A stretch of DNA of 64,000 bases from the IMG/VR virus record IMGVR_UViG_3300037634_003213, one strand, 5' to 3'. This DNA is from an uncultured virus (IMG/VR IMGVR_UViG_3300037634_003213) (lineage: Duplodnaviria > Heunggongvirae > Uroviricota > Caudoviricetes). This document shows positions 1 to 64,000 of this stretch, piece by piece. Made by a program: the position numbers and the translations under genes. Within the stretch, counting starts at the first letter, position 1; the number at the start of each line of letters is the position of its first letter. The notes under the pieces were generated by a model. It saw nothing but the letters and a program-made list of their open reading frames with translations, was not told the origin of the DNA and ran no database searches.

Positions 1-83
1 CCGCTGGTTCCGCCGTGGTCTACGAACATGGAGATTCCATGCTCAAGTGAGTTTCCGTTAGTGAGTTCTACAATCTGGGACAT
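1..83 (-). CDS. 5' part of a hypothetical protein (MSQIVELTNGNSLEHG...), truncated by the window edge
   Basis: ATG at 83 (minus) preceded by AGGAGAAACAAA; frame open to the window end; same strand as the virion operon. Confidence 0.6.
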   Translation of the reverse strand, partial: MSQIVELTNGNSLEHGISMFVDHGGTS

Positions 84-145
84 TTTGTTTCTCCTAAAAA
101 AGAGTCGGGTTGGGATTGGGAAAAGGGTAACACGGGAGAGCGCAT

Positions 146-3100
146 TTAGTCACTACCTTCTGGTTGATAGCGATCTGATATATCAAGTGGTCGGTCACGG
201 GTCTTGGCCTCCAACTCTCCAACAGCGCCCTGGAGCGCCCGCTGGGTTCGGTAATAATGCATTAGTATTGCTGCGTCTTCAGTAGGCATTTGTTGTACGC
301 CGAACAGGATTGACTTCCATCCTTCATCAACGCCAATCCGGGGCCTCGCACCACGGATCGGCTCTCCTTCTGGACCTTGTTGAAAATCAATGTCGCCGGT
401 CTCAGGGTCAATTTGAAATCCTAACGCATTCATAGCCTTATCGAAATCTTCACCCTCCCCAAGGCGTTTATCGTCAACAAGCTTGCCTCTCTTTTCAATC
501 CTCACAAGATGTTTGTAATATTTGAGATCGGCATCAAGCAATTGCGGAATAATCATACCAGCGCGACCAAATCTATTAAGACTGTCAATCATGCGTCCAG
601 CAGGCGCAACGCCGAGCGTTCCTTCTTTAAAGCCTTTGATCGGCTGTAGTCTGGCCAGAAGGCCAATCGGCGTGTAGTCAATCACCTCTCCAACATCGCC
701 CATCCAACTAGTCCCAGGGGTGTCTTCACGCATTGGCATCACGGGTACTGGGCCATGCCAGATGTTTTGAAGAAGATACCAGTTCATTATCTCTGCGGCT
801 TCCCAGACGTGGGTCTGACCAGGAAACTCTTGCTCTTCGAATTCTTTAATTGCGCGAACTCTTCCCCCGACCCCCCTTAGCATCATGCCTCCAGTGGTCA
901 GAATATCGTGCTGAGCCCAGAACGTGGGAATGCGCTCTTCCCTCATTTTAGTCCCTCTAAAGAAAGACTTTTGAATAGTCATGGCCATTGGAGCCTGAAT
1001 CCAGGGGTTAAGCCTGGACATAAATCTCAACTGATTCTTCATTCTTTTCTGTCGTAGAATCACATTATCTGTTGGCAGAAAACTTCCAACAAACGAAAAG
1101 AAATCAAGCTGACCCTTTATCGCTTCCATCGCTGGAAGAATAGGCGCATTGTATCTGTTCATCTGGACCATACGATTAGCAGAGTTTCTTACGAACATGA
1201 GACCCAATCGCCCAACACTATAGTCGCTTTCGATTAAGGTTTCGTCACCATCTAAAAACACCCTATTAACACCGCGAGCAAGGCGGAACTGACCCATTAT
1301 CCTGTGAGGGTTAGTGAGAAATGTGTCCCAAAACAAATCAAGGTTCTTTCTCTGAAAAGAGTAGAAGATAAAAATCTGCCGCATGTACTTCTTTTCGAAA
1401 GGAGTAAGATCCGAATAATCAAAAAGAGCACTCCTTGCCGATTTCGCCGCATCAGCAGGAGAGAGCCCCCTGCCAAGACCTTCCGTAAACAACGCCACTC
1501 GATGGTAGTTATCAATGAACGTCGCAAAGTTAATTAACTGTTCATGATAAAATCTTAGAGACCGAACGGGACCAGGAAGCTCCACCCCTGCAAAGCCAGG
1601 ATAATCTACTTCTTTATATGGCAGCTTCTCATACTCTGTTTCCCCCGTCATTTTCTCCCAAAAAGACGGCTCGTTTTTCTTAAGATCAGCGGCAATGGAC
1701 CGCGCTGTTTCCATTGATAAGAATGAGCCAGACAAACCATGCTCGTGGCAAGACTTGGTAATGGCCTCCCTTGACCAAACTGTACCATCAGGCGTTACAA
1801 TTGGTTTTATTTTTGAAAACCGCATTGTCGGAGTCCGGCCCCACAAAGCGGCGGAAACTTCAAGGGCGATACGAGGATGGCTCATTGAGGAGAAATACCC
1901 TCGCATGCCCACTTTTTGATACACTTGAAGCTGCGCTCCAAAAGCATTCGCTACATAATAGGGCAGGTTGACCATGAAAATACCTGACGTAAGCCCCATT
2001 TTGGTCATGCGGTACGACCAACTAAACGTGTTCATGGTGAAGTTCATGAGATCTGCTGAATTAATATAATCTTTATGGAGTTTATTCTTCACTCTCTTGG
2101 CTCTGTTCAACAAGCCTGGTAGAGCTTCAGCTTCAGGAAGATGCCCGCTTTCGGTTTTCAGCCTCGATCTCCCGGCCCTTGCAGAGGCTGTTCCAGCAAC
2201 ACGGTCAACCGCGTCGTTTATTTCATCCAAAAACAATTTTGGCGTGAGGGCCTCGGAGCCGTCCGAAAATCTGGTAAGCTCCCAGTTCTCAATATTAGCC
2301 CCGTATTTCATGCCCCACTTTTCAATAAGGTCTTGAGCAACAGTATATGCTTCAAGATCATCAACTACGACTTTTGTTACTACGTCACCCATAGTAGCTT
2401 GAGTTCGTCTATAGCCCCCTTCCTTTGAAAGGCGCTTCCTGGCTTGTTTGCTAAGTAGCCCAGCGCCCGGCCCGCTTCCCTGTAGCTTGCCGCCTCCTTC
2501 AGCTAAAAACCTAGGACCTTCAAGCCTTGATTGAAGACCTTCATGAAGAAGCGAACCGCTCTCATCAACAAGATGGCCAACCCCACCAAACTTCATTTCA
2601 TCATTAAGATACAGCCTGACTCTCTCCGCGAACGCTCTTTTTTCAGTGATGCTTCGGATCGAGGACGGCGCAAGATCTTCAACCTTCACAGCCATTCCCA
2701 TGTCAGTCATGTCATTAATCAAGCCCTTAAAAATACTTTGGGCTCTTAATCTAACAATAGTTTCCAACATCGCATGGGCAAGGTTGTATCGACCTGGATA
2801 CTTGAGCGCAGTGCCGGTAGAATATCCTTTGTTTGCAAAGGTTCTAAGAACCTCGCCCCACTCTCCACGGTAGAAGAGATTGTACAACGCGATAGCATCG
2901 CCCCGTTCTGTAAAAGAGCCGTCTTTACGATTGAAGATCTTTCGCGCAGCCTCTGGTGAACCGGCCATTCCAACAATAATAGTTTCGACAGCGTCATCAG
3001 CCATGTGAAGTCGGCGGGATATGCCCTCTCCGAGAACTAAATAAGCTTCTGCAATAGCCTCGCGCATCAAAGGATCTTTTATTTCAACCTTGCCGTTTCT

Positions 3101-6100
3101 GAGCACAGTGCGTTCTGGTTCAGTTCTCTTGATAAGATCAATTTCACGTAGAAGTTCAATGGCTTTTCGTTCTGTGGGCAACATCAATCGGTTGTCCGCA
3201 AATGCTATCTGGATGTCATCAAGCCTTTCAACAACGACATCAAAAGATATGCCTCTCTGTGAATCGAAATATACCTCGACGTTATCCAAGGTCCTATATG
3301 ATTGGTTGCTAATAGGTTGTTCAAGAACCTCTTTTAGCCCTTCAAGGGTTTCCCAAACGCCCGAGGCCATGCGACCTTCTTTCAGTGATTTCTGAACCCG
3401 CCTAATCCAGTTCGGAATATCGTCGATTTGACGAGACCTGCGCATGAAAAGCTCTTTTACAATAGGGCTTACAACCTCAGTGTCTACGCTCGTTTCTTTT
3501 CCGGTCTTTGATTTTCTAACATGAGCAAGCGGTGCTCTTGTTTTGAATTTCTTTTTAAGAGAGCGAACTATGATGTCACCGCCAAACCATTTAAAACCTC
3601 TAGAACTCAAAACATTCTGTACAGCAGCATACCCAAGAGATTTCGGAACCTTTTTCATTTCCTTAGTCAAGCCAGTCCCGACCCCTACTACATGATCCCG
3701 AAGCATTTCACGTGTAATAAAATCGTAGTGAGCTTCAGGAAGAACACTTAAGTCTCCGTGTGGCCCAAGGTACTCACCAAGAACCATTCTGACTGGATCT
3801 TTAGTTCTTGGATCAGCATAAAGCTCAAGAAGCAAAGATTTTAAGTTGACTTGTTGAAGCTCGGTAAGTTCAAAGACAGTTATTTCAACGGGAACTTCTC
3901 TGCCATCAGGAAGAATCTCAGTAGCGACCTCCCATTCTGGCATGCCGTCCTCTCCGATTATTTCGTCTCCAAACCGATCCAACTTTGCCCGTTCTTTTGG
4001 AACCTTTTTCATTTGCTTTTTTAAAGCATGCGGGTCACCGAACACCGAATAGGTTCGAAGCTGCACCTCTTCAAGATACCTGGGAAGCATACGCGCAGGA
4101 ACAATGCTTCTTGTTGAAAAGCTCAACCAGTTGTTCGTATATTTTGTGCGAGACATCTCTCTTGAGACGTATTCAACCGCCTTCTGCATTGTCTTGAAGG
4201 TGTCCACCTCCGTGACATCATCGCCAAGCTCAAGGGCATGGCGAATACGGCCCTCATCCAAATCAATACGAGTAGCCTCTTTTGAGCGACCACCTTTCGC
4301 TACTACCTCTGTTTCAAGAACACTCTCTTTTAATGGTACGCGGGGAATCGACTTAAACTCAGCCGAGTCGCTTACGTCAAACATCGCTTCTTTCTTTGCA
4401 TCGTTAAGGACGCCAAGCCACTCATCAAAATACCTACGCACCGCAGGGTTGGTCCGGTCTGCTCTGTGCCTTATGCGCCGCCAAAACACGGCCAACTTAT
4501 CTTTAATGCCGTGAAAGGCCATATCAACTTGCGGATCATCCACATTCCTAGAATGCCAAAAGTCAACAAATGCGTCACTAACTTCTGCTCTGCCGCGACC
4601 AGTAAGCGTAGTGACTCCGTTTTCTCCAACGATACTGTCAAACTTATTGGTGAAAACCTCCATCATTTCAGGAAATTCTTCGGCCATTAAATACAGGAGA
4701 GCGTTGCTGTTCTCTTTGAAAAGAACAGATGCGTCCCCCTTATTAAACAAGTCTGACAAGTCGCGACCAGCGCTAATCAATATATTTAAAGGAGTTGAAG
4801 GCGGCCCACCTTCTCGCATATACAAGGCACCCTTAGACATTTCTGTTGGTAATGGGCGTCCCTCAAAAGGAGCGGTGCCGCCAAAGCGGCCCTCTTTAAA
4901 CGAGCTATGAAGATCACGGAAGCCAGCACCAAACAATCCGCTGACTAATCGGCTATGGCGACTTGTAAGATCGGCCTGAACACGAGGGTCTTTGATCTCA
5001 GGGAATGTGGCTTCTAAAGACTTAATGATTGACTTAAGGGCCGCTGGCCGCACGGCTGGAAGCATAGTGCTCCCAGGCTGAACAATCACGTGAGGATCAA
5101 GATAGCCTCGCCATTCGTCCCAAATCACATGAGACCTTGTTGCTACGTTGCCAAGCACATCGCGTTCTTGAACGTCTCTGGCCATGCTTTCAAGCACTTC
5201 TTTATAGTCAGGAGACATGACTTCAACATACTTAGTCCCGTCTTTTTCTCTCGATAAGTCTCTTATGAATTTATCAACAATCGGGTGATCTGAGCCAAAC
5301 ATTTTCTCGGCTGATTCAATGTGCTCGTGAGCTTTAATTGCGTCCTCAAGCTTCCCAACTCTGTCAGCACGCTGTTTAGGGGTGAGCTTTGTATTAGCTT
5401 TTACATCAGCCATAACCTGACGGACTTTTTTAGAATCAATGTTCTTTGTTGGGAAGGCTTTCCTATATTCTGAAACGCCTACAGGATGAACTTGCAGTCT
5501 TTGTGGCGTTGTGATTTCAGTGCGAAGCTGGTCTCGCCAAAACGTGTAGCCAGGATTCGACTTATCGGCCTTAAGGAATTGCTCGAAAGACACGCTTTCA
5601 CGACGCTTTCGTTGATCGTTTAATATCTGTTTAGCCCTGGCTTTAATAGCCTTAGTGCTGGGAGCCTTATTCTTTTTCGACTTTCGAATAAGCTGAGCTT
5701 CGGCAACTTCTTCAAGGTGTTTCTTGGCGGCTTTGCTTTTAATTGTGCGCCAATCATCGTACCAGCCCCTGGCTTTATTTTGCCAGCGTTCTTCTTTTAG
5801 GAACTTCTTCCCTATAATACCGATTTGGTGAATATCGATAGCGCTAATCGTAGCCGCTATTGGGTTCTGCCAATAGATTCCGAATGCACTAATCTTGGTA
5901 GCCATACCAGGCACCATGCTCGACACCCTGTCTGAGAATGCGTCCCATGCTTCATCTGGATAGCGCTCAAAGAATGATTGTTTAAGATCGCCTCTTTGTA
6001 CTTTAACAAAATCCTCGTACATCATATCGTACATTTCGAGCAGCTTAGCTGTGTCTGCTGGGCTGGAAAGGACGATGTCTCCGGTAAGAGCAATAACATC

Positions 6101-9100
6101 AGTAGATGAAACCGAGTTCAGAACGGCCCTGTGAGCCATGTCTGCTGCCTCCATCTCTTTGATAGCCTTTTTAAGCTGCGATTTTGCACGCCGACGTTTA
6201 GCCGCATCCTTGATTTTTGGGATTCGAGATTCAATCTTCTCGACTTGTCTCTTGAACTTCGTATAGCGACCAAGAGCTTTCCTTGCCTTTCCTGCAATCT
6301 TATTGGCGTTTAACGATGCAATATCAACGGACTGCACTTCAATCAACGGGCCGCCAGGTTTTGTCCAATCACGAATCTCAATTATCGGCAGAACATTGGT
6401 CTCAACGTCAAGAAGGATTTGTTTTTTCCCAAACCGATCCTTAAGAGCTTTTGTTCCAATAGTTATAGAGAAGCCAAGAATATGGTTCGCTTCATTGCGA
6501 GTTAAGGGGGAACCCTTGTTTATCGATGCTGCACGAGCCCGACCCACCATGTCTGCCAGGTCCCGCATGCTTCTTGGTCTTGCTACGGCAGCAAACATCT
6601 GATTGTCTAATAGATTTGTTTGCATCGATAAGAACGCAAACACATACTGTGACGCAACGTCCATTAAATGGACTTCCATTTGTTGGGCCCACTCAGCACG
6701 AGCTTCATTGTTTATAAAACGATTTTCCGAGAAGAAGTCTTCGATATTTGGTCGTTTAGCCTCAAGGCCATAGCCGCTGTGAAGCTTGTCGTACATCTCC
6801 TCGACCATTGCTGTGTAGGCTTCTTTGTACTGTTCAATGATTTCATCAAAGTTGCCGAGGGTGTCGGGCTTTCCAAAAAGACCTTCACCAACATCTGACC
6901 ACCATTTTCCAGCAGCCTCGTCGGTAATCATCTCAATCGGGCGTCTCGCTAAATACTGAACGTCCGCAAAGCTAAACACTCCCTCTTTTCCGCCAGGAAT
7001 CAACACCTTCATCCCTTGCTCTCCACCAAAACCAGTGGCCTTAAGCATTGGATATACTGGGCCAGAAACTTCCGAACGCTCGATCCTTGTGCCTTCTGGT
7101 GTTTCTACGATGCGCTCTACGGTGAACTTTGTATCCGTGGAAATGTCCTCAAGAGGAGAAGCGCTACCCATCCTCTGCTTTAAAATTTCTGCTTGGTAAG
7201 AAGTAATCTCAGAGTTGAAAACCCTTTGCTTAAGACCCGAGTCTACTTCAAAGTCCACAACAGCATGCGGCGTTCCGCCAATCTTCTCAGATGAAAGATC
7301 GAACTCTGCTGCTAACTCTTCTGAGAAGTGCCCTGAATCAAGAGCATCGCGCTCATTGAGAACTTGGCGAATGTCTGGCCCAAGCCTGTCAACGGCTCCA
7401 TCAATATCCAAAAGATCAGAAGAACCTGTAGGTCCTGTCGCAACTTTTGTTGTTGGTTCTGCTACTCCCTGAGACTCTCTAAGGGCTTCAATGCGGCGAT
7501 TTGCAGTGTTTAGTCTACGCTCATATAGGCGCTTTGTCCCGACCGCTGTGGCCTTGCTCAGACTCTCTTCAGCCTCTGCCGCACGCTTCATTAAGATTTG
7601 CATCTCGATTGATTCTGGTGCCTTGGCCGCCCCTTTAACAGGCTTCTCCATGAGCGAGATAAACTCAGTCTTGGGTCGCGAAGCAAGCTCTTCAAGTGGC
7701 GCATCGAGCAGTTCATCCGTCACGCGGATCAACTCGGTCAAGGCGTTGTGGTCTTTCTTTGCAACACCGAGCAGGTCTGCGATCTTTTCGACGAAGACAT
7801 TCCACATCGACTTGTCTTCAACCTTAATGGTCATCAAATAGTCTTGGAACGTCTTGTTTGTCAGGCCATAAGCAACAAACTCTTTCACATTTCCAGTCGC
7901 GCTTATGAGAACTTCTTCAGTAGCGGCGTCAAGGATTTTCTCTTTTTGGGCTTGTTTAGCAAGCTTGACTACTTGGTTGCGAAGGTCAAAAATATCAGCC
8001 GTAGCTTTTTGAAGCGCAGTGCCCTTGTTCGCAGGACGGTTGCCATCAAAAAGCCGCCTCACGGTGGCTGCATGTACCAACTCGTGCAGTGCGGCTTCAG
8101 CCGTCGTTCCAGAGAAAGCCTCATTCCCGCGAAGGAACACATCATTAAAAGCGTCACCAGCAGGCGACCAATTTAGACCACTGGTGACTACACTCAACCG
8201 AGATTCGTGTGCGGAAATTAAGGTTAATTTATAGGCAATTTTATTTGGTAATGTACCTTTTTTCTCCATGTCGTATACAGCTTTTGGTATATCCTCGCGG
8301 CCCTCAATTACATGCACCTCGGTATCGCCTAAGTGAGGCTTGATACGCTCAGCAATACGTTGGTGTACAGGATTGTCTGCATTTTCAGCAATAAACTCAG
8401 CAAGCTCAGTGCCCGTTTTTGCCTGACGCATGGCAGCGTTGGCTTCTCCGAGAGTCAGTTCACCTAGCCCTACATCGGTTGGGACGTTTGATTTCTCGGC
8501 TTGAACAACGTCAGTGGGCGGTGCCTCCGCCATCCGAAGCTCAGCGGGAGGTAGTTCTTCCTCCATCCTCAACAGGTCTTGGGCAACCTCAACCTCATCA
8601 AGATCTGGGATGTATTGCCCGTCAAGCCCGGCTCGTTGTCTTGACAAGGCGCTGAACACCCCCTCGTCTGCCATTCGCACCTGGAACCCCGTAGCTCTGC
8701 GCAGCGCAACCTCACGGCGAGAAGCCATACCCGCTGCCTTATCGTCAAACAGGCGGTCAACTAAAGTCGATAGCGCGGGATGAAAGTCCGTTCTCGCTCT
8801 GGGAGCACGCCTATACCAGGAGTTAAACCAGTTAGACATGCGCTCCATCAGGTTGTTAAAAATGCGGAGCAAATCACCAGCGCCGCGTTGTGTTGCCACA
8901 ACATTAGGAAGACGATGCGTGATTACGAACTCAGCGAAGTTCTCAGCAAACCATTCATTGAACTGAATGTCGGTCATTGTTTGGAAGTTTCGCGTGTATG
9001 GCGTATCTCTGAACAAGCCAAAGTCGTCCAACTCATCCCTGAAAGCTTTCGAGAGAATCGCGATTTCACTGTCAGCCAAAAACGACATCGCAACACCGTG

Positions 9101-12100
9101 ACCAAGCTCGTGAAGAAACTGGTAGGTGCGAGGGCCGACACGATCAGAGCCTCTCTTATAGGAGTCCAGCGCATGCTCAAATTGAGATACGAGTTGCTCA
9201 GTTTTTTCAGCGGAAAACACCTCGCCCTCTTGTCGCTTCATCCAAGTCTCAGCGTCTACATATCGCTCCGACAACTCACGAGAGGTATAGGTTTTGCCGG
9301 TTTTTGGGTTCTTTCTGTCTGACAAGAACCGAATAGCAACGGATCGAAAACCTTGATTATCATCCCTCTTATAGCGAATGGCTTCGAAAATCTCATCGAG
9401 GTTTGCGCCGATTAAGAAAGAGCTTTCCGCTGCTTTCATCGTTCCGATCTCGTCGGCATAACCGAAAAAATCAACAGAACTAATCAGCCGATCAACCGCC
9501 CCACCTTCTGTTAGAAGCTCTGTAGTCCTCGCAGAAGCACCTTGTGCAATACCGGCAATCTGATCATTAAGGCGTATGTCTCTCAACACCCTTTCTGGAA
9601 GGGACATAACCAGCGCTTCAAGGACCGCCGCTTGGTCTACCTCAAGAAACCCTTTCTCAGCAAGAGCCCTGATAGACTGAGCAATCTGAGCGCGTCCAGC
9701 ATTAGCCTGGGCGGCAGAAACTTTTGCTTCTCCAGCATCATCCAATGTCTCGCGGGCTCGCCTTACTCGCTCGGAAACATCTTCAAGAACATTATCGAAA
9801 AGCTTTCGAACTGAATCAAGAGTGGCTTCGTCTGAGAACCGGGCCAACATATTGTCTTCTGCCCGAGAAAGTAGTTCTACAAAGTCATCAAACTTTGATT
9901 GAGCGGTAGCAGGCATGTCAGCAAATTCTTTCGCAAGACGATGTGAAATCTCGCCAAGAAGATCGGCACCAATGTCGCTCTTGTGCGTTGTGCGACTGAT
10001 AAGAGTCACAAGCATATCCATGCCCATGCTTCTGAGTCTTGCTTTATCTCCAACAGCATTGACGATTTCAAACTGAGCAGCATCGCTTAAGGCGTTGAGT
10101 TGTGCCTCATCCGATAAATCGACATCAACGGTCCTAAGCTCATCAGCAGGAATAGAATCAACAAGCGCTTGTTTGGCTGAATCAACCTCGCCTGCGCGTG
10201 ATCCAATCGTCATGCTCGGTGGCTCTACAGATCGGCCCGATTTAATGTCATTAAGCAATGATTCCATGTAGGTCTCAATTGCTTTACTCCCCTCTTCGAG
10301 GCCCCTGACCCGCGCAAGACCAACAGCATGGGTTTCAATCATTGCCATTAGAGAATCGACAACGTCAATACCTTCAAGAGACTTGTAGTTCAGGGGATTT
10401 CTTTCATTGGCTGCTTCAAGCTCATCTCTAAGGCGAGAGTATGAGGCTGATTCCCGAATACCTTTTGTGTAATCGTCCACGCTATCAAGGCGTGCTGCTG
10501 CTTCTGAAAGAAACTTAGCAGTCCTCATCTTCGAGGAGTCTTTAAGAACGCGATTCACATCTTCAGCAGCGATACCACCGCGCCGCATGACCTCAAACAC
10601 ATTAGAACGAAATTTTGGACCAAACCCCTCAAGCGGGTTGCGGCCTTGTAGTAGGTTCTTATTGAAAAGTTCACCGGCCATCATGCTTGTTAAATCGTGC
10701 ATGCCCCCGAACTTTTTGGTTAGAGGTGCCGGACCCATGCCAGGTATGGCATTTCTCCAACCCATAAAACCTCGTTGCCGACTTTTGGCTTCTCGCATCC
10801 TTTTTTTGGCCAGGCTTAGCTCAGGGTCACCGAAAATGACTTCCCTCAAATCTCTTCGACCCAGCCTTTCTACAGTATCGGCTCGACGTTTTGCTGCTCC
10901 AGTCGTTGCCGTGTCTACTGCTTTTTGGTAATCCGCAATGTCTTCAACGGGCGCAACTTTCTTCCACAGACTCCCGAACCCATAAATGCCGTCTGCCAAA
11001 TACGCGGCCCGCATTGTGTCGAGGGCAATCGGTGCGCCAGGCATGTCTTTGTAAATCTTCCTTAGACGGGCTGTGCCTACAAAAGGTCGAGCCAATGTTG
11101 CTAAACCCATCTCCTCAACAGGAACAAGAAAATCTAAACCCAGACCAGTGGCTATTGAGGCTTTATAAAAGCTGCTGTTTTTGTCATAGCCTAAACCAAG
11201 CGCCGTTTCTCCAAGCCTATCCATAAACCCAGCAGCACCATAAGGGTCCATACCGGACCACGAATCGTTGATGCTGCCACGGTCGCTAGCGCGGCCATCC
11301 CAATCCCACGCGCCGAACTGATCTCCAATAGCCATGATCGGATCAGATATGACATCCATGGCTATCTCAGAAATAGGGCCAGCAAAAAACTCACCCCCGA
11401 CCCGCAAGAAGGTGCCCGCACCATTTTCATCTATGGTAACAGTTGTTCCATCTTCGAGGTAACGAGAGTCGGTCATCGCGTTACCCAGCGTCTGGATCGC
11501 GAAATCGCCAACCTTTCTGTCTTCTGGGCCGTACATCGCCTCTCTTGCTGCTGTCTGACGTTCGATGTTTTTACGAATGCCTTCGTAGCCCCCCATTTTT
11601 TTAAAAACGCCAGAGCCTATTTTGCCTGGAAGGGTGTAAAGCTTTTGGCGATTAAGCTGACTCTCAATGGTTTCCCAGCCATCGTCGGAGTGAACGTACT
11701 CCTCAAGGTACACGCCCTCGTCCTCGGCCCTTTCTTTGGCCCCTTGGATGATTCTATAGATCGCAGGATGTAAATACAGAACATCTGGATTTTCAACATA
11801 GATGCTGAGCGCTTGAGGCGGCTGCACTGGGTAGTTCTGAGCTTTTAGAAACTCGTCCTTAAACTCAGAGAATGACGGAACGTCTAACAGGTAATCGTTG
11901 ACTCGTATGTCATCACGAGACTTACCCAAAAACATTTTTGTAAACTCGGCCTTCCGCACTGACGGGTCGTCTGAGATAAGTTCTTCGTTGTCAAAAAACT
12001 TTTTAAAATCCTCTGCAACTTCACTGCCCCACAAAGCTGTGTTTATCTGGCCAAAATCAGAACCAGGCACATCGATACCTAGAGCATCTCCAATACGCAC

Positions 12101-13630
12101 AGGCAATTGCGCTACCGTGCTGCCTACCTGGGTTACAGTTTGAAAAGATGTTTTAAACGCTGTACCGGAACCGCTAAAATCGATCTCTGGGCCATAGGGA
12201 TTTACTGCTTTAAAAACAGGATTGGCGAACATAGCCGTGTTGCCCCACCAACTATCCTGCATGTGGCCCGCCCTGGTCGCCCACGGGTCTTCACCCAATT
12301 CATTTTCACTAACAATTCTGAGCCTTCTGTCCGGCCATAAATCACTGGGGATTTGCTGGATTATTCTGTTCAGCCTTTTGGTAATCTCTTCGCCATCACG
12401 CCCAGAGTCAAGCATTTCTTGCCTGACCCGCCAAATATCAATCGCTGCTTTTACCCGTTCAGCGACCTGACTATTTGTTGGATATGTATCGATGTCATTC
12501 CAGTCTTCTTCACCGCTACGTTTGGCACCGCCTCTCTTCTTCCATTCAGAAACCCAGTCAGAAGGCTGTGCGATCCAAGTGCTTTCTATAGAGCCCACTT
12601 CCTTGGATCGTTTTGCCTCCTTAAGAAAAGCATCTCTCTGCTGAACATATTGGCCAAGCACATCTATAAATGAAGCGTTGCCCAACGCAATGTTGTTTTG
12701 CTGTTCCAAATGTTCGTTGTAAGTCTTTAATTCTTCTTCACTAGCTTTTCCTAAATGAGCCCGAATCTCAACCGTTTCATACCAGGGCCTAAACTGCCCA
12801 GTATCTGGGTGTGCTGCATCTTTGTGTGCTTTTTCTGCCGGATGACCGGGGTAAACGACGCGAGGATTAAACGTCTGATCACGATTTCTCCACCACCTCT
12901 GGCCTCGCGATTGGCCATAATACTTTTCAGAAACAGTTTCAGCATCAACATGCCAAGGGTTGACCTTACTGGACGCCCAGGATGCGACTGATCGCACCCC
13001 GCTACCAAGAGCGCTCTCGTTAGCTATTTCTCCAAAAGATTGAAATACTCCGGGCCGAAGAGTCAGGTTCTCTGCTTGCGTGACTCTATCCACAAGGTCT
13101 TGGCCTGAACTCTCGTGTCTAGAAGAAGTGGCTTGGAAAGATCGGGCTATAGCCTCATCTTCAGTGAGGCCCTCCGCTTGTTGAAGAGCGTCTTTTACAT
13201 TGTAAAACATCCTGTCTTCAAGACGCTCTTGATACGTTGCCGTTTGAGAATAGGAGCCAGGAACAGGGAACACCGACTCCCTTGGATAAAGCTTTCTGAG
13301 AAAAACACGTTCTGCGTTATCCTCTGCCTGGCCTTCTGCTGCCCAAGCTTCCGCTGCGCGATTCGGGCTGCTCGGATGTTCGCTAATAAGATTCAAGTAT
13401 TCTATGGATTTCTTATCTCTTTCCTCATCAGTCAACCCTGGGGTGGTTTCGTCAACAAACTGATTGGCCGCCTCAATGTACCTTCTTTGAAGGTCTTCAC
13501 CATGCACGATGTCAATCGTTGGAGGCTCTCTCTCCATGTAGCCTTCAGGGACCGTTACAAGATCTTCGTATTCGTCATCAATAGACGAGGTGGCTACCCT
13601 TACGGGGCCAAGAGGCGGCAGCTTAGCCAT
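146..13630 (-). CDS. Giant (4494 aa) internal virion/DNA-ejection polyvalent protein with two zincin HExxH motifs and an HhH-GPD-like region
   Basis: Single 13.5-kb ORF at the end of the tail/ejection cluster; motifs FLHELGH...EWFAE, LHELVH...EFVAY, FLSMQT...PGMATK...AIDIH; C-terminal A..A...FDY..L..FE....R..F.FY pattern typical of large phage ejection proteins. Confidence 0.75.
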   Translation of the reverse strand: MAKLPPLGPVRVATSSIDDEYEDLVTVPEGYMEREPPTIDIVHGEDLQRRYIEAANQFVDETTPGLTDEERDKKSIEYLNLISEHPSSPNRAAEAWAAEGQAEDNAERVFLRKLYPRESVFPVPGSYSQTATYQERLEDRMFYNVKDALQQAEGLTEDEAIARSFQATSSRHESSGQDLVDRVTQAENLTLRPGVFQSFGEIANESALGSGVRSVASWASSKVNPWHVDAETVSEKYYGQSRGQRWWRNRDQTFNPRVVYPGHPAEKAHKDAAHPDTGQFRPWYETVEIRAHLGKASEEELKTYNEHLEQQNNIALGNASFIDVLGQYVQQRDAFLKEAKRSKEVGSIESTWIAQPSDWVSEWKKRGGAKRSGEEDWNDIDTYPTNSQVAERVKAAIDIWRVRQEMLDSGRDGEEITKRLNRIIQQIPSDLWPDRRLRIVSENELGEDPWATRAGHMQDSWWGNTAMFANPVFKAVNPYGPEIDFSGSGTAFKTSFQTVTQVGSTVAQLPVRIGDALGIDVPGSDFGQINTALWGSEVAEDFKKFFDNEELISDDPSVRKAEFTKMFLGKSRDDIRVNDYLLDVPSFSEFKDEFLKAQNYPVQPPQALSIYVENPDVLYLHPAIYRIIQGAKERAEDEGVYLEEYVHSDDGWETIESQLNRQKLYTLPGKIGSGVFKKMGGYEGIRKNIERQTAAREAMYGPEDRKVGDFAIQTLGNAMTDSRYLEDGTTVTIDENGAGTFLRVGGEFFAGPISEIAMDVISDPIMAIGDQFGAWDWDGRASDRGSINDSWSGMDPYGAAGFMDRLGETALGLGYDKNSSFYKASIATGLGLDFLVPVEEMGLATLARPFVGTARLRKIYKDMPGAPIALDTMRAAYLADGIYGFGSLWKKVAPVEDIADYQKAVDTATTGAAKRRADTVERLGRRDLREVIFGDPELSLAKKRMREAKSRQRGFMGWRNAIPGMGPAPLTKKFGGMHDLTSMMAGELFNKNLLQGRNPLEGFGPKFRSNVFEVMRRGGIAAEDVNRVLKDSSKMRTAKFLSEAAARLDSVDDYTKGIRESASYSRLRDELEAANERNPLNYKSLEGIDVVDSLMAMIETHAVGLARVRGLEEGSKAIETYMESLLNDIKSGRSVEPPSMTIGSRAGEVDSAKQALVDSIPADELRTVDVDLSDEAQLNALSDAAQFEIVNAVGDKARLRSMGMDMLVTLISRTTHKSDIGADLLGEISHRLAKEFADMPATAQSKFDDFVELLSRAEDNMLARFSDEATLDSVRKLFDNVLEDVSERVRRARETLDDAGEAKVSAAQANAGRAQIAQSIRALAEKGFLEVDQAAVLEALVMSLPERVLRDIRLNDQIAGIAQGASARTTELLTEGGAVDRLISSVDFFGYADEIGTMKAAESSFLIGANLDEIFEAIRYKRDDNQGFRSVAIRFLSDRKNPKTGKTYTSRELSERYVDAETWMKRQEGEVFSAEKTEQLVSQFEHALDSYKRGSDRVGPRTYQFLHELGHGVAMSFLADSEIAILSKAFRDELDDFGLFRDTPYTRNFQTMTDIQFNEWFAENFAEFVITHRLPNVVATQRGAGDLLRIFNNLMERMSNWFNSWYRRAPRARTDFHPALSTLVDRLFDDKAAGMASRREVALRRATGFQVRMADEGVFSALSRQRAGLDGQYIPDLDEVEVAQDLLRMEEELPPAELRMAEAPPTDVVQAEKSNVPTDVGLGELTLGEANAAMRQAKTGTELAEFIAENADNPVHQRIAERIKPHLGDTEVHVIEGREDIPKAVYDMEKKGTLPNKIAYKLTLISAHESRLSVVTSGLNWSPAGDAFNDVFLRGNEAFSGTTAEAALHELVHAATVRRLFDGNRPANKGTALQKATADIFDLRNQVVKLAKQAQKEKILDAATEEVLISATGNVKEFVAYGLTNKTFQDYLMTIKVEDKSMWNVFVEKIADLLGVAKKDHNALTELIRVTDELLDAPLEELASRPKTEFISLMEKPVKGAAKAPESIEMQILMKRAAEAEESLSKATAVGTKRLYERRLNTANRRIEALRESQGVAEPTTKVATGPTGSSDLLDIDGAVDRLGPDIRQVLNERDALDSGHFSEELAAEFDLSSEKIGGTPHAVVDFEVDSGLKQRVFNSEITSYQAEILKQRMGSASPLEDISTDTKFTVERIVETPEGTRIERSEVSGPVYPMLKATGFGGEQGMKVLIPGGKEGVFSFADVQYLARRPIEMITDEAAGKWWSDVGEGLFGKPDTLGNFDEIIEQYKEAYTAMVEEMYDKLHSGYGLEAKRPNIEDFFSENRFINNEARAEWAQQMEVHLMDVASQYVFAFLSMQTNLLDNQMFAAVARPRSMRDLADMVGRARAASINKGSPLTRNEANHILGFSITIGTKALKDRFGKKQILLDVETNVLPIIEIRDWTKPGGPLIEVQSVDIASLNANKIAGKARKALGRYTKFKRQVEKIESRIPKIKDAAKRRRAKSQLKKAIKEMEAADMAHRAVLNSVSSTDVIALTGDIVLSSPADTAKLLEMYDMMYEDFVKVQRGDLKQSFFERYPDEAWDAFSDRVSSMVPGMATKISAFGIYWQNPIAATISAIDIHQIGIIGKKFLKEERWQNKARGWYDDWRTIKSKAAKKHLEEVAEAQLIRKSKKNKAPSTKAIKARAKQILNDQRKRRESVSFEQFLKADKSNPGYTFWRDQLRTEITTPQRLQVHPVGVSEYRKAFPTKNIDSKKVRQVMADVKANTKLTPKQRADRVGKLEDAIKAHEHIESAEKMFGSDHPIVDKFIRDLSREKDGTKYVEVMSPDYKEVLESMARDVQERDVLGNVATRSHVIWDEWRGYLDPHVIVQPGSTMLPAVRPAALKSIIKSLEATFPEIKDPRVQADLTSRHSRLVSGLFGAGFRDLHSSFKEGRFGGTAPFEGRPLPTEMSKGALYMREGGPPSTPLNILISAGRDLSDLFNKGDASVLFKENSNALLYLMAEEFPEMMEVFTNKFDSIVGENGVTTLTGRGRAEVSDAFVDFWHSRNVDDPQVDMAFHGIKDKLAVFWRRIRHRADRTNPAVRRYFDEWLGVLNDAKKEAMFDVSDSAEFKSIPRVPLKESVLETEVVAKGGRSKEATRIDLDEGRIRHALELGDDVTEVDTFKTMQKAVEYVSREMSRTKYTNNWLSFSTRSIVPARMLPRYLEEVQLRTYSVFGDPHALKKQMKKVPKERAKLDRFGDEIIGEDGMPEWEVATEILPDGREVPVEITVFELTELQQVNLKSLLLELYADPRTKDPVRMVLGEYLGPHGDLSVLPEAHYDFITREMLRDHVVGVGTGLTKEMKKVPKSLGYAAVQNVLSSRGFKWFGGDIIVRSLKKKFKTRAPLAHVRKSKTGKETSVDTEVVSPIVKELFMRRSRQIDDIPNWIRRVQKSLKEGRMASGVWETLEGLKEVLEQPISNQSYRTLDNVEVYFDSQRGISFDVVVERLDDIQIAFADNRLMLPTERKAIELLREIDLIKRTEPERTVLRNGKVEIKDPLMREAIAEAYLVLGEGISRRLHMADDAVETIIVGMAGSPEAARKIFNRKDGSFTERGDAIALYNLFYRGEWGEVLRTFANKGYSTGTALKYPGRYNLAHAMLETIVRLRAQSIFKGLINDMTDMGMAVKVEDLAPSSIRSITEKRAFAERVRLYLNDEMKFGGVGHLVDESGSLLHEGLQSRLEGPRFLAEGGGKLQGSGPGAGLLSKQARKRLSKEGGYRRTQATMGDVVTKVVVDDLEAYTVAQDLIEKWGMKYGANIENWELTRFSDGSEALTPKLFLDEINDAVDRVAGTASARAGRSRLKTESGHLPEAEALPGLLNRAKRVKNKLHKDYINSADLMNFTMNTFSWSYRMTKMGLTSGIFMVNLPYYVANAFGAQLQVYQKVGMRGYFSSMSHPRIALEVSAALWGRTPTMRFSKIKPIVTPDGTVWSREAITKSCHEHGLSGSFLSMETARSIAADLKKNEPSFWEKMTGETEYEKLPYKEVDYPGFAGVELPGPVRSLRFYHEQLINFATFIDNYHRVALFTEGLGRGLSPADAAKSARSALFDYSDLTPFEKKYMRQIFIFYSFQRKNLDLFWDTFLTNPHRIMGQFRLARGVNRVFLDGDETLIESDYSVGRLGLMFVRNSANRMVQMNRYNAPILPAMEAIKGQLDFFSFVGSFLPTDNVILRQKRMKNQLRFMSRLNPWIQAPMAMTIQKSFFRGTKMREERIPTFWAQHDILTTGGMMLRGVGGRVRAIKEFEEQEFPGQTHVWEAAEIMNWYLLQNIWHGPVPVMPMREDTPGTSWMGDVGEVIDYTPIGLLARLQPIKGFKEGTLGVAPAGRMIDSLNRFGRAGMIIPQLLDADLKYYKHLVRIEKRGKLVDDKRLGEGEDFDKAMNALGFQIDPETGDIDFQQGPEGEPIRGARPRIGVDEGWKSILFGVQQMPTEDAAILMHYYRTQRALQGAVGELEAKTRDRPLDISDRYQPEGSD

Positions 13631-13633
13631 AGG

Positions 13634-16600
13634 TTATGTTCCTTCTGGCATTGAGTTTTGGAGAAGCTCGTCGTTTGTCGGCTCGGCAGGGACGTTCAGC
13701 AAATACCATTCGTTCATAGCGTCTCGAATCATTGCCCACCGCGCCTGATCCTCATCTGACAGTTCCTTCAACTTCTGGTCAAACTCGTAATTGTTCGCCA
13801 CCTCTCTAACCGCATCAACCAACTCGATTGAATTCTGAAAGCCTTTTCTAAGGTGTTTCAACTGGCCTTCAGGGTCTCGGCCAATGTCGCGGACAACATC
13901 AACAACCCCTCGCTGCGTCATGGCTCCATCGGGAGTGAAGGCAGGTTGTTTTGCCTCTGGAAAGTAGCTTGACGAAGGCGTTCGTATCGGTGGAGGGGCA
14001 GGCTTGGGCTTGGGCTTGGTCTTGGTCTTGGGAAAGTAGCTTGACGAAGGCGCTTGTATCTGTGGAGCAGCGGGGGGCTCAGTTGGCACTGAGGAATCAC
14101 CAACATCCTTTAATGTCCAATCAAGCCACGTATCGTACTGTTCCTGCCATAGCTCTGGCTCTTTATCAGAATCCGCAGTGATTTTTGGTTCACCACCGGG
14201 CTTCTTTGTTGGAGGGTCCATCTCGATTTCGCTTGGGTCGATAGACTCAAACTCAAACTCAAACCCACCTGGTGTAAAATCCTCCCCCACTCCGATTTCG
14301 CCAACGACCGATGGAAAATCAGGAAGGTCAGACTCCTCGTCTTCTTCCGGCTCGGGAGGAGGAGAAGGCGCAACATCAAATGTCTCGTCTTCACGAAAGT
14401 CCTGACCCAACTTCACCTTATCTGGGGCTCCACGACCTCCAAGATTTGGACCTTTTTCAGATGTTAAGCCTGGAAGAACTAATTCCCTATTGGGTTCTTC
14501 ACCAGGGGTCCGCAATTCGTAGGTGTAGTCTGGCTCTGGAAGCTCTTTTTCATCAACGGAAAGGCCGGTCATCTCTTCTGCAAGACCCCCCTCTCTCCGA
14601 AGGCCTTTGAGATCATACGGAAACAAACCATCTACACTGCCTCTCTTCCCGCCCAAGGGGCCCTCAAGACCATACTCGCGATCCCCAACACTTGACTGAA
14701 GCTGCGCCGCCTTTTCACCAAGATCTTCCCCTTCTTCCGTGCCCTCCTTTTTGCCTATATCACCAGCAGCCTTAAACATGGCCTCCTCTTCATCCTGGGT
14801 GAGGACAGCAGAGGCTGGTGCCTCAGTTCCAAGACCACGGGAAACCGGGGGCTCAATGCGGTAAGCTGGGTCGTTCTCAACAAGGAAATCAATCGCTCCA
14901 GTGGCTTCACCAGAGAAGGTAAGGTGTTGATTTTGTTTAACAAGAAGGGCCTGTAGGGCCGCCTTATTGTCTTCAAGCTCCTGCAAAGCAGCCATAGCAT
15001 GGTCGTTTTTCTCGAAATTGGTCGGGGCTTCAAGTCCTGTTCCCAGGCGACTCCCTTCACGGCCCAAACCACCAGGCCCCACTTGTCCCCGCCTGCGCCG
15101 TGGCTCTGGTCGAGGCCCAACATCAGACTCTATGTCGCGGACTTGTTCTTCAAGAAGTTGAATCTCTTGACGAGTTGTGGAGATGGTGTCTTCATCAACA
15201 CTGGCTTGACCAATCGCGCCCGCGTTGAGAGATTGGATGACTAACAACCTTTCGCGGGGACCCATTGCGGACCACTCGGCTGCAACCCCTCTTTCTGAAC
15301 CGACAAGAGGCTTCAACTGATCATTGATTTGGCCGTACAAGTCATGCTGCTGTTCAGCCTTAAGTGCTCGACGCTCCTGCCTGTTAATGTTGGCAACCAA
15401 GGCCTCAATCTGTGGGTTTAAAATGTCTAACGACTCTGGGTCGCGGCTTACGCTTTCTTCAAGTTCTTTCAGTTGCCCACGAAGACTCACTGCCGCCGCG
15501 TCGGCCTGGTGCATCTCCTGAAGCGCTGAGCCCATCCGATCCCGCGCAAACCCATATTGACCTCGAATAGCCGTTTCATTCAGAACTTGATTCTCAACAA
15601 ACTCATTCGCGATCTTTCCACGCGCTCCAGAAATCATCATCCGACTTTCTTCTAAAGTCTCACGACGTACATCCTCATCCTCGATTCCCAAGACCTCATC
15701 AAGAATGGACTGCACATCTTCGTCAACGTACTCAAACGGTGTCATGCTTTGTGCAAAACTCTTTCGGCCAAGACGCCTCTCAAGAATGTCGCCCCTCTTG
15801 CCTTCCTGGGCTTCACGCTCAGCCATGACATCTGCGAGACGGGCCTCGTATTCCTTGATCAATCGATTGGTCTTGTCGGTCGTGACGTTGCTTTCAAGGC
15901 CAGGCGCAGGCCCTGTACTCGATGAGGATGATGAGCCGCCTGGACCGCCGAGGGTTGGGATGTCGGCAAGCGCTTTATCGCGGCTTGCTCTTATGGCGCT
16001 TAAAGCTTGTTGATGCTCAGCCCTGCCATAAAGGCGTAATCGCTCTTCCGAAGAATTAGAACCAAAGCCGCCGAGAACTGGCTCATCCCAAAGTGCTTGT
16101 CCAACTTGGTATTTATCATAGATAGCCGTCTTAAAAGACTCCGCTGCGTCAACCCCATGCTCCTTTCGAATCGCTAAATAAGCCTTAACAAAAAGCGTGC
16201 CGCCCTTTTCACCTTTAGGACTTTTATCATCTGGGTTTGCGTTGCCGCTTAAAGTATTCCAATAAGCAACCATGGCTTTCTGGGCGCTACCATTGTTTGT
16301 ATCAAAGTAATTAGGATTAGCCGCAAACCCAGTTTTTATCCCGGCAAGGAAATTTGTTCCTTCCACTGCCATGGTCGCATCAGCCCGTGCTGCGAGACCT
16401 TGACCCTTATCCCACATACCCTGAGCACCCTCCTCTTCTTTTCTGTAATCATCTCGGGTCTCTTCTATTAGTTTAAATTGGCGTGCCTTGGCCGCGCTTT
16501 GGTCTCTAGCGCCAACGCTGGATTTTTTAGTCATCGCCTGTCGTTTGGAAATAGACGCTTGCTCTCGGTTCAGCAGGTTGTTCTGCAACTTAGTGATGTT

Positions 16601-16795
16601 CTGCCGAAGACGAATCTCCTCGTCCTTCAGGCCCCGCTCTTTAGTGGCCTGCTCGTCAAGCTCGAAACGAGCAAGCTCTTGGTTCTTCTTGTTCGTAAGC
16701 GCAACGCGCGTGTACATATAGTCTACGAAAAAGTTTGACTGCGGCGTGTAAAACGTTCCGGTTCCGAACATGGGCTGAATAGTTCTGTAAGCCAT
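13634..16795 (-). CDS. Putative internal virion (ejection) protein, coiled-coil with acidic/Pro-rich C-terminal half
   Basis: 1053-aa ORF, AAGGAG SD, lies between small ejection proteins and the giant protein. Confidence 0.6.
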   Translation of the reverse strand: MAYRTIQPMFGTGTFYTPQSNFFVDYMYTRVALTNKKNQELARFELDEQATKERGLKDEEIRLRQNITKLQNNLLNREQASISKRQAMTKKSSVGARDQSAAKARQFKLIEETRDDYRKEEEGAQGMWDKGQGLAARADATMAVEGTNFLAGIKTGFAANPNYFDTNNGSAQKAMVAYWNTLSGNANPDDKSPKGEKGGTLFVKAYLAIRKEHGVDAAESFKTAIYDKYQVGQALWDEPVLGGFGSNSSEERLRLYGRAEHQQALSAIRASRDKALADIPTLGGPGGSSSSSSTGPAPGLESNVTTDKTNRLIKEYEARLADVMAEREAQEGKRGDILERRLGRKSFAQSMTPFEYVDEDVQSILDEVLGIEDEDVRRETLEESRMMISGARGKIANEFVENQVLNETAIRGQYGFARDRMGSALQEMHQADAAAVSLRGQLKELEESVSRDPESLDILNPQIEALVANINRQERRALKAEQQHDLYGQINDQLKPLVGSERGVAAEWSAMGPRERLLVIQSLNAGAIGQASVDEDTISTTRQEIQLLEEQVRDIESDVGPRPEPRRRRGQVGPGGLGREGSRLGTGLEAPTNFEKNDHAMAALQELEDNKAALQALLVKQNQHLTFSGEATGAIDFLVENDPAYRIEPPVSRGLGTEAPASAVLTQDEEEAMFKAAGDIGKKEGTEEGEDLGEKAAQLQSSVGDREYGLEGPLGGKRGSVDGLFPYDLKGLRREGGLAEEMTGLSVDEKELPEPDYTYELRTPGEEPNRELVLPGLTSEKGPNLGGRGAPDKVKLGQDFREDETFDVAPSPPPEPEEDEESDLPDFPSVVGEIGVGEDFTPGGFEFEFESIDPSEIEMDPPTKKPGGEPKITADSDKEPELWQEQYDTWLDWTLKDVGDSSVPTEPPAAPQIQAPSSSYFPKTKTKPKPKPAPPPIRTPSSSYFPEAKQPAFTPDGAMTQRGVVDVVRDIGRDPEGQLKHLRKGFQNSIELVDAVREVANNYEFDQKLKELSDEDQARWAMIRDAMNEWYLLNVPAEPTNDELLQNSMPEGT

Positions 16796-16804
16796 GGTGT
16801 CTCC

Positions 16805-18109
16805 TTACGGTGTCGCAGCTTGCGTAGTGGCAGCATCAGCAGCGGCCTTAGCTGCGGCTTGAGCCGCTTTTTCAGCCTTAAGCTGAACGTATGCGTAAGC
16901 CCTGGCCAGTTCTGTCTGGTCTTTTGCACCAGACGATAGGTTGTAAAACATGTCTTGGTACTGAGGGTCCAGCTTGGCAATGTCGGTAGACATGACCTCG
17001 ATTCCTCTGTTGACACCAAACTGAGCGGCAACTGGGGCGAGACCTTTTAAGAGACCCTCCACTGCCTGCATTCTTGCAGTTCTGATTTGAGAAACATAGG
17101 CCACTGCGGAGTTGTATTTGGCCGTCTTTTCTTTTGCGGCTTCAAGCCCAAGCGCAGTAGCGTTCGCCTCAAGCTCGGCTTCCCCCACTGTGAAGGCGCT
17201 CATCATTGCATTTCTAATGTCTTGCTGCGCTCCAGCATCCACGTTGCCCGCTGACGCGGCTATGTCTTCCTGCATCCCACGACCAAGCTCGGTGCGACGA
17301 TTTAACGCTGCGCGTCCTCGATCCATGGACTCTCTACGAACCTGTTCCCCGTACTTCTGTGGAGCATCGCCGCCCCACTCATCCACGGTCTCTTGGGCTA
17401 ACTTTTGTGCTTCAGTTGGTATGAATGCTGACGCAGCTTGGAGTCCGCCTATGCCTAAAGCTAACCCTGTTTGCACACCAATGTCTTTCCATCGATTAGC
17501 TGAATCTATCTGCGCAGCAGTCTTAGGCGGACCCTGCTTTGGATCTGGGGTAGTGCCAAGTGTTTGGATTGTGGCGTCTTGTATTGGGAAGGGTACACTT
17601 GGGCTGCCACCAGGTGCGCCAAGCGCGGCGTCAACGGACAGCGCCTCGCGGTCCACCGCCGCTTGCTGTTGTTGGTTTGCTTGATATTGCTTAAACTGAG
17701 AAGAGCCCATCGGGACGCCGCCAACAGAGAAGAATCCTGCTTGCTGCCCAGGCTCATACAGGCTGGGGTCTTGACCCCTGTACCCAGGTTGCGCTGGTTG
17801 CGCTGGTTGTGCTGGCTGTGCAGGATAGAAACTGAGGTCGTCCTCACCGGGTTGTACATCAAACTCAGAAATCAGTCGACCCATGGCGTCGTATCGATTC
17901 GGCGGGGTTTGGGGTTGAGCCATGATTTCTTCGAATGCTTGGCCTGACCTCTGGGCATACGCCGCCTGCGCTGCTGCACGTGCCCGTGCGCTTGCTTCAT
18001 GCATACTCGAAAGTGCCGTCGCGGAGCCGGTGGCTCCGTACCCAGGATCTCCTGGCACGCTTACCCAGCCTCCTTGCATATTATTTCTTTGTGGGTCCCA
18101 ATAAGGCAT
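16805..18109 (-). CDS. Putative internal virion/ejection protein (Ala/Gln-rich)
   Basis: 434-aa ORF with a hydrophobic GLALGIGGL segment; synteny. Confidence 0.55.
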   Translation of the reverse strand: MPYWDPQRNNMQGGWVSVPGDPGYGATGSATALSSMHEASARARAAAQAAYAQRSGQAFEEIMAQPQTPPNRYDAMGRLISEFDVQPGEDDLSFYPAQPAQPAQPAQPGYRGQDPSLYEPGQQAGFFSVGGVPMGSSQFKQYQANQQQQAAVDREALSVDAALGAPGGSPSVPFPIQDATIQTLGTTPDPKQGPPKTAAQIDSANRWKDIGVQTGLALGIGGLQAASAFIPTEAQKLAQETVDEWGGDAPQKYGEQVRRESMDRGRAALNRRTELGRGMQEDIAASAGNVDAGAQQDIRNAMMSAFTVGEAELEANATALGLEAAKEKTAKYNSAVAYVSQIRTARMQAVEGLLKGLAPVAAQFGVNRGIEVMSTDIAKLDPQYQDMFYNLSSGAKDQTELARAYAYVQLKAEKAAQAAAKAAADAATTQAATP

Positions 18110-18112
18110 ATC

Positions 18113-18589
18113 TCAACTCCATCCAAACTTGTTCATTACAGTTCTGCGATACGGGTCCATCGGCATTCTGCCACCGGCTTGCATTGGCATGCTGGATGCC
18201 AAGACGCTCATGTCAGACGGGGCTGCTGGCAAGGAAACGGATCGCATTGTACCGCCTCCTTTTGACGCCGTCGCTGCTGCTGCTTGGGCTGAACGAGAGG
18301 CATCCTCTGACATTCTTTCGAGCTTCTTTGCCTGCTTGGCCTTTTCGTTCTCAGCTTTCCGGTCATAGTCGTCCATGAACATCCCGGCGACACCGCCGAC
18401 AAGGAAACCAACACCAGCGCCAATAGCAGTGCCAATACCTGGGGCAACCCCAGTGCCAATCGTTGCACCAAGCGAAGCGTATTCGGCACCCATCGTAAGA
18501 CCGCTCTTTGCAGACGCTTCTACCTCCTTTCTCCAAGACGCTTTCTTCTCTTCGTCAGAGAGGCCAGTACCGCCGTATGCATCAGCCAT
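18113..18589 (-). CDS. Putative DNA pilot/ejection protein with glycine zipper
   Basis: GATIGTGVAPGIGTAIGAGVGFLVGGVAG glycine-zipper transmembrane segment; position after tail genes. Confidence 0.6.
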   Translation of the reverse strand: MADAYGGTGLSDEEKKASWRKEVEASAKSGLTMGAEYASLGATIGTGVAPGIGTAIGAGVGFLVGGVAGMFMDDYDRKAENEKAKQAKKLERMSEDASRSAQAAAATASKGGGTMRSVSLPAAPSDMSVLASSMPMQAGGRMPMDPYRRTVMNKFGWS

Positions 18590-19167
18590 TATGGATTCCC
18601 CGAAGAAATGATAAACCAGTTAGTCCCGTTCGATATAATAGTAACCCATGAGTACCTATCACTATAGGTTTTTGTGGCTGCCCCATCAATGGTTTCAGAC
18701 CCGTTAGCGGCTAAAATCACAGCGTTTGCAGCGAAGAGCTTCTTAAAGCTCAACACCATATTTGTGCATGTTGCCGCTGCTGGAAGCCCAACGGTAACAT
18801 CACCGCCTGATGTGCCCACCAAGTAAAAGGTTGCTGTCCCAACGGTGACATCGCCATCAGAGGTGATGACCGTGCCTGCGTGCAAGCCTATTCTTTTGAA
18901 AGACCAATCGTCGGTAAGATCGGCAGCAGCAGCAGGAATTGCTCCCGCCATAGCTATTGGGTTATTCGCTCTTTGCGCTAACGAAGTTGCTGTAGATATT
19001 TCTGCGGACAATTCTCTGGAAAGCTGGTTTTTTCCTATCGTTTGTCTTGGAATATCTCTGCTTTGAATTCTGATCGAACGCATTGAGGTAGACTCAAGCT
19101 CTTCAACAAGCCCGTCAAAATCACGCTGATCCGGTGCCTTTGAAGAATGTCGCCCCTTCCAAGCCAT
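18589..19167 (-). CDS. Tail fibre-like structural protein
   Basis: C-terminal VTVGLPAA...ETIDG...IISNGTNWFI domain common in phage fibre proteins. Confidence 0.55.
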   Translation of the reverse strand: MAWKGRHSSKAPDQRDFDGLVEELESTSMRSIRIQSRDIPRQTIGKNQLSRELSAEISTATSLAQRANNPIAMAGAIPAAAADLTDDWSFKRIGLHAGTVITSDGDVTVGTATFYLVGTSGGDVTVGLPAAATCTNMVLSFKKLFAANAVILAANGSETIDGAATKTYSDRYSWVTIISNGTNWFIISSGNP

Positions 19168-19970
19168 TACGTTGCCGCATTGAAATGCGCATCAACAACG
19201 CAAGAGCGTGCTCGCACAAATATGTTTTGAGAGTTTACTCCGTCTGCGGCTGTAAAAGGAGATGACCCTCCACCATTTTGGGGATTGCAACGAATCCCGA
19301 CATTGTAAATACCTGCCGTAAGATCAAACACATGATGGGTAGACATTTGCTTGGCAGCGCTCTTTGACCAACCAGTAATGTCAGTGTTTTGTTTATCATT
19401 AGTAACCTTTACGCTTGAGTAAAGCCTGCGTCTTGTGGCTGCATATTGAGTCAATGATGCCGTTGTTCCATCCATTTTTTGAGAATACAAAGCAAAGTCT
19501 GCGGCAACGTAATTAGGGTTGTTTAGAAACTCTGTTTCGAGGACATTCGATGCATTGCATTGTTGTAAAGCCGAGTTTCCTGTTTCCCAGGCAAGCCAGC
19601 TTGCTGTGTAGATCACGGTCATTGGGCGATAAACTTTAATGGTTACGTTGAGGCCATTAACTGGCTCCCAGTTGTTCAAGCCTGACCCCGATCCTCCGCC
19701 ACGGGCTTCCGCGTGGAAAATCTCTGCTCCTACCTTGTCGGGCGTATGAACTCTATACCGGGTCGTTCCAGTGCAGAACTCTGCGCGGTCATCTGAACCA
19801 CCGATAAACTCAGGCCGCAAAACGTGACCCTTTGTTACCCACTCTCCATGAGAAAGGTCACCAGCAACTGAACCGCCATTCAGCCAGGTTTCAAAGTTTC
19901 CGATCCGACCCTTAAGGTCCGACTCTGTAATCGCGTTGCCGTCAACGAATGGTGTGTTTGTAAATGCCAT
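19167..19970 (-). CDS. Putative tail/fibre structural protein
   Basis: 267-aa beta-rich ORF, translationally coupled within the tail cluster. Confidence 0.5.
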   Translation of the reverse strand: MAFTNTPFVDGNAITESDLKGRIGNFETWLNGGSVAGDLSHGEWVTKGHVLRPEFIGGSDDRAEFCTGTTRYRVHTPDKVGAEIFHAEARGGGSGSGLNNWEPVNGLNVTIKVYRPMTVIYTASWLAWETGNSALQQCNASNVLETEFLNNPNYVAADFALYSQKMDGTTASLTQYAATRRRLYSSVKVTNDKQNTDITGWSKSAAKQMSTHHVFDLTAGIYNVGIRCNPQNGGGSSPFTAADGVNSQNIFVRARSCVVDAHFNAAT

Positions 19971-19973
19971 AAA

Positions 19974-20675
19974 TCACTTATACTTAATTACGGATGCCGT
20001 AAGTCTTGAAATCGTTATGGCATCGTTCGACCCGTTTACCCAGCCAAGGTTAGCCGCGTCGGGGTTCGGTGAACCCAGTCCGTGGCTGTCTATGTAGGTT
20101 CGGAGGTCGAAATCGTAAGAGCCGTTCAGCGTATGATAGAAAAGCAAAGTCACGCTTTCAACAGATCGTGCCGCTTGGCTATTTGTTGCAGCCTGTGATT
20201 TAGCGACCGAGTTTTGAATATGCCGCTCTGTAACAGGCAAACGAACGTGGTTTCTAAATAAAGCAAACCCCAAGTCTTCGTTTACATCATTTCCAGATCC
20301 TACCCTGCCCTCTATCCGAACCTCAAACGTGTAGCGGATTACTGCATAACTAAAGTTTGTACCAAGAGTCAGGTTAAATCGAGCACCCGAAGGAAAAGTA
20401 GGCGCAGAACCTGTTCCACCAGTCCAAGATCCTCCAGACGGGACCACTTGCCACGTCGAGACCGGTTGAATTATTCTTTTGGCCCAATCGCCCGAGTCGT
20501 AGCTGAGAGTTGAAATTAAAGGAAAGGCAATACTGCGCTCATCGAGACCCTCCGGCCTGACATTCTCAGCGTTAACCGCTGCGGTTGCAGTTGCTGTTGC
20601 TGTCATCGTAGCATTTGGAGCCGTAATAGATGCAACGTCACCGGGTTGTATTGGAGTGAAAGAAACCTTACTCAT
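19974..20675 (-). CDS. Putative tail structural protein
   Basis: 233-aa beta-rich ORF in the tail cluster. Confidence 0.5.
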   Translation of the reverse strand: MSKVSFTPIQPGDVASITAPNATMTATATATAAVNAENVRPEGLDERSIAFPLISTLSYDSGDWAKRIIQPVSTWQVVPSGGSWTGGTGSAPTFPSGARFNLTLGTNFSYAVIRYTFEVRIEGRVGSGNDVNEDLGFALFRNHVRLPVTERHIQNSVAKSQAATNSQAARSVESVTLLFYHTLNGSYDFDLRTYIDSHGLGSPNPDAANLGWVNGSNDAITISRLTASVIKYK

Positions 20676-21325
20676 CGCTTTCTCCTGTTCACAAGAAGGA
20701 TGGCCTCTTCAATTCGAGGAGAAAAACTCTGTGCCGTAGCGTACCAAGTCACGGTATCTCCACCATCTTTATCGACATATAGCCGAACCGAACACTCCAC
20801 GACGTGAGAGCCAGCCTCTACCGGCAGTGCGCCGCACATATAAATACATTGGCGCTTGTGAAAAGCTGTAAATGGTCCAGCATACGCAATCTCAAAACCA
20901 TCAACAGTCATGATAAAATCATATTGTAGCCAATCTCGGAGCGTTCCTTGGTCGGCATCAACATAGCCGCCTTCATAATTACCGCCCCCATACGAAGAGT
21001 ATGCTGCGGTATCAAATTGAATTGAAGTCTCGCAAATTAAAAGCTCGTCCGATGACGACGTGACGTTGTTTGATGTTTTGATTTTTTGATGGGCTTGGGT
21101 ATCAACATCCAGGGCCTGATAAGTTTCTTGCAAAAATGAAGCTGATATTTCATTAAAAACCGCAGAGCCTACTTCGCTGCCAACAACCACAGATGCGGCT
21201 GGCAGATTGTCTCGATCTAAAGCTCCGTTAATCTCCTCAAGGTACTCCCTGACGTTTTCGTTCCAGTCTTCCGGGTCAAGAATGTCCCCAGCCTGCAAGT
21301 CTCGTTGAATATATCGCCATGCCAT
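20672..21325 (-). CDS. Putative tail structural protein
   Basis: 217-aa ORF overlapping its neighbours, AGAGGA SD. Confidence 0.5.
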   Translation of the reverse strand: MAWRYIQRDLQAGDILDPEDWNENVREYLEEINGALDRDNLPAASVVVGSEVGSAVFNEISASFLQETYQALDVDTQAHQKIKTSNNVTSSSDELLICETSIQFDTAAYSSYGGGNYEGGYVDADQGTLRDWLQYDFIMTVDGFEIAYAGPFTAFHKRQCIYMCGALPVEAGSHVVECSVRLYVDKDGGDTVTWYATAQSFSPRIEEAILLVNRRKR

Positions 21326-23412
21326 TATCCTCTTTGCTCCTCGACTACAGAACTGATTGGGATCATCTTCTCATAAGGAGCGCCGCTAACAACGCCAATT
21401 GCAAAACTTAAGATCTGCAATCGCCTTCCAGAAGACTCAAATGTTAGGCGCAACTCCCTGCACGCCGGTTGCCCTGCTGTAGTAATATCGAACCGAATCG
21501 GAACAGGCCGGTGTTCGTACCACAGACTGGAAGTAGACCATGTAGCCGTGTCATACACTGCATATTGGTTAGTATAGTCTTGTTGGTCTTGAGCTTTTGC
21601 AGACTCTACAGCGGTCAAGTTCCGATTGACTCGATAGGTTAACTCAAAATCATTGTCACCATATCCGATCACATCGCAGACTACATACTTTGGATTGAAC
21701 GCCGCAAAGGGTCCGTTGAAATCAATGTCTGTGGTCTCCCACAACGGCTCAATTGATGCGGTGCCCTTCGTGGACGCGCCGCGTGTATAAACATGCAAAC
21801 CCTTGTTGCTGGAGTCGTTCGAGCCAAAGATGTAATACCCACGGTGGTCTTGCGTCACGATAGCGTCTGCAATTGGGAAGTCTTCCCTGAAAGACCAAGA
21901 TCCAATTGCCCCATGGTAAACCAAAACAAAGTTGTTTTTGTCACTACCGTCAACAGGAACGGCCAACCAATACTCTTTGTCTTTAGGGTAGTAGTTTCCT
22001 ACGGCTTGAATAGATGCCGCGTTGTTGATTCTGTTTGTTAAGCCAGGGATTGGAGTTGAATACCTAATCAACTGAGTTCTTGAACCGACGTTTTCAAGAG
22101 ACCCCTCGATCCCATAAACTCCTTCCATGCTAAGGAACAAGATTCCAACACCTGGAACTTCTGCGATAGAGTTCGGAGCGATGCACCCAATGTCTTTTGA
22201 AATGTTTTGAGAAAAGAATGTTGTTCCAGTCTGCGTCTGCTGAGACTTGATCAAGAATATTCCGCGCTGCTTGAAAACCAGCAAAGCATTTTGAGTAGTG
22301 TAAAGGCCAGTGATTGGGCCGCAATCGTCTTGACCAAAGCTAAGAATATTATCGACTGGAAAAACCTCGGGTCTAAGCTGTGCAGAAAACTGCACGTCGC
22401 TACTATTTGAGCCAGCCAAGAAAAGTCTATTCTTAAATGAGGCCCCCATCGTAGCGCGGGCAGGCCATGGGCCAAAGTCGTCCTCGTCTAACAAAGGACC
22501 CAAGAACGCATCTTGTTTTGCGTCCTCAAAGGTAGTTTGAAAGTTATTTGAAATTTCAGCATGGAAATAAAAATTTGAGCCGATAGCACGGCTTAGTAAA
22601 TCAGCATTGGTATCAAGGCATTGTCGAGTTCTATAGATTCGACGGGCGACAATATTTTCTCCGCCACGAGGGATTGTTACAATAGCCATTTTTCGCTGGC
22701 CATTTACATCATTTGTGCCAGTAATCATTGTTGATGGGCTTGATGGCGGTGACTCCTGCCCTCGCTCATTAATGAATGTGACTTTGTATCTATATCCCCA
22801 CTTTCGGATGGGATCGTCTTTCTTAACGCTCATGCCGGACGCAGCTTTGCGGCCCAATCCAAGCTCCGCGATACCTGTTTTTCCTTTGCGCAGGGCCTGG
22901 CCAGTTGGAGCAGATGGAGCACCATCAAACCCGGCACGCTCCGTATATCTACCGTTAAACACCAGTGCTGGATCTCTGCCGTTGAACAAATAGATCCGAC
23001 CATTCATAGCAACAGATACAGTTCTAAGATGCGGCGCATCCAAAGACGATCTGGATGGAGCTTGTATGCCATCAGACATCATCATTGGTCGCCACTTTTG
23101 AGCCCCAGCCTTACTGCCATCAAACAAGTAAAGACGCATATCGGTAGCGTTCTTAGCTTCAAAGATTAGATGCTGACGATTACCGGAATGCTCCGAGAAC
23201 CAGTGAACACTCTCAATCTCATTAAAGTCAGTCCACGCGGCCCCTTCTTCATCATCTGGGATGAGTACCTTGTACCCACCAGAGTTTTCCCATGCGTCTT
23301 TGTCATTGAAGCGCATGTCGCGAATGCGAAGAGCTTTCGGTGGATTCTGGCTCGGACGCCAAGAATCATCGATACCTCGGAGCGGCTTGAAGAGCAGTCT
23401 GGATGTTTTCAT
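21325..23412 (-). CDS. Tail nozzle/DNA-stabilisation protein (P22 gp10 / tail tubular B-like)
   Basis: 695 aa; beta-propeller-like repeats (NRLFLAG, ITGLY, IGCIAPNSI); podovirus synteny. Confidence 0.65.
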   Translation of the reverse strand: MKTSRLLFKPLRGIDDSWRPSQNPPKALRIRDMRFNDKDAWENSGGYKVLIPDDEEGAAWTDFNEIESVHWFSEHSGNRQHLIFEAKNATDMRLYLFDGSKAGAQKWRPMMMSDGIQAPSRSSLDAPHLRTVSVAMNGRIYLFNGRDPALVFNGRYTERAGFDGAPSAPTGQALRKGKTGIAELGLGRKAASGMSVKKDDPIRKWGYRYKVTFINERGQESPPSSPSTMITGTNDVNGQRKMAIVTIPRGGENIVARRIYRTRQCLDTNADLLSRAIGSNFYFHAEISNNFQTTFEDAKQDAFLGPLLDEDDFGPWPARATMGASFKNRLFLAGSNSSDVQFSAQLRPEVFPVDNILSFGQDDCGPITGLYTTQNALLVFKQRGIFLIKSQQTQTGTTFFSQNISKDIGCIAPNSIAEVPGVGILFLSMEGVYGIEGSLENVGSRTQLIRYSTPIPGLTNRINNAASIQAVGNYYPKDKEYWLAVPVDGSDKNNFVLVYHGAIGSWSFREDFPIADAIVTQDHRGYYIFGSNDSSNKGLHVYTRGASTKGTASIEPLWETTDIDFNGPFAAFNPKYVVCDVIGYGDNDFELTYRVNRNLTAVESAKAQDQQDYTNQYAVYDTATWSTSSLWYEHRPVPIRFDITTAGQPACRELRLTFESSGRRLQILSFAIGVVSGAPYEKMIPISSVVEEQRG

Positions 23413-23426
23413 TCTGCGCTCCTACA

Positions 23427-24107
23427 CTATTCAGTTAGTGCTTGCCTAAGACGTTCATACGTTAAAGTAACGGTGGGCCAATAATATTTAGATTTTCCTG
23501 GGAAATCATCGTCGCCCTGAATAATTCTATTAACCCTTTGATGGCCCACATTGTAAGCAAGGACCGCTAAGTCCTCATTTTTCAAGACACTACGGTCTTC
23601 GTTGAACAGCTTAGCGGCAGCCTCAATAGATAGTTTAGGGTCTAGGCGCTCGTCAAGCGTTCTTCCAGGCATCACCCGTTGCCAGGTTTCTTCCGTCATC
23701 TGCATAAGCCCAAGGTCTTTAGTTGGGCCAACGGCATCAGGGCGACCGCCGGACTCCAGCCCTGCGATGCTGGCCAAGATGTATGGATCAATGTCGTACT
23801 CTGAGCCAAACTCTGAAAAGGTATCACCATAAAAAGCCCATGCTCTAGTAGCGCCTTGAAAAGCGTGGTGACTTCTCCTTGTGACCTCTGGGTCATCAAA
23901 GTTGGGAGTCAACTGCGAAAGGGTTTCAGAACCCTGCCCAAAAGTAATGAATTGTTCCTCGGGCTCCTGAGCCATAAGCGGCTCAGCATCCTCTTCTGTA
24001 GACGGTTCTGAATCCTTTACGGCTGTCTCGTCGTCAACATAAACATCGGAATAATGCTTAGCCCACCAGTCATCTATTCGTTGATCAATCGATCTGGTTC
24101 CAGGCAT
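23427..24107 (-). CDS. Lytic transglycosylase (SLT domain)
   Basis: Motifs AGLESGG, GLMQM, AYNVG. Confidence 0.85.
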   Translation of the reverse strand: MPGTRSIDQRIDDWWAKHYSDVYVDDETAVKDSEPSTEEDAEPLMAQEPEEQFITFGQGSETLSQLTPNFDDPEVTRRSHHAFQGATRAWAFYGDTFSEFGSEYDIDPYILASIAGLESGGRPDAVGPTKDLGLMQMTEETWQRVMPGRTLDERLDPKLSIEAAAKLFNEDRSVLKNEDLAVLAYNVGHQRVNRIIQGDDDFPGKSKYYWPTVTLTYERLRQALTE

Positions 24108-24541
24108 TAGGCCACGCTCATGCTTTGACGGAGCACATCTGAATCCGACATGAACTGTTCCATGTCGTTGCGCATGGTTTCCTCTGCAAAAGAATCCTTG
24201 TGGCCATTGGCCTCTTTCAAAATAGACTCGTACTCTTTCAGTATTTCCTTGTCCTCTGCTTGTTGAGACAAAGTCTGAATACGATTCCGGTAACCTTCAA
24301 CTCTAGCCTGGCTTAATACTGGCGCGTTGATCCGTTGAGAAAGCTCTGGAGCCTGTGTAGACTTCTGTGTTGGCTTCATTCCAACTGATTTGCGACCAGG
24401 AAACCTTTTTTTTCCGGTGGATTTGTCCATGAAAGATTTGCCTGGCAACTCACCATTGTTCTTAGTGGCTGCCTGAAACGCCTTTGCTCCAGACTGGTTT
24501 GCTGTTTGAACTGGGATGTTGCTCATAGGTTTTCGCGCCAT
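24107..24541 (-). CDS. Hypothetical protein
   Basis: 144-aa ORF coupled to neighbours. Confidence 0.55.
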   Translation of the reverse strand: MARKPMSNIPVQTANQSGAKAFQAATKNNGELPGKSFMDKSTGKKRFPGRKSVGMKPTQKSTQAPELSQRINAPVLSQARVEGYRNRIQTLSQQAEDKEILKEYESILKEANGHKDSFAEETMRNDMEQFMSDSDVLRQSMSVA

Positions 24542-24542
24542 A

Positions 24543-24812
24543 TCAATACCCCCCTTCTAATCCTGACAACAGGACATCTTCATCTGAAAATGTAGACTCC
24601 TTGGCCGTAACTCTCTCAGCCCTTTTCCCCGGACTTCCAACTGAACCAAAGACTTCCATAATCTTCTTCCTTCTTCTCTTCTCCTGCAACTCAGCCTTCT
24701 CAGCTTCCGAGGGTTGAGTCGGACGCTCTGCTATAGGTTGTTTTTCTTCTGGGCGTGCCTCTGCACCAAGAAGTTCAAATCGCCTCATTTGTACGTCAAA
24801 AAAGTTTGCCAT
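24543..24812 (-). CDS. Hypothetical protein
   Basis: 89-aa ORF coupled by TGATG overlap. Confidence 0.5.
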   Translation of the reverse strand: MANFFDVQMRRFELLGAEARPEEKQPIAERPTQPSEAEKAELQEKRRRKKIMEVFGSVGSPGKRAERVTAKESTFSDEDVLLSGLEGGY

Positions 24813-26110
24813 CAGGTCTTCACCGGGTCGCCATACAGATACGAATATCCGCGTGGCATTTCTTGAAATTGTCCTTTACGATACAGTCTATCAGAGCGGT
24901 CAAGATAGCGCTTCTTCATTTGCTGTAGACGCTCTTCAGCCTTTACTTCGTAAATGTTTGAGATCTGACCTTGCCCGTATTGCAAGTAGAGATCCGCGAC
25001 AGCCTTGTACACCAGGATGACGTGATACTGCGGAGGGATCTCTGGCTCGTCATTGTACCCAACCAGTCGGCCTGGGCGGCGCATATACCGGATCTCGCAC
25101 TTGATGTCCGCGTCTGGACGCCGGTAAAGACGCATCGTGTCACGAGGCCCTTCGTAGTACAGGGGCCGCGTGTAATCTAATGATCCAGTCCCATCGTCAA
25201 CAAAGGTTGCAGAGGGAGATGCGGCTGGGACTACTTCTGTAATCTGATACCAGCCAGTGTTTGCGGTTGCATTGCGACGGTAGATTCTCTTTCGATACAC
25301 ATCTGTGCCACTGACGGCAGGCAGCCCCCCAATAGTAATTTTACGATTACTGCCTGAAGCCGCAATGGAATCGCTGACGACCGGGCTTGGCGCAGATTCG
25401 ATGCCCTCTCTCTCGATGGTGGCGCAATACTCAAACTTAGTGCTGTACGGCAAAGATCCACCGCTACCATCCGTTATAGTGGTCGCAGTGATTGTAAGGT
25501 CATTATTGAGTGTGCGATCCGCGTCATCGTCCGTGATAATGATTGTGTCGCCGGACGTTGTGTGATCCAGAAGAAGGCCCTCCTCTGTACGCGAGTCCAC
25601 ATAAACAAGTCTGCGGTCTCTTGAGTTCGCGGCCTGACCAAAGATTTCGTCTCGAATGGTGATGCCAAGAAAGTCCACCATATCCTTTGGCAACTTAATC
25701 TTGTCCCACTTTACCTTGAAGGTCGTCACGCCTGTCACGGCACCGGAGCCCCCGGTCGGTTCTGTTAGATATGCCGTTGACGTGCTTGCAACAGAATCAA
25801 TGCGGTACTCGATGCTGTTGGCGGTATCCTCGATTACAGCGCCTTCCATGCCCGTGTGAAGCCATGTTCCTGCTGCTGCGGTCACAGTCTTGTTGTTGTT
25901 CTGTAGTGTCAGAGTAGTTCCTGCTGCGCCCTCGATGTCAGCATAAAGCTGCTGCTCTGTGCGCTCCTGCAAAAATCGCCAGGGATGAGCGCTACAAATC
26001 TCCTCGTAGTGCCTATTGATAAGTCGAACAACATGGCTCTCATGTGTGCTTACGTTTGGGTTGTGGTCAAGTAGACCGTTCACTTCTGATATTAAGTCTT
26101 TAAGAATCAT
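24812..26110 (-). CDS. Head-tail adaptor (tail tubular A-like) with Ig/FN3-like inserts
   Basis: N-terminal helical LINRHYEEI..HPW.FL and C-terminal DEPEIPPQYH.ILVY.A adaptor-type motifs; follows the capsid genes; AGGAGG SD. Confidence 0.6.
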   Translation of the reverse strand: MILKDLISEVNGLLDHNPNVSTHESHVVRLINRHYEEICSAHPWRFLQERTEQQLYADIEGAAGTTLTLQNNNKTVTAAAGTWLHTGMEGAVIEDTANSIEYRIDSVASTSTAYLTEPTGGSGAVTGVTTFKVKWDKIKLPKDMVDFLGITIRDEIFGQAANSRDRRLVYVDSRTEEGLLLDHTTSGDTIIITDDDADRTLNNDLTITATTITDGSGGSLPYSTKFEYCATIEREGIESAPSPVVSDSIAASGSNRKITIGGLPAVSGTDVYRKRIYRRNATANTGWYQITEVVPAASPSATFVDDGTGSLDYTRPLYYEGPRDTMRLYRRPDADIKCEIRYMRRPGRLVGYNDEPEIPPQYHVILVYKAVADLYLQYGQGQISNIYEVKAEERLQQMKKRYLDRSDRLYRKGQFQEMPRGYSYLYGDPVKT

Positions 26111-26121
26111 GTTCCCTCCTG

Positions 26122-26160
26122 AAAGAAAGCCCCCCGAGAGTATATCTCCCGAGGGGCTTC
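26122..26160 (-). terminator. Rho-independent terminator after the capsid/decoration genes
   Basis: Minus strand GAAGCCCCTCGGGAGATATACTCTCGGGGGGCTTTCTTT: GC stem plus U-rich tail. Confidence 0.7.
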
Positions 26161-26180
26161 AAAGTCACACAAAGTTGGAA

Positions 26181-26639
26181 TCAACCAAACCAGCCCTTAT
26201 CAATGATAAGAATAGCTCCGTCAGCAGCACCATCTGTGAAAGCGTTCACAACAACCGCAAAGGGCTGTTCGTCTGCGGCCTCAGTGTCCCACGCACGGAT
26301 TTCACCACTGGCAGAACCGCCAACCATAGTACCGATAGCAGCCGTGTCGCCAGTAACGATTTCTGGAGTATCGTTAAATCCGGCAACCTGGATTTGAACT
26401 GGCCGACCGTCAGCAGCAGCAGTCACGGCAACGCCGCATGCGAGAGGAGAGTTGCTTTCAGCCGTCACTGTCACAACGAAACCAGCGGCACCATAGGTGT
26501 CGGGATCTGGGTCCGCAGTTGTGTCAGTTTCGACTTTCACAACATTGCCAACTGCAATGGCTCCATTGGCCAGCGCGGTAACAATCTTTTTAGGGTATGC
26601 AATGACGCCGTTTGCGCCATCTAATTTTAATACAGACAT
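26181..26639 (-). CDS. Capsid decoration/cement protein
   Basis: 152 aa, Ala/Gly/Val-rich, AIAVGNVV and GVAVTAAA.G..V.IQV.G pattern; directly downstream of the MCP. Confidence 0.65.
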   Translation of the reverse strand: MSVLKLDGANGVIAYPKKIVTALANGAIAVGNVVKVETDTTADPDPDTYGAAGFVVTVTAESNSPLACGVAVTAAADGRPVQIQVAGFNDTPEIVTGDTAAIGTMVGGSASGEIRAWDTEAADEQPFAVVVNAFTDGAADGAILIIDKGWFG

Positions 26640-26664
26640 GATAAATCTCCTTTAAAGACTATGA

Positions 26665-27723
26665 TTAGAAGGTTTCGCCGTCGAAAGCAATACCGGATGA
26701 ACCGAGGTGCTTGGCGACAAGTTGTCCATACAGACGAACATTCGCAGAACGAACGTCGTACTCACCACTAATCTTCTCGAACGGAGACACATCGAAGTAA
26801 CCCTCGCTATCGAAGACCCAGTGAATGTCATCAAGGTTCAGCAAGTAAAAGCTGATGACAGCCGTTGAATGAGTCGTGGTGTTGGTAGGCATGTAGTATT
26901 CGGTTTCCATACGGATACCGTCCCACATTTGGATCATGCGTCCACCGTCAAGCTTTGCCTCATCAACATAACGCTCGTATGCACGAAGCGAACGCTTGAG
27001 GTTTTTAGCTCCCTGACGGGAAGCGAGCCAGATGTGAGGCTCTCCACCAGGAGACACAGCAGAAGTTTCAACACGCAAATCCACAAGTCCTTGAAGACCG
27101 TTAGCGTTGAAGCTTCCGTTGAGGTCCGAGACTTGATTCTGCCAACCGGGGATACCAGAATAGGTGCCCTTAGAGACACCACCAACGGAGTTGGACTGAG
27201 TAAGAACAGCACCCGATTCGAGGAAGCCCGTGAAAGCAGCAGCGGTGCAACCATTCAGGGTGTTCCAGTCAGCAAATCCGCCAGCGTCTACACCCTCAAC
27301 CGTTCTACGGAGGAGGTTACGTCGCATAGCGCCCATGACAGCCTTAGTGCGAGAATCAAGGATACTAATCACAGCGGATTCGCCACGATTCTTGATCTCT
27401 TCATCTTTAGAGATTGCAATAGGCATAGTGGTGTGAGCAGGAGAGTACACCGCAGGGGTAAGTACGTCTGACACGGTTAGGTTCAGCTTCTCGTATCCAG
27501 TCTGAATACGGGTAGCGTTACTGTGCTCACCGAAGCCTAAAGGCTCGATGTAGCGGGTTCCGCCCTCAACTTTGGGTTGACCTTTTCCATGAACATCTTC
27601 ATGAACATCAATCAACGCCGTAGTTCGGGCGAGGTTATCGCGGAAATCTTCCGCTAGTAAGTACAAGGTAGACGAGAGAAGCTCGTCACTAATATTAAGG
27701 CCAGTGGCCTGGGTAACAGCCAT
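26665..27723 (-). CDS. Major capsid protein (HK97 fold likely)
   Basis: 352 aa after the scaffold; GGTRYIEPL and FYLLNLD..H patterns; GAGG SD. Confidence 0.8.
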   Translation of the reverse strand: MAVTQATGLNISDELLSSTLYLLAEDFRDNLARTTALIDVHEDVHGKGQPKVEGGTRYIEPLGFGEHSNATRIQTGYEKLNLTVSDVLTPAVYSPAHTTMPIAISKDEEIKNRGESAVISILDSRTKAVMGAMRRNLLRRTVEGVDAGGFADWNTLNGCTAAAFTGFLESGAVLTQSNSVGGVSKGTYSGIPGWQNQVSDLNGSFNANGLQGLVDLRVETSAVSPGGEPHIWLASRQGAKNLKRSLRAYERYVDEAKLDGGRMIQMWDGIRMETEYYMPTNTTTHSTAVISFYLLNLDDIHWVFDSEGYFDVSPFEKISGEYDVRSANVRLYGQLVAKHLGSSGIAFDGETF

Positions 27724-27744
27724 TTTATTTTCCTCGGGGCTTTG

Positions 27745-28740
27745 TTATTTAAGGCCAGCCAAACGCTTAGCCTCTTCTTGATTGGCCTTCACCCAAGCAT
27801 AAAGCTCTTGGGCTCTGGCTCCCTTTGGAGGACCTGAAGTCTTTGCCGCATTCGCCTTAGACTTCCCAATCTGTCGCGCACTAGCCGCTCTAACCTGGCG
27901 TTGGCGGGCCTGCACTCGCTTTTGCTCCTGCACGCCTTTTTGAGCCTTTACCAGTTCGTATGCATCGGGTGTGCTTAATGCAAACCCTGACGAACGCCGT
28001 TGACGAATAAGCTCTGCAACTTCCCCACGAAACCTTGTATCCCTCATTTCAGGATGTGATTCCATAAAGTCGCTCAAAGCCAATCGCCGGGTTTCCCGCT
28101 CAGAATGCTCAGCAATCGGTTGAACCAATTGACTAAGCTTCGCAGCAGCAGCACGCTCGATGCGTGCCTCGATTCCTTCTGGGCTCAAAAGATCTGGAAG
28201 CTCCGATTCGGGCTTGGACAGAACTTGTTTAAGCTTGGGGTCATCAATGAGTTTAGCAAAAGCCTTTTGACGAGTAATAAGAGCACGCTCTTTATCCCTC
28301 AAGGCTGTTTCCCTATCACCGTATGACGCCTCAAGATCGCGAGCTTTCGATGAATCTCGTTGGCGTTTGTTGTGGTAGTCACGACGCAGATTGTGGATGA
28401 CCTGCTTTGAAAGCGGGTCCAATTTCTCCAGATGCTCCGGTTTGATTCCCTTGTAGAAACCATCCAACGAAAAAGTTTCGTCTTCAGGTAGCTCCGATGT
28501 CAAAAGATCGAATCCTCGATCCGGCTTGTCATCAGCGTTTGTCTCATTGGTGCCCCGAGTCCCTGACTTGCCTTCAAGTTTCGCCGCGCTGTCGTGATCC
28601 TGAGCCGCATTAACCTGCTCGATGATGTTGCCCGAGGCTGCATCACTGGTAGCCACATCGGCTACAGGTTGGGCTGAGGGACCATTAGACGCTACGGCTC
28701 CACCATCAACAGTAGAGTTGCTCAGTTCCGTGTCTGACAT
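27745..28740 (-). CDS. Capsid scaffolding protein
   Basis: Acidic disordered N-terminus, coiled coil, basic C-terminus; immediately upstream of the MCP. Confidence 0.65.
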   Translation of the reverse strand: MSDTELSNSTVDGGAVASNGPSAQPVADVATSDAASGNIIEQVNAAQDHDSAAKLEGKSGTRGTNETNADDKPDRGFDLLTSELPEDETFSLDGFYKGIKPEHLEKLDPLSKQVIHNLRRDYHNKRQRDSSKARDLEASYGDRETALRDKERALITRQKAFAKLIDDPKLKQVLSKPESELPDLLSPEGIEARIERAAAAKLSQLVQPIAEHSERETRRLALSDFMESHPEMRDTRFRGEVAELIRQRRSSGFALSTPDAYELVKAQKGVQEQKRVQARQRQVRAASARQIGKSKANAAKTSGPPKGARAQELYAWVKANQEEAKRLAGLK

Positions 28741-28819
28741 TTTTTCTCCTTACATACAGGCAAGGGCACCTGCATAGAACGATTGTAAAGCTCCACGGCA
28801 TGTGAAGCAAGAGTGTAAG

Positions 28820-29440
28820 CTACATGTTTTCAGAAAGAAGCTCTTCGTCTGGCGACATAGGCTCCTCTTCACCCGCTGGCATTGGTGGCGGCTCAGCGCC
28901 CTCTGCCATCACTTCTTCACCTGGTGGCGATTGAAGATCTTGCGCAAGCTGCTTATCTTTTTCCATCATCTTAAGTTTACCAGCGGCAGCCTTAAGAGCA
29001 GAATCGGAAACTAGCCCTTCCGGTTCAAACATGTACTTTTCGTAGTTACCCTCGGCATCCACAAAGCGAATTGCTTCAATTAAAGCAATAGCTGGTGCGT
29101 AAACCTCGGCAGGAAGAGGCTCTGCCCAACGGTCGCCCTTCTGAATCATGTCGGGGTTGGGTTCCCAAGCAGGAATCTCAACATCCGTTCCAGCCAAGGC
29201 GTCGAGGGTCTTGTCCATCTGATCCGAAAACATCGAGATTGTTTTTATCTTAAATGGTTTCTCGGGCGGTGGAGCGCCCATGGCAAGTTCCTGCATTTTG
29301 AGATCAGCTTCTTGTGCGCGAAGTTGCTCAACATCTTGCGTGCTCGGCCCCATATCACCCCCGGAAGGAGGGGGCATTGGAGGACCGCCAGGCTCTCCTG
29401 GGTATGGAAGGCTTTCTCCGGTGACTGGATCAACTGGCAT
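28820..29440 (-). CDS. Hypothetical acidic/Pro-rich head-region protein (start revised to MPVDP at 29440)
   Basis: AAGGAGAG SD before the ATG at 29440. Confidence 0.6.
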   Translation of the reverse strand: MPVDPVTGESLPYPGEPGGPPMPPPSGGDMGPSTQDVEQLRAQEADLKMQELAMGAPPPEKPFKIKTISMFSDQMDKTLDALAGTDVEIPAWEPNPDMIQKGDRWAEPLPAEVYAPAIALIEAIRFVDAEGNYEKYMFEPEGLVSDSALKAAAGKLKMMEKDKQLAQDLQSPPGEEVMAEGAEPPPMPAGEEEPMSPDEELLSENM

Positions 29441-29456
29441 TTTCTCTCTCCTTAAA

Positions 29457-30080
29457 TCATTCTGGTGGAAGAAGCGTATCAACACGCCCTTCATCTATTG
29501 CTTTTCTGAAGTCTTTGTACGCGGGATCATTATGAACTCTGTCATAGTAATCCTTATACGTTTCTTTTTCCTCTTCAACCTTTGATTCGTTTTTTACTAT
29601 CTCACCAGCCAAATCCCAATCTCCATCAACAGGAGTCAATCCTCGTTGCCTACAAATCTCGCGGCGGTGGTTTTCAGATGTGAGAGTAACCCCAAGGCCC
29701 CGATCATAATAAGGGAACCGGGCCCAGTGCATGTCGAGTTTAACTTTCCAGACGCGGCCAGCCTTTCCATCGCAAGAGTCAAACTCACACTCGACTTCTT
29801 GTGGCGCTTTGCCAACAAACCACTCCCAAGTACCGTGGTTACATGTGGCGCATTTGTACTGAACAAGACGTTCTTTCTTCAGAAACTCTTCAGCAGATGT
29901 TCCAGTACCGTAAATCGTATGCCCGTTCTTACGTTTTGGTGGTGGTCGCCAATTGAGTTTTCTGTGTTTGGCGTTTGAGCCGCATTCCTCACACTCAATT
30001 TCTACCGGGCGTGACGCAATGCTAGTAAAGATCTCAGTCTCGTGCTCACATTTCTCACAATCAAAAGTGTAAATAGGCAT
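29457..30080 (-). CDS. FmdB-family zinc-ribbon protein with two CxxC ribbons
   Basis: MPIYTFDCEKC...CEECGS and YKCATC...CEFDSC. Confidence 0.7.
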   Translation of the reverse strand: MPIYTFDCEKCEHETEIFTSIASRPVEIECEECGSNAKHRKLNWRPPPKRKNGHTIYGTGTSAEEFLKKERLVQYKCATCNHGTWEWFVGKAPQEVECEFDSCDGKAGRVWKVKLDMHWARFPYYDRGLGVTLTSENHRREICRQRGLTPVDGDWDLAGEIVKNESKVEEEKETYKDYYDRVHNDPAYKDFRKAIDEGRVDTLLPPE

Positions 30081-32389
30081 TATTGACCACCAATCTGGGA
30101 AAGAAGCCCTTCAAGCAAAGCACGTTGCTCATCTTCTGGCAACTGTAACGCTTGCTGAAGCTGTTGGATAACCTCTGGCGGCGCTCCGCCCTGCTGGAAA
30201 ATCTGAATCAACTGTTCTATTGCCTGTGCTGGGGGCATAGACAAAAGCTGCTGAATCATTTCAGGGGGTAGCCCCCCGCCCGCCGGAGCGGACGGAGGAC
30301 CTTGTGTTGGACCCGCCTGGGGCTGGGGAGGCGGAGCCGCCTGTTGTTGTGGTGGTGGCGGCCCCTGCGGGGGTCCGGGTGGGGGTCCTGCTGGAGGTCC
30401 AGGTGGAGGAGCGCCTTCTGGCGGGAGGCCGGGCGGTGCCGCTTTGCCCTCGCCCATTTCGGCTTCTTTTTTAGCTTGTTCAGCGGTTTCTTCTTCTAAA
30501 GCAAGAGAAAGCGCATCGGGGTGCATGTCTTGTGGCAAATCAAACTTCTCAACCAACGCTTCCATCTGAGCTTTAGCAAGGACAGATTCCGGCCCGCCTT
30601 TTTGGACAAGGGCCCAAAGCTGTTGAAGCGGCTGGAGCAACTGAAGGACAGCATCACGAACAGCCTGGTCCGAGAATGGTGTGCGTCGAGAGTCCACAAC
30701 CTCAATATGAAAGTCGCCCTCAAGATCTTCAACAGTAATCTCAAGCGTATCAGGACCAACTTTAACGTAAATGACATCCGGGGCAGGAGGCATCTCAACA
30801 TCAATCTCAGCGGTTGCTTGCACAACAACGGCCTCGCCTTCTTCGGCCTCTTCAGCAGCCTCCTCCGCAACCTCTTGAGCTTCTTCTACAACCTCTTCAA
30901 CCTTGTCTTCAGCCTCGTTAAGAGCGTCTTCTGTCTGCTCTTCTTTCTGTTCAACATCATCTACATCAATGAGTTCTCGCTTGTACTCCATTCCGAAGTC
31001 TCTTGCGGGAGCCTCCATTGAAGCCACAACAGCACGAAGAAAAACCTGAACAACCTGAGCAACCCAGTTGTCCTTAATCATGGCGTGCCGACCATACTCT
31101 GACTCGGTATAGTCTCGAAGGTTCATGACCTCTGTAGCGGTTGCTTTAGTTACGCCACCGTAAGCATTAGGGCTTGTCCCAGCAGCCCTCTCAAGATCGG
31201 CCTCCGCCTGCATTTCATACTGCATAATGTTGGGAGATATTGTAGCATTCTGAATAGGCACAATGACATTGTTTAAAGCTCGACCATTCAGCCGACCGTC
31301 TTCCACAGGAATCACAAGACCATCAACGCCAGCAGTAATCAAACTCATTTGATCTGCGGTAAGGACACCATCAAGAGCAAGGTACTGTCGAGAATCTCGT
31401 CGCGCTGCATTAGCTCGAAAGGACCTGAAGACGTTGATTTCTTGGATCTGTGGGAACAAACGTGAAGCATGGCTGATGCCACGCAACGGAAACTCGGGCT
31501 CTTGATTAAAAATCAACGGAACAACGTGCGGAAGAGGGTCCCCTGCACGAGTCGAATAAGGCATAGGCCCACTAAAAACAGGGTGCTCATAATCGTCTGC
31601 TTGATCTAAAAGATAGACCTCAAACTTGCCGCGCATGGCTCCGTCGCCGCCCTCGTAGGTGTCCACAAGGTTGCAGACCTCTAAAACCCGGACAAACAAA
31701 TCCTCGTCTGCGTTGTATTTATTGTTTCCTTTCTGATTCTTTGGACCGCGCTGAGTGCCCCTGCTTGTTTTCGCATTCTTACTGGAAAGAAAATCCTCTC
31801 TCGGTTGACCAGCGAGGCCGCTAAGACCGTACTGGTCCTCGACTTCTTTCAGTGGTCTATAATAAACATGGCCAATGAAACGAGAATCTTCCTCGTCGTA
31901 GACATCGGAATCAAGAACCATCTCCCAATACGGGATGACCCGGAACCAAACTCGGTCAAGAACGTCTCCAGGGCCATCGTCCACGCCTACTTTTATGCCA
32001 GACCCTGGGTACAACAAGCCTTGCCGAATGGCTTTGAGAACACGAAGATGAGTTCTGTTCTGATTCAGCCACTTATTGGCTACTAACTCAACTTTCGTAG
32101 CGTCTCCACCAAGGGTGGGGCCGGGCCCCACGACCACACGAGCGGCTTTTGGGTATAAAGAAGCAACATACGATTCGATAATTCCATAAAGGCGATTGAC
32201 TTCAATCTGGATCTGGCTAGGCAAGTCCTGCATTTGGCGGACGCCACCGCCTTGTTGAGTCTCCCAGAACCTCGTTAAATAGGTCTCCTTATAAAGACGC
32301 CAGTCTTTAGCCTGCGTCTTAGTAGATTTATCATGAGTCTCAAGGTGAGCACGGATGACTTTGGGAGTAAGAATGTCGTTTTCAGCCAT
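30080..32389 (-). CDS. Portal protein with acidic insert and Pro/Gln-rich tail
   Basis: 769 aa between terminase and scaffold/MCP; TATEV motif seen in podoviral portals. Confidence 0.7.
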   Translation of the reverse strand: MAENDILTPKVIRAHLETHDKSTKTQAKDWRLYKETYLTRFWETQQGGGVRQMQDLPSQIQIEVNRLYGIIESYVASLYPKAARVVVGPGPTLGGDATKVELVANKWLNQNRTHLRVLKAIRQGLLYPGSGIKVGVDDGPGDVLDRVWFRVIPYWEMVLDSDVYDEEDSRFIGHVYYRPLKEVEDQYGLSGLAGQPREDFLSSKNAKTSRGTQRGPKNQKGNNKYNADEDLFVRVLEVCNLVDTYEGGDGAMRGKFEVYLLDQADDYEHPVFSGPMPYSTRAGDPLPHVVPLIFNQEPEFPLRGISHASRLFPQIQEINVFRSFRANAARRDSRQYLALDGVLTADQMSLITAGVDGLVIPVEDGRLNGRALNNVIVPIQNATISPNIMQYEMQAEADLERAAGTSPNAYGGVTKATATEVMNLRDYTESEYGRHAMIKDNWVAQVVQVFLRAVVASMEAPARDFGMEYKRELIDVDDVEQKEEQTEDALNEAEDKVEEVVEEAQEVAEEAAEEAEEGEAVVVQATAEIDVEMPPAPDVIYVKVGPDTLEITVEDLEGDFHIEVVDSRRTPFSDQAVRDAVLQLLQPLQQLWALVQKGGPESVLAKAQMEALVEKFDLPQDMHPDALSLALEEETAEQAKKEAEMGEGKAAPPGLPPEGAPPPGPPAGPPPGPPQGPPPPQQQAAPPPQPQAGPTQGPPSAPAGGGLPPEMIQQLLSMPPAQAIEQLIQIFQQGGAPPEVIQQLQQALQLPEDEQRALLEGLLSQIGGQ

Positions 32390-32396
32390 GACCTGC

Positions 32397-32774
32397 CTAT
32401 TTTGTTTCCATTAAAGGGAATCGATCTTTGATAGCCTCATACTCATCTTTAGAGACATAGCGCAAATCGCCACGTGATAACCCCTCAATAATACGCTCAG
32501 CCTGGGCTGGATACCGATTCATTACATCCTCCACTAAACCGTCCGAGTCTATTTCACTCAGCCCCTGCCCTACAAGGGTTTTTAAAACGGAACTCTTAAG
32601 AGCCTTAGCCTTAGCCTTTTGTTCGGCCATGTACTCCTTGTTGAACTCTGGAAACTCCTTGTTTGCTTCTTGCGCGTGGTACTCCAACGACTGCTGATAA
32701 GTGTCGCCTTCTTGTAAACGTTCCATGACCGCCCGTGATTTTCTCATTGCTTTGTTAATGTCATCGTGCGCCAT
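32397..32774 (-). CDS. Hypothetical protein
   Basis: 125-aa ORF in operon. Confidence 0.55.
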   Translation of the reverse strand: MAHDDINKAMRKSRAVMERLQEGDTYQQSLEYHAQEANKEFPEFNKEYMAEQKAKAKALKSSVLKTLVGQGLSEIDSDGLVEDVMNRYPAQAERIIEGLSRGDLRYVSKDEYEAIKDRFPLMETK

Positions 32775-33426
32775 CGCTCCTCCTTATGTCAGCCCATTCA
32801 TTAGAAGTGAAGTATTCAGTTTCTTTTGTCTCTGGGTAATAAACGCCAATCTCGTCATCCTCGAACTCGCCAGATGCGTTGGTTTCATACGCTATCCCAT
32901 GGCCCCCTGGCATATCACCAGTCCACGCCAAGGCGAGGTCTTCGTAGAACAAATCGGAGTCGTCGTCCATGAAAGCCTCGATGGCGTTCTTCGCGTTCTT
33001 CTTTTCCTCATCGGGCCACTTGTGTTCCTTTGCTGCGTTGTCAATCTCATCCATAAGATGATCAACCCCGCGTGTCGGGGGCTCATCAACGGGGGGCTCA
33101 GGGGTATGGATAGGGGGACGTGGGTGATTCTTTCTCCATTTTTTCAGTCTTTCCCACGCTTCTATAGACTTCCGAATTTCGTCCATACCTTTCTCAAGTA
33201 CCTCCATTTTTTCAGGGCTAACTAAATCAGGATCTCTTGCCTCTGGGGAGGTCCAGCCTCTACCTATGGTGCGAATAGTCTCTTCCCATTCCTCCTCTGA
33301 CATCTCGCCAGCGAGGCCGGGCTTTCTCTTTTTCTTTCTCCGGGTCGTTTCTGGAGGCCCACCCATCAGGCTTTCGCCTGGGCGCGGGTATCGCATCTCC
33401 CCTGTTAGTGGATCGTAGCCAGCCAT
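32761..33426 (-). CDS. Hypothetical protein
   Basis: 221-aa ORF, GAGG SD, TAATG coupling. Confidence 0.55.
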   Translation of the reverse strand: MAGYDPLTGEMRYPRPGESLMGGPPETTRRKKKRKPGLAGEMSEEEWEETIRTIGRGWTSPEARDPDLVSPEKMEVLEKGMDEIRKSIEAWERLKKWRKNHPRPPIHTPEPPVDEPPTRGVDHLMDEIDNAAKEHKWPDEEKKNAKNAIEAFMDDDSDLFYEDLALAWTGDMPGGHGIAYETNASGEFEDDEIGVYYPETKETEYFTSNEWADIRRSDGAR

Positions 33427-36400
33427 TACCGCCTCGTCCCCGGCAAATACGCTCTCCTGTAACGAGCCTCATCCACTTTCTGCTGTTCGGAGCCTTGATA
33501 AGCTCGGTCAGCTTCTTCCTCCGCTGAAAGACCGGGCTCACTGTAACGACCCACAAACCCGGCTCTCTTAGGAGTGATAAGATCCGTAGAGAGGCCAGCG
33601 CCCTTACTGACACGACCCACAAGCCCGGCGTTCTCTGAATCCTCAAGACCTTCCCAAAACTGACGCATCCCCCCTGTTCCTTCGGGAAGCCGCTCCCTCA
33701 TCTGCCGATCTCGTTCCTGGGACCGCCTGATATTTTCGACCATCATTCCGCTCTGTGCTGGGAAGCCGTCCATCATGACATCTCGATCACTTACCCTTCT
33801 TTGAAGGTCGTCGATTGCTTCTTGTGTGGATTCTCCAGAGACATCCCTCATGGCCATTTGGCGAATTTCACTTTCGGAAAGATTAGGCTCAAGCTCTCTA
33901 TAGAAAGCCTTCTGTCTTTCGTAATGCGCCCTTCTGTCCTCTCGCGAGCGCATCCGACGATATGGTTTCATGGTGCTCGACACGCCTCGACCAACCGCAG
34001 CAAGGCCCTCGGCTGCGACTTCTGGAGAAGTAAGAAGGCCCTTTTCCTGCCTTTCTTCATGACTCGGGAGGAGGCTTGCCAGCGCAGCAGGGGCTTGCGC
34101 TATCATTCCCATGCCCTCAACACCCGTGGCTGCGGTGGACGCAACGCCGCCACCTATCGAGTCCTCTTTGTAAATATTCCAGCCAAGCTCTGCTACAAAT
34201 GCGGCATCGCCAAGCGCCACAAGAACAGGGACAGCCTTAGCGGCTGCGGCCCGGAGCTTGGCCAGCTTTGTGACGACTCCTTCTGTTTGCTCCATCTTTC
34301 TAAGGTTTACAATAGCCTCGCTTACCCGTTTTGATTGTTTCCTAAAATGTTCTTTTTGTGCTTCAGACATCTGCTCTGCCATCTTCTGAGCGTCGGGGGC
34401 AGCGTTGCGGCCAGAAACAGTCATCTGGTTCTCTGGGATATTGCTACCACTAACCATCATCTTACGCTTGCCTTCGAACTCGGGTGCCATGCCCCGTGAC
34501 AACATATCATCGACATCTTCTCGCTTCCAACCGTAACGTGACGGGGTTTTTTCTAGATGCTCTACAGCAGAACCCTCAACCCAATCGCTTTGGCTTGGGA
34601 TGCGGCCAAACTTTTGCTTGTACGCTCTGGCCGAACCTAACCGAGTCCTGCCTGGGTACAGTTCCTCGATCTCGTCAAGAGCATCTTGCGCGTCTTCGGC
34701 AAATTCCCACCCTGACAATACGCCCCCGGTTTCCCGGTCGTATACATAGTAATCATAATCTGGATATTTAGAACCAGACCGGAGAAACTCAGGATCATGA
34801 AAGCCTTCATCACCTCCATACATAAGGTTCCATTCGTCTTGCGGACCTGTAGGGGATTGGGGCCGGAGAAACTCAGGATCATGAAAGCCTTCATCACCTC
34901 CATACATAAGGTTCCATTCGTCTTGCGGACCTGTAGGGGATTGGGGGTCGATTCCGCGCATAAGAAGGTCGTCATCACTAAGAGGACGGCCCTCCCACTG
35001 TGCCTCGACTTCAGTCGGGGTAAAGATGTTGAGCCCAGACGCTGGGTCTTGGGCAATAAAAGCCTTCTGCTGCGAAGTCATCTCTGGGGGAGTGACTGAC
35101 CTATAATTCTCTCTTGAGGGGCCAGAACTGATATTATGGGGGTCTGGCTCCCACGGTGGGTGAATGGTCGGCTCCCCTGTCATTGGAGGATATAAACGAG
35201 GAGAACGACCCTCGGGTACTCCAGCAGACCCAGGAAGCTCGCCTGCAATCTTGTAATCCTGAATCAACTGTGGGATTGATTTTCCAGACCGGCGATTCTC
35301 TGGGATTTCCACGAAGTCTACGAAACTCTCCCTTGGAATCCCCTCGTCCTGAAGGAGATCGCCTAAGCTTGGTCGGGCAGCCCTTGCGGCCCTTCCTCCA
35401 GCAGCCCTCTCCCCTCGCCTGAGTTGACCCTCTTGGCGTCGGGTCTCCATCTCATGACCGAACACTTCTTCTTCAATGAATGGCTCCGCAACAGTAGAGG
35501 CATACCTTTCTTCAAGTTCTCTAAAAGAGCGAGCGCGGCCTTCCTGGACGGAATCGTAGGAGGCTTGAAGCCTCTCCTGTGTTTTCGCAAGGCCCTTCTG
35601 CGCGTGTTCAAGGTCTTCCTCAAGGTAGCCCTGCCAGGGCAGGTAACCACGCCGGTCTTCTGGACTTAGATTTGCTATCTCGTCTCTAAGTCTCCGAACC
35701 TCTGCTGCTTGTTCGTCATGCAGTGTAAACAGGTCCCCCATCTGACGATATCCGCCCCGGCCATGCCGGAGAAACTTATCTGGATCATTAAAACTTCTCG
35801 GCAGGGTGCTTGTGCCCCGCCCTCCGGGCTTCATCTCAGTTCGATAGACATCCTCAAGATACCTAAACGCTTTGTCTTCGTCTGCAATATAGAGAGTCTT
35901 CCCGTCGTCGCTTAGGCTTAAACCGGCGTCCGCAAGATCTTCCGCGTCCGCCCAGTTGTTGAGGATATCCGCAAAATACCTTTGCTCACTTGGGGATAGT
36001 TGCTTTTGTAATGGTGTAGCCATGGCTTTAGCTCCTTTTATAGGTATTGATTCTTCAAGTAACTGGGTAGAAGGCTTAGCGAAGCTGGGCGGCGTTAAAC
36101 GCTCTGGGCCGATGTAAACCCCTGTCCCGTTTGTGGGGCGTCTTGTCTTTAGTGACCCCCACACGCGCTCGGCTTCGGGGGTCGTAGCGCCTGCGCCAGA
36201 ACCAGATGGGGCAAAGAATACTCCGCCTGGGTACTTCTGCTCTAAAAGCTCAGTAGCGGCATCGTACATCTTGGAGCCGAGTCCTTGGCCACGGAGATGT
36301 TCAGCAAGCTGGACATCTTTGACCGCTTGCCCAGCCATTCCTTCTGGTAGGTCTGGAAACATCTCGCGAAGGCTTCTTGCCCAGTCGGGGTCAGCGGCCT

Positions 36401-37904
36401 CTTCCAGAGAGGCAAGCTGAAGCCTGCCTTGCGGGGCTGGGTTGCCCTGCTCGAAAACAAGAATCTCCATACGCTCGGGTATGATCTCTATGCGGGCCAT
36501 GGCTCTGGCTCCTGTAGGAGGTACTGATTCTTCAAGTAACTTGGAAGAGGCTTCTCTTGGGATTCCGGTAATCTGAGAATCCCTTGCCGCCTGTTCTATT
36601 TGAGGCTTAAGGGTAAGAATTCCATCTTGAATGTGCCCAATGATGTGGTCAGCAGAGAGTCTTCCGGTCCAAGGCTTGCTGCTTGCCGTCATTTTATACC
36701 CTCGCTGGGAGGGATCACTTGGGGGGAAGTTCTTTAGTAGGGGTCTGTCCCCCGTTTTTCCGGGGGATCGGGTTTCACGAGCTTCCGCAACCGTTTCATA
36801 GAGCGGGTGGCCCGGAGTAATCCTCTCACCCACTTGATCTATATGAGTAATGTCATCTGGAAGTTCCACGATGTAGGTCCGAGTTGAGGGACTCGTCTCT
36901 GCCATGTACTCAGTGCCAACTCCTCCCCTGGAGGTGCCGCCAGGGCCTTTTCCCAATCTTTGCTCTCCCGACCCAAGAGGCCCAAGAAGAAAAGGTCTTA
37001 TGTTAGTGCTTTCGCCATAATGCCGGTAAAAGAGCCCATGCTCATCAATGCTTTGCAGGACTGAGGCTGCTTGGTCTGGTGAACCAGTCCTTACTGTGTG
37101 GAGATAGTAAGAGTGTCCGGGGCGCACCATTCCAGGGACTTGCTTATCTAAAGCAATGCGGTTTGCACGACGGAAAGCCTTCTTGTACGGATCATCAGTA
37201 GGGTCCTGCCTCCTATAAGTTTCGTCTACGGCCTCCCGTACTTGCCGCGCAATCCGAGTGGCGAGATCCTCTGGAACATCATCAGCCATGGGCAATCCTC
37301 TGGCTGGCATAGCTTCTTCAAGTAACTGGGCCGGAAGGTCACGGGGCTGGTCGGTTGCGTATTCGGCTCTGGGAAGACCTCGATTCGGCCCCTCAGTTTC
37401 CCACGGGGCATCCATTGTCTTGGTCCCGTCTTCTGAGATTAGTTGTGTAGGAAGGTCTTCATTGTAGTCGAGCAGGCTTGGGTCCCTCTGTTCGGACCAG
37501 CGCACCCCCCCTCCCGACGATAAAGACTGTATTCGTACTGGCATTTTCTCATAGCCAAGTTTCTTCAAGGCGTTCGCCCTATGCCGACCATCGTGATTCT
37601 GGACTCGTCCGTCACTGGCATCAATCCCCAACTTCGGGACCTCGTCCATCTCGGTCCCGCCGCGCATTAATCTTGTAATCTCATGGATTGCGTCTATAGA
37701 CTTTTCACCCGTGAAAGGGCCAAAATACCTTAAGTCATCCATGCTCTCTATCGGAATCGCCATATCCAGAAACTCATCTGGCGACATATAGACAATCATG
37801 TCTTTGGACTTGCGGCGAGGAATAAACTCACCAGGAGTGAACTCTTCACGCCAACTCTTCAACGTCGGGAAGAGTTCGTCTACTGGGCGCTTGGGATCAG
37901 ACAT
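33426..37904 (-). CDS. 1492-aa multi-domain protein: ParB/Srx-like, ADP-ribosyltransferase-like and GNAT-like modules plus a C-terminal helical region
   Basis: HDGRHRANAL.KLG...MPV (ParB-like); YLHT...SIDEHGL (ART-like, weak); HLRGQGLGSKMY (GNAT motif A); repeated LLEE linkers. Confidence 0.65.
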   Translation of the reverse strand: MSDPKRPVDELFPTLKSWREEFTPGEFIPRRKSKDMIVYMSPDEFLDMAIPIESMDDLRYFGPFTGEKSIDAIHEITRLMRGGTEMDEVPKLGIDASDGRVQNHDGRHRANALKKLGYEKMPVRIQSLSSGGGVRWSEQRDPSLLDYNEDLPTQLISEDGTKTMDAPWETEGPNRGLPRAEYATDQPRDLPAQLLEEAMPARGLPMADDVPEDLATRIARQVREAVDETYRRQDPTDDPYKKAFRRANRIALDKQVPGMVRPGHSYYLHTVRTGSPDQAASVLQSIDEHGLFYRHYGESTNIRPFLLGPLGSGEQRLGKGPGGTSRGGVGTEYMAETSPSTRTYIVELPDDITHIDQVGERITPGHPLYETVAEARETRSPGKTGDRPLLKNFPPSDPSQRGYKMTASSKPWTGRLSADHIIGHIQDGILTLKPQIEQAARDSQITGIPREASSKLLEESVPPTGARAMARIEIIPERMEILVFEQGNPAPQGRLQLASLEEAADPDWARSLREMFPDLPEGMAGQAVKDVQLAEHLRGQGLGSKMYDAATELLEQKYPGGVFFAPSGSGAGATTPEAERVWGSLKTRRPTNGTGVYIGPERLTPPSFAKPSTQLLEESIPIKGAKAMATPLQKQLSPSEQRYFADILNNWADAEDLADAGLSLSDDGKTLYIADEDKAFRYLEDVYRTEMKPGGRGTSTLPRSFNDPDKFLRHGRGGYRQMGDLFTLHDEQAAEVRRLRDEIANLSPEDRRGYLPWQGYLEEDLEHAQKGLAKTQERLQASYDSVQEGRARSFRELEERYASTVAEPFIEEEVFGHEMETRRQEGQLRRGERAAGGRAARAARPSLGDLLQDEGIPRESFVDFVEIPENRRSGKSIPQLIQDYKIAGELPGSAGVPEGRSPRLYPPMTGEPTIHPPWEPDPHNISSGPSRENYRSVTPPEMTSQQKAFIAQDPASGLNIFTPTEVEAQWEGRPLSDDDLLMRGIDPQSPTGPQDEWNLMYGGDEGFHDPEFLRPQSPTGPQDEWNLMYGGDEGFHDPEFLRSGSKYPDYDYYVYDRETGGVLSGWEFAEDAQDALDEIEELYPGRTRLGSARAYKQKFGRIPSQSDWVEGSAVEHLEKTPSRYGWKREDVDDMLSRGMAPEFEGKRKMMVSGSNIPENQMTVSGRNAAPDAQKMAEQMSEAQKEHFRKQSKRVSEAIVNLRKMEQTEGVVTKLAKLRAAAAKAVPVLVALGDAAFVAELGWNIYKEDSIGGGVASTAATGVEGMGMIAQAPAALASLLPSHEERQEKGLLTSPEVAAEGLAAVGRGVSSTMKPYRRMRSREDRRAHYERQKAFYRELEPNLSESEIRQMAMRDVSGESTQEAIDDLQRRVSDRDVMMDGFPAQSGMMVENIRRSQERDRQMRERLPEGTGGMRQFWEGLEDSENAGLVGRVSKGAGLSTDLITPKRAGFVGRYSEPGLSAEEEADRAYQGSEQQKVDEARYRRAYLPGTRR
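34779..34946. repeat. Exact 84-bp tandem duplication (28 aa x2)
   Basis: 34779-34862 equals 34863-34946; encodes PQSPTGPQDEWNLMYGGDEGFHDPEFLR twice. Confidence 0.95.
36051..37327. repeat. Three identical 14-mers TTCTTCAAGTAACT at module junctions
   Basis: Copies at 36051, 36528 and 37314. Confidence 0.9.
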
Positions 37905-37962
37905 CTGTTATGGCCTTATTGGGCGAATCAGCCATGTGAATCTCCTTAATATAAAGAAGTTA

Positions 37963-39504
37963 TCACACTCCGAATGGATGAGGCAGCGCTTTTCTCCTGC
38001 GCTTAAAAGGGAACGCGCCTAAACCTACAGGGCGGGGCAAGTTTTTAGCGTTCCAAGCCGCCAACGCCAGCGCATCGGCAAGGTCGTCGTGGTATCCGTC
38101 TCGACCTTCGAGCTTTCCGTCCTCTTCTCGCATGTGCATCAACTGCTGAACGGTCGGTAAATCAGTTAAAGTCAGCGCATCTCCGTCAACCAGGTAGCGT
38201 AAGTGGCTGTAAACCTGAGCTTTTTTACCAATCGCTCCTCGACCACCAGTCATTTTAAAGTGGTCTCCGGTGTGCGGATCGTACCAAAGAGAGACGCCCA
38301 TCTCTCGAATCTTTTGAATAACAACAGGTCCACCGCCTCCTGTATTGTACTCGCACAGCACGCGAGCCTTATTATAGAAGTACGAAAGCTCTCCAACTCG
38401 CATCGCAAAATCTTCAGGGGTCCTCTTGTTCGTTGAAAACGTAGCAACCAACTCCCCATCTTCACTTAAAACCTGTGCAACAGCGTAATCATTCCCTGTT
38501 CCCCAACTCGGATCGGCTCCAATCGCGTAAGCAACACCGTTTTGGGGCTGTTTGTGTATCCGAAGTTCCTTTGAAAGGTCCGGTGGACGCAGTGTGCAGA
38601 CGATTTCGTTCAGATACGCGACGTTAAACCACGAACCGCGTACCTCCATAAACCCTTCTTCAACGGTAAGTGGGTACTCCCTACGGAAACGCTCCTCTCC
38701 AATGCCATCAGCGCCCTTGATTTTAGTGTGACGCCAGTACAATTGACAAATGTTGAGCCCGTGTAGCTCCTTGAGGTCCCATTCCTCTTGACTCGGCTCC
38801 CAGTTTTTGGGCGGTGCAAGGCTGTACGCATGATGATCAGCCCAACGAAAGAACCGAAAGCAAGCATTCGGGTCGTTTTGCGCATCCAACACCTTCCTAT
38901 GGAACAAATTTCCAGGTCCATTCGGCGTCGAGGTAACAAAAATACCCTTGTGTGGCCCGTCATGAAGAGTCGAAGTGATGGATGCCCAGACATCTTCGGC
39001 GTTTGGCCAGAAAGCTACCTCGTCAGCATGCAATCTCTGGAAGGTAAAGGAGCGTCCGTGGCCTCGACCACCCGCTGTCAAGCATCTCCACATCGCTCCG
39101 GTGTCAGAAAACTCCATTTCCTTCCGGTTCGACCTCGCCATCGGTCGTTGCATCACAGCAGGCAAGCTATCGTGGAAATATTTCAGGCGTCGGAAGATAG
39201 AATCCGTCGCATCATGGTCGTTCGCGACAATCAATGTACGCACTGGGTCGGCTGACCAGTACCCATAGGCAAAGTTCCAAGCACAACCCACTGTCGTGTC
39301 ACCAATCTGACGCGGCTTGCAATGAACAATCGTCTGGTGACCCTGGATAAAATCAGACAAAGAGATCTGCTGCTCAATAAATGGCTCGTCAAAGAATCTT
39401 TCGATGCCCTGGTTGTCAATAATCTTTAAACGACTGATAAACTCAACCGGATCTTGACCCAATGCCATCAGGCGATTCACCATTGCAGTCGATACACCCT
39501 TCAC
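37963..39504 (-). CDS. terL: Terminase large subunit
   Basis: KPRQIGDTT (Walker A region), LHADEVAFW (Walker B), TSTPNG, IGADPSWG and HDDLADALALA nuclease motifs. Confidence 0.92.
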   Translation of the reverse strand: MKGVSTAMVNRLMALGQDPVEFISRLKIIDNQGIERFFDEPFIEQQISLSDFIQGHQTIVHCKPRQIGDTTVGCAWNFAYGYWSADPVRTLIVANDHDATDSIFRRLKYFHDSLPAVMQRPMARSNRKEMEFSDTGAMWRCLTAGGRGHGRSFTFQRLHADEVAFWPNAEDVWASITSTLHDGPHKGIFVTSTPNGPGNLFHRKVLDAQNDPNACFRFFRWADHHAYSLAPPKNWEPSQEEWDLKELHGLNICQLYWRHTKIKGADGIGEERFRREYPLTVEEGFMEVRGSWFNVAYLNEIVCTLRPPDLSKELRIHKQPQNGVAYAIGADPSWGTGNDYAVAQVLSEDGELVATFSTNKRTPEDFAMRVGELSYFYNKARVLCEYNTGGGGPVVIQKIREMGVSLWYDPHTGDHFKMTGGRGAIGKKAQVYSHLRYLVDGDALTLTDLPTVQQLMHMREEDGKLEGRDGYHDDLADALALAAWNAKNLPRPVGLGAFPFKRRRKALPHPFGV

Positions 39505-40055
39505 TTCAGCTTCCTCACTGAGGTCCAGCCGGATGCACCAGAGTTAACCTGCAACCACTCGACAATAGCTGTGTTCGTCTCTTCCTTATCCTCGGGCCGA
39601 ACTGTCTTGCCCGTTATCTTTGCGTACAAATCCATGATTTTTGTGTCCCCATCACGCATCATTACCCTCATTTGGTCCCAAAATAGCGCATCTAAGCCCT
39701 CAATATCCTCTTTTGACATCGTTCTGGGAAGGGGAAAACCACCGTAAAACCACCCATTAAAGCCCCTAATTTCCACCCATTCGTTCCATTCTGCCATAGT
39801 CATGGGCTTTTTTACGAAGAAATCGTGCTTTCTGGCCGCTTTTATCCAATCTCGTAGGTAACCAAGTCCCTGATCCTCAGACGTAATCGCTATCGATTGG
39901 ACTACTTTCATCCTCTCTGTAGGGAAAAACCCTATAATCTCTTCCACCTCACGCTTAATAATCTCGCTCGGCTCCGATTTCACTAACTGTCCGTTCAATA
40001 AGGCAGACATTGGGTCATCATCTAATACTGGCGGCTTGTCTTTTATGTCGTTCAT
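39501..40055 (-). CDS. Possible terminase small subunit
   Basis: 184-aa ORF overlapping the terL start; position only. Confidence 0.45.
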   Translation of the reverse strand: MNDIKDKPPVLDDDPMSALLNGQLVKSEPSEIIKREVEEIIGFFPTERMKVVQSIAITSEDQGLGYLRDWIKAARKHDFFVKKPMTMAEWNEWVEIRGFNGWFYGGFPLPRTMSKEDIEGLDALFWDQMRVMMRDGDTKIMDLYAKITGKTVRPEDKEETNTAIVEWLQVNSGASGWTSVRKLK

Positions 40056-40074
40056 GTCTCCAAAATACCGGAAA

Positions 40075-40090
40075 TGTCACGTTTTGTCAC
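40075..40090. promoter_or_regulatory. Direct-repeat box TGTCAC-N4-TGTCAC in the divergent terS/ssb intergenic region
   Basis: Related copies at 41393, 48108, 54090 and 61164. Confidence 0.55.
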
Positions 40091-40145
40091 GGCCTGGGTG
40101 CAAACTTTGCCCCATGTGATACCTTTTCGACGGAGGTAAACACAA

Positions 40146-40562
40146 ATGGTCAACAAAATCTTTCTTCTCGGTAACCTCGGTGCCGATCCTGAACTTCAAT
40201 CTGGCAAAAGCGGCAACTCTTACTGTCGCTTTTCCGTAGCAACCACGTCTGTTTCGCGTGGGGAAAAGAAAACAGAGTGGCATCGCTGCACTGCTTTCGG
40301 TAAAACAGGCGAAGCTCTCGCCAAATACTGCACTAAAGGGCAAACCGTCTTCGTTGAAGGTCGTGTTGAGACACAAAAGTACACAGATAAGAACGGTCAA
40401 GACCGCTCAAGCACTATGATTGTTGCCTTTACTGTCCAGTTTCTTGCTAAAAACAGTAAACAATCAACATCAGCCAAAGGCTCCTACTCTAAACCAAAAG
40501 TCTCGTATGAGCCAGAAGCTGTCGCTGTTAACGATGACTGGGATGAAGAAGTCCCGTTCTAA
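40146..40562 (+). CDS. ssb: Single-stranded DNA-binding protein
   Basis: NKIFLLGNLGADPE, TEWHRC, KGQTVFVEGR, acidic DDWDEEVPF tail. Confidence 0.95.
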   Translation: MVNKIFLLGNLGADPELQSGKSGNSYCRFSVATTSVSRGEKKTEWHRCTAFGKTGEALAKYCTKGQTVFVEGRVETQKYTDKNGQDRSSTMIVAFTVQFLAKNSKQSTSAKGSYSKPKVSYEPEAVAVNDDWDEEVPF

Positions 40563-40571
40563 GGAGAACAC

Positions 40572-41228
40572 ATGCCAACCGCAAAGAAAACCAAAACAAC
40601 CGCTAAGAAAACAGCTACCAAAGCGAAAGCAGCACCAAAAGCTAAGGCCAAAGCTAAAGCTAAGGCTCCTGTAAAGCCAAAGGCTAAAGCTGCTCCTAAG
40701 AAGAAGGAGAAGTCTCCAGCTTGGAGAACAATCCATTCCTCAGAGAATGACACTTGGCGTACTCCAAAGCCGCTGTTTGATCGGCTCCATCGTGAGTTTG
40801 AGTTCGAACTCGATGCTGCTGCTCTAAAACACACCGCTCTTCTCGATAGCTACTATGGTCCTGACCATCTCGATGTTGGTCGTACTGATGCGCTCGCTCT
40901 GCAAGACTGGGAAGGACAAAGCATCTTCGTCAATCCTCCTTACGGTCGAAAGGTCGGTGATTGGGTCAAGAAAGGCTGGAAAGAATCCCTCAAGGGTAAA
41001 ACGGTTGTCATGCTCGTCATGGCTTGCACCGATACCATTTGGTGGCACAACTGGGCTTGGCAAGCTGACCAGATTCGTCTCATGAAAGGACGTGTCCCTT
41101 TTCGACGTGAAGATGGCTCTAAAGCATCCAGCGCACCGAAAGGTTCAGCAATCCTTGTGTTCAGGCAAGGTGATGGAAAGGACCACAAGAAGTTTCTCTC
41201 GTGGCACTTCGACCGATACGATGACTGA
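40572..41228 (+). CDS. dam: Phage N6-adenine DNA methyltransferase (Dam family) with a Lys/Ala/Pro-rich N-terminal tail
   Basis: WRTP..LF, LDAAA, FVNPPY, TDT.WW, GRV.F motifs. Confidence 0.85.
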   Translation: MPTAKKTKTTAKKTATKAKAAPKAKAKAKAKAPVKPKAKAAPKKKEKSPAWRTIHSSENDTWRTPKPLFDRLHREFEFELDAAALKHTALLDSYYGPDHLDVGRTDALALQDWEGQSIFVNPPYGRKVGDWVKKGWKESLKGKTVVMLVMACTDTIWWHNWAWQADQIRLMKGRVPFRREDGSKASSAPKGSAILVFRQGDGKDHKKFLSWHFDRYDD

Positions 41229-41406
41229 GCAAAAGGCCGGACAATGTGAAATCGATGGCTGTAAACGGTCGTCCGCTCTCGTTGTAGAGAGAAATGGTAC
41301 ATGGCAAGCCGTCTGCAACTTTCATGCTGCACCAAAGCATTGGAAGCTTAAGGAGGACTTTGATGTCATTCCTACGCTATTTGAGACAAACAGTGACGAA
41401 GAGTGA
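41221..41406 (+). CDS. Small Cys/His protein (MTEQKAGQCEIDGC...VCNFH)
   Basis: ATG overlapping the dam stop region; CxxxxC...CxxH. Confidence 0.5.
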   Translation: MTEQKAGQCEIDGCKRSSALVVERNGTWQAVCNFHAAPKHWKLKEDFDVIPTLFETNSDEE

Positions 41407-41434
41407 CGCTTCTGTGCGTTATCATTGAGACACT

Positions 41435-41677
41435 ATGAACGATAAACAACCAAAGATATTTACGTTTACCCTTCGCCTCGCTGTCGAATCTTACAATGTT
41501 GAAGAGGCTTTCATGCTTGTGATGGATGAAATCCAAAACAATCCAGAGAACGTCATCAGTGATGTTGTCTACGATACCACTGATTCAATATCGACCTTCT
41601 GTCCCTTCTATATGGACGACTTGGGACTAGGTGAAGAGAAAGAGGTCCTTTGGACTTTAAACAAAGCAAAAACATAA
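41435..41677 (+). CDS. Hypothetical protein
   Basis: 80-aa acidic ORF. Confidence 0.55.
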   Translation: MNDKQPKIFTFTLRLAVESYNVEEAFMLVMDEIQNNPENVISDVVYDTTDSISTFCPFYMDDLGLGEEKEVLWTLNKAKT

Positions 41678-41687
41678 GGAGTGAGAA

Positions 41688-41918
41688 ATGAGCGCAAGAG
41701 AACAAGTAGAAGAGATTTTCGCCGCTGAAGGCTTCTTCCTCCAAGAGAGAGAAGATGGGACTTTCGCATTCTTTGATGAAGAGGATGAGCTTGTCGCGCT
41801 TGGTAAGAGCGTCCTTGAAGCCTTTCAAGCACTTGAGGTAAGCCTTGAACTGCGACTTCAAGAAGCAACGTGCGCTTGGCTCGATGCCGTAGTGCCTGAA
41901 GAAGGCTTTCACGCCTAA
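41688..41918 (+). CDS. Hypothetical protein
   Basis: AAGGAG SD; 76 aa. Confidence 0.6.
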   Translation: MSAREQVEEIFAAEGFFLQEREDGTFAFFDEEDELVALGKSVLEAFQALEVSLELRLQEATCAWLDAVVPEEGFHA

Positions 41919-42109
41919 TGGGCAACCTTACCAAAACAGCAGCAAAGACTGTCTCTAATGTCTCTGACATTGATAATGCGCTGCTACAGGAACTTCACAA
42001 CATGCTCGACCTCGTCAGGAATGACAAGACAGACAGAGTGATCGTTGAGCTTAGAGTCAAGCGAGTGATTGATGATGAAGAAGCGCCTGAAGATTCGCAA
42101 GTGGGCTAA
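41918..42109 (+). CDS. Hypothetical protein
   Basis: TAATG coupling; 63 aa. Confidence 0.55.
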   Translation: MGNLTKTAAKTVSNVSDIDNALLQELHNMLDLVRNDKTDRVIVELRVKRVIDDEEAPEDSQVG

Positions 42110-42947
42110 AGAGTTTTCCAACTCTCGCACTCGTCATGACCGTCCATACGTTGATTGGGTATGTGCTGACCATCATGATGTCATCCATGACTACTTAGAC
42201 AAGCTTGAAGAGAAGGCTGGAAGCGAAAGCGTCGTCTCTCTGCTCGGTATGTGGCCTGACGCTAAGCTTGCAAAGCAATTCGGCCTTGAGGTGAACGAGG
42301 TAGTCACAGCACGCCGAATCATCACTGCACCACCAATGACGTTGTCTAAAGAGCGCTATGTAGAGAAGATTATTGGCCCTTTGGTGCGTGTGGTAGCCAA
42401 ACACGGCGATCCTCTCAATGCTTACGACCTTAGACGCTGGGCTTCTGGACTTAGGCCAAGACAAGCCAAACGATGCCGTTGGCGCTCAATCGGTGTCGCT
42501 TGGTGGCAAATATCGCCTAATGACCCGTTAGATCCACGCGATTCCAATCGTCTACAAGGCAGAAACTGCTCTACCTGTCGCTATTGGAGAGGCATGGATA
42601 ACCTTATGGATAAGTCCAATAAAACGCACACAGGCGCTTGGTGTGTGAGTAGAGATAGTGTCCGCAACGTGATTGGGCGCGATTGGCTCGTAAAGCATGG
42701 TGGAACAGTCGGTAGAATGGCTCATCCATGGCACACCAACTGTCCTGCTTGGGGTCCACCTGATTTCGTGCTTAGAAGGCGACTACAGAAGCCTAAGATC
42801 AACAAGAGCCGTAGCCTTACCTGGATTTCGACCATTACACGTGCTCACTTCTCTCCTAAGCCTCTTCCTATACTGGATGGTGGCCTCAAGTTGGTAAAGA
42901 TGCCTGAGTGGCTTGAGCTTATGCGTGCCATGCGCAACACCCCATAA
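42069..42947 (+). CDS. Hypothetical basic protein with CxxC
   Basis: 292-aa ORF; NCSTCRYW. Confidence 0.55.
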   Translation: MMMKKRLKIRKWAKEFSNSRTRHDRPYVDWVCADHHDVIHDYLDKLEEKAGSESVVSLLGMWPDAKLAKQFGLEVNEVVTARRIITAPPMTLSKERYVEKIIGPLVRVVAKHGDPLNAYDLRRWASGLRPRQAKRCRWRSIGVAWWQISPNDPLDPRDSNRLQGRNCSTCRYWRGMDNLMDKSNKTHTGAWCVSRDSVRNVIGRDWLVKHGGTVGRMAHPWHTNCPAWGPPDFVLRRRLQKPKINKSRSLTWISTITRAHFSPKPLPILDGGLKLVKMPEWLELMRAMRNTP

Positions 42948-42975
42948 GTCTCGCACTTTACCTACGTCTCCGTAG

Positions 42976-43390
42976 GATACCCCCCCCCTCTGCCACGGCC
43001 TCAAAAAATCATCACCTCACGGGCCCCCGTGGGGGGGGGTGTGGGCGTGCCGGGTTCGCACCCGTGGCCGGGGGGGGGGCGGGGACCGGGGCGGGGGGAT
43101 CACGGCCACCGCCACCGGCCGCCGGTGGGGCGGGGGATGGGGGGGCCGCCAGCGCAACCAGGGGAAGCGCAACCAGGGGAAGCGCAACCAGGGGAAGCGG
43201 GGCCACGGTGACAAGGGCCACCAAAGCGACCACCACCACCGCGATCACCCGTTCCACTATTGGAGCGGTGCGGGGGGATGGGGGGGGAGTAGGAGCCGCG
43301 ATCCGCAGCAAAGGGGCCACGGCCCACGAAACGAAACGCCCTGTCTTTTTGCACCGCGCCCTTTGCCGGGGGGACCCGGCGGGGAGAGCA
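42976..43390. other. G/C-run-rich segment, candidate genome terminus/packaging region
   Basis: C9, G9 and G10 runs and many GGG tracts, unlike the rest of the window; lies at a transcription-module boundary. Confidence 0.45.
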
Positions 43391-43413
43391 ACAAAGGCAA
43401 GGGAGTATTTCAT
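43012..43413 (-). CDS. Possible leaderless membrane protein with Pro-rich tail
   Basis: TACACT 6 nt before the ATG; basic RARCKKTGRF, hydrophobic helix, (LPLVA)3; low complexity lowers confidence. Confidence 0.4.
   Translation of the reverse strand: MKYSLAFVALPAGSPRQRARCKKTGRFVSWAVAPLLRIAAPTPPPSPRTAPIVERVIAVVVVALVALVTVAPLPLVALPLVALPLVALAAPPSPAPPAAGGGGRDPPAPVPAPPPATGANPARPHPPPRGPVR
43151..43199. repeat. 15-bp tandem repeat AGCGCAACCAGGGGA x3.3
   Basis: Direct reading. Confidence 0.95.
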
Positions 43414-43420
43414 GAGTTCA

Positions 43421-43441
43421 GTGTAACCGGGAAAACTACAC
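43421..43441. promoter_or_regulatory. Operator-like inverted repeat GTGTAA-N9-CTACAC
   Basis: Same spacing as the copy at 43575. Confidence 0.55.
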
Positions 43442-43574
43442 TCCGCCGGTTTTATTTATTTATTTTAAAAACGCTGTACGTGGAGCCTGTCCAAAAAAAA
43501 AACGCAAATAATTGAAAATAATTCCCCTCAAATTCCCCTTATATTCCAACCACTTGCGTCGCAGCAGGCTTACA

Positions 43575-43613
43575 GTGTAGCGATTTGCACTACACAAAAT
43601 GCCGGACAATACT
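43575..43613 (+). promoter_or_regulatory. Early sigma70-type promoter (TTGCAC-N17-AATACT) overlapped by operator GTGTAG-N9-CTACAC
   Basis: -35 at 43585-43590, -10 at 43608-43613, AT-rich tract upstream at 43450-43530. Confidence 0.55.
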
Positions 43614-43646
43614 GATTGTGTGGAAAGGGAATCTCCCAACCCACAA

Positions 43647-43658
43647 CGCTCTTTTAAA
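43647..43658 (+). promoter_or_regulatory. boxA-like antitermination site CGCTCTTTTAAA
   Basis: Matches the rrn/nut boxA core GCTCTT; preceded by a hairpin. Confidence 0.55.
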
Positions 43659-43818
43659 TCCTTTCATGATCTCAACCCAAATCGAGGCCCCACCCCCAGC
43701 GGGGGACGCAGGATCGATAGCCTAACGGCGGCACCCCCTTCTTATAGGGCGGAGCTTTGGAACGGACCCCAGGATCGGGGGGCTCAGCTAAACGCTGGCG
43801 AACCGATATAAGGATGGA

Positions 43819-43830
43819 TGCTCTTTGAAA
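43819..43830 (+). promoter_or_regulatory. boxA-like antitermination site TGCTCTTTGAAA
   Basis: Close match to rrn boxA. Confidence 0.6.
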
Positions 43831-43844
43831 TTCGAAAACTGTAA

Positions 43845-44415
43845 GGCACCCTGGCTATTTTTAGTCGGGACCCAATCAATCCAAGCAATTTAGGCGCTTA
43901 CTCTATCGCTATCAGGTGATAGAACCTCTGACCCCTTTCACGGAATACGTGTTGGGATAGGTAGGGCGAACGGTTCACGGTGCGCGGCGGGTCCTGCGTT
44001 TAGAGAGGGACCAGATAGCAGCGAGTAGACATAGAAACCGTGTACAGTCAAGCCGGACCGCGACCCCCCCGTCAAAGGGAGCGTGATAGCCGGATAAGGA
44101 AAGCCTTGGATTGACCGTCGAGTAGAGAAGGTGGGAGCCTGCAAGGGGCCCCTGCGTGGATGAAAGACGATCTGACCCCCAAGGTGCAAGGCGAGCGAAA
44201 GCCACGACCCACGACCCTTAGACTGTGCGACGGCGAACGAACAAAGCGACCCTAAAACGGGCGACATCTCCCAAGATCATAGCGATCAAGGAGGTGTCTT
44301 GCACCCTATACCCCCAAGGTGGGGACGCTTTGCGGCAATGAGGCAACCTTCAGGCCCCCCTTCGGGGGGGTTCTGACGGGCCTAATCAATGCACGGGCAT
44401 TCCGCGCGTGTATTG
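43845..44415 (+). ncRNA. Large structured non-coding RNA, family unassigned
   Basis: No credible plus-strand ORF; more than 12 hairpins, nested long-range helices, GCAA/GAAA/UUCG loops, many G-U pairs valid on the plus strand. Confidence 0.65.
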
Positions 44416-44457
44416 TTCCGGCCTGACCGCCAATAAACCTGACAAAGGACCGACAAA

Positions 44458-44637
44458 ATGCCTAATTTCATCAAATGCATCCACGTGACCCAGCTAAACG
44501 GTAGCTTTCACCTGATCAATACCGATACCCACACGGGAACCGGGGACTTTTTCCGCACTGACAAAGCAGCGGTGGATTTCCTACAGGGTGAGGGCTTCAC
44601 ATGGGACCCCGCAACAGACGAATTCACCCGCAGCTAA
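44458..44637 (+). CDS. Hypothetical 59-aa early protein (MPNFIKCIHV...)
   Basis: AAAGGA SD; below the ORF-track cutoff. Confidence 0.6.
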   Translation: MPNFIKCIHVTQLNGSFHLINTDTHTGTGDFFRTDKAAVDFLQGEGFTWDPATDEFTRS

Positions 44638-44654
44638 ACCACAACCCGCCTAAG

Positions 44655-44720
44655 TTATCCACAAGGTATCCATAGGCTTATCCATAACCAACCCCTAAGT
44701 TATCCATAGACTTATCCATA
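44655..44720 (+). promoter_or_regulatory. Array of five co-oriented DnaA-box-like 9-mers
   Basis: TTATCCACA 44655; GTATCCATA 44666; TTATCCATA 44678, 44700 and 44712. Confidence 0.7.
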
Positions 44721-44729
44721 GGAGGATTC

Positions 44730-44915
44730 ATGTCTAAACCCCAACAAGTACGCGCCCTTGTAGCCAAGGCACCCGTCTCTATCAGCCCCAAGAACACCAA
44801 GCGAGTAGTCCGTGCAGCAATGCGCGAGGTCTACGGCCCGGAGTGGTTCACGAACGGCCAGACGAAGGGTGTATTCAAGCGAGTGAAGGCAAGCTACGCC
44901 GCACGCAACAAGTAG
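44730..44915 (+). CDS. Hypothetical basic 61-aa protein
   Basis: AGGAGG SD. Confidence 0.7.
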   Translation: MSKPQQVRALVAKAPVSISPKNTKRVVRAAMREVYGPEWFTNGQTKGVFKRVKASYAARNK

Positions 44916-45110
44916 GCAGGGTGGGATTAGGCCCTGTGCGTCCACTACTCCGAAGGGGGTAGTGGGGTTCCCCAAGTGTTTGAGGAATGCATGACGCCAC
45001 CCGAGGGTGTGGTCCGTGTAACCTACCGGGACCCTTGAGACCTGGGCACGTCTGCACTGAGGCAATGACGCCTCGACAACCTAAACTGCCCACGCCATTG
45101 GAGGCAACTA

Positions 45111-45185
45111 ATGGAGAAATTTATTGTAATAATTGCAGGCTACTACTGGGCAAGCGCCCTGGCCAACACACTGGTAGGTTTCTAA
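45111..45185 (+). CDS. 24-aa hydrophobic peptide MEKFIVIIAGYYWASALANTLVGF
   Basis: GGAGGCAACTA-ATG motif; TAATG coupling to the next gene. Confidence 0.6.
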   Translation: MEKFIVIIAGYYWASALANTLVGF

Positions 45186-45502
45186 TGGAACTTCATATCT
45201 ACCTGGTCAAGCGCCCGGCCTTAGCGGGCTACGGCACCTACGATTCATTCGCGGTTGTTGCGTCCAGTGAACGCGCTGCACGCCACACCTATCCGAACCG
45301 AGGAATAGACGACTGGAAGTGGGACCGCGCCCGTGAATTGTGGGTAGACATCCGAGACGGCGACACGATTTACGACGGCCACGCATGGGTCGATGACCCC
45401 CAAACCTTGACGGTCACACGGGTTGGAAGCGCTGACCCTTCGTCTGTTTGGCTGACTGCCCAACACACCGCCGTCATCTGCGCGAGCTTCAACGCTGGCT
45501 GA
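45185..45502 (+). CDS. Hypothetical protein (start revised, MELHIYLV...)
   Basis: Coupled start; YDSFAVVA..E..AR...P and VICASFNAG patterns seen in small phage proteins. Confidence 0.65.
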   Translation: MELHIYLVKRPALAGYGTYDSFAVVASSERAARHTYPNRGIDDWKWDRARELWVDIRDGDTIYDGHAWVDDPQTLTVTRVGSADPSSVWLTAQHTAVICASFNAG

Positions 45503-45533
45503 ACCACTAACCCTAACCCATTGGAGGCAACCT

Positions 45534-45590
45534 ATGGCAATCGCACTGACCGTGCTCTATACACTGACGCTACCCCTAACCCTCACCTGA
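45534..45590 (+). CDS. 18-aa hydrophobic peptide MAIALTVLYTLTLPLTLT
   Basis: GGAGGCAACCT-ATG motif. Confidence 0.45.
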   Translation: MAIALTVLYTLTLPLTLT

Positions 45591-45684
45591 TCTTTAGTCT
45601 CTATTGATCCAAGGATCTATATTTAAACAACAACACCTAATATAGATCCTTTATTGAATAGAGTAAATAGGATCTAATATGATC
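45589..45684. other. AT-rich tract with six GATC sites
   Basis: GATC at 45589, 45606, 45614, 45645, 45671 and 45681. Confidence 0.7.
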
Positions 45685-45701
45685 CGCAACAAGAGGCAAC
45701 C

Positions 45702-46058
45702 ATGACACCGAACCCACCTATCCCCCAAAAAATCCAGCAAGTAGCGACAGCATGGCGGGCCAACGCCAAAGAAGCGGGCATGCCAGACGATGCCTGCTAC
45801 GTCAGCTATGACCCGAACGAAGAGAGGCGAGTCAAGGAATTCTACATCGACCCATGGGGGTCCCCTGACTACCGCTACAAGTCCATTGAAGGACCGGCGT
45901 GGGAGATGGCCTGCAACTACGAGCGAGGCCCCATCCTCTTCTGGTTCCCTGAGCAAGATATCTGGCTGCTGATGTACCAGTATGCAGAAGGCTGCGAGCG
46001 CATGAAGGGCGGCCACTCGGAGGCAGTGGCCACCGCTGAGATTGTCTACACTGGATGA
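45702..46058 (+). CDS. Hypothetical protein
   Basis: GAGGCAACC-ATG. Confidence 0.7.
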   Translation: MTPNPPIPQKIQQVATAWRANAKEAGMPDDACYVSYDPNEERRVKEFYIDPWGSPDYRYKSIEGPAWEMACNYERGPILFWFPEQDIWLLMYQYAEGCERMKGGHSEAVATAEIVYTG

Positions 46059-46149
46059 TCTCAACCCGCCTACAGGTCACTGGCAAGAAGAAATGAGCGA
46101 CCCTCGGGGGTGCAATGCCCCCTCCACTTTCAACAATAACGAGGCAACC

Positions 46150-46509
46150 ATGAGCTACCGAGAATTCGATCATCAAGTATCCACTCTGGACCTGGCCTAC
46201 ATAGCCGGACAGATCGTAAATGAAGAGACAGGAGGGTGGTTGACCGAGGCGCACACCCTTTACGCACCCAAGGAAGGCTACTCCAGCTTTGCAGTCGTCA
46301 TAGATGAAGCAGTTCTAATGACGGCAACCGAGGAAGGGAACCTCGTAATCTGGAATCTAAACGAACCGCATCCGTACTGCGGAGACGGATACGACAGAGA
46401 CTTTTATGTAGTCGAAGACTTCATTGAACGCATGCTCAAGAACAAGCAAGACAACTGCAACATAAAGCCCGCGCCAACTTGGATGCGGGAACAACTCTCC
46501 AACCCATAA
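46150..46509 (+). CDS. Hypothetical protein (start revised, MSYREF...)
   Basis: GAGGCAACC-ATG at 46141. Confidence 0.7.
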   Translation: MSYREFDHQVSTLDLAYIAGQIVNEETGGWLTEAHTLYAPKEGYSSFAVVIDEAVLMTATEEGNLVIWNLNEPHPYCGDGYDRDFYVVEDFIERMLKNKQDNCNIKPAPTWMREQLSNP

Positions 46510-46522
46510 AGCGAGGCAACCA

Positions 46523-46705
46523 ATGAGAGGCATCTACATCATCGAGCAGTCCGGCGACAGGGTCACCGGGCACTACCTATCCAAGAAAGGCGGGCGTTGG
46601 AGAGTCCACCTATTCAAGAACTGCTCACTCGAAAAAATAATTGAGAACGCATCACACGTCATCCATGAACCCACCATCTACACACTCACCAAACGAGGCA
46701 ACTAA
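46523..46705 (+). CDS. Hypothetical protein
   Basis: GAGGCAACCA-ATG. Confidence 0.65.
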   Translation: MRGIYIIEQSGDRVTGHYLSKKGGRWRVHLFKNCSLEKIIENASHVIHEPTIYTLTKRGN

Positions 46706-47097
46706 TGAGATTCAAAGTAGACATCAACGACGGCGAGGTAACGCTCGACATGAAACCAGGGGACACCATCGAGCATGGATGGTGGGAGCCCACCGACGAG
46801 GGCTATAGTGGAGGCACCGTCACCTTTGAGGCCCACGAAGAGGGCATCTTCCGCACGATCTACGACCACGGTAGAGACTGCGACGGCTGCATATCATCCT
46901 TGCGCAAGGACTTCTGCCCTTGGGATGAACTGAAAGCATACGACGGGCGACGCAAGCAACTTGGCTATGCCGACGTTGTCGAGGACGGCGTCACCTATCA
47001 CGAGATGCAGTACGAACCCGACCCCGGCTGGCCTAACTGGCAAGAGCACGAACGCTCCCGGCACTACGATCAATACGCTCAAGCAATGAACTACTAA
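46705..47097 (+). CDS. Hypothetical acidic protein
   Basis: GAGGCAACTA-ATG. Confidence 0.7.
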   Translation: MRFKVDINDGEVTLDMKPGDTIEHGWWEPTDEGYSGGTVTFEAHEEGIFRTIYDHGRDCDGCISSLRKDFCPWDELKAYDGRRKQLGYADVVEDGVTYHEMQYEPDPGWPNWQEHERSRHYDQYAQAMNY

Positions 47098-47122
47098 CCG
47101 ACCAACCCCGGAGAATAAAACC

Positions 47123-47530
47123 ATGAACCGAATCACATCAACCATCACCGAAGGCAACAACGTCCCCCTGGATCAGCAGCGGGACTCTTGGAAAAAGAAC
47201 GCTAACCCTTGGACGGTAACGCTTCGCTACCAGGGGAGGCAGTACACCTTCCCGTTCTGGACCGGCACCGGCTGGACCAGCAAACCCAACACCTTCGACG
47301 CGGCACACTGTGTCCTGTCGGAGGCGAGCGGGTTCGAGAACTCCCAAGGCTTCGAGGACTGGGCCAGCGACTACGGCTACGACACCGATTCCCGTGATGC
47401 AGAGGGCATCTATCGGGCGACTGAACGAGTCCACAGGAACACCAAGCGCTTGCTTGGAGATGACTACCGCTGGTTCCAAACCACCCTCGTCTATATGGAT
47501 GAGGAAACCCTTCAAGAGAGAACCCGATGA
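47123..47530 (+). CDS. Hypothetical protein
   Basis: GGAG SD; FEDWASDYGYDTDSR pattern. Confidence 0.7.
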   Translation: MNRITSTITEGNNVPLDQQRDSWKKNANPWTVTLRYQGRQYTFPFWTGTGWTSKPNTFDAAHCVLSEASGFENSQGFEDWASDYGYDTDSRDAEGIYRATERVHRNTKRLLGDDYRWFQTTLVYMDEETLQERTR

Positions 47531-47544
47531 GAGTCTAACCGATA

Positions 47545-47608
47545 GACTGAGAGCCTGTCGAAAACAAACCAAAGATTGTTTGTCCCTGAGTAAGGGCCAA
47601 CAACGTCT
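47545..47608 (+). promoter_or_regulatory. Duplicated promoter-like element, copy 1
   Basis: GACTGAGAGCCTG-N23-TGTCC-N18-CGTCT, same spacing as the copy at 50758. Confidence 0.6.
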
Positions 47609-47654
47609 ACCTAATAGCAGCCAATGAAGGCTGACCAAACGAGGCAACAACACC

Positions 47655-47963
47655 ATGAAAAAACAACCTGACTACAATCATGATCTCTACGATATCTTTG
47701 AGCCCGGTGAACCAGGATTCCACGGATACAAAATCGGTGAGAGGCTGCGCAATATCGGAGCAAAAGAGACAACGTGGACGGTGGTTCAAATCTTCTGCCC
47801 GAATAGGCCGGAAAGCCTGGGCGAGATTCGCATTGTCAATGACCAGACTAACTACAAAAAGTATGTAGAGACACACACCCTGGACCTTTACTGGGTCCGA
47901 GTACCGGAAGAGGCAGCCCCCGTGAAGACCTGGACACCCGAGGCGGGCTGGGTTGTATCATGA
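47655..47963 (+). CDS. Hypothetical protein
   Basis: GAGGCAACAACACC-ATG. Confidence 0.65.
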   Translation: MKKQPDYNHDLYDIFEPGEPGFHGYKIGERLRNIGAKETTWTVVQIFCPNRPESLGEIRIVNDQTNYKKYVETHTLDLYWVRVPEEAAPVKTWTPEAGWVVS

Positions 47964-48121
47964 CAACCGAGGAGCTTTTAGAATGCATTCGCGAAGCAAT
48001 GCCGCACGTGTACCGACAACAGGGACACGGCAAGCATGAACAGGACCGGGCCGACGCCGAAGCATGGTGGGAAAAATGGAAAGAGATCCGGCACCTTGCA
48101 ACAACCCATGACATATCGTGA
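47960..48121 (+). CDS. Hypothetical 53-aa protein (MTTEELLE...)
   Basis: ATGA overlap with the upstream stop. Confidence 0.55.
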   Translation: MTTEELLECIREAMPHVYRQQGHGKHEQDRADAEAWWEKWKEIRHLATTHDIS

Positions 48122-48166
48122 CAACAACCAAAGTGTAGCCATGCTACATACACAACGAGGCAACCA

Positions 48167-48352
48167 ATGACAACCTACACACAAGACAACAGGCAGTACC
48201 AAGTACACGACTGCAAGACATGCGAAGGCTCCGGGCTCGCACCGTGGCACCTCGGATGCGGCGACAGTGGTCCCGACGATTGCAGGAAGTGCGACGGCAT
48301 CGGCCAGTACGCCACTGAAATAACACCAACAAAGGAGGCAACCAATGGATGA
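48167..48352 (+). CDS. Small zinc-finger protein (CxxCxGxG repeats)
   Basis: CKTCEGSG...CRKCDGIG; GAGGCAACCA-ATG. Confidence 0.7.
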   Translation: MTTYTQDNRQYQVHDCKTCEGSGLAPWHLGCGDSGPDDCRKCDGIGQYATEITPTKEATNG

Positions 48353-48560
48353 CTACACAGCAGCACGATTCGCTGATGCTTACGAGCGACCCTACCCCGA
48401 GGACCACCCACGGTGTGAGTACTGCGGCGAGCACTTGACTGATGACGAGCAAGACCACGAAGGACCGAACGAACTGTGCAGCGAACACCGCACGGATGAC
48501 CAACAGACAGAACAACAACAACAACAACAACCAACCCTAACGGAGGCAACCAATGGGTGA
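48345..48560 (+). CDS. Small CxxC protein
   Basis: CEYCG...CSEH; GGAGGCAACCA-ATG. Confidence 0.65.
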   Translation: MDDYTAARFADAYERPYPEDHPRCEYCGEHLTDDEQDHEGPNELCSEHRTDDQQTEQQQQQQPTLTEATNG

Positions 48561-49578
48561 ATCAACAACAAAGAAATGGGACCCCTACACACACATCACC
48601 GACCTTGTGATCGAAGGACTTGAGAAGGGCGTCGGCCCTTGGTCTAAGCCATGGCGACTGAAGCCGGGGATGTCCGATGGACTCAACGGTCTACTACCAT
48701 TCAACCCCTGCACCAAGTCAGGTGGTCGAGTGTACAACGGCAACAACTCCTGGCTGCTGGCCATCCGTGGCCTGCGCTTTGGATGGACCGACCCTCGGTT
48801 CTGCACCTTCAAGCAGGCAAAGGCGCGAGGCTGGCAGGTCAAGGACGGACAGAGCGGTGCCAAGGATGGGCCGGGTCCATCGCATGTGTACTTCTTCATC
48901 GTGAAGAGCTACCCGAAGCTGAGTACGCTGACCGGCGAGCCCTTGGTTGACAGCAACGGCAAGCCAATCATGTGGACATCATTCAAGCCGAAGGTGTACC
49001 GAGTGTGGAACTTCGAGCAACTCGATGGACCCGAGGCATGGGTGACCGAAGAGGAGGAGGCCGCCGAGGTGACCGAGGAGGAGACCACTGCACTCAAGCA
49101 TGACCTTGCATGGGAAGTCATCGAGGCATGGCGACAGGTGGTGCCTACCAAGTTTGGTGGAGGGCGAGCATTCTATATGCCTTCCGCTGACCGCATCCAA
49201 CTGCCAGAGTACGAGGCGTTCGACTCCGAGGAGGACGCGCTGTCCACCGAGTTCCATGAGGACATCCACTCCACGGGGCATGAGTCCCGAGAGGAGCGAG
49301 ACTTCTCAGGACGATTCGGCAACGAGGCATACGCCTTTGAGGAGTTGGTAGCAGAGCTTGGGTCTGCAAACCTCATGGCTGCGACCGGCGTAGTCGGTCC
49401 CGGCATTGTCCGAGAGGACCACGTCAAGTACCTACAAAGCTGGATCAAGGTGCTCAAGAAAGACAACAGGGCGCTGTTCACGGCGAGCAAGCTGGCACGC
49501 CAAGCAACCGAACGCATCCTAAAGAACCATGAACAATCCGTGTCGGCGGTCAGGGAGACAACGGAGAAGGCTGCGTAA
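48553..49578 (+). CDS. ardC: ArdC-like antirestriction protein (ssDNA-binding N-domain plus zincin-like domain)
   Basis: PWSKPW, YNGNN, TFKQA...GW.V, AFYMPSADRI.LP, HEDIHSTGH, YAFEELVAELGS, YLQSWIKVLK. Confidence 0.9.
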   Translation: MGESTTKKWDPYTHITDLVIEGLEKGVGPWSKPWRLKPGMSDGLNGLLPFNPCTKSGGRVYNGNNSWLLAIRGLRFGWTDPRFCTFKQAKARGWQVKDGQSGAKDGPGPSHVYFFIVKSYPKLSTLTGEPLVDSNGKPIMWTSFKPKVYRVWNFEQLDGPEAWVTEEEEAAEVTEEETTALKHDLAWEVIEAWRQVVPTKFGGGRAFYMPSADRIQLPEYEAFDSEEDALSTEFHEDIHSTGHESREERDFSGRFGNEAYAFEELVAELGSANLMAATGVVGPGIVREDHVKYLQSWIKVLKKDNRALFTASKLARQATERILKNHEQSVSAVRETTEKAA

Positions 49579-49589
49579 GCAGCCGCAAC

Positions 49590-49624
49590 GGGGTGAGGGT
49601 AGGGACATACCCTGCTCTCATCCC
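49590..49624 (+). other. 15-bp intergenic RNA stem (processing, stability or termination site)
   Basis: GGGGTGAGGGTAGGG-ACATA-CCCTGCTCTCATCCC with 3 G-U pairs. Confidence 0.6.
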
Positions 49625-49677
49625 AACCCTACCTTAGAACACAACACACGCCCAGCAATGGGCACTGGAGGCAACTA

Positions 49678-50040
49678 ATGACAAACTATACACTATACAT
49701 TGCAGAGATTGACAACCTACCGGAGGACGCCACAATCGACGAACTGGCGTTTCTTTACTACAAACCCCACCAAGATACACCGGGCCCAGTTCACATGTTC
49801 CGAGTCAAGGCGACAGGCATGGAGGAAGCAACGGAGCGCTTGCGTGGTCAAGCATTCAACAAAGGCTGGTCTATTCACAACACCCTTTCAATCGTGGTTG
49901 ACGGGGCAGGCATGAGATACCGCGACTGGATTGAGATGAACTTTGACGCGGCGAACAACGAGTTGTTCAAAGCCAAGGAAGAAGCAGCCAAGTGGGCGAC
50001 TGCTTTGCATAAACTAAACCAAACAGGAGGCAACCAATGA
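49678..50040 (+). CDS. Hypothetical protein
   Basis: GGAGGCAACTA-ATG. Confidence 0.7.
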   Translation: MTNYTLYIAEIDNLPEDATIDELAFLYYKPHQDTPGPVHMFRVKATGMEEATERLRGQAFNKGWSIHNTLSIVVDGAGMRYRDWIEMNFDAANNELFKAKEEAAKWATALHKLNQTGGNQ

Positions 50041-50270
50041 GATACGAAATGTTCTACACCGTCACGATCCAGAGAGGCGGCTGCGTAGAGGTAGAGGCAG
50101 ACAATGCCGAGGAGGCTAAGGCAATCGCCATGGCCTTCCTCACAGAATCAGATGAGTCCAACGTCACCCGCTCTTGGCCTGACTGCGTGGACATGGACGA
50201 TCCCAAGTACGTTCTCGATGAACCCACAACGAAGAGAGTGATGGATGGAATGCTCGAAGGATGCCTGTGA
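50037..50270 (+). CDS. Hypothetical protein (VEVEADNAEEA motif)
   Basis: GGAGGCAACCA-ATG. Confidence 0.7.
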   Translation: MRYEMFYTVTIQRGGCVEVEADNAEEAKAIAMAFLTESDESNVTRSWPDCVDMDDPKYVLDEPTTKRVMDGMLEGCL

Positions 50271-50371
50271 TGAGGCTGGCACTTGAACTGACTGGCCTTT
50301 GCATCTTTCTGTGGGCGGTCATGGAGGCTCGTGGATTCATCAAATCAATCGAGAAGCAAGAGCGTGAGTAA
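50270..50371 (+). CDS. 33-aa putative membrane peptide (MRLALELTGLCIFLWAVM...)
   Basis: TGATG coupling; hydrophobic N-terminus, charged C-terminus. Confidence 0.5.
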   Translation: MRLALELTGLCIFLWAVMEARGFIKSIEKQERE

Positions 50372-50423
50372 GCCATCAGCACTGGAGCTAATCGTTGCAC
50401 GGACCCTTGAGCATTGGTTGAGG

Positions 50424-50724
50424 AAACCAAGAATGTCCCAACCTAAAACCAAGAACGTCCCAAAAGATAAGCGTAAACCATTGAAATGATTAGCGTCTGG
50501 TTTTGCAAATGTCCCAAGCCATTGTGTGAAATGTCCCAAGTGTCCCAAGGTTGAAGGCCTAAGCATCTGGAATCACTGTGTTCCATTCGGGCAAATGTCC
50601 CAGCCTGACATTCAAAGTTCCCTTCTCCCCCAGACCCCCTCTACCCTCAAATGTTTATAATTGGTATAGATATACACTAGTAGGTATATGAATCTAATAA
50701 AAGATAATTGGATCTAATAAGATC
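50424..50724. other. Origin-like locus: six GTCCCA(A/G) iterons, IHF-like sites and an AT-rich tract
   Basis: Iterons at 50435, 50457, 50511, 50533, 50542 and 50597; AT-rich 50648-50724. Confidence 0.6.
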
Positions 50725-50757
50725 TCAGCGGCCTGTCAAACCCCAATCAACACAAGG

Positions 50758-50821
50758 GACTGAGAGCCTGCCGAAAATAAAATAAACTTTTCCTGTCCGC
50801 CTAAGACATTTGACCGCGTCT
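50758..50821 (+). promoter_or_regulatory. Duplicated promoter-like element, copy 2
   Basis: GACTGAGAGCCTG-N23-TGTCC-N18-CGTCT. Confidence 0.6.
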
Positions 50822-50878
50822 TCTAAGACAGGAAGGGAAAACCCCGACCGACAACCAACCCCAACAAGGCAACCAATC

Positions 50879-51232
50879 ATGATCGAATGCATCAATCTTT
50901 ACCCACTATCTGAAGACCAAGACCCTGGCGGAGAGTACCAAGTTCACCCGCTTGTGCGGCTTGAGTATTGGATCAAAGGCAAACTACAAGACAAGCTGGA
51001 CCCCAACGACCTCATGAAAACCATGGCCGGAGTACCAGCCACCGCCGAAGAGATCGCCCTGTTGCGCGAGGCATACACGGCTTGCCTAAAGGGCGACCTC
51101 GAACGTGCCATCTTTCTGGCACGTGAGTACGAGCAGCTTGATCCCTATGGATTCTATGACGGAAGCTTCTGGGATGTGAAGTTCCCTGACATCGTCTTTG
51201 TTCAACCAATCCCCAACCAACTCAACAACTAA
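50879..51232 (+). CDS. Hypothetical protein (start revised, MIECIN...)
   Basis: AAGGCAACCAATC-ATG. Confidence 0.65.
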   Translation: MIECINLYPLSEDQDPGGEYQVHPLVRLEYWIKGKLQDKLDPNDLMKTMAGVPATAEEIALLREAYTACLKGDLERAIFLAREYEQLDPYGFYDGSFWDVKFPDIVFVQPIPNQLNN

Positions 51233-51245
51233 GAGAGGAAACCCC

Positions 51246-51767
51246 ATGAGAACATTCAACAACCGACAGATGAGCGCAGCCTTCAAGAAGCTGGGCTTCC
51301 GTAAATCCGAATATCAACTGACCCGAATGGGCATAAGCTACAAGCACCCATGGTCCAAGGCCCTGTTCACATTCGCTAAGGCCGAGAACGGCGGTATCAC
51401 TTGCTCCGCTCCCGGCGAGGATAAGCTGTGGAGCTTCCCCCTCGGACTAACTCAAGAGAAGTTCGAGGCGTTCGAACAGGCTGGCGTTCGATTCCCTTGG
51501 GTAGAGGACAGCAATGCTGACCAGATAGGAGTGCGCGAAGTCCTGCTATGCATAGCCCGAGGCTTTGGCGAGATGCTCGAAGAGGAAGTGGAGTGCGACG
51601 AGTGTGGCGAGGTGGAGTACCGGGCCCACATGGTCCAAGGACCCAACGGGCTTTTGATACATGAAGACTGTGTAGAAGAAGTAGCAGACTGGAATGAACA
51701 CCCAGATGCATTTACCAAACGCATGCTTGAACGGCGTGCCCAACAACAACAGGAGAGTGAAGTATGA
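51246..51767 (+). CDS. Hypothetical protein with C-terminal CxxC/HxxC (start revised, MRTFNN...)
   Basis: GAGGAAACCCC-ATG. Confidence 0.7.
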   Translation: MRTFNNRQMSAAFKKLGFRKSEYQLTRMGISYKHPWSKALFTFAKAENGGITCSAPGEDKLWSFPLGLTQEKFEAFEQAGVRFPWVEDSNADQIGVREVLLCIARGFGEMLEEEVECDECGEVEYRAHMVQGPNGLLIHEDCVEEVADWNEHPDAFTKRMLERRAQQQQESEV

Positions 51768-52018
51768 GCGACAAAGAACGGCAAGGAACAATCTTAGAAA
51801 CCGTGACGACGGAAGGAGGCACCGTCTACGAACTGCGACAGGATGGACACTACTGCAAACTCTACACTGTAGGAGAGCACGGCTACTTCTGTGGCTACGT
51901 CAGTAACCCTGAGTACATGCAAGACGCCATCGACAACCACGAGGAAGAGATGAGAATCATGCTCGCTGAAGCTCAAGAAGAGTTTGAAGGTAGTTTACTA
52001 CTTGACGGTAGAATCTAA
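51764..52018 (+). CDS. Hypothetical protein
   Basis: AGGAG SD, ATGA overlap. Confidence 0.65.
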   Translation: MSDKERQGTILETVTTEGGTVYELRQDGHYCKLYTVGEHGYFCGYVSNPEYMQDAIDNHEEEMRIMLAEAQEEFEGSLLLDGRI

Positions 52019-52020
52019 CC

Positions 52021-52062
52021 AACAACCAACAACCAACAATCAACAACCAACAATCAACAACC
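52021..52062 (+). repeat. Heptamer tandem repeat AACAA(C/T)C x6 in a 5' leader
   Basis: Direct reading; ends 4 nt before GAGGCAACCAATG. Confidence 0.9.
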
Positions 52063-52076
52063 AAGAGAGGCAACCA

Positions 52077-52619
52077 ATGTTCAATCACAACACACAAATC
52101 AACCGAGCCGGGGCAGCAATGACCCGAGCATTCCAACAAGCAGCCGAGGCGCTCATCGAACAGCGAGACAGCAGCGACTGCTGGGACCTAAAGCAACTCG
52201 GGGTCAAGCGAAAGACCTTCAAGGGTGTGAAGCTTCATCGAGTCCTTCTATGCAAGGGCTTCAACCAACCCCGCATCGCCGTAAGCAATGGCAGTATTGC
52301 ATTCGACTTGGTAGGCAGCGAGCAGCATGACGCTTGGCTCGACACCAACCACGATGTCAATGCTTGCACCGGGCCAAGCTGGGAGAAGCAAGAGGTAGGC
52401 ATCAACCCTGAAGTCTTCGACCAAAGCGGCTGGCTTGTCCAGAAGCTGCACCACGAGAAGGCAGGGGTGAATGCCGTGCTGCTCAACGCTGCACTCAAGT
52501 GGGTAGGCGACGGACCTGTCTCAATCACTCAGAAGCCAACCGAGCCACTCGGACCCATCCTTGTGCAGAACACGGAGAAGCTTGTGTCGGTGGTAGTGAT
52601 GCCAGTCCGACTCACCTAA
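52077..52619 (+). CDS. Truncated DNA polymerase III beta-clamp-like protein (180 aa)
   Basis: IAVSNG (cf. VATDG), GVNAVLLNAAL (cf. GFN..YL.D.L), C-terminal VVMPVRL (cf. YVVMPMRL). Confidence 0.55.
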   Translation: MFNHNTQINRAGAAMTRAFQQAAEALIEQRDSSDCWDLKQLGVKRKTFKGVKLHRVLLCKGFNQPRIAVSNGSIAFDLVGSEQHDAWLDTNHDVNACTGPSWEKQEVGINPEVFDQSGWLVQKLHHEKAGVNAVLLNAALKWVGDGPVSITQKPTEPLGPILVQNTEKLVSVVVMPVRLT

Positions 52620-52689
52620 ACACTAACGACCTGGACACGTCATCAAACTGTCCACCCACCAACCAACTGACAACCTATGGAGGCAACCT

Positions 52690-53277
52690 ATGGAATCTAT
52701 CCTTTACACACAACTAAACCCTGACGACTGCAACATCCAAGACGTGGAGTTTGAGCGAGGTATCAACCGCTTCATGGAGCGGTACATGACCAGCTTTCCT
52801 CTCTCGCTGCTTGAGAAGGACTACGATCGCTGGGAGCTTCAACCTCTTGGTACATGCGAGGTCGAATCTGAGTTTCCAGCAGACTCTGACGACTGTCACG
52901 AAGTGTTCTTCGTCATCGACATCTACGGCGAGCGGCATGAGTTCGCGGACGAGTGTGATGCTGAGTACTTTGCTCAGGAGCAGAACGAGGAGGAAGAGCA
53001 GAACCGACTTGGCTTCCCTTGGGCGCACAACTGCTGCTTCATGCCAGAAGACAACATCAGGGACGAGGAACTGCGTGCCGCTGGATTCACTATCGCGCTC
53101 TATACAGACAGCGACGGTGATCAAGTGCGCCTCTGTGGGATTGATAGCTGCGGCTACTCTTTCATGGGCGCTCACTTCTCCAAGCTGTGTGCAATCGTTT
53201 ACCACCGCTGGGGCAGGGCAGTGCAGACTGTCGATGGTCTCCGGCTCATCGAGTTCCCTAAGACAGGAGGTGAGTGA
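52690..53277 (+). CDS. Hypothetical acidic protein
   Basis: GGAGGCAACCT-ATG; GIDSCGYSF. Confidence 0.7.
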   Translation: MESILYTQLNPDDCNIQDVEFERGINRFMERYMTSFPLSLLEKDYDRWELQPLGTCEVESEFPADSDDCHEVFFVIDIYGERHEFADECDAEYFAQEQNEEEEQNRLGFPWAHNCCFMPEDNIRDEELRAAGFTIALYTDSDGDQVRLCGIDSCGYSFMGAHFSKLCAIVYHRWGRAVQTVDGLRLIEFPKTGGE

Positions 53278-53432
53278 TGAGACTGAATCTTTGGGGCCGC
53301 TGCAACGGCGGCGAATGGGAACACATCGACAGCGCGGAGAGCACGGACGACAAGTCCTATCTCCTCGCTGAATACCGGATGGCCTTCGGGCCGGGCTGGC
53401 AGTTCCAGTGGCGACGTAAGGGAGGTGAGTGA
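53277..53432 (+). CDS. Hypothetical 51-aa protein (MRLNLWGR...EYRMAFG)
   Basis: Flanked on both sides by GGAGGTGAGTGATG; below the track cutoff. Confidence 0.7.
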   Translation: MRLNLWGRCNGGEWEHIDSAESTDDKSYLLAEYRMAFGPGWQFQWRRKGGE

Positions 53433-53632
53433 TGGGTTTTCTCGACAGGGAGTTCAACCCCACCTACAAGACGCGGTGGCTGCCATCCAAGAAAGTGCTG
53501 AAGCCAGGACAGAAAACCTATCGAGTGAAGGAGAGAGAGGATCACCACGAGCAGACTTGCGACCAAATGGACAGGCTTAGTGAGCTATTACAAGAGCCAC
53601 CCTCATTGAGTGATGGGGGGTTCAAACCATGA
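53432..53632 (+). CDS. Hypothetical protein
   Basis: GGAGGTGAGTG-ATG. Confidence 0.6.
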   Translation: MGFLDREFNPTYKTRWLPSKKVLKPGQKTYRVKEREDHHEQTCDQMDRLSELLQEPPSLSDGGFKP

Positions 53633-54093
53633 CAAAGGTGTACCTTGTACGATTCAACGTAGGAGTGGAGACCTATGCAAAGGTCTGTCACTGGCTGCCT
53701 GGAGGTGGATATGCCAGGACGATTGGCGACATGCTTCTGAAGTTCATGGTCGATCTCTACCAGGGAGAAACAAAGCCCCGCTTTACCAGCCCAACCATCT
53801 TGGCAACAAGGTGGGTGGTGTGGTCATGCCAACAGCAGAACAAGAGGCATCCACTAAGGGTAGAGAACATCGGTGTAGTCTCAAACGAACGCTATGTTTT
53901 TGCGGACTATGTGTTCGACATCAACTGCGATCAACTGGGGCCACTAACCAACCTGCCAGACATCAGATGCACCCGCGTCAATCACAACGGAGGAGAGAAC
54001 AAACCAGTAAAACTTCAACCATTTAGCATGTACCGACAACTCATGCTGGAGGAGAAAACAGAACCAATGATCATTGAAGACAGCATGCTGTGA
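53629..54093 (+). CDS. Hypothetical protein
   Basis: ATGA overlap; 154 aa. Confidence 0.6.
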   Translation: MTKVYLVRFNVGVETYAKVCHWLPGGGYARTIGDMLLKFMVDLYQGETKPRFTSPTILATRWVVWSCQQQNKRHPLRVENIGVVSNERYVFADYVFDINCDQLGPLTNLPDIRCTRVNHNGGENKPVKLQPFSMYRQLMLEEKTEPMIIEDSML

Positions 54094-54153
54094 CATTTAG
54101 TGACAACCAAACATAAACAACGTGGTTACTATGTAGCCACGGAGGCAACAACT

Positions 54154-54699
54154 ATGGGACATTCAATCCCCGACCAAGACATGACCGATGCGCTCATCGT
54201 AGCACTCGGTAAACTTATCAACAACAAGACGTTCAAGACCGCTCGTCAAAAGCTGGAGCCTGGTTCATACGATGTGCCAGTGTTGGTCCACGGAACCTTA
54301 CAGGTTGACGTGGCAGAGGACTACAGCCGCAAGGGAACAAGCCGTATCCCTTACACCGTCGTCATTGCATTGCTTCTCAAGCATGCTGGCTACACCAAGA
54401 AGTCCTCAGTGCGGACGCTGACAAAGGTGTTTCGTGAAGCTCACGAGATGGACAAGGACGCAGCCAAGCTTCTCATGCAGGAGTACGGACTCACTGAAGC
54501 CTTGACTACAGTGCAGAAGATTGTGGCTGACTCGCTTCCACCTATCCACGCCAAGGGTGTGGTCAAGGTTCAGAGCGAGGGCTTGGTAATCGAGCAGCGT
54601 GAGTTGACTCGCTCCGAGGCTGAAGCCCTGTTCCCTGCCGCAGCGGTGGCAGAGGATCGCAAGCTCAAGCCACGCAAAGAAGAAGAAGGAGGTGAGTGA
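54154..54699 (+). CDS. Hypothetical protein (start revised, MGHSIP...)
   Basis: GGAGGCAACAACT-ATG. Confidence 0.7.
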   Translation: MGHSIPDQDMTDALIVALGKLINNKTFKTARQKLEPGSYDVPVLVHGTLQVDVAEDYSRKGTSRIPYTVVIALLLKHAGYTKKSSVRTLTKVFREAHEMDKDAAKLLMQEYGLTEALTTVQKIVADSLPPIHAKGVVKVQSEGLVIEQRELTRSEAEALFPAAAVAEDRKLKPRKEEEGGE

Positions 54700-55124
54700 T
54701 GAGTGAGTCTTATGAAATACCAATCCGAATCAGTTTACTCCTTGAGGTAACAGTCGAAGCTGACAGCCTTGAGGAAGCCCAACAAAAGGCCCTAACCTTT
54801 GAGATAGATGACCAACTGGTGGGGGTAAACGATGGGGCCGATGGCCAGTGGTGCGAGTTTGACCAAACAACGGAGGTGCGAGCGGGAAGAGTGAGCTTCG
54901 GAGCATACCTAAAGGATCAGCGGGGCAGGCTGGGGCTAACGCAAGGCGAGCTTGTGGAGCGCACAGCCGGAACGGTCTCGCAGTCGAGCTTAAGCCACTA
55001 TGAAGCGGGGAGAAAAAGACCGGCTCACGCGGGGCTTGTCGCCCTCCTGGGGGCGCTCGGGGTCAACGGGATCGATCGGGCGGTGGCTTTAACTGTTTGG
55101 GCTTCGCCCTTGGGAGGTGAGTGA
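54699..55124 (+). CDS. XRE-family HTH protein with an extra N-terminal domain
   Basis: FGAYLKDQR..LGLTQGEL......SQSSLSHYEAGRKRP. Confidence 0.8.
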   Translation: MSESYEIPIRISLLLEVTVEADSLEEAQQKALTFEIDDQLVGVNDGADGQWCEFDQTTEVRAGRVSFGAYLKDQRGRLGLTQGELVERTAGTVSQSSLSHYEAGRKRPAHAGLVALLGALGVNGIDRAVALTVWASPLGGE

Positions 55125-55315
55125 TGACTGCCAAGCAAGCAATTGACCGGCTCAAGGCTGCCGGTATTGACGTTAGAACTGCTCCCGCCACGGAGGTGGT
55201 TGAAAAACTGACCGAGCTTGCTACCGAGCTTCGGTGGTCTAACCCGGCCGAAAGGGCCAACAACATGCTGGCGCACCTTCAAGGGTTGACCGCCATCTTA
55301 GAAGGAGGTGAGTGA
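55124..55315 (+). CDS. Hypothetical protein
   Basis: Junction motif on both sides. Confidence 0.65.
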   Translation: MTAKQAIDRLKAAGIDVRTAPATEVVEKLTELATELRWSNPAERANNMLAHLQGLTAILEGGE

Positions 55316-55515
55316 TGGAATATGAATACAAACCTGGAGAGTTCTTTAGATTCGAAAGCGAACAAGAGAAGAAAGAGTTTCAGGAGGAGGCCGACGACCG
55401 AGCCGTCCCCCTTGCTCAAGTCATTCAAGAGAACATCGACGAACAAAACCATGTCGGCGGTGCCGAGGATGGACAATGGATGCGGGACAACGATCCCGAC
55501 TGGAGGTACGGATGA
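55315..55515 (+). CDS. Hypothetical acidic protein
   Basis: Junction motif at the start. Confidence 0.65.
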   Translation: MEYEYKPGEFFRFESEQEKKEFQEEADDRAVPLAQVIQENIDEQNHVGGAEDGQWMRDNDPDWRYG

Positions 55516-55763
55516 GCGCCAAAGGATGTAAAGGCAGAGGCGGTAACGCTAATGGCAAGAAGAACGAGGGCCGCCGTCACGGTGGCGGTGGAAGTGGTAA
55601 AGGCAAGCGCCGTCGCGCTTCTGCCTCGCGCGTAGAGAAGGCTCACGAAACCGTTGAGCGTCGAGCGGGAAAGAAAGAAGCCACGGAGTATGACCCCGAC
55701 TCCATCATGGGAATCATGGAAAACATAAAGAGTCTGGCCGACGAGATCAAAGGAGGTGAGTGA
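55512..55763 (+). CDS. Gly/Lys/Arg-rich protein (start revised, MSAKGCKG...)
   Basis: GGAGGT SD, ATGA overlap. Confidence 0.65.
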   Translation: MSAKGCKGRGGNANGKKNEGRRHGGGGSGKGKRRRASASRVEKAHETVERRAGKKEATEYDPDSIMGIMENIKSLADEIKGGE

Positions 55764-56071
55764 TGAAGAGAAGCAAGTGGATTGAGACCGAGGTCGAGGA
55801 GGGGGGCAAGGTGTTCTTGCTCCCCGTTCGATGTCGTCTTGAAGTCAAGGACAATTACGTCCGAACAACAGTGCAAAGCAGGGATGCAAATACCGGCAAG
55901 TGGAATACCAAGATGCATTCAGAACCTATGCACATACCAAATACAAATACAATATCAATGGATGCATTGAACGAAATGGCTCAGAAGTTTGCTGACAAAC
56001 TCATCGAGTCTACTGAAACTTCATTGCACCCTGACTGGGAGGTGAGTGATGGGCGAGCAATTCAATCTTGA
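55763..56071 (+). CDS. Hypothetical protein
   Basis: Junction motif at the start. Confidence 0.65.
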   Translation: MKRSKWIETEVEEGGKVFLLPVRCRLEVKDNYVRTTVQSRDANTGKWNTKMHSEPMHIPNTNTISMDALNEMAQKFADKLIESTETSLHPDWEVSDGRAIQS

Positions 56072-56321
56072 AGAGATCAACAGCATCGGACTAAACAATC
56101 ATCAGTGGATGATGGTCATCCAAGGACTGCAACGGAACCTTTTGTATTCGAGGAACTCAATCGCGAAACACCGCGAGCTATACTCGGTTGACGCAGATCC
56201 AAAAAACACACGAGCAATAGCCGCCTACAGGGAGGACATCGAGAAGCATCAGGATATGCTGAAGTTCATTAGACAAAAGATTTTTACTAATGACGAGCGG
56301 AAAAATGTTCCCGACTTTTGA
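56049..56321 (+). CDS. Hypothetical protein
   Basis: Junction motif at 56038. Confidence 0.65.
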   Translation: MGEQFNLEEINSIGLNNHQWMMVIQGLQRNLLYSRNSIAKHRELYSVDADPKNTRAIAAYREDIEKHQDMLKFIRQKIFTNDERKNVPDF

Positions 56322-56706
56322 ACGACAACCTATAGATGTTAGCGCGGTATCTGCTGCACACAAAGAGGCGACCAAGGCGCTTAGGAAGGCAAGGGCTTCC
56401 GGCTCTACAGGACTTGAGGCCGCTGTCATTGCTCAACGAGAGAAGAACAACACCTACAAAAAACTAACGGGGACTGACCTCCCCGGTTTCAAAACGGAGG
56501 CAACTATGGAACCACTATCTAACTACGACGCTGTCGGTCTGGCCGAGGGCTTTGTCGAGGGAACTGATGACCAACGCATCCAAGCGTGGCAGCAACTCAT
56601 TGACACTGGCCTGGTCTGGCAGCTTCAGGGCGGCTTCGGGCGGACAGCAATGAGTCTGATTGAATCAGGCATCTGCTCACCACCCAAACCAATCCCCGCA
56701 CCTTAG
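56305..56706 (+). CDS. Hypothetical two-part protein with an in-frame internal start at 56506
   Basis: GGAGGCAACT-ATG inside the ORF; C-terminal part AWQQLIDTGLVWQLQG.FGR.A..LIE. Confidence 0.6.
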   Translation: MFPTFERQPIDVSAVSAAHKEATKALRKARASGSTGLEAAVIAQREKNNTYKKLTGTDLPGFKTEATMEPLSNYDAVGLAEGFVEGTDDQRIQAWQQLIDTGLVWQLQGGFGRTAMSLIESGICSPPKPIPAP

Positions 56707-57278
56707 CGGTTGCGTGCCCACCCAGTACCCCTGGACTCCTGTGTTCTGGCCGTCGCATAACGCTCAAGGATACGGACAGCCGCAGACCTGGCCTTCTTTG
56801 CACTCGACAAGTCGAGCGTCTTGAGGTCTGTAAAGTTTGCAGCCTTACCTCTCCGGCTCTTTCTGCAATCCCTATAGGCGAGAGCATCCTCGGACGATGA
56901 CAGAAGAACACGAAACAAAGGGCCGTCTTGGTTGTACAGCATGTCAGACAGAGACCTTGTCTGTTCTGGGAGAGTCATCAAGTCTTCAAGAACCTCTTGG
57001 TCAACGTCATCCCAGTCAAGCACTTCATCTATGAGTGACTCAGACAATCTCCTCCAACCAGACTTGATGGGCCATGGCCGCTTAGGGACCACGGATAGAT
57101 AACAGTTGATGGACGACTTCTGAGTTAGCCCACAAAACTCCCTAAGAGTTCTGGTTATCTCCGCCCTTGTGAAACCATCGAGTCGCATCTCTCGTACAAT
57201 CTCTTGATGTTCACCTTTCCAAAGACGACTACGCATGAAACGATCCACAATAAGAACCGCAGAATCCAGAGCAATCAA
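56703..57278 (-). CDS. Hypothetical protein, possibly DNA-binding; start uncertain
   Basis: 191-aa ORF in a gap with no long plus-strand ORF. Confidence 0.5.
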   Translation of the reverse strand: MIALDSAVLIVDRFMRSRLWKGEHQEIVREMRLDGFTRAEITRTLREFCGLTQKSSINCYLSVVPKRPWPIKSGWRRLSESLIDEVLDWDDVDQEVLEDLMTLPEQTRSLSDMLYNQDGPLFRVLLSSSEDALAYRDCRKSRRGKAANFTDLKTLDLSSAKKARSAAVRILERYATARTQESRGTGWARNR

Positions 57279-57618
57279 TGTCGCTGATGGAAGCGAAGTA
57301 CCCGCAGCACCCTGGCATTATGGTGCCGTCCAAGCATGGCTTGCCTGGCGCAAGGTGCAGCAAGAAATGGGAGACAGCATCTTGCTCAAGGACTTCTCCG
57401 CTGACTGTAGCAGTACGATGGTGCGCGTTGTCGCACTTCTGTCTGGTCTCAACAAAGGCTCGGGATCATTTAATGCCGTGCATAAGTGGTGCATTGAAAT
57501 CTCAGCCTCTTGGAAAGAGCGGGGTGTGCCTTACGAGATGTGGCTGCTGGCCCGACCGGATGGAACGATTGGAGCCAAAGCAAGAAAAACTACTGACAAC
57601 AAAGCTAAGACTGTATAA
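57235..57618 (+). CDS. Hypothetical protein, apparent paralog of 57889-58164; start uncertain
   Basis: Shared A.H.W...KE.G.P....L..PDG pattern. Confidence 0.5.
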   Translation: MKRSTIRTAESRAINVADGSEVPAAPWHYGAVQAWLAWRKVQQEMGDSILLKDFSADCSSTMVRVVALLSGLNKGSGSFNAVHKWCIEISASWKERGVPYEMWLLARPDGTIGAKARKTTDNKAKTV

Positions 57619-57653
57619 TATATGCATACACAAGGAGGAAACTAAAAAGCACC

Positions 57654-57908
57654 ATGACGAACTCTTTGCCTGTTCACCCACATGTGTTCTGGGCACCAAC
57701 GACAACCTTTAAAATCACCACCAACAACTTCAAAATATGCTGGAAACGGGGGCCCAGACGGGAAGCAATGGGGGCAGACCCGATCAATAACCTTGGCGAC
57801 ATAACTACTAACGATAACCCTATCACCTATACAAAGACTCTTTGGAAGCGGATTGCCGCTATCAGCACGAGGAAACAAGGAAACAACCATGATAAGAACT
57901 ACACCTAA
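57654..57908 (+). CDS. Hypothetical protein
   Basis: AAGGAGG upstream; TATAAT at 57614. Confidence 0.5.
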   Translation: MTNSLPVHPHVFWAPTTTFKITTNNFKICWKRGPRREAMGADPINNLGDITTNDNPITYTKTLWKRIAAISTRKQGNNHDKNYT

Positions 57909-58164
57909 ACCAAAAGAAACACGCGCCCAGAAATTCTACAGGCTTTCCGAATGCAAATCAATGGCAGAGTTTGCACGCAAGACAAGCTTCCACCCAGTGA
58001 CAATAAGAACATATCTCCTTCCATCCGATAGGAAAAGCTGGAGACCAACACCTATCCCTGCTTTGCATAACTGGGCACAAGCCCTCAAGGAAGGCGGCGG
58101 ACCATCAATCGCTATTGGGCTTTGGCCTGATGGGGACGTGACCTTTGAAGTCGAACAAGAATAG
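57889..58164 (+). CDS. Cro-like HTH protein (start revised, MIRTTP...)
   Basis: SMAEFARKTSFHPVTIRTYL helix-turn-helix pattern; AAGGA SD. Confidence 0.6.
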   Translation: MIRTTPKPKETRAQKFYRLSECKSMAEFARKTSFHPVTIRTYLLPSDRKSWRPTPIPALHNWAQALKEGGGPSIAIGLWPDGDVTFEVEQE

Positions 58165-58453
58165 GCGACCAAAGTATTGGTCAAACTGGAGAGAGGACTC
58201 AAAGCTGTCGAGCATAGTGGCTTCCTATGAGATCTTCATAGGGGATAGACTGTCTGTTGTATCGTTCACTAATACAGGCGCACCCATAATGGAGATAGTC
58301 TCGCCAAAAAGATCACTAAGAAAAAAAGCAAAAAAAGCAGGGATGATTTATGGGCGATGGCCAACAGAAAACGGTGGAGAACGGCGCGGGTGGATACCTG
58401 GCCGACCTGATGAGCCGTTAGAAACAAACCCTTATTTAATTGAAAAGCGTTGA
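58145..58453 (+). CDS. Hypothetical basic protein
   Basis: 102-aa ORF, last of the plus-strand block. Confidence 0.5.
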   Translation: MKSNKNRRPKYWSNWREDSKLSSIVASYEIFIGDRLSVVSFTNTGAPIMEIVSPKRSLRKKAKKAGMIYGRWPTENGGERRGWIPGRPDEPLETNPYLIEKR

Positions 58454-58483
58454 TGAGTAGTAAAAGTCGGTTAGACTTAAACC

Positions 58484-58559
58484 TGTCAGGTGTTGGTTGC
58501 CTCCAACCACGACGTTGCGACCCCGGTAGTGTCGGTCTCTATCGGGGTCGCTTTACGTC
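58484..58559 (+). ncRNA. Candidate trans-acting sRNA antisense to the GGAGGCAACCAA start motif
   Basis: TTGGTTGCCTCC at 58493-58504 in a hairpin; TTGATG-N16-TAGACT at 58450-58477; strong 3' stem 58511-58559. Confidence 0.6.
58517..58554 (+). terminator. Hairpin between convergent genes (terminator-like, short U tail)
   Basis: GCGACCCCGGTAG-N9-CTATCGGGGTCGC-TTT. Confidence 0.6.
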
Positions 58560-58562
58560 CAG

Positions 58563-58754
58563 CTAAGACTGTTGAGAATATCCATCGGCGGCCCAGCCGC
58601 CCCCTTTGAGTGAGAAGCTTGTCCGCGATACCATCTTATTGGTCCGCTTAGACTGGCACTTTGGACACACCTGGGCTTTGTCGCGCTCCGCTTGGGACAA
58701 GAGCTTATCGAACTGAGCAGCGCAGTTGTCACAACGATATTCAAAGATGGGCAT
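58563..58754 (-). CDS. FmdB-family zinc-ribbon protein
   Basis: MPIFEYRCDNC...CPKC...FSLKGGGWAADGY. Confidence 0.85.
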   Translation of the reverse strand: MPIFEYRCDNCAAQFDKLLSQAERDKAQVCPKCQSKRTNKMVSRTSFSLKGGGWAADGYSQQS

Positions 58755-58755
58755 T

Positions 58756-60156
58756 TTAGTACCAGGTTGGTTGACTGTCCTCATCATCAAGGTCTTTCCT
58801 TATACGCTTAACCTGTGTGAATTCAACGGGCCGCACTACCCGCCGAGTCTTGTCCTCAAACTTCTGGTTACTCGCATTCCAATCCACATGCACAGTGCCG
58901 GTTGCTCCGTTGCGATGCTTGGATATAATAATCTCAGCGTCTGAGGGGTCAGCCCTTTCGTCGTAGTAACTGTGCCTATAAAGGAACATCACCACGTCTG
59001 CGTCTTGTTCCAGTGAGCCAGAACCTCTTAGGTCTGACAGCATGGGCCGCTTGTTGGTGCGCTGCTCGCAGCCACGGTTGAGTTGGGCAAGGCAGAGGAT
59101 AGGCACATCCAAATCTCTTGACAGCACCTTTAATGCACTGGACACCTGTGAAACACTTTGCTCCATACTCTCCGCTTTTGGCGGTCGAATAAGTTGCAGG
59201 TAGTCCACCACGATCAAACCAAGATCGGGCTGCCTTGACTTAAGGCGGCGTGCTTGTGCAGATATTTTTGCAATACTGATCCCAGCCTTATCTGAAACAT
59301 ACAAGGGAGAATCGTGAAGGAACTCAAGCGCTGATGTTTCAAGCCGGTCCCAATCTTTAGAGCTAAGGTCTCCCGTCTTTATGTTCCAAGCGTTTACCTT
59401 GGCAAGTGAAGAAGCCATTCGGTCAGTCAGTTGATCCGCGCTCATCTCTAAAGAAAAGAAAGCCACAGGTACTCGTGCCTCTAAAGCAGCAACCGCAAGG
59501 TTTAAAGACATGGCTGTCTTGCCCATGGAGGGTCGAGCAGCCAACAACGTTAGGCCAGGGTGAAGGCCGCTCAATACATTGTCGAGCGCCACAAGGCCCG
59601 TAGACAAGGCAGTCACAGTTCCGCTGGCATTTAGCGCAGCAAGCCTCTCCCACCGATTCTGAGCGCTTTCGACAAGCTGCGGACCCTCATGCCAGTCGTC
59701 TCCACGTTGTCTGCCAGCAATGTCTAGTAGGTCCTTCTGGCCCTGCTCAATAAGCTCATCAATCTCTAAGCCGCCGTTGGTAGCGCAAGCCTGTAAATTT
59801 ATAGAGGCTAAAACCATTCGCCTACGAATAGCCTTCTCTCTCATGTTCTTGGCATGGTAGGGAACCGAATCAAGAACAGGACAACATTCAGGCAGGCTTG
59901 TGATGTATGCGAGGTCGTTATATTTAGACTCTGAATTTGTGGTCATGAGATGTTCGCAAACCATCAAGACATCAACGTGCTTCCCGCTGTGGGCTCGCGA
60001 GCGAATCAAAAGATAAAGGTTCTTGTGTTTGTTACTATAGAAATCGTCTGGCTCGATCTCACCAGCAACGTCATTCAATAGTGTGGAGTCTGATAGTAAA
60101 CCTCCGAGAACAACTTTTTCGCTTTGAATGCTGTTAGGAAACTGCTTGTCGGTCAT
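58756..60156 (-). CDS. dnaB: Replicative DNA helicase
   Basis: AARPSMGKT, FSLEMS, VVDYLQL, AQLNR, SDLRGSGSLEQDAD, KHRNG. Confidence 0.97.
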   Translation of the reverse strand: MTDKQFPNSIQSEKVVLGGLLSDSTLLNDVAGEIEPDDFYSNKHKNLYLLIRSRAHSGKHVDVLMVCEHLMTTNSESKYNDLAYITSLPECCPVLDSVPYHAKNMREKAIRRRMVLASINLQACATNGGLEIDELIEQGQKDLLDIAGRQRGDDWHEGPQLVESAQNRWERLAALNASGTVTALSTGLVALDNVLSGLHPGLTLLAARPSMGKTAMSLNLAVAALEARVPVAFFSLEMSADQLTDRMASSLAKVNAWNIKTGDLSSKDWDRLETSALEFLHDSPLYVSDKAGISIAKISAQARRLKSRQPDLGLIVVDYLQLIRPPKAESMEQSVSQVSSALKVLSRDLDVPILCLAQLNRGCEQRTNKRPMLSDLRGSGSLEQDADVVMFLYRHSYYDERADPSDAEIIISKHRNGATGTVHVDWNASNQKFEDKTRRVVRPVEFTQVKRIRKDLDDEDSQPTWY

Positions 60157-61121
60157 CGGTGGTTGCCTCTACTAATGATTTTGTTTTGAGTGTTGCTCTG
60201 AAGCTCAGTCCGAACCTCTGATAGAAATTGATCGCGTACAACGTGTTGCTGTTTTCCAGGTCGGAGGGTTCCCAAAAATCTCCAGCCCCCCACTGAATCA
60301 ACAGCCTCAACCATTGCTTCATGCACTCGTCGTATACTGTGAAGCGATGTTGGCCGAGAAGGATAAGCCCCAACCAAGAACAGCAGGCGCTCCCACAGAG
60401 CCTCGTACTTTGGTTCAAACGATTGCTTCTTAGGTGGAATGAATACCCATTCATTTCCATCCCATCTTTCTCTGGCCACTGTCACATTGCGATCTACCTT
60501 CTCTCTATTAAGAAGATTGGCAATGTCCATGTATCCCTGCTGTCGCCAGCTATCGACCAAGAAGTCACCGTCTGGAAACTCAAAGGCCATTCGGACAACA
60601 AGGATGAGATCCTGAGCGGTATGACCCCCAACCAAAGCGGCCCGTAACACACGCTCTCTACCCTTCGTTAGCTTGTTGTGGCGATGGGTCCTTCGGTATT
60701 GAGCTAACTCCCAGACATCAAACACAGTTCGGATCTCTACAACAAATCGTTCAGCACGTTTTGGGACGATGACAGCAGCAGGTTGGGACGCAAAAAGAAC
60801 CAGGCTTTCTGTGATTACAGGGGTTTGCGTATCCTCAACAGCGATAGTTTGGGACGGCACCGTATCTGTGTTGGGACAATTTGGTTTAAATCGATCCAGT
60901 ATCGAGCGTGTTTTTCTTTCGGTAAGACCCCATCGACTCATTAGTTTTCGGCGCGACGGAACTTTTCCAGTTTCAAGTTCAAGAAAACCAATATCAATTT
61001 CTGCCAATTTAATAGGCCATGGTTTTTTTATAGCCTGCCGAACCTGCCTCCACGCATCAGCAGTGATTAATAATCCGGTCGGTCCACTGTCTTTATTCAT
61101 CTTGCCATCGGTCCTTTCCAC
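60153..61121 (-). CDS. Putative replication initiator (lambda O-like position)
   Basis: N-terminal winged-HTH-like PSRRKLMSRWGLTERKTRSIL; internal iterons; directly upstream of dnaB. Confidence 0.6.
   Translation of the reverse strand: MERTDGKMNKDSGPTGLLITADAWRQVRQAIKKPWPIKLAEIDIGFLELETGKVPSRRKLMSRWGLTERKTRSILDRFKPNCPNTDTVPSQTIAVEDTQTPVITESLVLFASQPAAVIVPKRAERFVVEIRTVFDVWELAQYRRTHRHNKLTKGRERVLRAALVGGHTAQDLILVVRMAFEFPDGDFLVDSWRQQGYMDIANLLNREKVDRNVTVARERWDGNEWVFIPPKKQSFEPKYEALWERLLFLVGAYPSRPTSLHSIRRVHEAMVEAVDSVGGWRFLGTLRPGKQQHVVRDQFLSEVRTELQSNTQNKIISRGNHR
60761..60877 (-). repeat. Four GTCCCAA iterons inside the initiator gene
   Basis: TTGGGAC (+) at 60761, 60783, 60849 and 60871; spacings 22/66/22. 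Confidence 0.75.
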
Positions 61122-61171
61122 TTCTACTGATTCATAGCGAAAACTGTTTGACTGTCAATGCCTGTGACAAA

Positions 61172-61690
61172 TCATGACAATTCGTTTTGCAAATTTCTAA
61201 GGCCCCACATTGCGATACACGCCGCGTCAGCAATGCCGTCGTGAGCTTTGCGTTTTCTGCCTGGTGATAAATCCAGTTTGGGTAGCCGCTGTTTACAAAG
61301 ATAAATGGCGCGGCCCTTTCCTGAGCCGGGGACATCTCGGAGCACTGACTTTTGCCAGGTCTTAGGATGCACCACCGAACAGGGGATGGCTAATGTCCCT
61401 ATTACACCAAGCCACAAGCCGTACCCCATCCCAAGCGAAAACATTGAAGTCCCGCCCTGTGACGGCATGGCCTGCTGTTTTTCTATACATACAAGACGCA
61501 CTTCTTGCAGCGCATGAAGCTCAGTTAAATGATTCCCCATAGCGACTGCGTCATATTCTCGTCGGCTACCTTTCCCAATCGGAACTGTGAACCGCTCCTT
61601 GGTAAGCGCTACACTCCTTATGATTCCGTGTTCGTCCATGGCGACAACCGCGCCGTCTTTCCCTGGGTCAATTGCTACTACTAAACTCAT
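61172..61690 (-). CDS. ruvC: RuvC-like Holliday junction resolvase (start revised)
   Basis: VAIDPGKDGA, CIEKQ, FSLG.GYG, P.TWQK, HDGIADAACIA. Confidence 0.85.
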   Translation of the reverse strand: MSLVVAIDPGKDGAVVAMDEHGIIRSVALTKERFTVPIGKGSRREYDAVAMGNHLTELHALQEVRLVCIEKQQAMPSQGGTSMFSLGMGYGLWLGVIGTLAIPCSVVHPKTWQKSVLRDVPGSGKGRAIYLCKQRLPKLDLSPGRKRKAHDGIADAACIAMWGLRNLQNELS

Positions 61691-61928
61691 TTTCTGCCTC
61701 CAATATCTCGGGTACAAGGTCATCAAACATAAGGGAACCAGGCTTGACGCCAAGCCGCGACGAAATTTCTTCAAGCCGTTTTTTTCTTGGAGCAACGCGG
61801 CCCGACATGTACCGCTTTAAAAGCGAGTAGTCTATGCCTGTTTCCCTGGAAAACTGCCTGAACCCGCAGCCGTAAGCTTGGATTAGGTAGTGAAGGTTCT
61901 GACCAAATATTCGATAGGGCTCGTTCAT
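61668..61928 (-). CDS. XRE-family HTH regulator (start revised, MNEPY...), probably leaderless
   Basis: FGQNL..LI......RQFSRETGIDYSLLKRYMSG...P....L..IS..LGV. Confidence 0.8.
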   Translation of the reverse strand: MNEPYRIFGQNLHYLIQAYGCGFRQFSRETGIDYSLLKRYMSGRVAPRKKRLEEISSRLGVKPGSLMFDDLVPEILEAENEFSSSN

Positions 61929-61971
61929 TGTTTCTACTATATAGTATTGGGGGCAAAATGCACACCCACCC

Positions 61972-61995
61972 TTGACAGGGCGCATCAAATGCGCC
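61972..61995 (+). promoter_or_regulatory. TTGACA followed by the palindrome GGCGCAT-CAA-ATGCGCC (operator candidate)
   Basis: Divergent intergenic region next to the XRE gene. Confidence 0.5.
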
Positions 61996-62061
61996 AAGTT
62001 CTTTTGGAGGCGGTCAGTTTATTGCTCGTCATTACATTATGCTAATCCAAGGAGAGCACCC

Positions 62062-62697
62062 GTGTCTATTTTACCTGAAGTTACTGAGACTCTAATGAAG
62101 GAAAGCAATACAAGAAAGCTTACAGACCCAAGCGTTTTGATTGCCACGGCTAACCGCATGCTTTCTAAGGTCACAGTCGAGGGGAACCCAGAGCACCGGA
62201 CCCGTAGCAAGATTGCCCGCTGGCGCGTATCAAACCTTCTCAGCGCTATTGATGAGGCCACTTGGTTCAATATGGTATCAGCAACGCTTGACGGGCAAAA
62301 GAAAACCCTGAACAACATGCAGTCAAACGGCGACTGGCAGCCCTGTGGTTTCGAGGCTGAGATCCGCGAGGACGCTGGGGTGGCTATCTTTATGCTCGGT
62401 GTTGAATGGACAGATGAAAACGGGGCGGAAGATGTTGTCTATCAGAACGGTGCCCCTGTTGTAAACGTTAACGTCACCACAAAAAGCGAACCAAGCGGTG
62501 GCAACGAAATGACTCTTGAGATCTTAAAGATGCTGGCCGCAGGCCAAGTCAATGCTAACGAAGCCATTTCACGCTTAGAGGGCGTTCTCTCCTCAAAAGA
62601 TGAGGAAGAAGTCATTAAAGAAGCAGAGCCTACAGCCAAGGCTAAGACAGCAACCACTAACAAAAAGCGCTCAATCGGAAAACGACCTACGAACTGA
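62062..62697 (+). CDS. Hypothetical protein (GTG start)
   Basis: AAGGAG SD at 62049. Confidence 0.65.
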   Translation: MSILPEVTETLMKESNTRKLTDPSVLIATANRMLSKVTVEGNPEHRTRSKIARWRVSNLLSAIDEATWFNMVSATLDGQKKTLNNMQSNGDWQPCGFEAEIREDAGVAIFMLGVEWTDENGAEDVVYQNGAPVVNVNVTTKSEPSGGNEMTLEILKMLAAGQVNANEAISRLEGVLSSKDEEEVIKEAEPTAKAKTATTNKKRSIGKRPTN

Positions 62698-62871
62698 TCG
62701 GCGCTCATCAGGATGAATCCTTTGGACCGACCCATCGGCACTAAGAAGCCCTGCAAGTTCGAGGTTTTTACCTCGTTCCAGGGCGACCTTTGGTTTATCT
62801 CCAGAGTCCACCGCTTTTTTGGCATACTTGGCGGCTCTTGCGATTCCTTGATGACTAATTTTATTTTTCAT
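62671..62871 (-). CDS. Possible leaderless 66-aa protein (MKNKISHQ...)
   Basis: TAGTCA-N17-TATAAT ending 6 nt before the ATG. Confidence 0.4.
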   Translation of the reverse strand: MKNKISHQGIARAAKYAKKAVDSGDKPKVALERGKNLELAGLLSADGSVQRIHPDERRSVRRSFSD

Positions 62872-62899
62872 AAAAACATTATACCCCACGGAGTACAAC

Positions 62900-63838
62900 T
62901 TGACTAAACCTGAAGGCTGGCACGAGGCAAGAATGTCTGGTTTGGGGGGCTCCGACATTGCGGCAGTCCTCGGATTATCTAAATGGACCAGTCCCATTGA
63001 CGTGTGGAATCAGAAGCGAGGGCTTGTTGAGCCACTTGATGAAACCAATCCAATGAGGCGAGGCCGTTTGTTAGAACCTGCTATTGCTGAATGGTATGCA
63101 GAAGAAACTGGTCTTGATGTTTTGAACGGTGAAGAGATGCCCATCGTTGGGCCAAAGCCATTTATGCTTGCAAGTCCTGATAGGTACGTCAGTGTTAACG
63201 GAGCCCGATTCGGGTTGGAGATTAAAACAGCGCGTAGCGCTGACGGCTGGGGAGACTCCCTTAGCGCTGGCGTGCCTGTCTATTATGCAACCCAGGCTGC
63301 TTGGTACATGGCTTGTACTGGTATTGACCGATGGGACTTCGCGGTTCTGTTCTTGGTCAACGATGAGTTCCGTCGTTACACGCTTTTTCGGGACAAGAAG
63401 ACAGAGAAGAAGCTTGTAAAGAAATGTGGTGACTGGTGGGAGAAACACGTTTTACTTGGAGAGCCACCACCCATCGACGGATCATCGGCTGCTGACAAAT
63501 ATTTACAAGACAAGTTTAGCAATCCAAGTGATGAGTACCGTTCTCCAGACATAGAGGAGGAAGCTTTGATCTTTGATCTGGATGACATCCAAACGGAAAT
63601 CAAGTCTTTGAAAGAAAAAGAATCGCTTTTAAAGAACAAAATTAAAGAACGTATAGGCAAAAACGCGGGCTTTCGTGGGGTGTTCGGAACCGTATCTTGG
63701 AAGCTTAGCAAGGGCCGGTCAAGCCTCAACTCCAAAGCTCTTAAGGAAAAACACCCAGACATAGCAAAAGCTTTTACTAGAACGTCTGAACCTGCAAGGA
63801 TTTTAAGAATGAACATTCAACACAAGAGAGGCAACTAA
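62900..63838 (+). CDS. YqaJ-like viral recombinase exonuclease
   Basis: R..GLGGSDIAAVLGLSKW, G..LEP.IA, ASPD, LEIKT, YYATQ..WYM. Confidence 0.92.
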   Translation: MTKPEGWHEARMSGLGGSDIAAVLGLSKWTSPIDVWNQKRGLVEPLDETNPMRRGRLLEPAIAEWYAEETGLDVLNGEEMPIVGPKPFMLASPDRYVSVNGARFGLEIKTARSADGWGDSLSAGVPVYYATQAAWYMACTGIDRWDFAVLFLVNDEFRRYTLFRDKKTEKKLVKKCGDWWEKHVLLGEPPPIDGSSAADKYLQDKFSNPSDEYRSPDIEEEALIFDLDDIQTEIKSLKEKESLLKNKIKERIGKNAGFRGVFGTVSWKLSKGRSSLNSKALKEKHPDIAKAFTRTSEPARILRMNIQHKRGN

Positions 63839-64000
63839 TGGCTAAAAACGAAATCGCTCAGAAACCAGTAACTAAGATGGACAAATTTAAAGATCTCATC
63901 AACGGTAAGATGAAGTCGCAAGTGGCAGCCATCTTACCGAAACACCTTACTCCTGAACGCCTGTGCAAGGTCATGATTGTTGAGGCAAGCAGAACTCCTA
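63838..64000 (+). CDS. recT: RecT-family recombinase, 5' part (truncated by the window edge)
   Basis: MAKNEI...AILPKHLTPERL; follows the YqaJ gene; GAGGCAACTA-ATG. Confidence 0.8.
   Translation, partial: MAKNEIAQKPVTKMDKFKDLINGKMKSQVAAILPKHLTPERLCKVMIVEASRTP

Follow-up and report, generated by a model that had tools for sequence, protein, structure and literature searches.

The window analysed here, that is the whole 64-kb stretch of DNA from an uncultured virus (IMG/VR record IMGVR_UViG_3300037634_003213), represents most of a tailed-phage genome; the genomes of its relatives measure 69-73 kb, and one of them, with terminal repeats, is rated as complete. Terminase, major head protein, DnaB, a RecE-like exonuclease, a DNA methyltransferase and the anti-restriction protein ArdC were identified by PHROG and Pfam. 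An ORF of 4494 aa at 146-13630 on the minus strand is without Pfam match. The matches of DnaB to named bacteria are only 37-42% identical, those of the terminase about 25%, and the best match of the capsid is that of Myxococcus phage Mx9, with 25% identity.

The element described here lies on the plus strand at about 43619-44425, between a promoter-like site and the first early ORF. Its upstream neighbour is a gene of 290 aa, for which no PHROG, Pfam or Atlas match was found, and then comes a GC-rich low-complexity tract (42960-43400) which holds runs of G/C and three 18-nt repeats in tandem. This tract keeps its position and differs in sequence in all relatives, two related contigs end inside it, and it is possibly a packaging or terminus region. 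The layout which follows on the plus strand is a sigma70-like promoter, a 5' hairpin, a boxA at 43648, domain A, a second boxA at 43820, an optional domain B, domains C and C3, a start-less copy of GAGGCAACC, two hairpins and the first early gene.

The motif GAGGCAACC is the common ribosome-binding motif of the run of small plus-strand genes downstream of the element, and the anti-restriction gene ArdC is in the same early cluster. The first early ORF (44458..44637, plus strand, 59 aa, no family) has homologs behind the RNA in the relatives L003, L004 and L006, and also behind the unrelated leader of a sister phage, L081. No plus-strand terminator was found between the RNA and this ORF, the two are probably co-transcribed, and the position of the element suggests that it is the first transcript of the early region.

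Some further features were seen among the early genes. Four 9-mers at 44655-44720 (one TTATCCACA and three TTATCCATA), which we take to be DnaA-box-like, stand between the first two early ORFs; the array is shared by L003, L004 and L005 and is possibly an origin or a DnaA decoy. After a 61-aa ORF, a two-hairpin element at 44916-44975 (plus strand, z -2.3) with a possible GGGA/UUCCC pseudoknot is kept in L003 and L004. The same slot in the sister phage, after the homolog of the 61-aa ORF, holds a type II hammerhead ribozyme (L081 4997-5065, minus strand; RF02276, 37.5 bits with a gathering score of 37), and so the two-hairpin element may be another processing element. An AT-rich inverted-repeat segment (GGATCTATAT...ATATAGATCC) at 45590-45690, also between early genes, is well conserved in L004 and L005 and has one promoter-like site per strand.

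Three ORFs run over the stretch, of 70 aa on the plus strand and of 109 aa and 76 aa on the minus strand. A protein-coding reading was rejected, since frameshifts or stops interrupt all three even in L003, the closest relative, and the initial annotation was right to see no credible plus-strand gene here. It had also left the RNA outside the families known to it, and the Rfam search bears this out: no covariance model matched the window at gathering score, and at relaxed E-values nothing came close to such a score in the region or in eight homolog loci. GOLLD (searched through its conserved 3' region) and ROOL had no match at E up to 10 in 43000-45200 or at E up to 1 in the eight homolog loci, and were rejected as identities for the window and these loci. 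Catalogued introns, RNase P, tmRNA, riboswitches and ribozymes were rejected likewise, as no Rfam or ARAGORN model matched, and ARAGORN gave no tRNA or tmRNA gene in the window. The stretch had no blastn match among annotated phages, the core pattern had none in bacterial and archaeal genomes, and the titles and abstracts of the literature gave no description of this RNA. The phage RNA candidates of Fremin et al. 2023 are at most 151 nt long (PMC10690425); the searched part of that supplement gave no match, and one hairpin of the RNA could still be among the entries in the remainder.

Promoter and boxA-like motifs

An AT-rich tract at 43460..43560 contains A/T tracts and a TCAATGATTYCA-type motif which are kept in the relatives, also in the distant L081, and which are presumably similar to an UP element or an IHF site. 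The sigma70-like promoter behind it (43585..43613, plus strand) consists of -35 TTGCAC at 43585-90, a 17-nt spacer and -10 AATACT at 43608-13, and transcription would start at about 43619-21. The window's own promoter is weak and stays below the threshold of the consensus scan. The homologs carry TTGCAA/TACATT or TTAGAC/TACAAT at the same place, and in the 11 full-length records a sigma70-like -35/-10 pair, spaced by 16-17 nt, stands before the element.

The transcript would open with a boxB-like hairpin, H0 (43619..43645, plus strand), which was found in nine versions in 12 records, has -7.9 kcal/mol with cognate and -6.2 with non-cognate strands, and was recovered by the unbiased scan (described below) too. 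Directly 3' of this small hairpin stands the first boxA-like motif (GCTCTTTTAAA, 43648..43658, plus strand), in which ACGCTCTTT is invariant in all 12 records reaching the site. The second (GCTCTTTGAAA, 43820..43830, plus strand) follows domain A and reads G(C/A)TCTTTGA(C/A)AT in 12 of 12 records. Both had escaped the initial annotation. The first differs from the published consensus GYTCTTTAANA (PMC5725501) by one mismatch, at position 8, and the second is exactly GCTCTTTGAAA, the published boxA of M. xanthus rrnA (bioRxiv 10.64898/2026.07.09.737519). A myxobacterial host is weakly suggested by this identity together with the capsid match to Mx9.

The pattern G[ACT]TCTTT.A[AC]A has five occurrences on both strands of the 64-kb window (128 kb), and two of them are inside the element. 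The boxA2 variant of the homologs, TCTTTGACAT, was found 100-130 nt before the 16S start at 76 genome loci from several phyla, mostly after GY; its chance occurrence was estimated at about 3 in 100,000 per leader, the total of 16S leaders being uncounted. The element carries boxA sequence which is single-stranded and lies 3' of a promoter-proximal hairpin, as at rrn-type sites. In the B. subtilis rrn leader the boxA AUGAUCUUUGAAA comes just after the 5' hairpin (PMC13753749), and the bacterial rrn leader and spacer in general, where boxB-boxA serves a complex of NusA/B/E/G, SuhB and S4, share with the element both the 5' hairpin directly followed by boxA and the second boxA further on, ahead of a long untranslated folded RNA (PMC13753749, PMC8632103). 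Unlike rrn, the element is phage-encoded, its downstream RNA is not rRNA or tRNA, its boxAs are only 172 nt apart and no boxC was identified.

Long untranslated RNA is attacked by Rho, and boxA counters Rho in rRNA and CRISPR leaders (PMC13753749, PMC8632103, bioRxiv 10.64898/2026.07.09.737519). An 11-nt boxA suffices to form the rrn complex (PMC13753749), so that 650-800 nt of covarying structure need another job; boxA accounts for the transcription of the stretch and not for the upkeep of this structure.

Homologs, covariation and domain structure

The window and its homologs make up a final set of 14 records and 13 distinct sequences; L102 repeats L132 in truncated form, and L123 is nearly identical to L005. 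With the upstream 290-aa protein as anchor five viral loci were obtained, four of them extending over the element, and the protein-anchored scans were saturated at seven related contigs. Searching with the core pattern gave 68 loci in viral contigs (four real, all already in the set) and 46 in metagenome contigs (12 real, three of them duplicates of sequences already in the set). A loose twin-boxA pattern gave at least 120 loci, and among the 80 fetched only the L003 contig scored well with model R1. Across 11 full-length records the element is 670-853 nt long; the most divergent homologs share about 64% identity with the window in domain A and 50-58% in domains C and C3. The sister group, with a 79% identical terminase, keeps the flanking genes around an unrelated leader of about 760 nt. 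No homolog of the RNA was detected in the sister phage L081 by nhmmer or model R1, and L080 stops before the region. The L081 leader in the same slot (5490-6250, minus strand, about 760 nt) is hairpin-rich, apparently gene-poor and without the boxA pattern, and is possibly a second RNA family.

The initial annotation had described the stretch as packed with helices and had proposed a comparison with shuffled sequences, which gave no folding excess. On the plus strand the 796 nt reach a minimum free energy (MFE) of -291.8 kcal/mol (z -1.25); 20 shuffles give -283.0 +/- 7.0, three of them being as good, and the minus-strand fold has z +0.63. Among plus-strand windows of 150 nt in or overlapping the stretch, only 44250-44399 (z -3.17) and 44350-44499 (z -2.67) are below -2; only the 3' hairpins stand out, and energy excess was rejected as evidence for structure. 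The fold supported by the homologs is about 14 kcal/mol costlier than the free optimum (-287.3 vs -300.9), which helps to explain why single-sequence folding is misleading here.

RNAalifold on four sequence-only alignments gave changes on both sides in 13/34, 15/43, 5/29 and 14/24 predicted pairs. In a column-wise G-test with tree-based nulls, which has low power, only pairs of the C3 arm passed at E <= 0.05, some of them off-register. In three of the four alignments complementary column pairs with two-sided changes are, by raw count, fewer than the null mean; stacked helices with at least two two-sided pairs number 1, 3, 0 and 4, where the nulls average 0.01, 0.13, 0.05 and 0.07. As indels misregister helices in alignments, a cognate test was used, in which each strand is paired with its own partner and with partners from other homologs. 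Nine of 13 hand-chosen window pairs had a cognate advantage of 1.7-6.8 kcal/mol (one at permutation p 0.08) and four, CCGTCG/CGACGG among them, had none; control pairs never reached -1.7 (0/354 in the downstream ORF, 0/53 in upstream DNA). An unbiased scan of all window pairs was run on 10 full-length records, with domain B and L123 left out, and on 61 tree-aware nulls which preserve ancestral sequence, tree and indels. It gave seven helices with at least 3 kcal/mol of cognate advantage, where the null mean is 0.18 (maximum 1), and nine at -2.5, where it is 0.97 (maximum 3). The proposed search for covariation among homologs thus ended in favour of structure, with 13 distinct sequences.

Stems closed by GNRA or UNCG loops number 69 on the plus and 26 on the minus strand of 14 related records. 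In the strand test the plus strand is clearly favoured in domain D and slightly in domain C, and domain A folds slightly better on the minus strand. With more than 500 nt, no coding and many covarying helices, the element agrees in these respects with the large, ornate phage RNAs.

Domain A (43658..43815, plus strand) is multibranched, with the closing helix AUCCUU/AAGGAU (cognate -8.4 vs -5.7 kcal/mol) and arms A3-A7, of which A4 has -7.6 vs -5.4. Its alignment is the one with 13 two-sided pairs among 34, and little or no cognate advantage was seen for the outer A2/A3, A6 and inner A7 windows. The optional, nested domain B (43839..44021, plus strand) is present in 7 of 13 informative records and cleanly absent in six; in five non-window homologs 5/31 alifold pairs are two-sided, and its cognate tests are weak. 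Domain C (44039..44232, plus strand) is closed by a long-range helix, 44039-49/44221-32, which occurs in five versions (-10.2 vs -5.9) and was recovered by the unbiased scan. It encloses a CCGG arm, UAAGG/CCUUA, GCCUUGG/CCAAGGU, GACCGUC/GACGAUC, an AGUA/GAA internal loop, which we take to be loop-E-like, and a GCAA hairpin. Double changes in L136 confirm two of these inner helices, with CGAGG/CCUCG for UAAGG/CCUUA and CUAAG/CUUAG for CUUGG/CCAAG.

Domain C3 (44242..44332, plus strand) has the closing helix CAAAGCG/CGCUUUG and the arm GACAUCUCC/GGAGGUGUC. The closing strand reads CAAAGCG, GUAGAGCA or CCCCCACG, each with its matching partner (-15.3 vs -11.9), and the arm, with five versions (-12.5 vs -5.7), provides the top pairs of the G-test. 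Domain D (44350..44425, plus strand) consists of a UUCG hairpin, D1, and a long hairpin, D2, with lower stem, internal loop and 9-bp upper stem. Here 97.3% of cells are paired, as against 36-53% in slid controls, 14 of 24 pairs change on both sides, and the fold reaches -32.9 kcal/mol on the plus and -10.3 on the minus strand; on the plus strand G-C has often changed to G-U, and A-C cells are absent. RNase III can be limited by an internal loop to a single cut, after which a protective 3' hairpin is left (PMC1540722), and D2 is a candidate RNase III release site.

The domains reassort and keep their order in all records; L004 shares 93% identity with the window in domain D and only 55% in domain C. 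A contact between domains A and C is suggested by GCCCC at about 43686 and GGGGC at about 44145 (-11.3 vs -8.6), which change in step (GCCCC/GGGGC, UCCCC/GGGGA, GCUCC/GGAGC) in 10 of 12 records, L102 and L132 being discordant; it is only suggestive, as a null is expected to yield 0.44 inter-module hits of this kind. The unbiased scan gave no inter-domain helix beyond domain C at -3.

Every motif quoted by the initial annotation was found at its place, its boundaries were nearly right, and three of its helices, GACATCTCC/GGAGGTGTC, C6-TTCG-G6 and CAATGCACG/CGTGTATTG, have strong support from compensatory changes. The middle part of its fold was largely wrong. GTCAA/TTGAC and the AAGG/CCTT hairpin (both in three window-type sequences) and CCGTCG/CGACGG (14 records) showed no cognate advantage and were rejected, and their strands have better-supported partners in the homologs: UGUACAGUC at 44041-49 with GACUGUGCG at 44221-29, UAAGG at 44095-99 with CCUUA at 44216-20, GCCUUGG at 44103-09 with CCAAGGU at 44178-84, and GACCGUC at 44113-19 with GACGAUC at 44166-72. 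A further helix, TCTATCGC/GTGATAGA, is present only in the window and L003 and is unchanged between them.

The linker between domains C3 and D carries, single-stranded, the start-less copy of GAGGCAACC (44340..44348, plus strand). It is kept in 13 of 13 records reaching the site, none with ATG within 14 nt, as the initial annotation had seen for the window, and the flanking domains reassort across it. A candidate antisense sRNA at 58440-58565 (about 58485, plus strand) has promoter-like hexamers and a hairpin with U-run (z -5.0); its seed, TTGGTTGCCTCCAAC, is antisense to the early ribosome-binding motif, and it is conserved in three of five relatives (G002, G003 and G004) with TTGGTTGCCTCCAAC intact. 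The 44340 site had been proposed as a target or sponge for this sRNA. A target is plausible from the conservation of both partners. The sponge role was rejected, because one 9-base site cannot soak up an sRNA directed at about 16 mRNA sites (16 similar plus-strand sites, AGGCAACY, in the window, each with ATG close behind); a target or a recombination joint would fit better. In two relatives (L335 and L336, 1425-1500) a tRNA-Asn(GTT) lies on the opposite strand right behind the sRNA; it is absent in the window and L334, and the locus corresponds to 58420-58560 of the window, about 14 kb from the RNA.

Conservation, covariation, the lack of coding and the promoter-like site just upstream of 43620 together lead us to read the stretch of about 810 nt as a conserved, non-coding, structured RNA gene at the head of the phage early genes, with a probability of about 0.93. 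The earlier proposal of a large, uncatalogued structured RNA at the head of the early region holds on these grounds; its fold of the middle part and its excess of folding do not.

Possible function and known relatives in kind

GOLLD (often more than 800 nt, with a variable 5' region) and ROOL (659 nt) are of unknown function and form RNA-only cages (PMC12286853). The element is like them a large, phage-encoded, covarying multibranch RNA (PMC12286853), and long phage RNAs of unknown function have also been reported for phage K (PMC9241854). It is unlike GOLLD and ROOL in having no Rfam match and no tRNA in the window, where those RNAs often adjoin tRNA genes, and in standing with two boxAs at the head of an early operon. 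Where they have kissing loops, covariation gave here one suggestive inter-domain pairing, between A and C. The element is a new family within a known kind of large phage RNAs, set apart by its rRNA-like twin-boxA layout and its swappable domains.

The early transcript of phage T7 comes from a host promoter and runs into an anti-restriction gene, as that of the element would. The T7 early leader is short, and the transcript has RNase III sites R0.3-R1.3. D2, with an internal loop between its lower stem and a 9-bp upper stem, has a shape which directs single RNase III cuts (PMC1540722) and may be a site of this sort.

The function which we favour, tentatively and at a little under even chances, is that of an rRNA-style, Nus-loaded first transcript whose folded core would be cut free and act on the host early and in trans. 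Host sigma70 RNA polymerase would start at about 43620, and the twin boxAs would load host NusB/NusE and an rrn-type antitermination complex, which would let the polymerase pass 840 untranslated nt and enter the early genes, and which may aid folding of the RNA. Host RNase III would then cut the internal-loop hairpin D2 and free a 3'-protected RNA. In the most speculative steps, host RNA-binding or defence proteins would find in the freed core (A, optional B, C and C3) a decoy or scaffold during the first minutes of infection; at a later stage the antisense sRNA may bind the GAGGCAACC site of the RNA as well as the early mRNAs.

We prefer a released, trans-acting RNA over a cis antiterminator, separate modules or a DNA element because the structure goes beyond the needs of boxA, the leader is replaced in the sister phage and the shape of D2 suits an RNase III cut. 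Replacement of the leader points to an accessory role towards the host, not to packaging or replication, and ArdC in the same early cluster also fits a host-interaction role. Against it count the missing energy excess, the weak G-test and a clear strand signal in domain D only; and as no terminator of its own was found, a free RNA depends on unproven processing.

Somewhat unlikely in our view, though the main rival, is that the whole stretch is a cis-acting leader without a functional free RNA, the folded domains and boxA working as processive antiterminator or as 5' mRNA stabiliser. Antitermination by put is independent of Nus factors, and Rfam showed no similarity of the stretch to put or EAR. 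The location between promoter and first early gene without terminator and the conservation of both boxAs agree with such a leader, and HK022 put and B. subtilis EAR are precedents of folded RNA antiterminators, being like the element nascent RNA near a promoter which could drive read-through into early genes (PMC8632103). Yet put has about 65 nt and two hairpins (PMC8632103), far below the 670-853 nt conserved here and ten times shorter than this RNA, which has boxA in addition; and in the sister phage these first early genes follow a different leader, which lacks the motif.

It appears improbable that A, B, C and C3 are separate folded RNAs in a small operon, set off by boxA in the manner of 16S/23S rRNA, with each of them processed and active on its own. 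The dispensable domain B, cleanly lost in 6 of 13 records, and the reassortment seen in L004 would fit independent modules as well as the released RNA, each domain has its own closing helix, and no inter-domain helix beyond domain C passes -3; the domain order, however, is never altered, and the A-C contact, though only suggestive, changes in step in 10 of 12 records. Very hard to uphold is a reading at the level of DNA, as an origin, an injection-stop or a packaging signal whose inverted repeats are kept as single-stranded or cruciform DNA: the GC-rich tract just upstream, the TTATCCACA/TTATCCATA array just downstream and a strand test equivocal in three of four alignments speak for it, but the G-U changes without A-C cells in domain D, the plus-strand enrichment of RNA-type UNCG/GNRA loops, the action of boxA as RNA and the start right at a promoter-like site speak against it.

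A bolder form of the trans-acting RNA, which we regard as unlikely, is that phages of this group use the twin boxA to borrow the host machinery for rRNA transcription and folding, and so mass-produce ahead of all else a modular RNA machine of 650-800 nt, whose domains can be swapped and which has a tertiary contact between A and C; it would disarm or rewire the host before any phage protein, and the sRNA would later switch it off along with the early mRNAs.

Few classes of large structured RNAs of bacteria and phages are known, and their functions are mostly open. The natural variants of this RNA, with and without domain B, with two versions of C and several of D, mean that structure probing and cryo-EM can be designed easily. 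From the twin boxA it seems that a phage without evident N-like protein can recruit the antitermination and folding complex of host rRNA for its own non-coding RNA.

What the first reader, a model, noticed from the sequence alone, without database searches (positions are those of the whole stretch)
58484..58559. Candidate phage sRNA whose seed is the exact complement of a start motif shared by 18 phage genes
Seen: this non-coding gap between convergent genes contains GGTGTTGGTTGCCTCCAA (58489-58506). Bases 58493-58504 are the perfect reverse complement of GGAGGCAACCAA (e.g. 48334, 48542, 50026). The seed sits in a hairpin (GTTGG-TTGCCT-CCAAC, with UUGCCU in the loop), after TTGATG-N16-TAGACT and before a 13-bp stem whose G-U pair works only on the plus strand. 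Target variation fits RNA pairing. The common C/T variant (GAGGCAACT) would form a G-U wobble, GAGGCAACAACACC (47641) pairs over 14 nt with one bulged G, and TTGGAGGCAAC (45098, 45521) extends pairing at the other end. Read on the minus strand, this copy has no ATG behind it. Known precedent: GcvB uses a G/U-rich seed against C/A-rich translation-initiation regions. Inference: one short RNA could switch translation of the early, dnaB and recT genes together by occluding SD and spacer. Alternative: the minus-strand copy is a decoy for a motif-binding protein.
Basis: partly seen in the sequence, partly recalled or inferred. Interest (0 to 1): 0.9.

Follow-up and report, generated by a model that had tools for sequence, protein, structure and literature searches.

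The report
Phage sRNA complementary to shared RBS
A marine phage carries a conserved gene for a roughly 70-base RNA whose hairpin is the exact complement of the ribosome-binding cassette shared by about 18 of its early and replication genes, so one small RNA may control their translation together.

Summary
GAGGCAAC occurs 20 times in the window against 2.9 expected. Eighteen copies lie 1-6 nt before an ATG, and the single antisense copy (12-mer, 58493-58504) lies in the 109-nt gap between convergent genes.

Comparative data favour a real plus-strand sRNA gene, about 58485-58556. It has a sigma-70-like promoter, a 5' stem-loop (SL1) with hexaloop UUGCCU that starts at the predicted first base, and a terminator hairpin. 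The unit is present in all 10 phage records reached by protein searches that did not use the seed (four clades). In these clades the spacers, the SL1 3' arm and the terminator sequence differ, but pairing is kept: 5 compensatory pairs, and G-U pairs that work only on the plus strand.

The only invariant block is UUGGUUGCCUC, the complement of the cassette core GAGGCAACCAA. Every clade keeps the cassette. One distant relative has neither cassette nor seed.

Most likely the sRNA pairs with SD-to-AUG of cassette genes and represses their translation. It would be an RNA counterpart of T4 RegA, working like the C-rich loops of RsaE/RNAIII.

Not shown: expression, the sign of the effect, and seed/target co-variation (both sides are invariant). 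It matches no Rfam family, and I found no description in print.

The parts
58450..58455 (+). -35-like hexamer TTGATG; overlaps the TGA stop (58451-58453) of the upstream + gene
   Evidence: TTGAnn stands at the same distance in every clade although the coding context differs: TTGAAC, TTGATA, TTGACG, TTGACA.
58472..58477 (+). -10-like hexamer TAGACT, 16 nt after the -35
   Evidence: Relatives have TAAAAT, TAAACT, TAAAGT, TACACT or TAGAAT, with spacers of 16-17 nt whose sequence varies. The best case is TTGACA-N16-TAGAAT in G006. The window copy matches only 8 of 12 by my count and is not flagged by the scan tool.
58485..58556 (+). Predicted sRNA, about 72 nt, from the conserved G of GUC (7-8 nt after the -10) to the U tract. 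Both ends are inferred, not mapped.
   Evidence: The 74-nt fold is -36.1 kcal/mol, z = -4.85. No Rfam match.
58485..58513 (+). SL1: GUC...GUUGG-UUGCCU-CCAAC...GAC; folds at -9.9 kcal/mol on its own
   Evidence: The hexaloop hairpin is predicted in all 13 variants. The L008 clade has a perfect 12-bp stem and the G007 clade a 13-bp stem with one mismatch.
58493..58503 (+). Invariant 11-mer UUGGUUGCCUC (5' arm of SL1, the loop, and the first base of the 3' arm). It is the exact complement of GAGGCAACCAA. Loop UUGCCU is 58497-58502.
   Evidence: Invariant columns T9-C19 in alignment A4 of 13 variants. With up to 1 mismatch it has 19 matches in the window against 1.38 expected.
58517..58554 (+). 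SL2: 13-bp terminator-like stem (one G-U pair) followed by UUU
   Evidence: Five pairs carry compensatory changes. The G007 clade has an unrelated stem followed by UUUU(U).
58145..58453 (+). Last gene of the + strand early block (start uncertain; C-terminus NPYLIEKR); no family match
   Evidence: Synonymous changes in relatives fix the reading frame.
58563..58753 (-). Small CxxC...CxxC ORF (63 aa) downstream of dnaB. It is replaced by tRNA-Asn or by other genes in other clades.
   Evidence: No Pfam hit. 'Zinc-ribbon-like' is my reading by eye.
58756..60156 (-). dnaB-like replicative helicase
   Evidence: Pfam DnaB_C 2.3e-91 and DnaB 4.3e-18.
60154..60169 (-). Cassette before dnaB: GAGGCAACCACCGATG
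   Evidence: Conserved in relatives.
45101..45113 (+). Cassette + ATG (24-aa ORF), preceded by TTG
45524..45536 (+). Cassette + ATG (conserved 18-aa ORF), preceded by TTG
45693..45704 (+). Cassette + ATG (118 aa)
46141..46152 (+). Cassette + ATG (119 aa)
46513..46525 (+). Cassette + ATG (60 aa)
46695..46707 (+). Cassette + ATG (130 aa), T variant
47641..47657 (+). Cassette GAGGCAACAACACC + ATG (102 aa); pairs with one bulge
   Evidence: duplex -25.5 kcal/mol.
48157..48169 (+). Cassette + ATG (61 aa)
48335..48347 (+). Cassette + ATG (71 aa); top-ranked target
   Evidence: net -19.2 kcal/mol.
48543..48555 (+). Cassette + ATG (341 aa, ArdC-like anti-restriction protein)
49668..49680 (+). Cassette + ATG (120 aa), T variant
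50027..50039 (+). Cassette + ATG (77 aa)
52067..52079 (+). Cassette + ATG (180 aa)
52680..52692 (+). Cassette + ATG (195 aa)
54142..54156 (+). Cassette + ATG (181 aa)
56497..56508 (+). Cassette + ATG (66 aa)
63828..63840 (+). Cassette + ATG of the gene after the RecE-like exonuclease. Its orthologue in a relative is RecT.
   Evidence: L055:316-1104 matches Pfam RecT at 1.4e-43.
44340..44347 (+). Cassette copy without ATG, in the leader upstream of the first early gene, followed by a G+C-rich hairpin
   Evidence: A copy in a similar place without ATG is seen in L056.

Best explanation
The gap 58454-58562 holds a small-RNA gene on the plus strand. Host RNA polymerase would start at a sigma-70-type promoter (58450-58477) at about G58485. 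It would make a roughly 72-nt RNA of two hairpins: SL1, which starts at the first base and shows UUGCCU in a hexaloop, and SL2, an intrinsic terminator.

The loop and 5' arm of SL1 (UUGGUUGCCUC, extended by G/U-rich bases towards the 5' end) pair with GAGGCAACCAA(UG). This is the SD-spacer-start cassette that the phage places before about 16 early genes, dnaB and recT, and before none of its late genes. Contact would begin at the loop and spread by opening the weak SL1 stem.

The duplex would cover the SD through the AUG, keep 30S subunits off, and so lower translation of the whole cassette class together. Such a switch would fit shut-off or dosing of early and replication functions during lytic growth.

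What is shown: the motif statistics, the conserved architecture, structural covariation, strand asymmetry, the coincidence of the invariant block with the cassette core, and energetics. What is inferred: transcription, the RNA ends, pairing in vivo, repression rather than another outcome, and timing.
For: (1) Complementarity. The only antisense copy of a motif that marks 18 start sites lies in a non-coding gap.

(2) Seed-independent conservation. The unit is present in 8 of 8 loci found through DnaB (95-69% identity) and in 2 of 2 records of a clade found through the terminase (79%). Its neighbours differ between clades: a CxxC ORF, tRNA-Asn in either orientation, or other genes.

(3) Promoter. 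TTGAnn-N16/17-TAnAnT stands 7-8 nt before an invariant GUC in every clade, with variable spacers, up to TTGACA-N16-TAGAAT.

(4) Structure. In the 11-sequence alignment 212 of 212 cells pair. Five pairs carry double changes, and the covariation score is 0.252 against 0.165 (0 of 500 shuffles reach it). Slid controls pair in at most 47.6% of cells.

(5) SL1 3' arm. It changes from CCAAC to CCAGU, CUAGA or CUAAA and stays paired through G-U/U-G pairs and one G-C to U-A change.

(6) Strand. The plus strand folds better than the minus strand in 13 of 13 variants.

(7) Invariant block. Apart from the first three bases, the only invariant block is the 11-mer complementary to the cassette core.

(8) Energetics. 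SL1 costs -9.9 kcal/mol to open. Duplexes with six cassette starts are -19 to -31 kcal/mol, with net gains of -7 to -19. The net gain is -5.7 for a start of the second cassette type and -0.2 for the capsid gene.

(9) Ranking. Sixteen of the top 20 of 87 start regions carry at least 8 nt of complement.

(10) Class restriction. No GAGGCAAC lies on the late-gene strand below 58 kb.

(11) Cassette in relatives. It is kept before non-homologous genes in all four clades.

(12) Internal control. The second recurrent cassette, GGAGGTGAGTGATG (7 exact copies), has no antisense copy.

(13) Precedent. A relative with terminase 48% identical has neither the cassette nor the seed. Unpaired C-rich motifs of RsaE/RNAIII bind SDs of several mRNAs and block initiation (passages of PMC2790875).
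Against: No expression data of any kind.

The window's own promoter matches only 8 of 12 consensus positions and is not reported by the scan, which finds no excess of promoter-like sites in 44-64 kb (14 found, 14.7 expected). The -35 overlaps coding sequence in three clades, which confounds its conservation within a clade. The window's U tract is only UUU.

Only 6 of the seed bases are unpaired, so the rest must be freed from SL1.

One RNA gene would face about 18 sites on abundant polycistronic mRNA, so stoichiometry is a concern.

No seed/target co-variation was seen. Both cores are invariant. Duplex energies of each clade's targets with its own versus foreign sRNAs show no own-clade advantage. 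The shift of the base before GAGG (G in 9 of 18 sites in the window, A in 10 of 18 in G007) is weak and is contradicted by the L057 clade (A in 4 of 7).

Most family members were found with the seed itself as query, so they cannot show seed variation.

The co-absence rests on one distant genome with 67% G+C.
Confidence: 0.6

Rival explanations
1. The RNA is real and pairs with the cassette, but the outcome is not repression. It could guide processing or stabilisation of the polycistronic early mRNA at each gene junction. It could act mainly against superinfecting relatives. Or the many cassette sites could buffer (sponge) the RNA, whose true target would be one key gene such as dnaB or recT.
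For: Same structural and complementarity evidence as the main reading. The cassettes of dnaB and recT are conserved in all clades. All clades share seed and cassette, so cross-clade action is possible.
Against: A duplex that covers SD through AUG normally blocks initiation. This is established knowledge; see the RsaE toeprints in PMC2790875. The 11-14-bp duplexes seem short to me for a double-strand-specific nuclease (my own judgement). Nothing in the sequence points to activation.
Confidence: 0.15
2. The RNA hairpin, or its DNA, is a binding site or decoy for a protein. One candidate is a translational repressor that recognises the cassette, with the minus-strand read-through of the dnaB operon carrying a decoy copy. 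Another is a protein that recognises SL1 itself. In either case the complementarity is a by-product.
For: On the minus strand the big hairpin has no U tract after it, so dnaB-operon transcripts might run through the copy. T4 RegA shows that a protein can repress about 30 start regions (passages of PMC3014915).
Against: The promoter, the first-base stem, the G-U pairs and the U tract all point to the plus strand. The plus strand folds better in 13 of 13 variants. On the minus strand several conserved pairs would be A-C mismatches. A decoy would not need a covarying stem around it. An SL1-binding protein would not explain why the invariant block equals the complement of the cassette core.
Confidence: 0.12
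3. This is only a terminator region between convergent operons. The antisense motif is a relic RBS of a lost minus-strand gene, or chance.
For: The site is a convergent junction with a strong hairpin. The window's promoter match is weak. A 17-24-codon frame can be drawn behind the minus copy only with CTG or TTG starts in single genomes.
Against: An exact 12-mer on a given strand of 64 kb is expected about 0.004 times (my arithmetic). The 11-mer is invariant in four clades while the flanks, neighbours and even the terminator sequence change. No ORF or start codon is conserved. A relic would not keep a covarying hairpin or a conserved promoter upstream.
Confidence: 0.04

Closest known systems
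RsaE and RNAIII of Staphylococcus aureus (C-rich UCCC motifs in unpaired regions and hairpin loops)
   Same: A short RNA with a 5' hairpin and a 3' terminator. A conserved C-containing unpaired motif binds the SD of several mRNAs and prevents formation of the initiation complex. The motif lies in the most conserved part of the RNA (passages of PMC2790875).
   Different: Those are host RNAs with a 4-nt generic anti-SD motif and heterogeneous targets. Here a phage RNA has an 11-nt invariant block matched to a dedicated cassette that the phage itself places on about 18 genes. There is no sequence or Rfam relationship.
T4 RegA (translational repressor) and RegB (endonuclease cutting GGAG in early SDs)
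   Same: Class-wide post-transcriptional control of phage early genes through a feature of their start regions. RegA competes with the ribosome on about 30 mRNAs. RegB cuts GGAG/U in intergenic regions of early genes (passages of PMC3014915).
   Different: Both are proteins. Their target sites are loose (A+U-rich, or GGAG), not a long identical cassette. Here the effector would be an RNA.
Phage antisense and immunity RNAs: P1/P7 c4, P22 sar, lambda OOP
   Same: Short phage RNAs that pair around a ribosome-binding site and block translation. For c4 the complementary sequences are thought to sit in loops (review PMC12197685: sections 2 and 4 read, passages of section 7).
   Different: Each of those acts on one gene or operon (ant, cII). 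They are mostly cis-encoded or processed from the target operon, and they belong to temperate phages. Here the unit has its own promoter, lies away from its targets, has about 18 sites, and no integrase was found in 4 of 4 near-complete relatives. There is no Rfam match to any of them.
GcvB-type multi-target sRNAs of enterobacteria
   Same: One conserved seed, many start regions, C/A-rich targets. This rests on recalled knowledge; only a search listing of PMC4474525 was seen.
   Different: The GcvB seed is single-stranded and its targets share only a loose C/A-rich character. The regulon is host metabolism, not a phage gene class with an identical cassette.

Membership tests
Trans-acting base-pairing small RNA | Own transcription unit: a promoter and an intrinsic terminator bounding a short non-coding stretch | tested here: met
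   Sigma-70-like hexamers at fixed spacing and a hairpin plus U tract are present in all four clades. Indels break any ORF. This is met by sequence only; the window's own promoter match is weak.
Trans-acting base-pairing small RNA | The RNA is made in the cell | not testable with these tools
   No RNA run was listed for this sequence. The host is unknown.
Trans-acting base-pairing small RNA | A conserved seed complementary to the start regions of unlinked target mRNAs | tested here: met
   The invariant 11-mer is the complement of the cassette core before 18 genes. Start regions were ranked and energies computed.
Trans-acting base-pairing small RNA | Seed and targets change together (co-variation) | tested here: inconclusive
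   Both cores are invariant in all clades. The flanks show no own-clade advantage.
Trans-acting base-pairing small RNA | Dependence on a chaperone (Hfq or ProQ) | not testable with these tools
   The host is unknown. The U tail is 3-5 nt.
Any described RNA family (Rfam 15, including phage c4-type and other antisense RNAs) | A match to a covariance model | tested here: not met
   No match with E up to 1 in 40000-64000 on either strand.
P1 c4 / P4 CI-type immunity RNA | Belongs to a temperate element and acts on targets in its own operon | tested here: not met
   The unit has its own promoter and lies at the far end of the early block. No tyrosine integrase was found in 4 of 4 near-complete relatives; other recombinase types were not searched. 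In G007 a tRNA-Asn directly follows on the same strand, so 3' processing cannot be excluded there.
Plain intrinsic terminator | A G+C-rich hairpin followed by a U run at the end of a gene | tested here: met
   SL2 fits this. It explains neither SL1, nor the invariant 11-mer, nor the promoter, so it is one part of the unit and not the whole.

The most novel reading that the evidence does not exclude
A lytic marine phage lineage runs a private riboregulatory system. It installs one identical SD-spacer cassette on about 18 early, replication and recombination genes, whatever their ancestry. It also encodes a single hairpin sRNA whose invariant 11 bases are that cassette's complement. One RNA would therefore set the translation of a whole temporal gene class, as an RNA equivalent of T4 RegA. 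The cassette would serve as a portable address tag that newly acquired genes must adopt.
Probability: 0.45. Interest if true: 0.85.

Novelty: new variant of a known kind. Interest (0 to 1): 0.75.

Why it matters
Phage sRNAs described so far act on one phage gene or on host genes. That is how the 2025 review PMC12197685 lists them in the parts I read. Class-wide translational control of phage early genes is known only for proteins, T4 RegA and RegB.

If this RNA works as predicted, it shows that a phage can define a regulon simply by giving genes the same ribosome-binding cassette and encoding its complement. That would explain why unrelated early genes in this lineage share a long identical start motif. 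It would also give a directly testable model for early shut-off in phages that lack their own polymerase, and offer a compact, orthogonal translation switch for engineering.

The family occurs in marine metagenomes from several surveys, so it is not a single-genome oddity.

Tried and rejected
Expression: the look-up of sequencing runs on 57200-59800, kind rna: no RNA holder listed.

Own genome: not held. The nearest record, G001, is a 43-kb fragment without this region.

INPHARED phages: one irrelevant dnaB hit only.

Rfam: no match.

Seed-based scans also returned chance hits, which I dropped after reading their context:
- 2 of 6 loci (L009, L010).
- 2 of 11 (L016, L017).
- 5 of 21 metagenome loci (L034, L035, L041, L043, L050).
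- The single genome-contig hit (L054, a Bacteroidales MAG).

A wider DnaB profile search found no further relatives.

Co-variation: the cross-clade duplex matrix and the flank base counts gave no clear signal.

RNAduplex over every ATG of ORFs of 40 codons or more was not discriminating, because long G/U-rich duplexes with large loops dominate. I replaced it with a cofold net-energy ranking of called genes. That caller is crude. It missed the starts at 45111, 45534 and 63838, and it counted an internal ATG of the giant ORF (6139) among the top 20.

Minus-strand small ORF behind the copy: only CTG or TTG frames, not conserved.

Second sRNA for the GGAGGTGAGTGATG cassette: no antisense copy found.

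The covariance-model hit in G008 is only a terminator-like hairpin without the seed.

Promoter scan of 44-64 kb: no excess over shuffles, so it is uninformative about promoter usage.

Literature: six searches found no description of a phage sRNA directed at a shared RBS cassette. This covers only the open-access library that was searched.

Full report
**Setting.** The window is most of a phage genome of about 70 kb with 50.5% G+C.
- A late block on the minus strand (146-40055) holds the terminase, a major head protein, internal virion proteins and a 4494-aa ORF.
- A long plus-strand block of small, mostly unknown genes (44.4-58.45 kb) includes an ArdC-like protein.
- A minus-strand block holds an HTH regulator, a RuvC-like resolvase, a 322-aa protein, dnaB and a small CxxC ORF (61985-58563).
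- A plus-strand recE/recT pair starts at 62.9 kb.

Close relatives are marine metagenomic contigs. One complete relative has direct terminal repeats. No tyrosine integrase was found in 4 of 4 near-complete relatives. No phage RNA polymerase was recognised among the proteins scanned.

**The observation.** It is correct in every detail I could check.
- GAGGCAAC occurs 20 times against 2.9 expected.
- Eighteen of these copies lie 1-6 nt before an ATG that opens an ORF. They comprise 16 genes of the early block, dnaB, and the gene whose orthologue is RecT.
- No copy lies on the late-gene strand below 58 kb.
- One further copy (44340) sits in the leader of the early block without an ATG.
- The last copy is the antisense one, at 58493-58504, in the 109-nt gap between the TGA of the last early gene (58451-58453) and the stop of the CxxC ORF (58563).

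The hairpin, the TTGATG-N16-TAGACT pair and the 13-bp stem with one G-U pair are as described.

**Is it a gene?** The comparative data say yes.

*Presence in relatives.* A search with the DnaB protein, which knows nothing of the seed, returned 8 loci at 100-69% identity. All 8 carry the element just beyond the dnaB operon. A search with the terminase returned a fourth, more distant clade (79% identity; records G006 and G007). My seed-plus-context scans had missed this clade, yet both records carry the element. Seed-based scans added further variants from viral and marine metagenome collections. Of the 21 metagenome hits, 16 are family members and 5 are chance matches.

*Promoter.* In every clade a TTGAnn hexamer, a spacer of 16-17 nt of variable sequence, and a TAnAnT hexamer precede an invariant GUC by 7-8 nt. 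The match ranges from 8 of 12 consensus positions in the window to TTGACA-N16-TAGAAT in G006 (the match counts are mine).

*SL1.* The RNA predicted from that G begins with a stem whose first three pairs (GUC/GAC) are invariant. This stem encloses a 5-bp inner stem and the hexaloop UUGCCU. In the L008 clade SL1 is a perfect 12-bp helix. In the G007 clade it is a 13-bp helix with one mismatch.

*SL2.* A terminator-like hairpin with a U tract follows. In the first three clades five of its pairs show compensatory double changes. In the fourth clade it is replaced by an unrelated hairpin of the same kind.

*Pair counts.* On the 11-sequence alignment all 212 cells pair and the covariation score exceeds all 500 shuffles. 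Sliding the partner by 1-3 columns drops pairing to 30-48%.

*Strand.* The plus strand is the more stable one in 13 of 13 variants. Several conserved pairs are G-U, which would be A-C on the other strand.

*Coding and known families.* Indels of 1, 2 and 10 nt exclude a conserved ORF. Rfam has no match.

**What is conserved, and why that matters.** Across 13 variants the only invariant bases besides G1-U2-C3 are eleven consecutive ones, UUGGUUGCCUC (58493-58503).
- They form the 5' arm and loop of SL1, plus the first base of the 3' arm.
- The rest of the 3' arm is free to change (CCAAC, CCAGU, CUAGA, CUAAA) as long as it still pairs.
- So the 3' arm is kept for structure and the 5' arm plus loop for sequence.
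- That sequence is exactly the complement of GAGGCAACCAA, the conserved core of the start cassette. Upstream of GAGG and downstream of CAA the target sites themselves become variable.

I know of no explanation other than RNA-RNA pairing for this match between the edges of conservation in the hairpin and in the cassette.

All four clades keep the cassette, before genes that are often not homologous between clades. The 8-mer occurs 18-20 times on the early-gene strand of G002, G003, G004 and G007, 10 times in G005, and the controls give 0-6. A relative with a 48%-identical terminase and 67% G+C has neither cassette nor seed. This is a single and distant case.

An internal control comes from the phage's other recurrent start cassette, GGAGGTGAGTGATG, which has 7 exact copies. 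It has no antisense copy in the window.

**Mechanism proposed.** In the window's RNA, pairing can run from the SD through the AUG.
- GGAGGCAACCAAUG pairs with the stretch that ends in ...UGUUGGUUGCCUCC, the last two pairs being wobbles (sequence).
- SL1 alone folds at -9.9 kcal/mol.
- Duplexes with six cassette starts are -19 to -31 kcal/mol.
- After paying for the opening of both partners, the net gain is -7 to -19 kcal/mol. It is -5.7 for a start of the other cassette type and -0.2 for the capsid gene.
- Among 87 called start regions, 16 of the 20 best carry at least 8 nt of perfect complement. The gene caller is crude; its faults are listed under Tried and rejected.

Only the loop is free, so contact would start loop-first and spread. 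Unpaired C-rich motifs of RsaE and hairpin loops of RNAIII likewise bind SD sequences of several mRNAs and block initiation (passages of PMC2790875).

A stem that starts at the first nucleotide, together with a 3' terminator hairpin, should make the RNA long-lived. The same paper makes this argument for the Rsa RNAs.

I therefore read the element as a translational repressor of the cassette class. It would be the RNA counterpart of T4 RegA, which competes with ribosomes on about 30 mRNAs (passages of PMC3014915). Without an integrase in the lineage, a role in timing or dosing during lytic growth seems likelier than prophage immunity. Exclusion of superinfecting relatives is also possible, because all clades share seed and cassette.

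**Weak points.**
- Nothing shows that the RNA exists.
- The window's promoter and U tract are modest.
- The -35 overlaps coding sequence in three clades.
- One RNA gene would face about 18 sites per early transcript.
- The co-variation test is empty because nothing varies. The flanks give no own-clade advantage, and the base before GAGG shifts only weakly.
- The sign of regulation is inferred from where the duplex lies.

**Rivals.**
- A pairing RNA with another outcome, such as processing guide, buffered regulator of dnaB or recT, or exclusion device: 0.15.
- A protein-binding hairpin, or a minus-strand decoy: 0.12. The strand-specific features and the seed/cassette coincidence argue against it.
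- A bare terminator region with a relic or chance motif: 0.04. Invariance across four clades with changing neighbours argues against it.

**Comparison with what is known.**
- It works like RsaE/RNAIII-type anti-SD loops and like GcvB-type multi-target seeds.
- In purpose it resembles T4 RegA and RegB.
- Among phage RNAs it resembles c4, sar and OOP only in that it blocks a ribosome-binding site (PMC12197685).
- It is a member of none of these families. It has no Rfam match and its own promoter, its targets are unlinked, and it sits in a seemingly lytic phage.

Six literature searches found no description of a phage sRNA aimed at a shared cassette of the phage's own genes. This covers the open-access library only.

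I rate it a new variant of a known kind. Interest is 0.75. Confidence that a conserved structured plus-strand RNA gene is present is about 0.85. Confidence in the full mechanism is 0.6.

Noticed in passing
window 53266-56051 (+): A second recurrent start cassette, GGAGGTGAGTGATG, occurs 7 times exactly (0 expected). The TGA stop of each gene overlaps the next ATG, which looks like translational coupling of a run of small genes. It has no antisense copy in the window.
   Followed up: partly
window 43600-44457 (+): An ORF-poor, G+C-rich stretch of about 800 nt lies upstream of the first early gene. It holds many short hairpins and a GAGGCAAC copy (44340) that is followed by a strong hairpin instead of an ATG. 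It has no Rfam match. It could be a structured leader, an origin or end region, or an sRNA target site in the leader.
   Followed up: no
window 26114-26195 (-): A hairpin UUGG-UUGAUU-CCAA followed by a terminator lies between two late genes. It resembles SL1 plus SL2 (covariance-model hit, 20.5 bits, E 0.005), and its arm-loop-arm stretch differs from the sRNA's at two bases. Its complement GGAATCAACCAA has no other copy in the window. It may be a paralogue or a chance likeness.
   Followed up: partly
L005 5393-5468; L066 11144-11218; L068 near 9430: A tRNA-Asn(GUU) abuts the sRNA terminator in two clades, in opposite orientations. In L005 it is convergent and overlaps the terminator by 7 nt. 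In G007 it is on the same strand directly after the U tract, so the two could be co-transcribed and separated by RNase P. G006 seems to keep only the first bases of the tRNA.
   Followed up: partly
window 45534-45590 (+); L056, L055: An 18-aa hydrophobic ORF (MAIALTVLYTLTLPLTLT) behind a cassette is conserved in two clades, with two substitutions in L055. A 24-aa hydrophobic ORF at 45111 also follows a cassette. Both are possible micro-proteins or leader peptides.
   Followed up: no
window 146-13630 (-): An ORF of 4494 aa has no Pfam match. The neighbouring ORFs of 1053 and 1492 aa have no Pfam or PHROG match either. They are probably giant virion or tail proteins of an undescribed marine podovirus-like lineage.
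   Followed up: no
window 58563-58753 (-): A 63-aa CxxC...CxxC ORF follows dnaB, with no Pfam or PHROG hit. It occupies the place taken by tRNA-Asn or other genes in other clades, so this slot next to the sRNA is a hot spot for gene replacement.
   Followed up: partly
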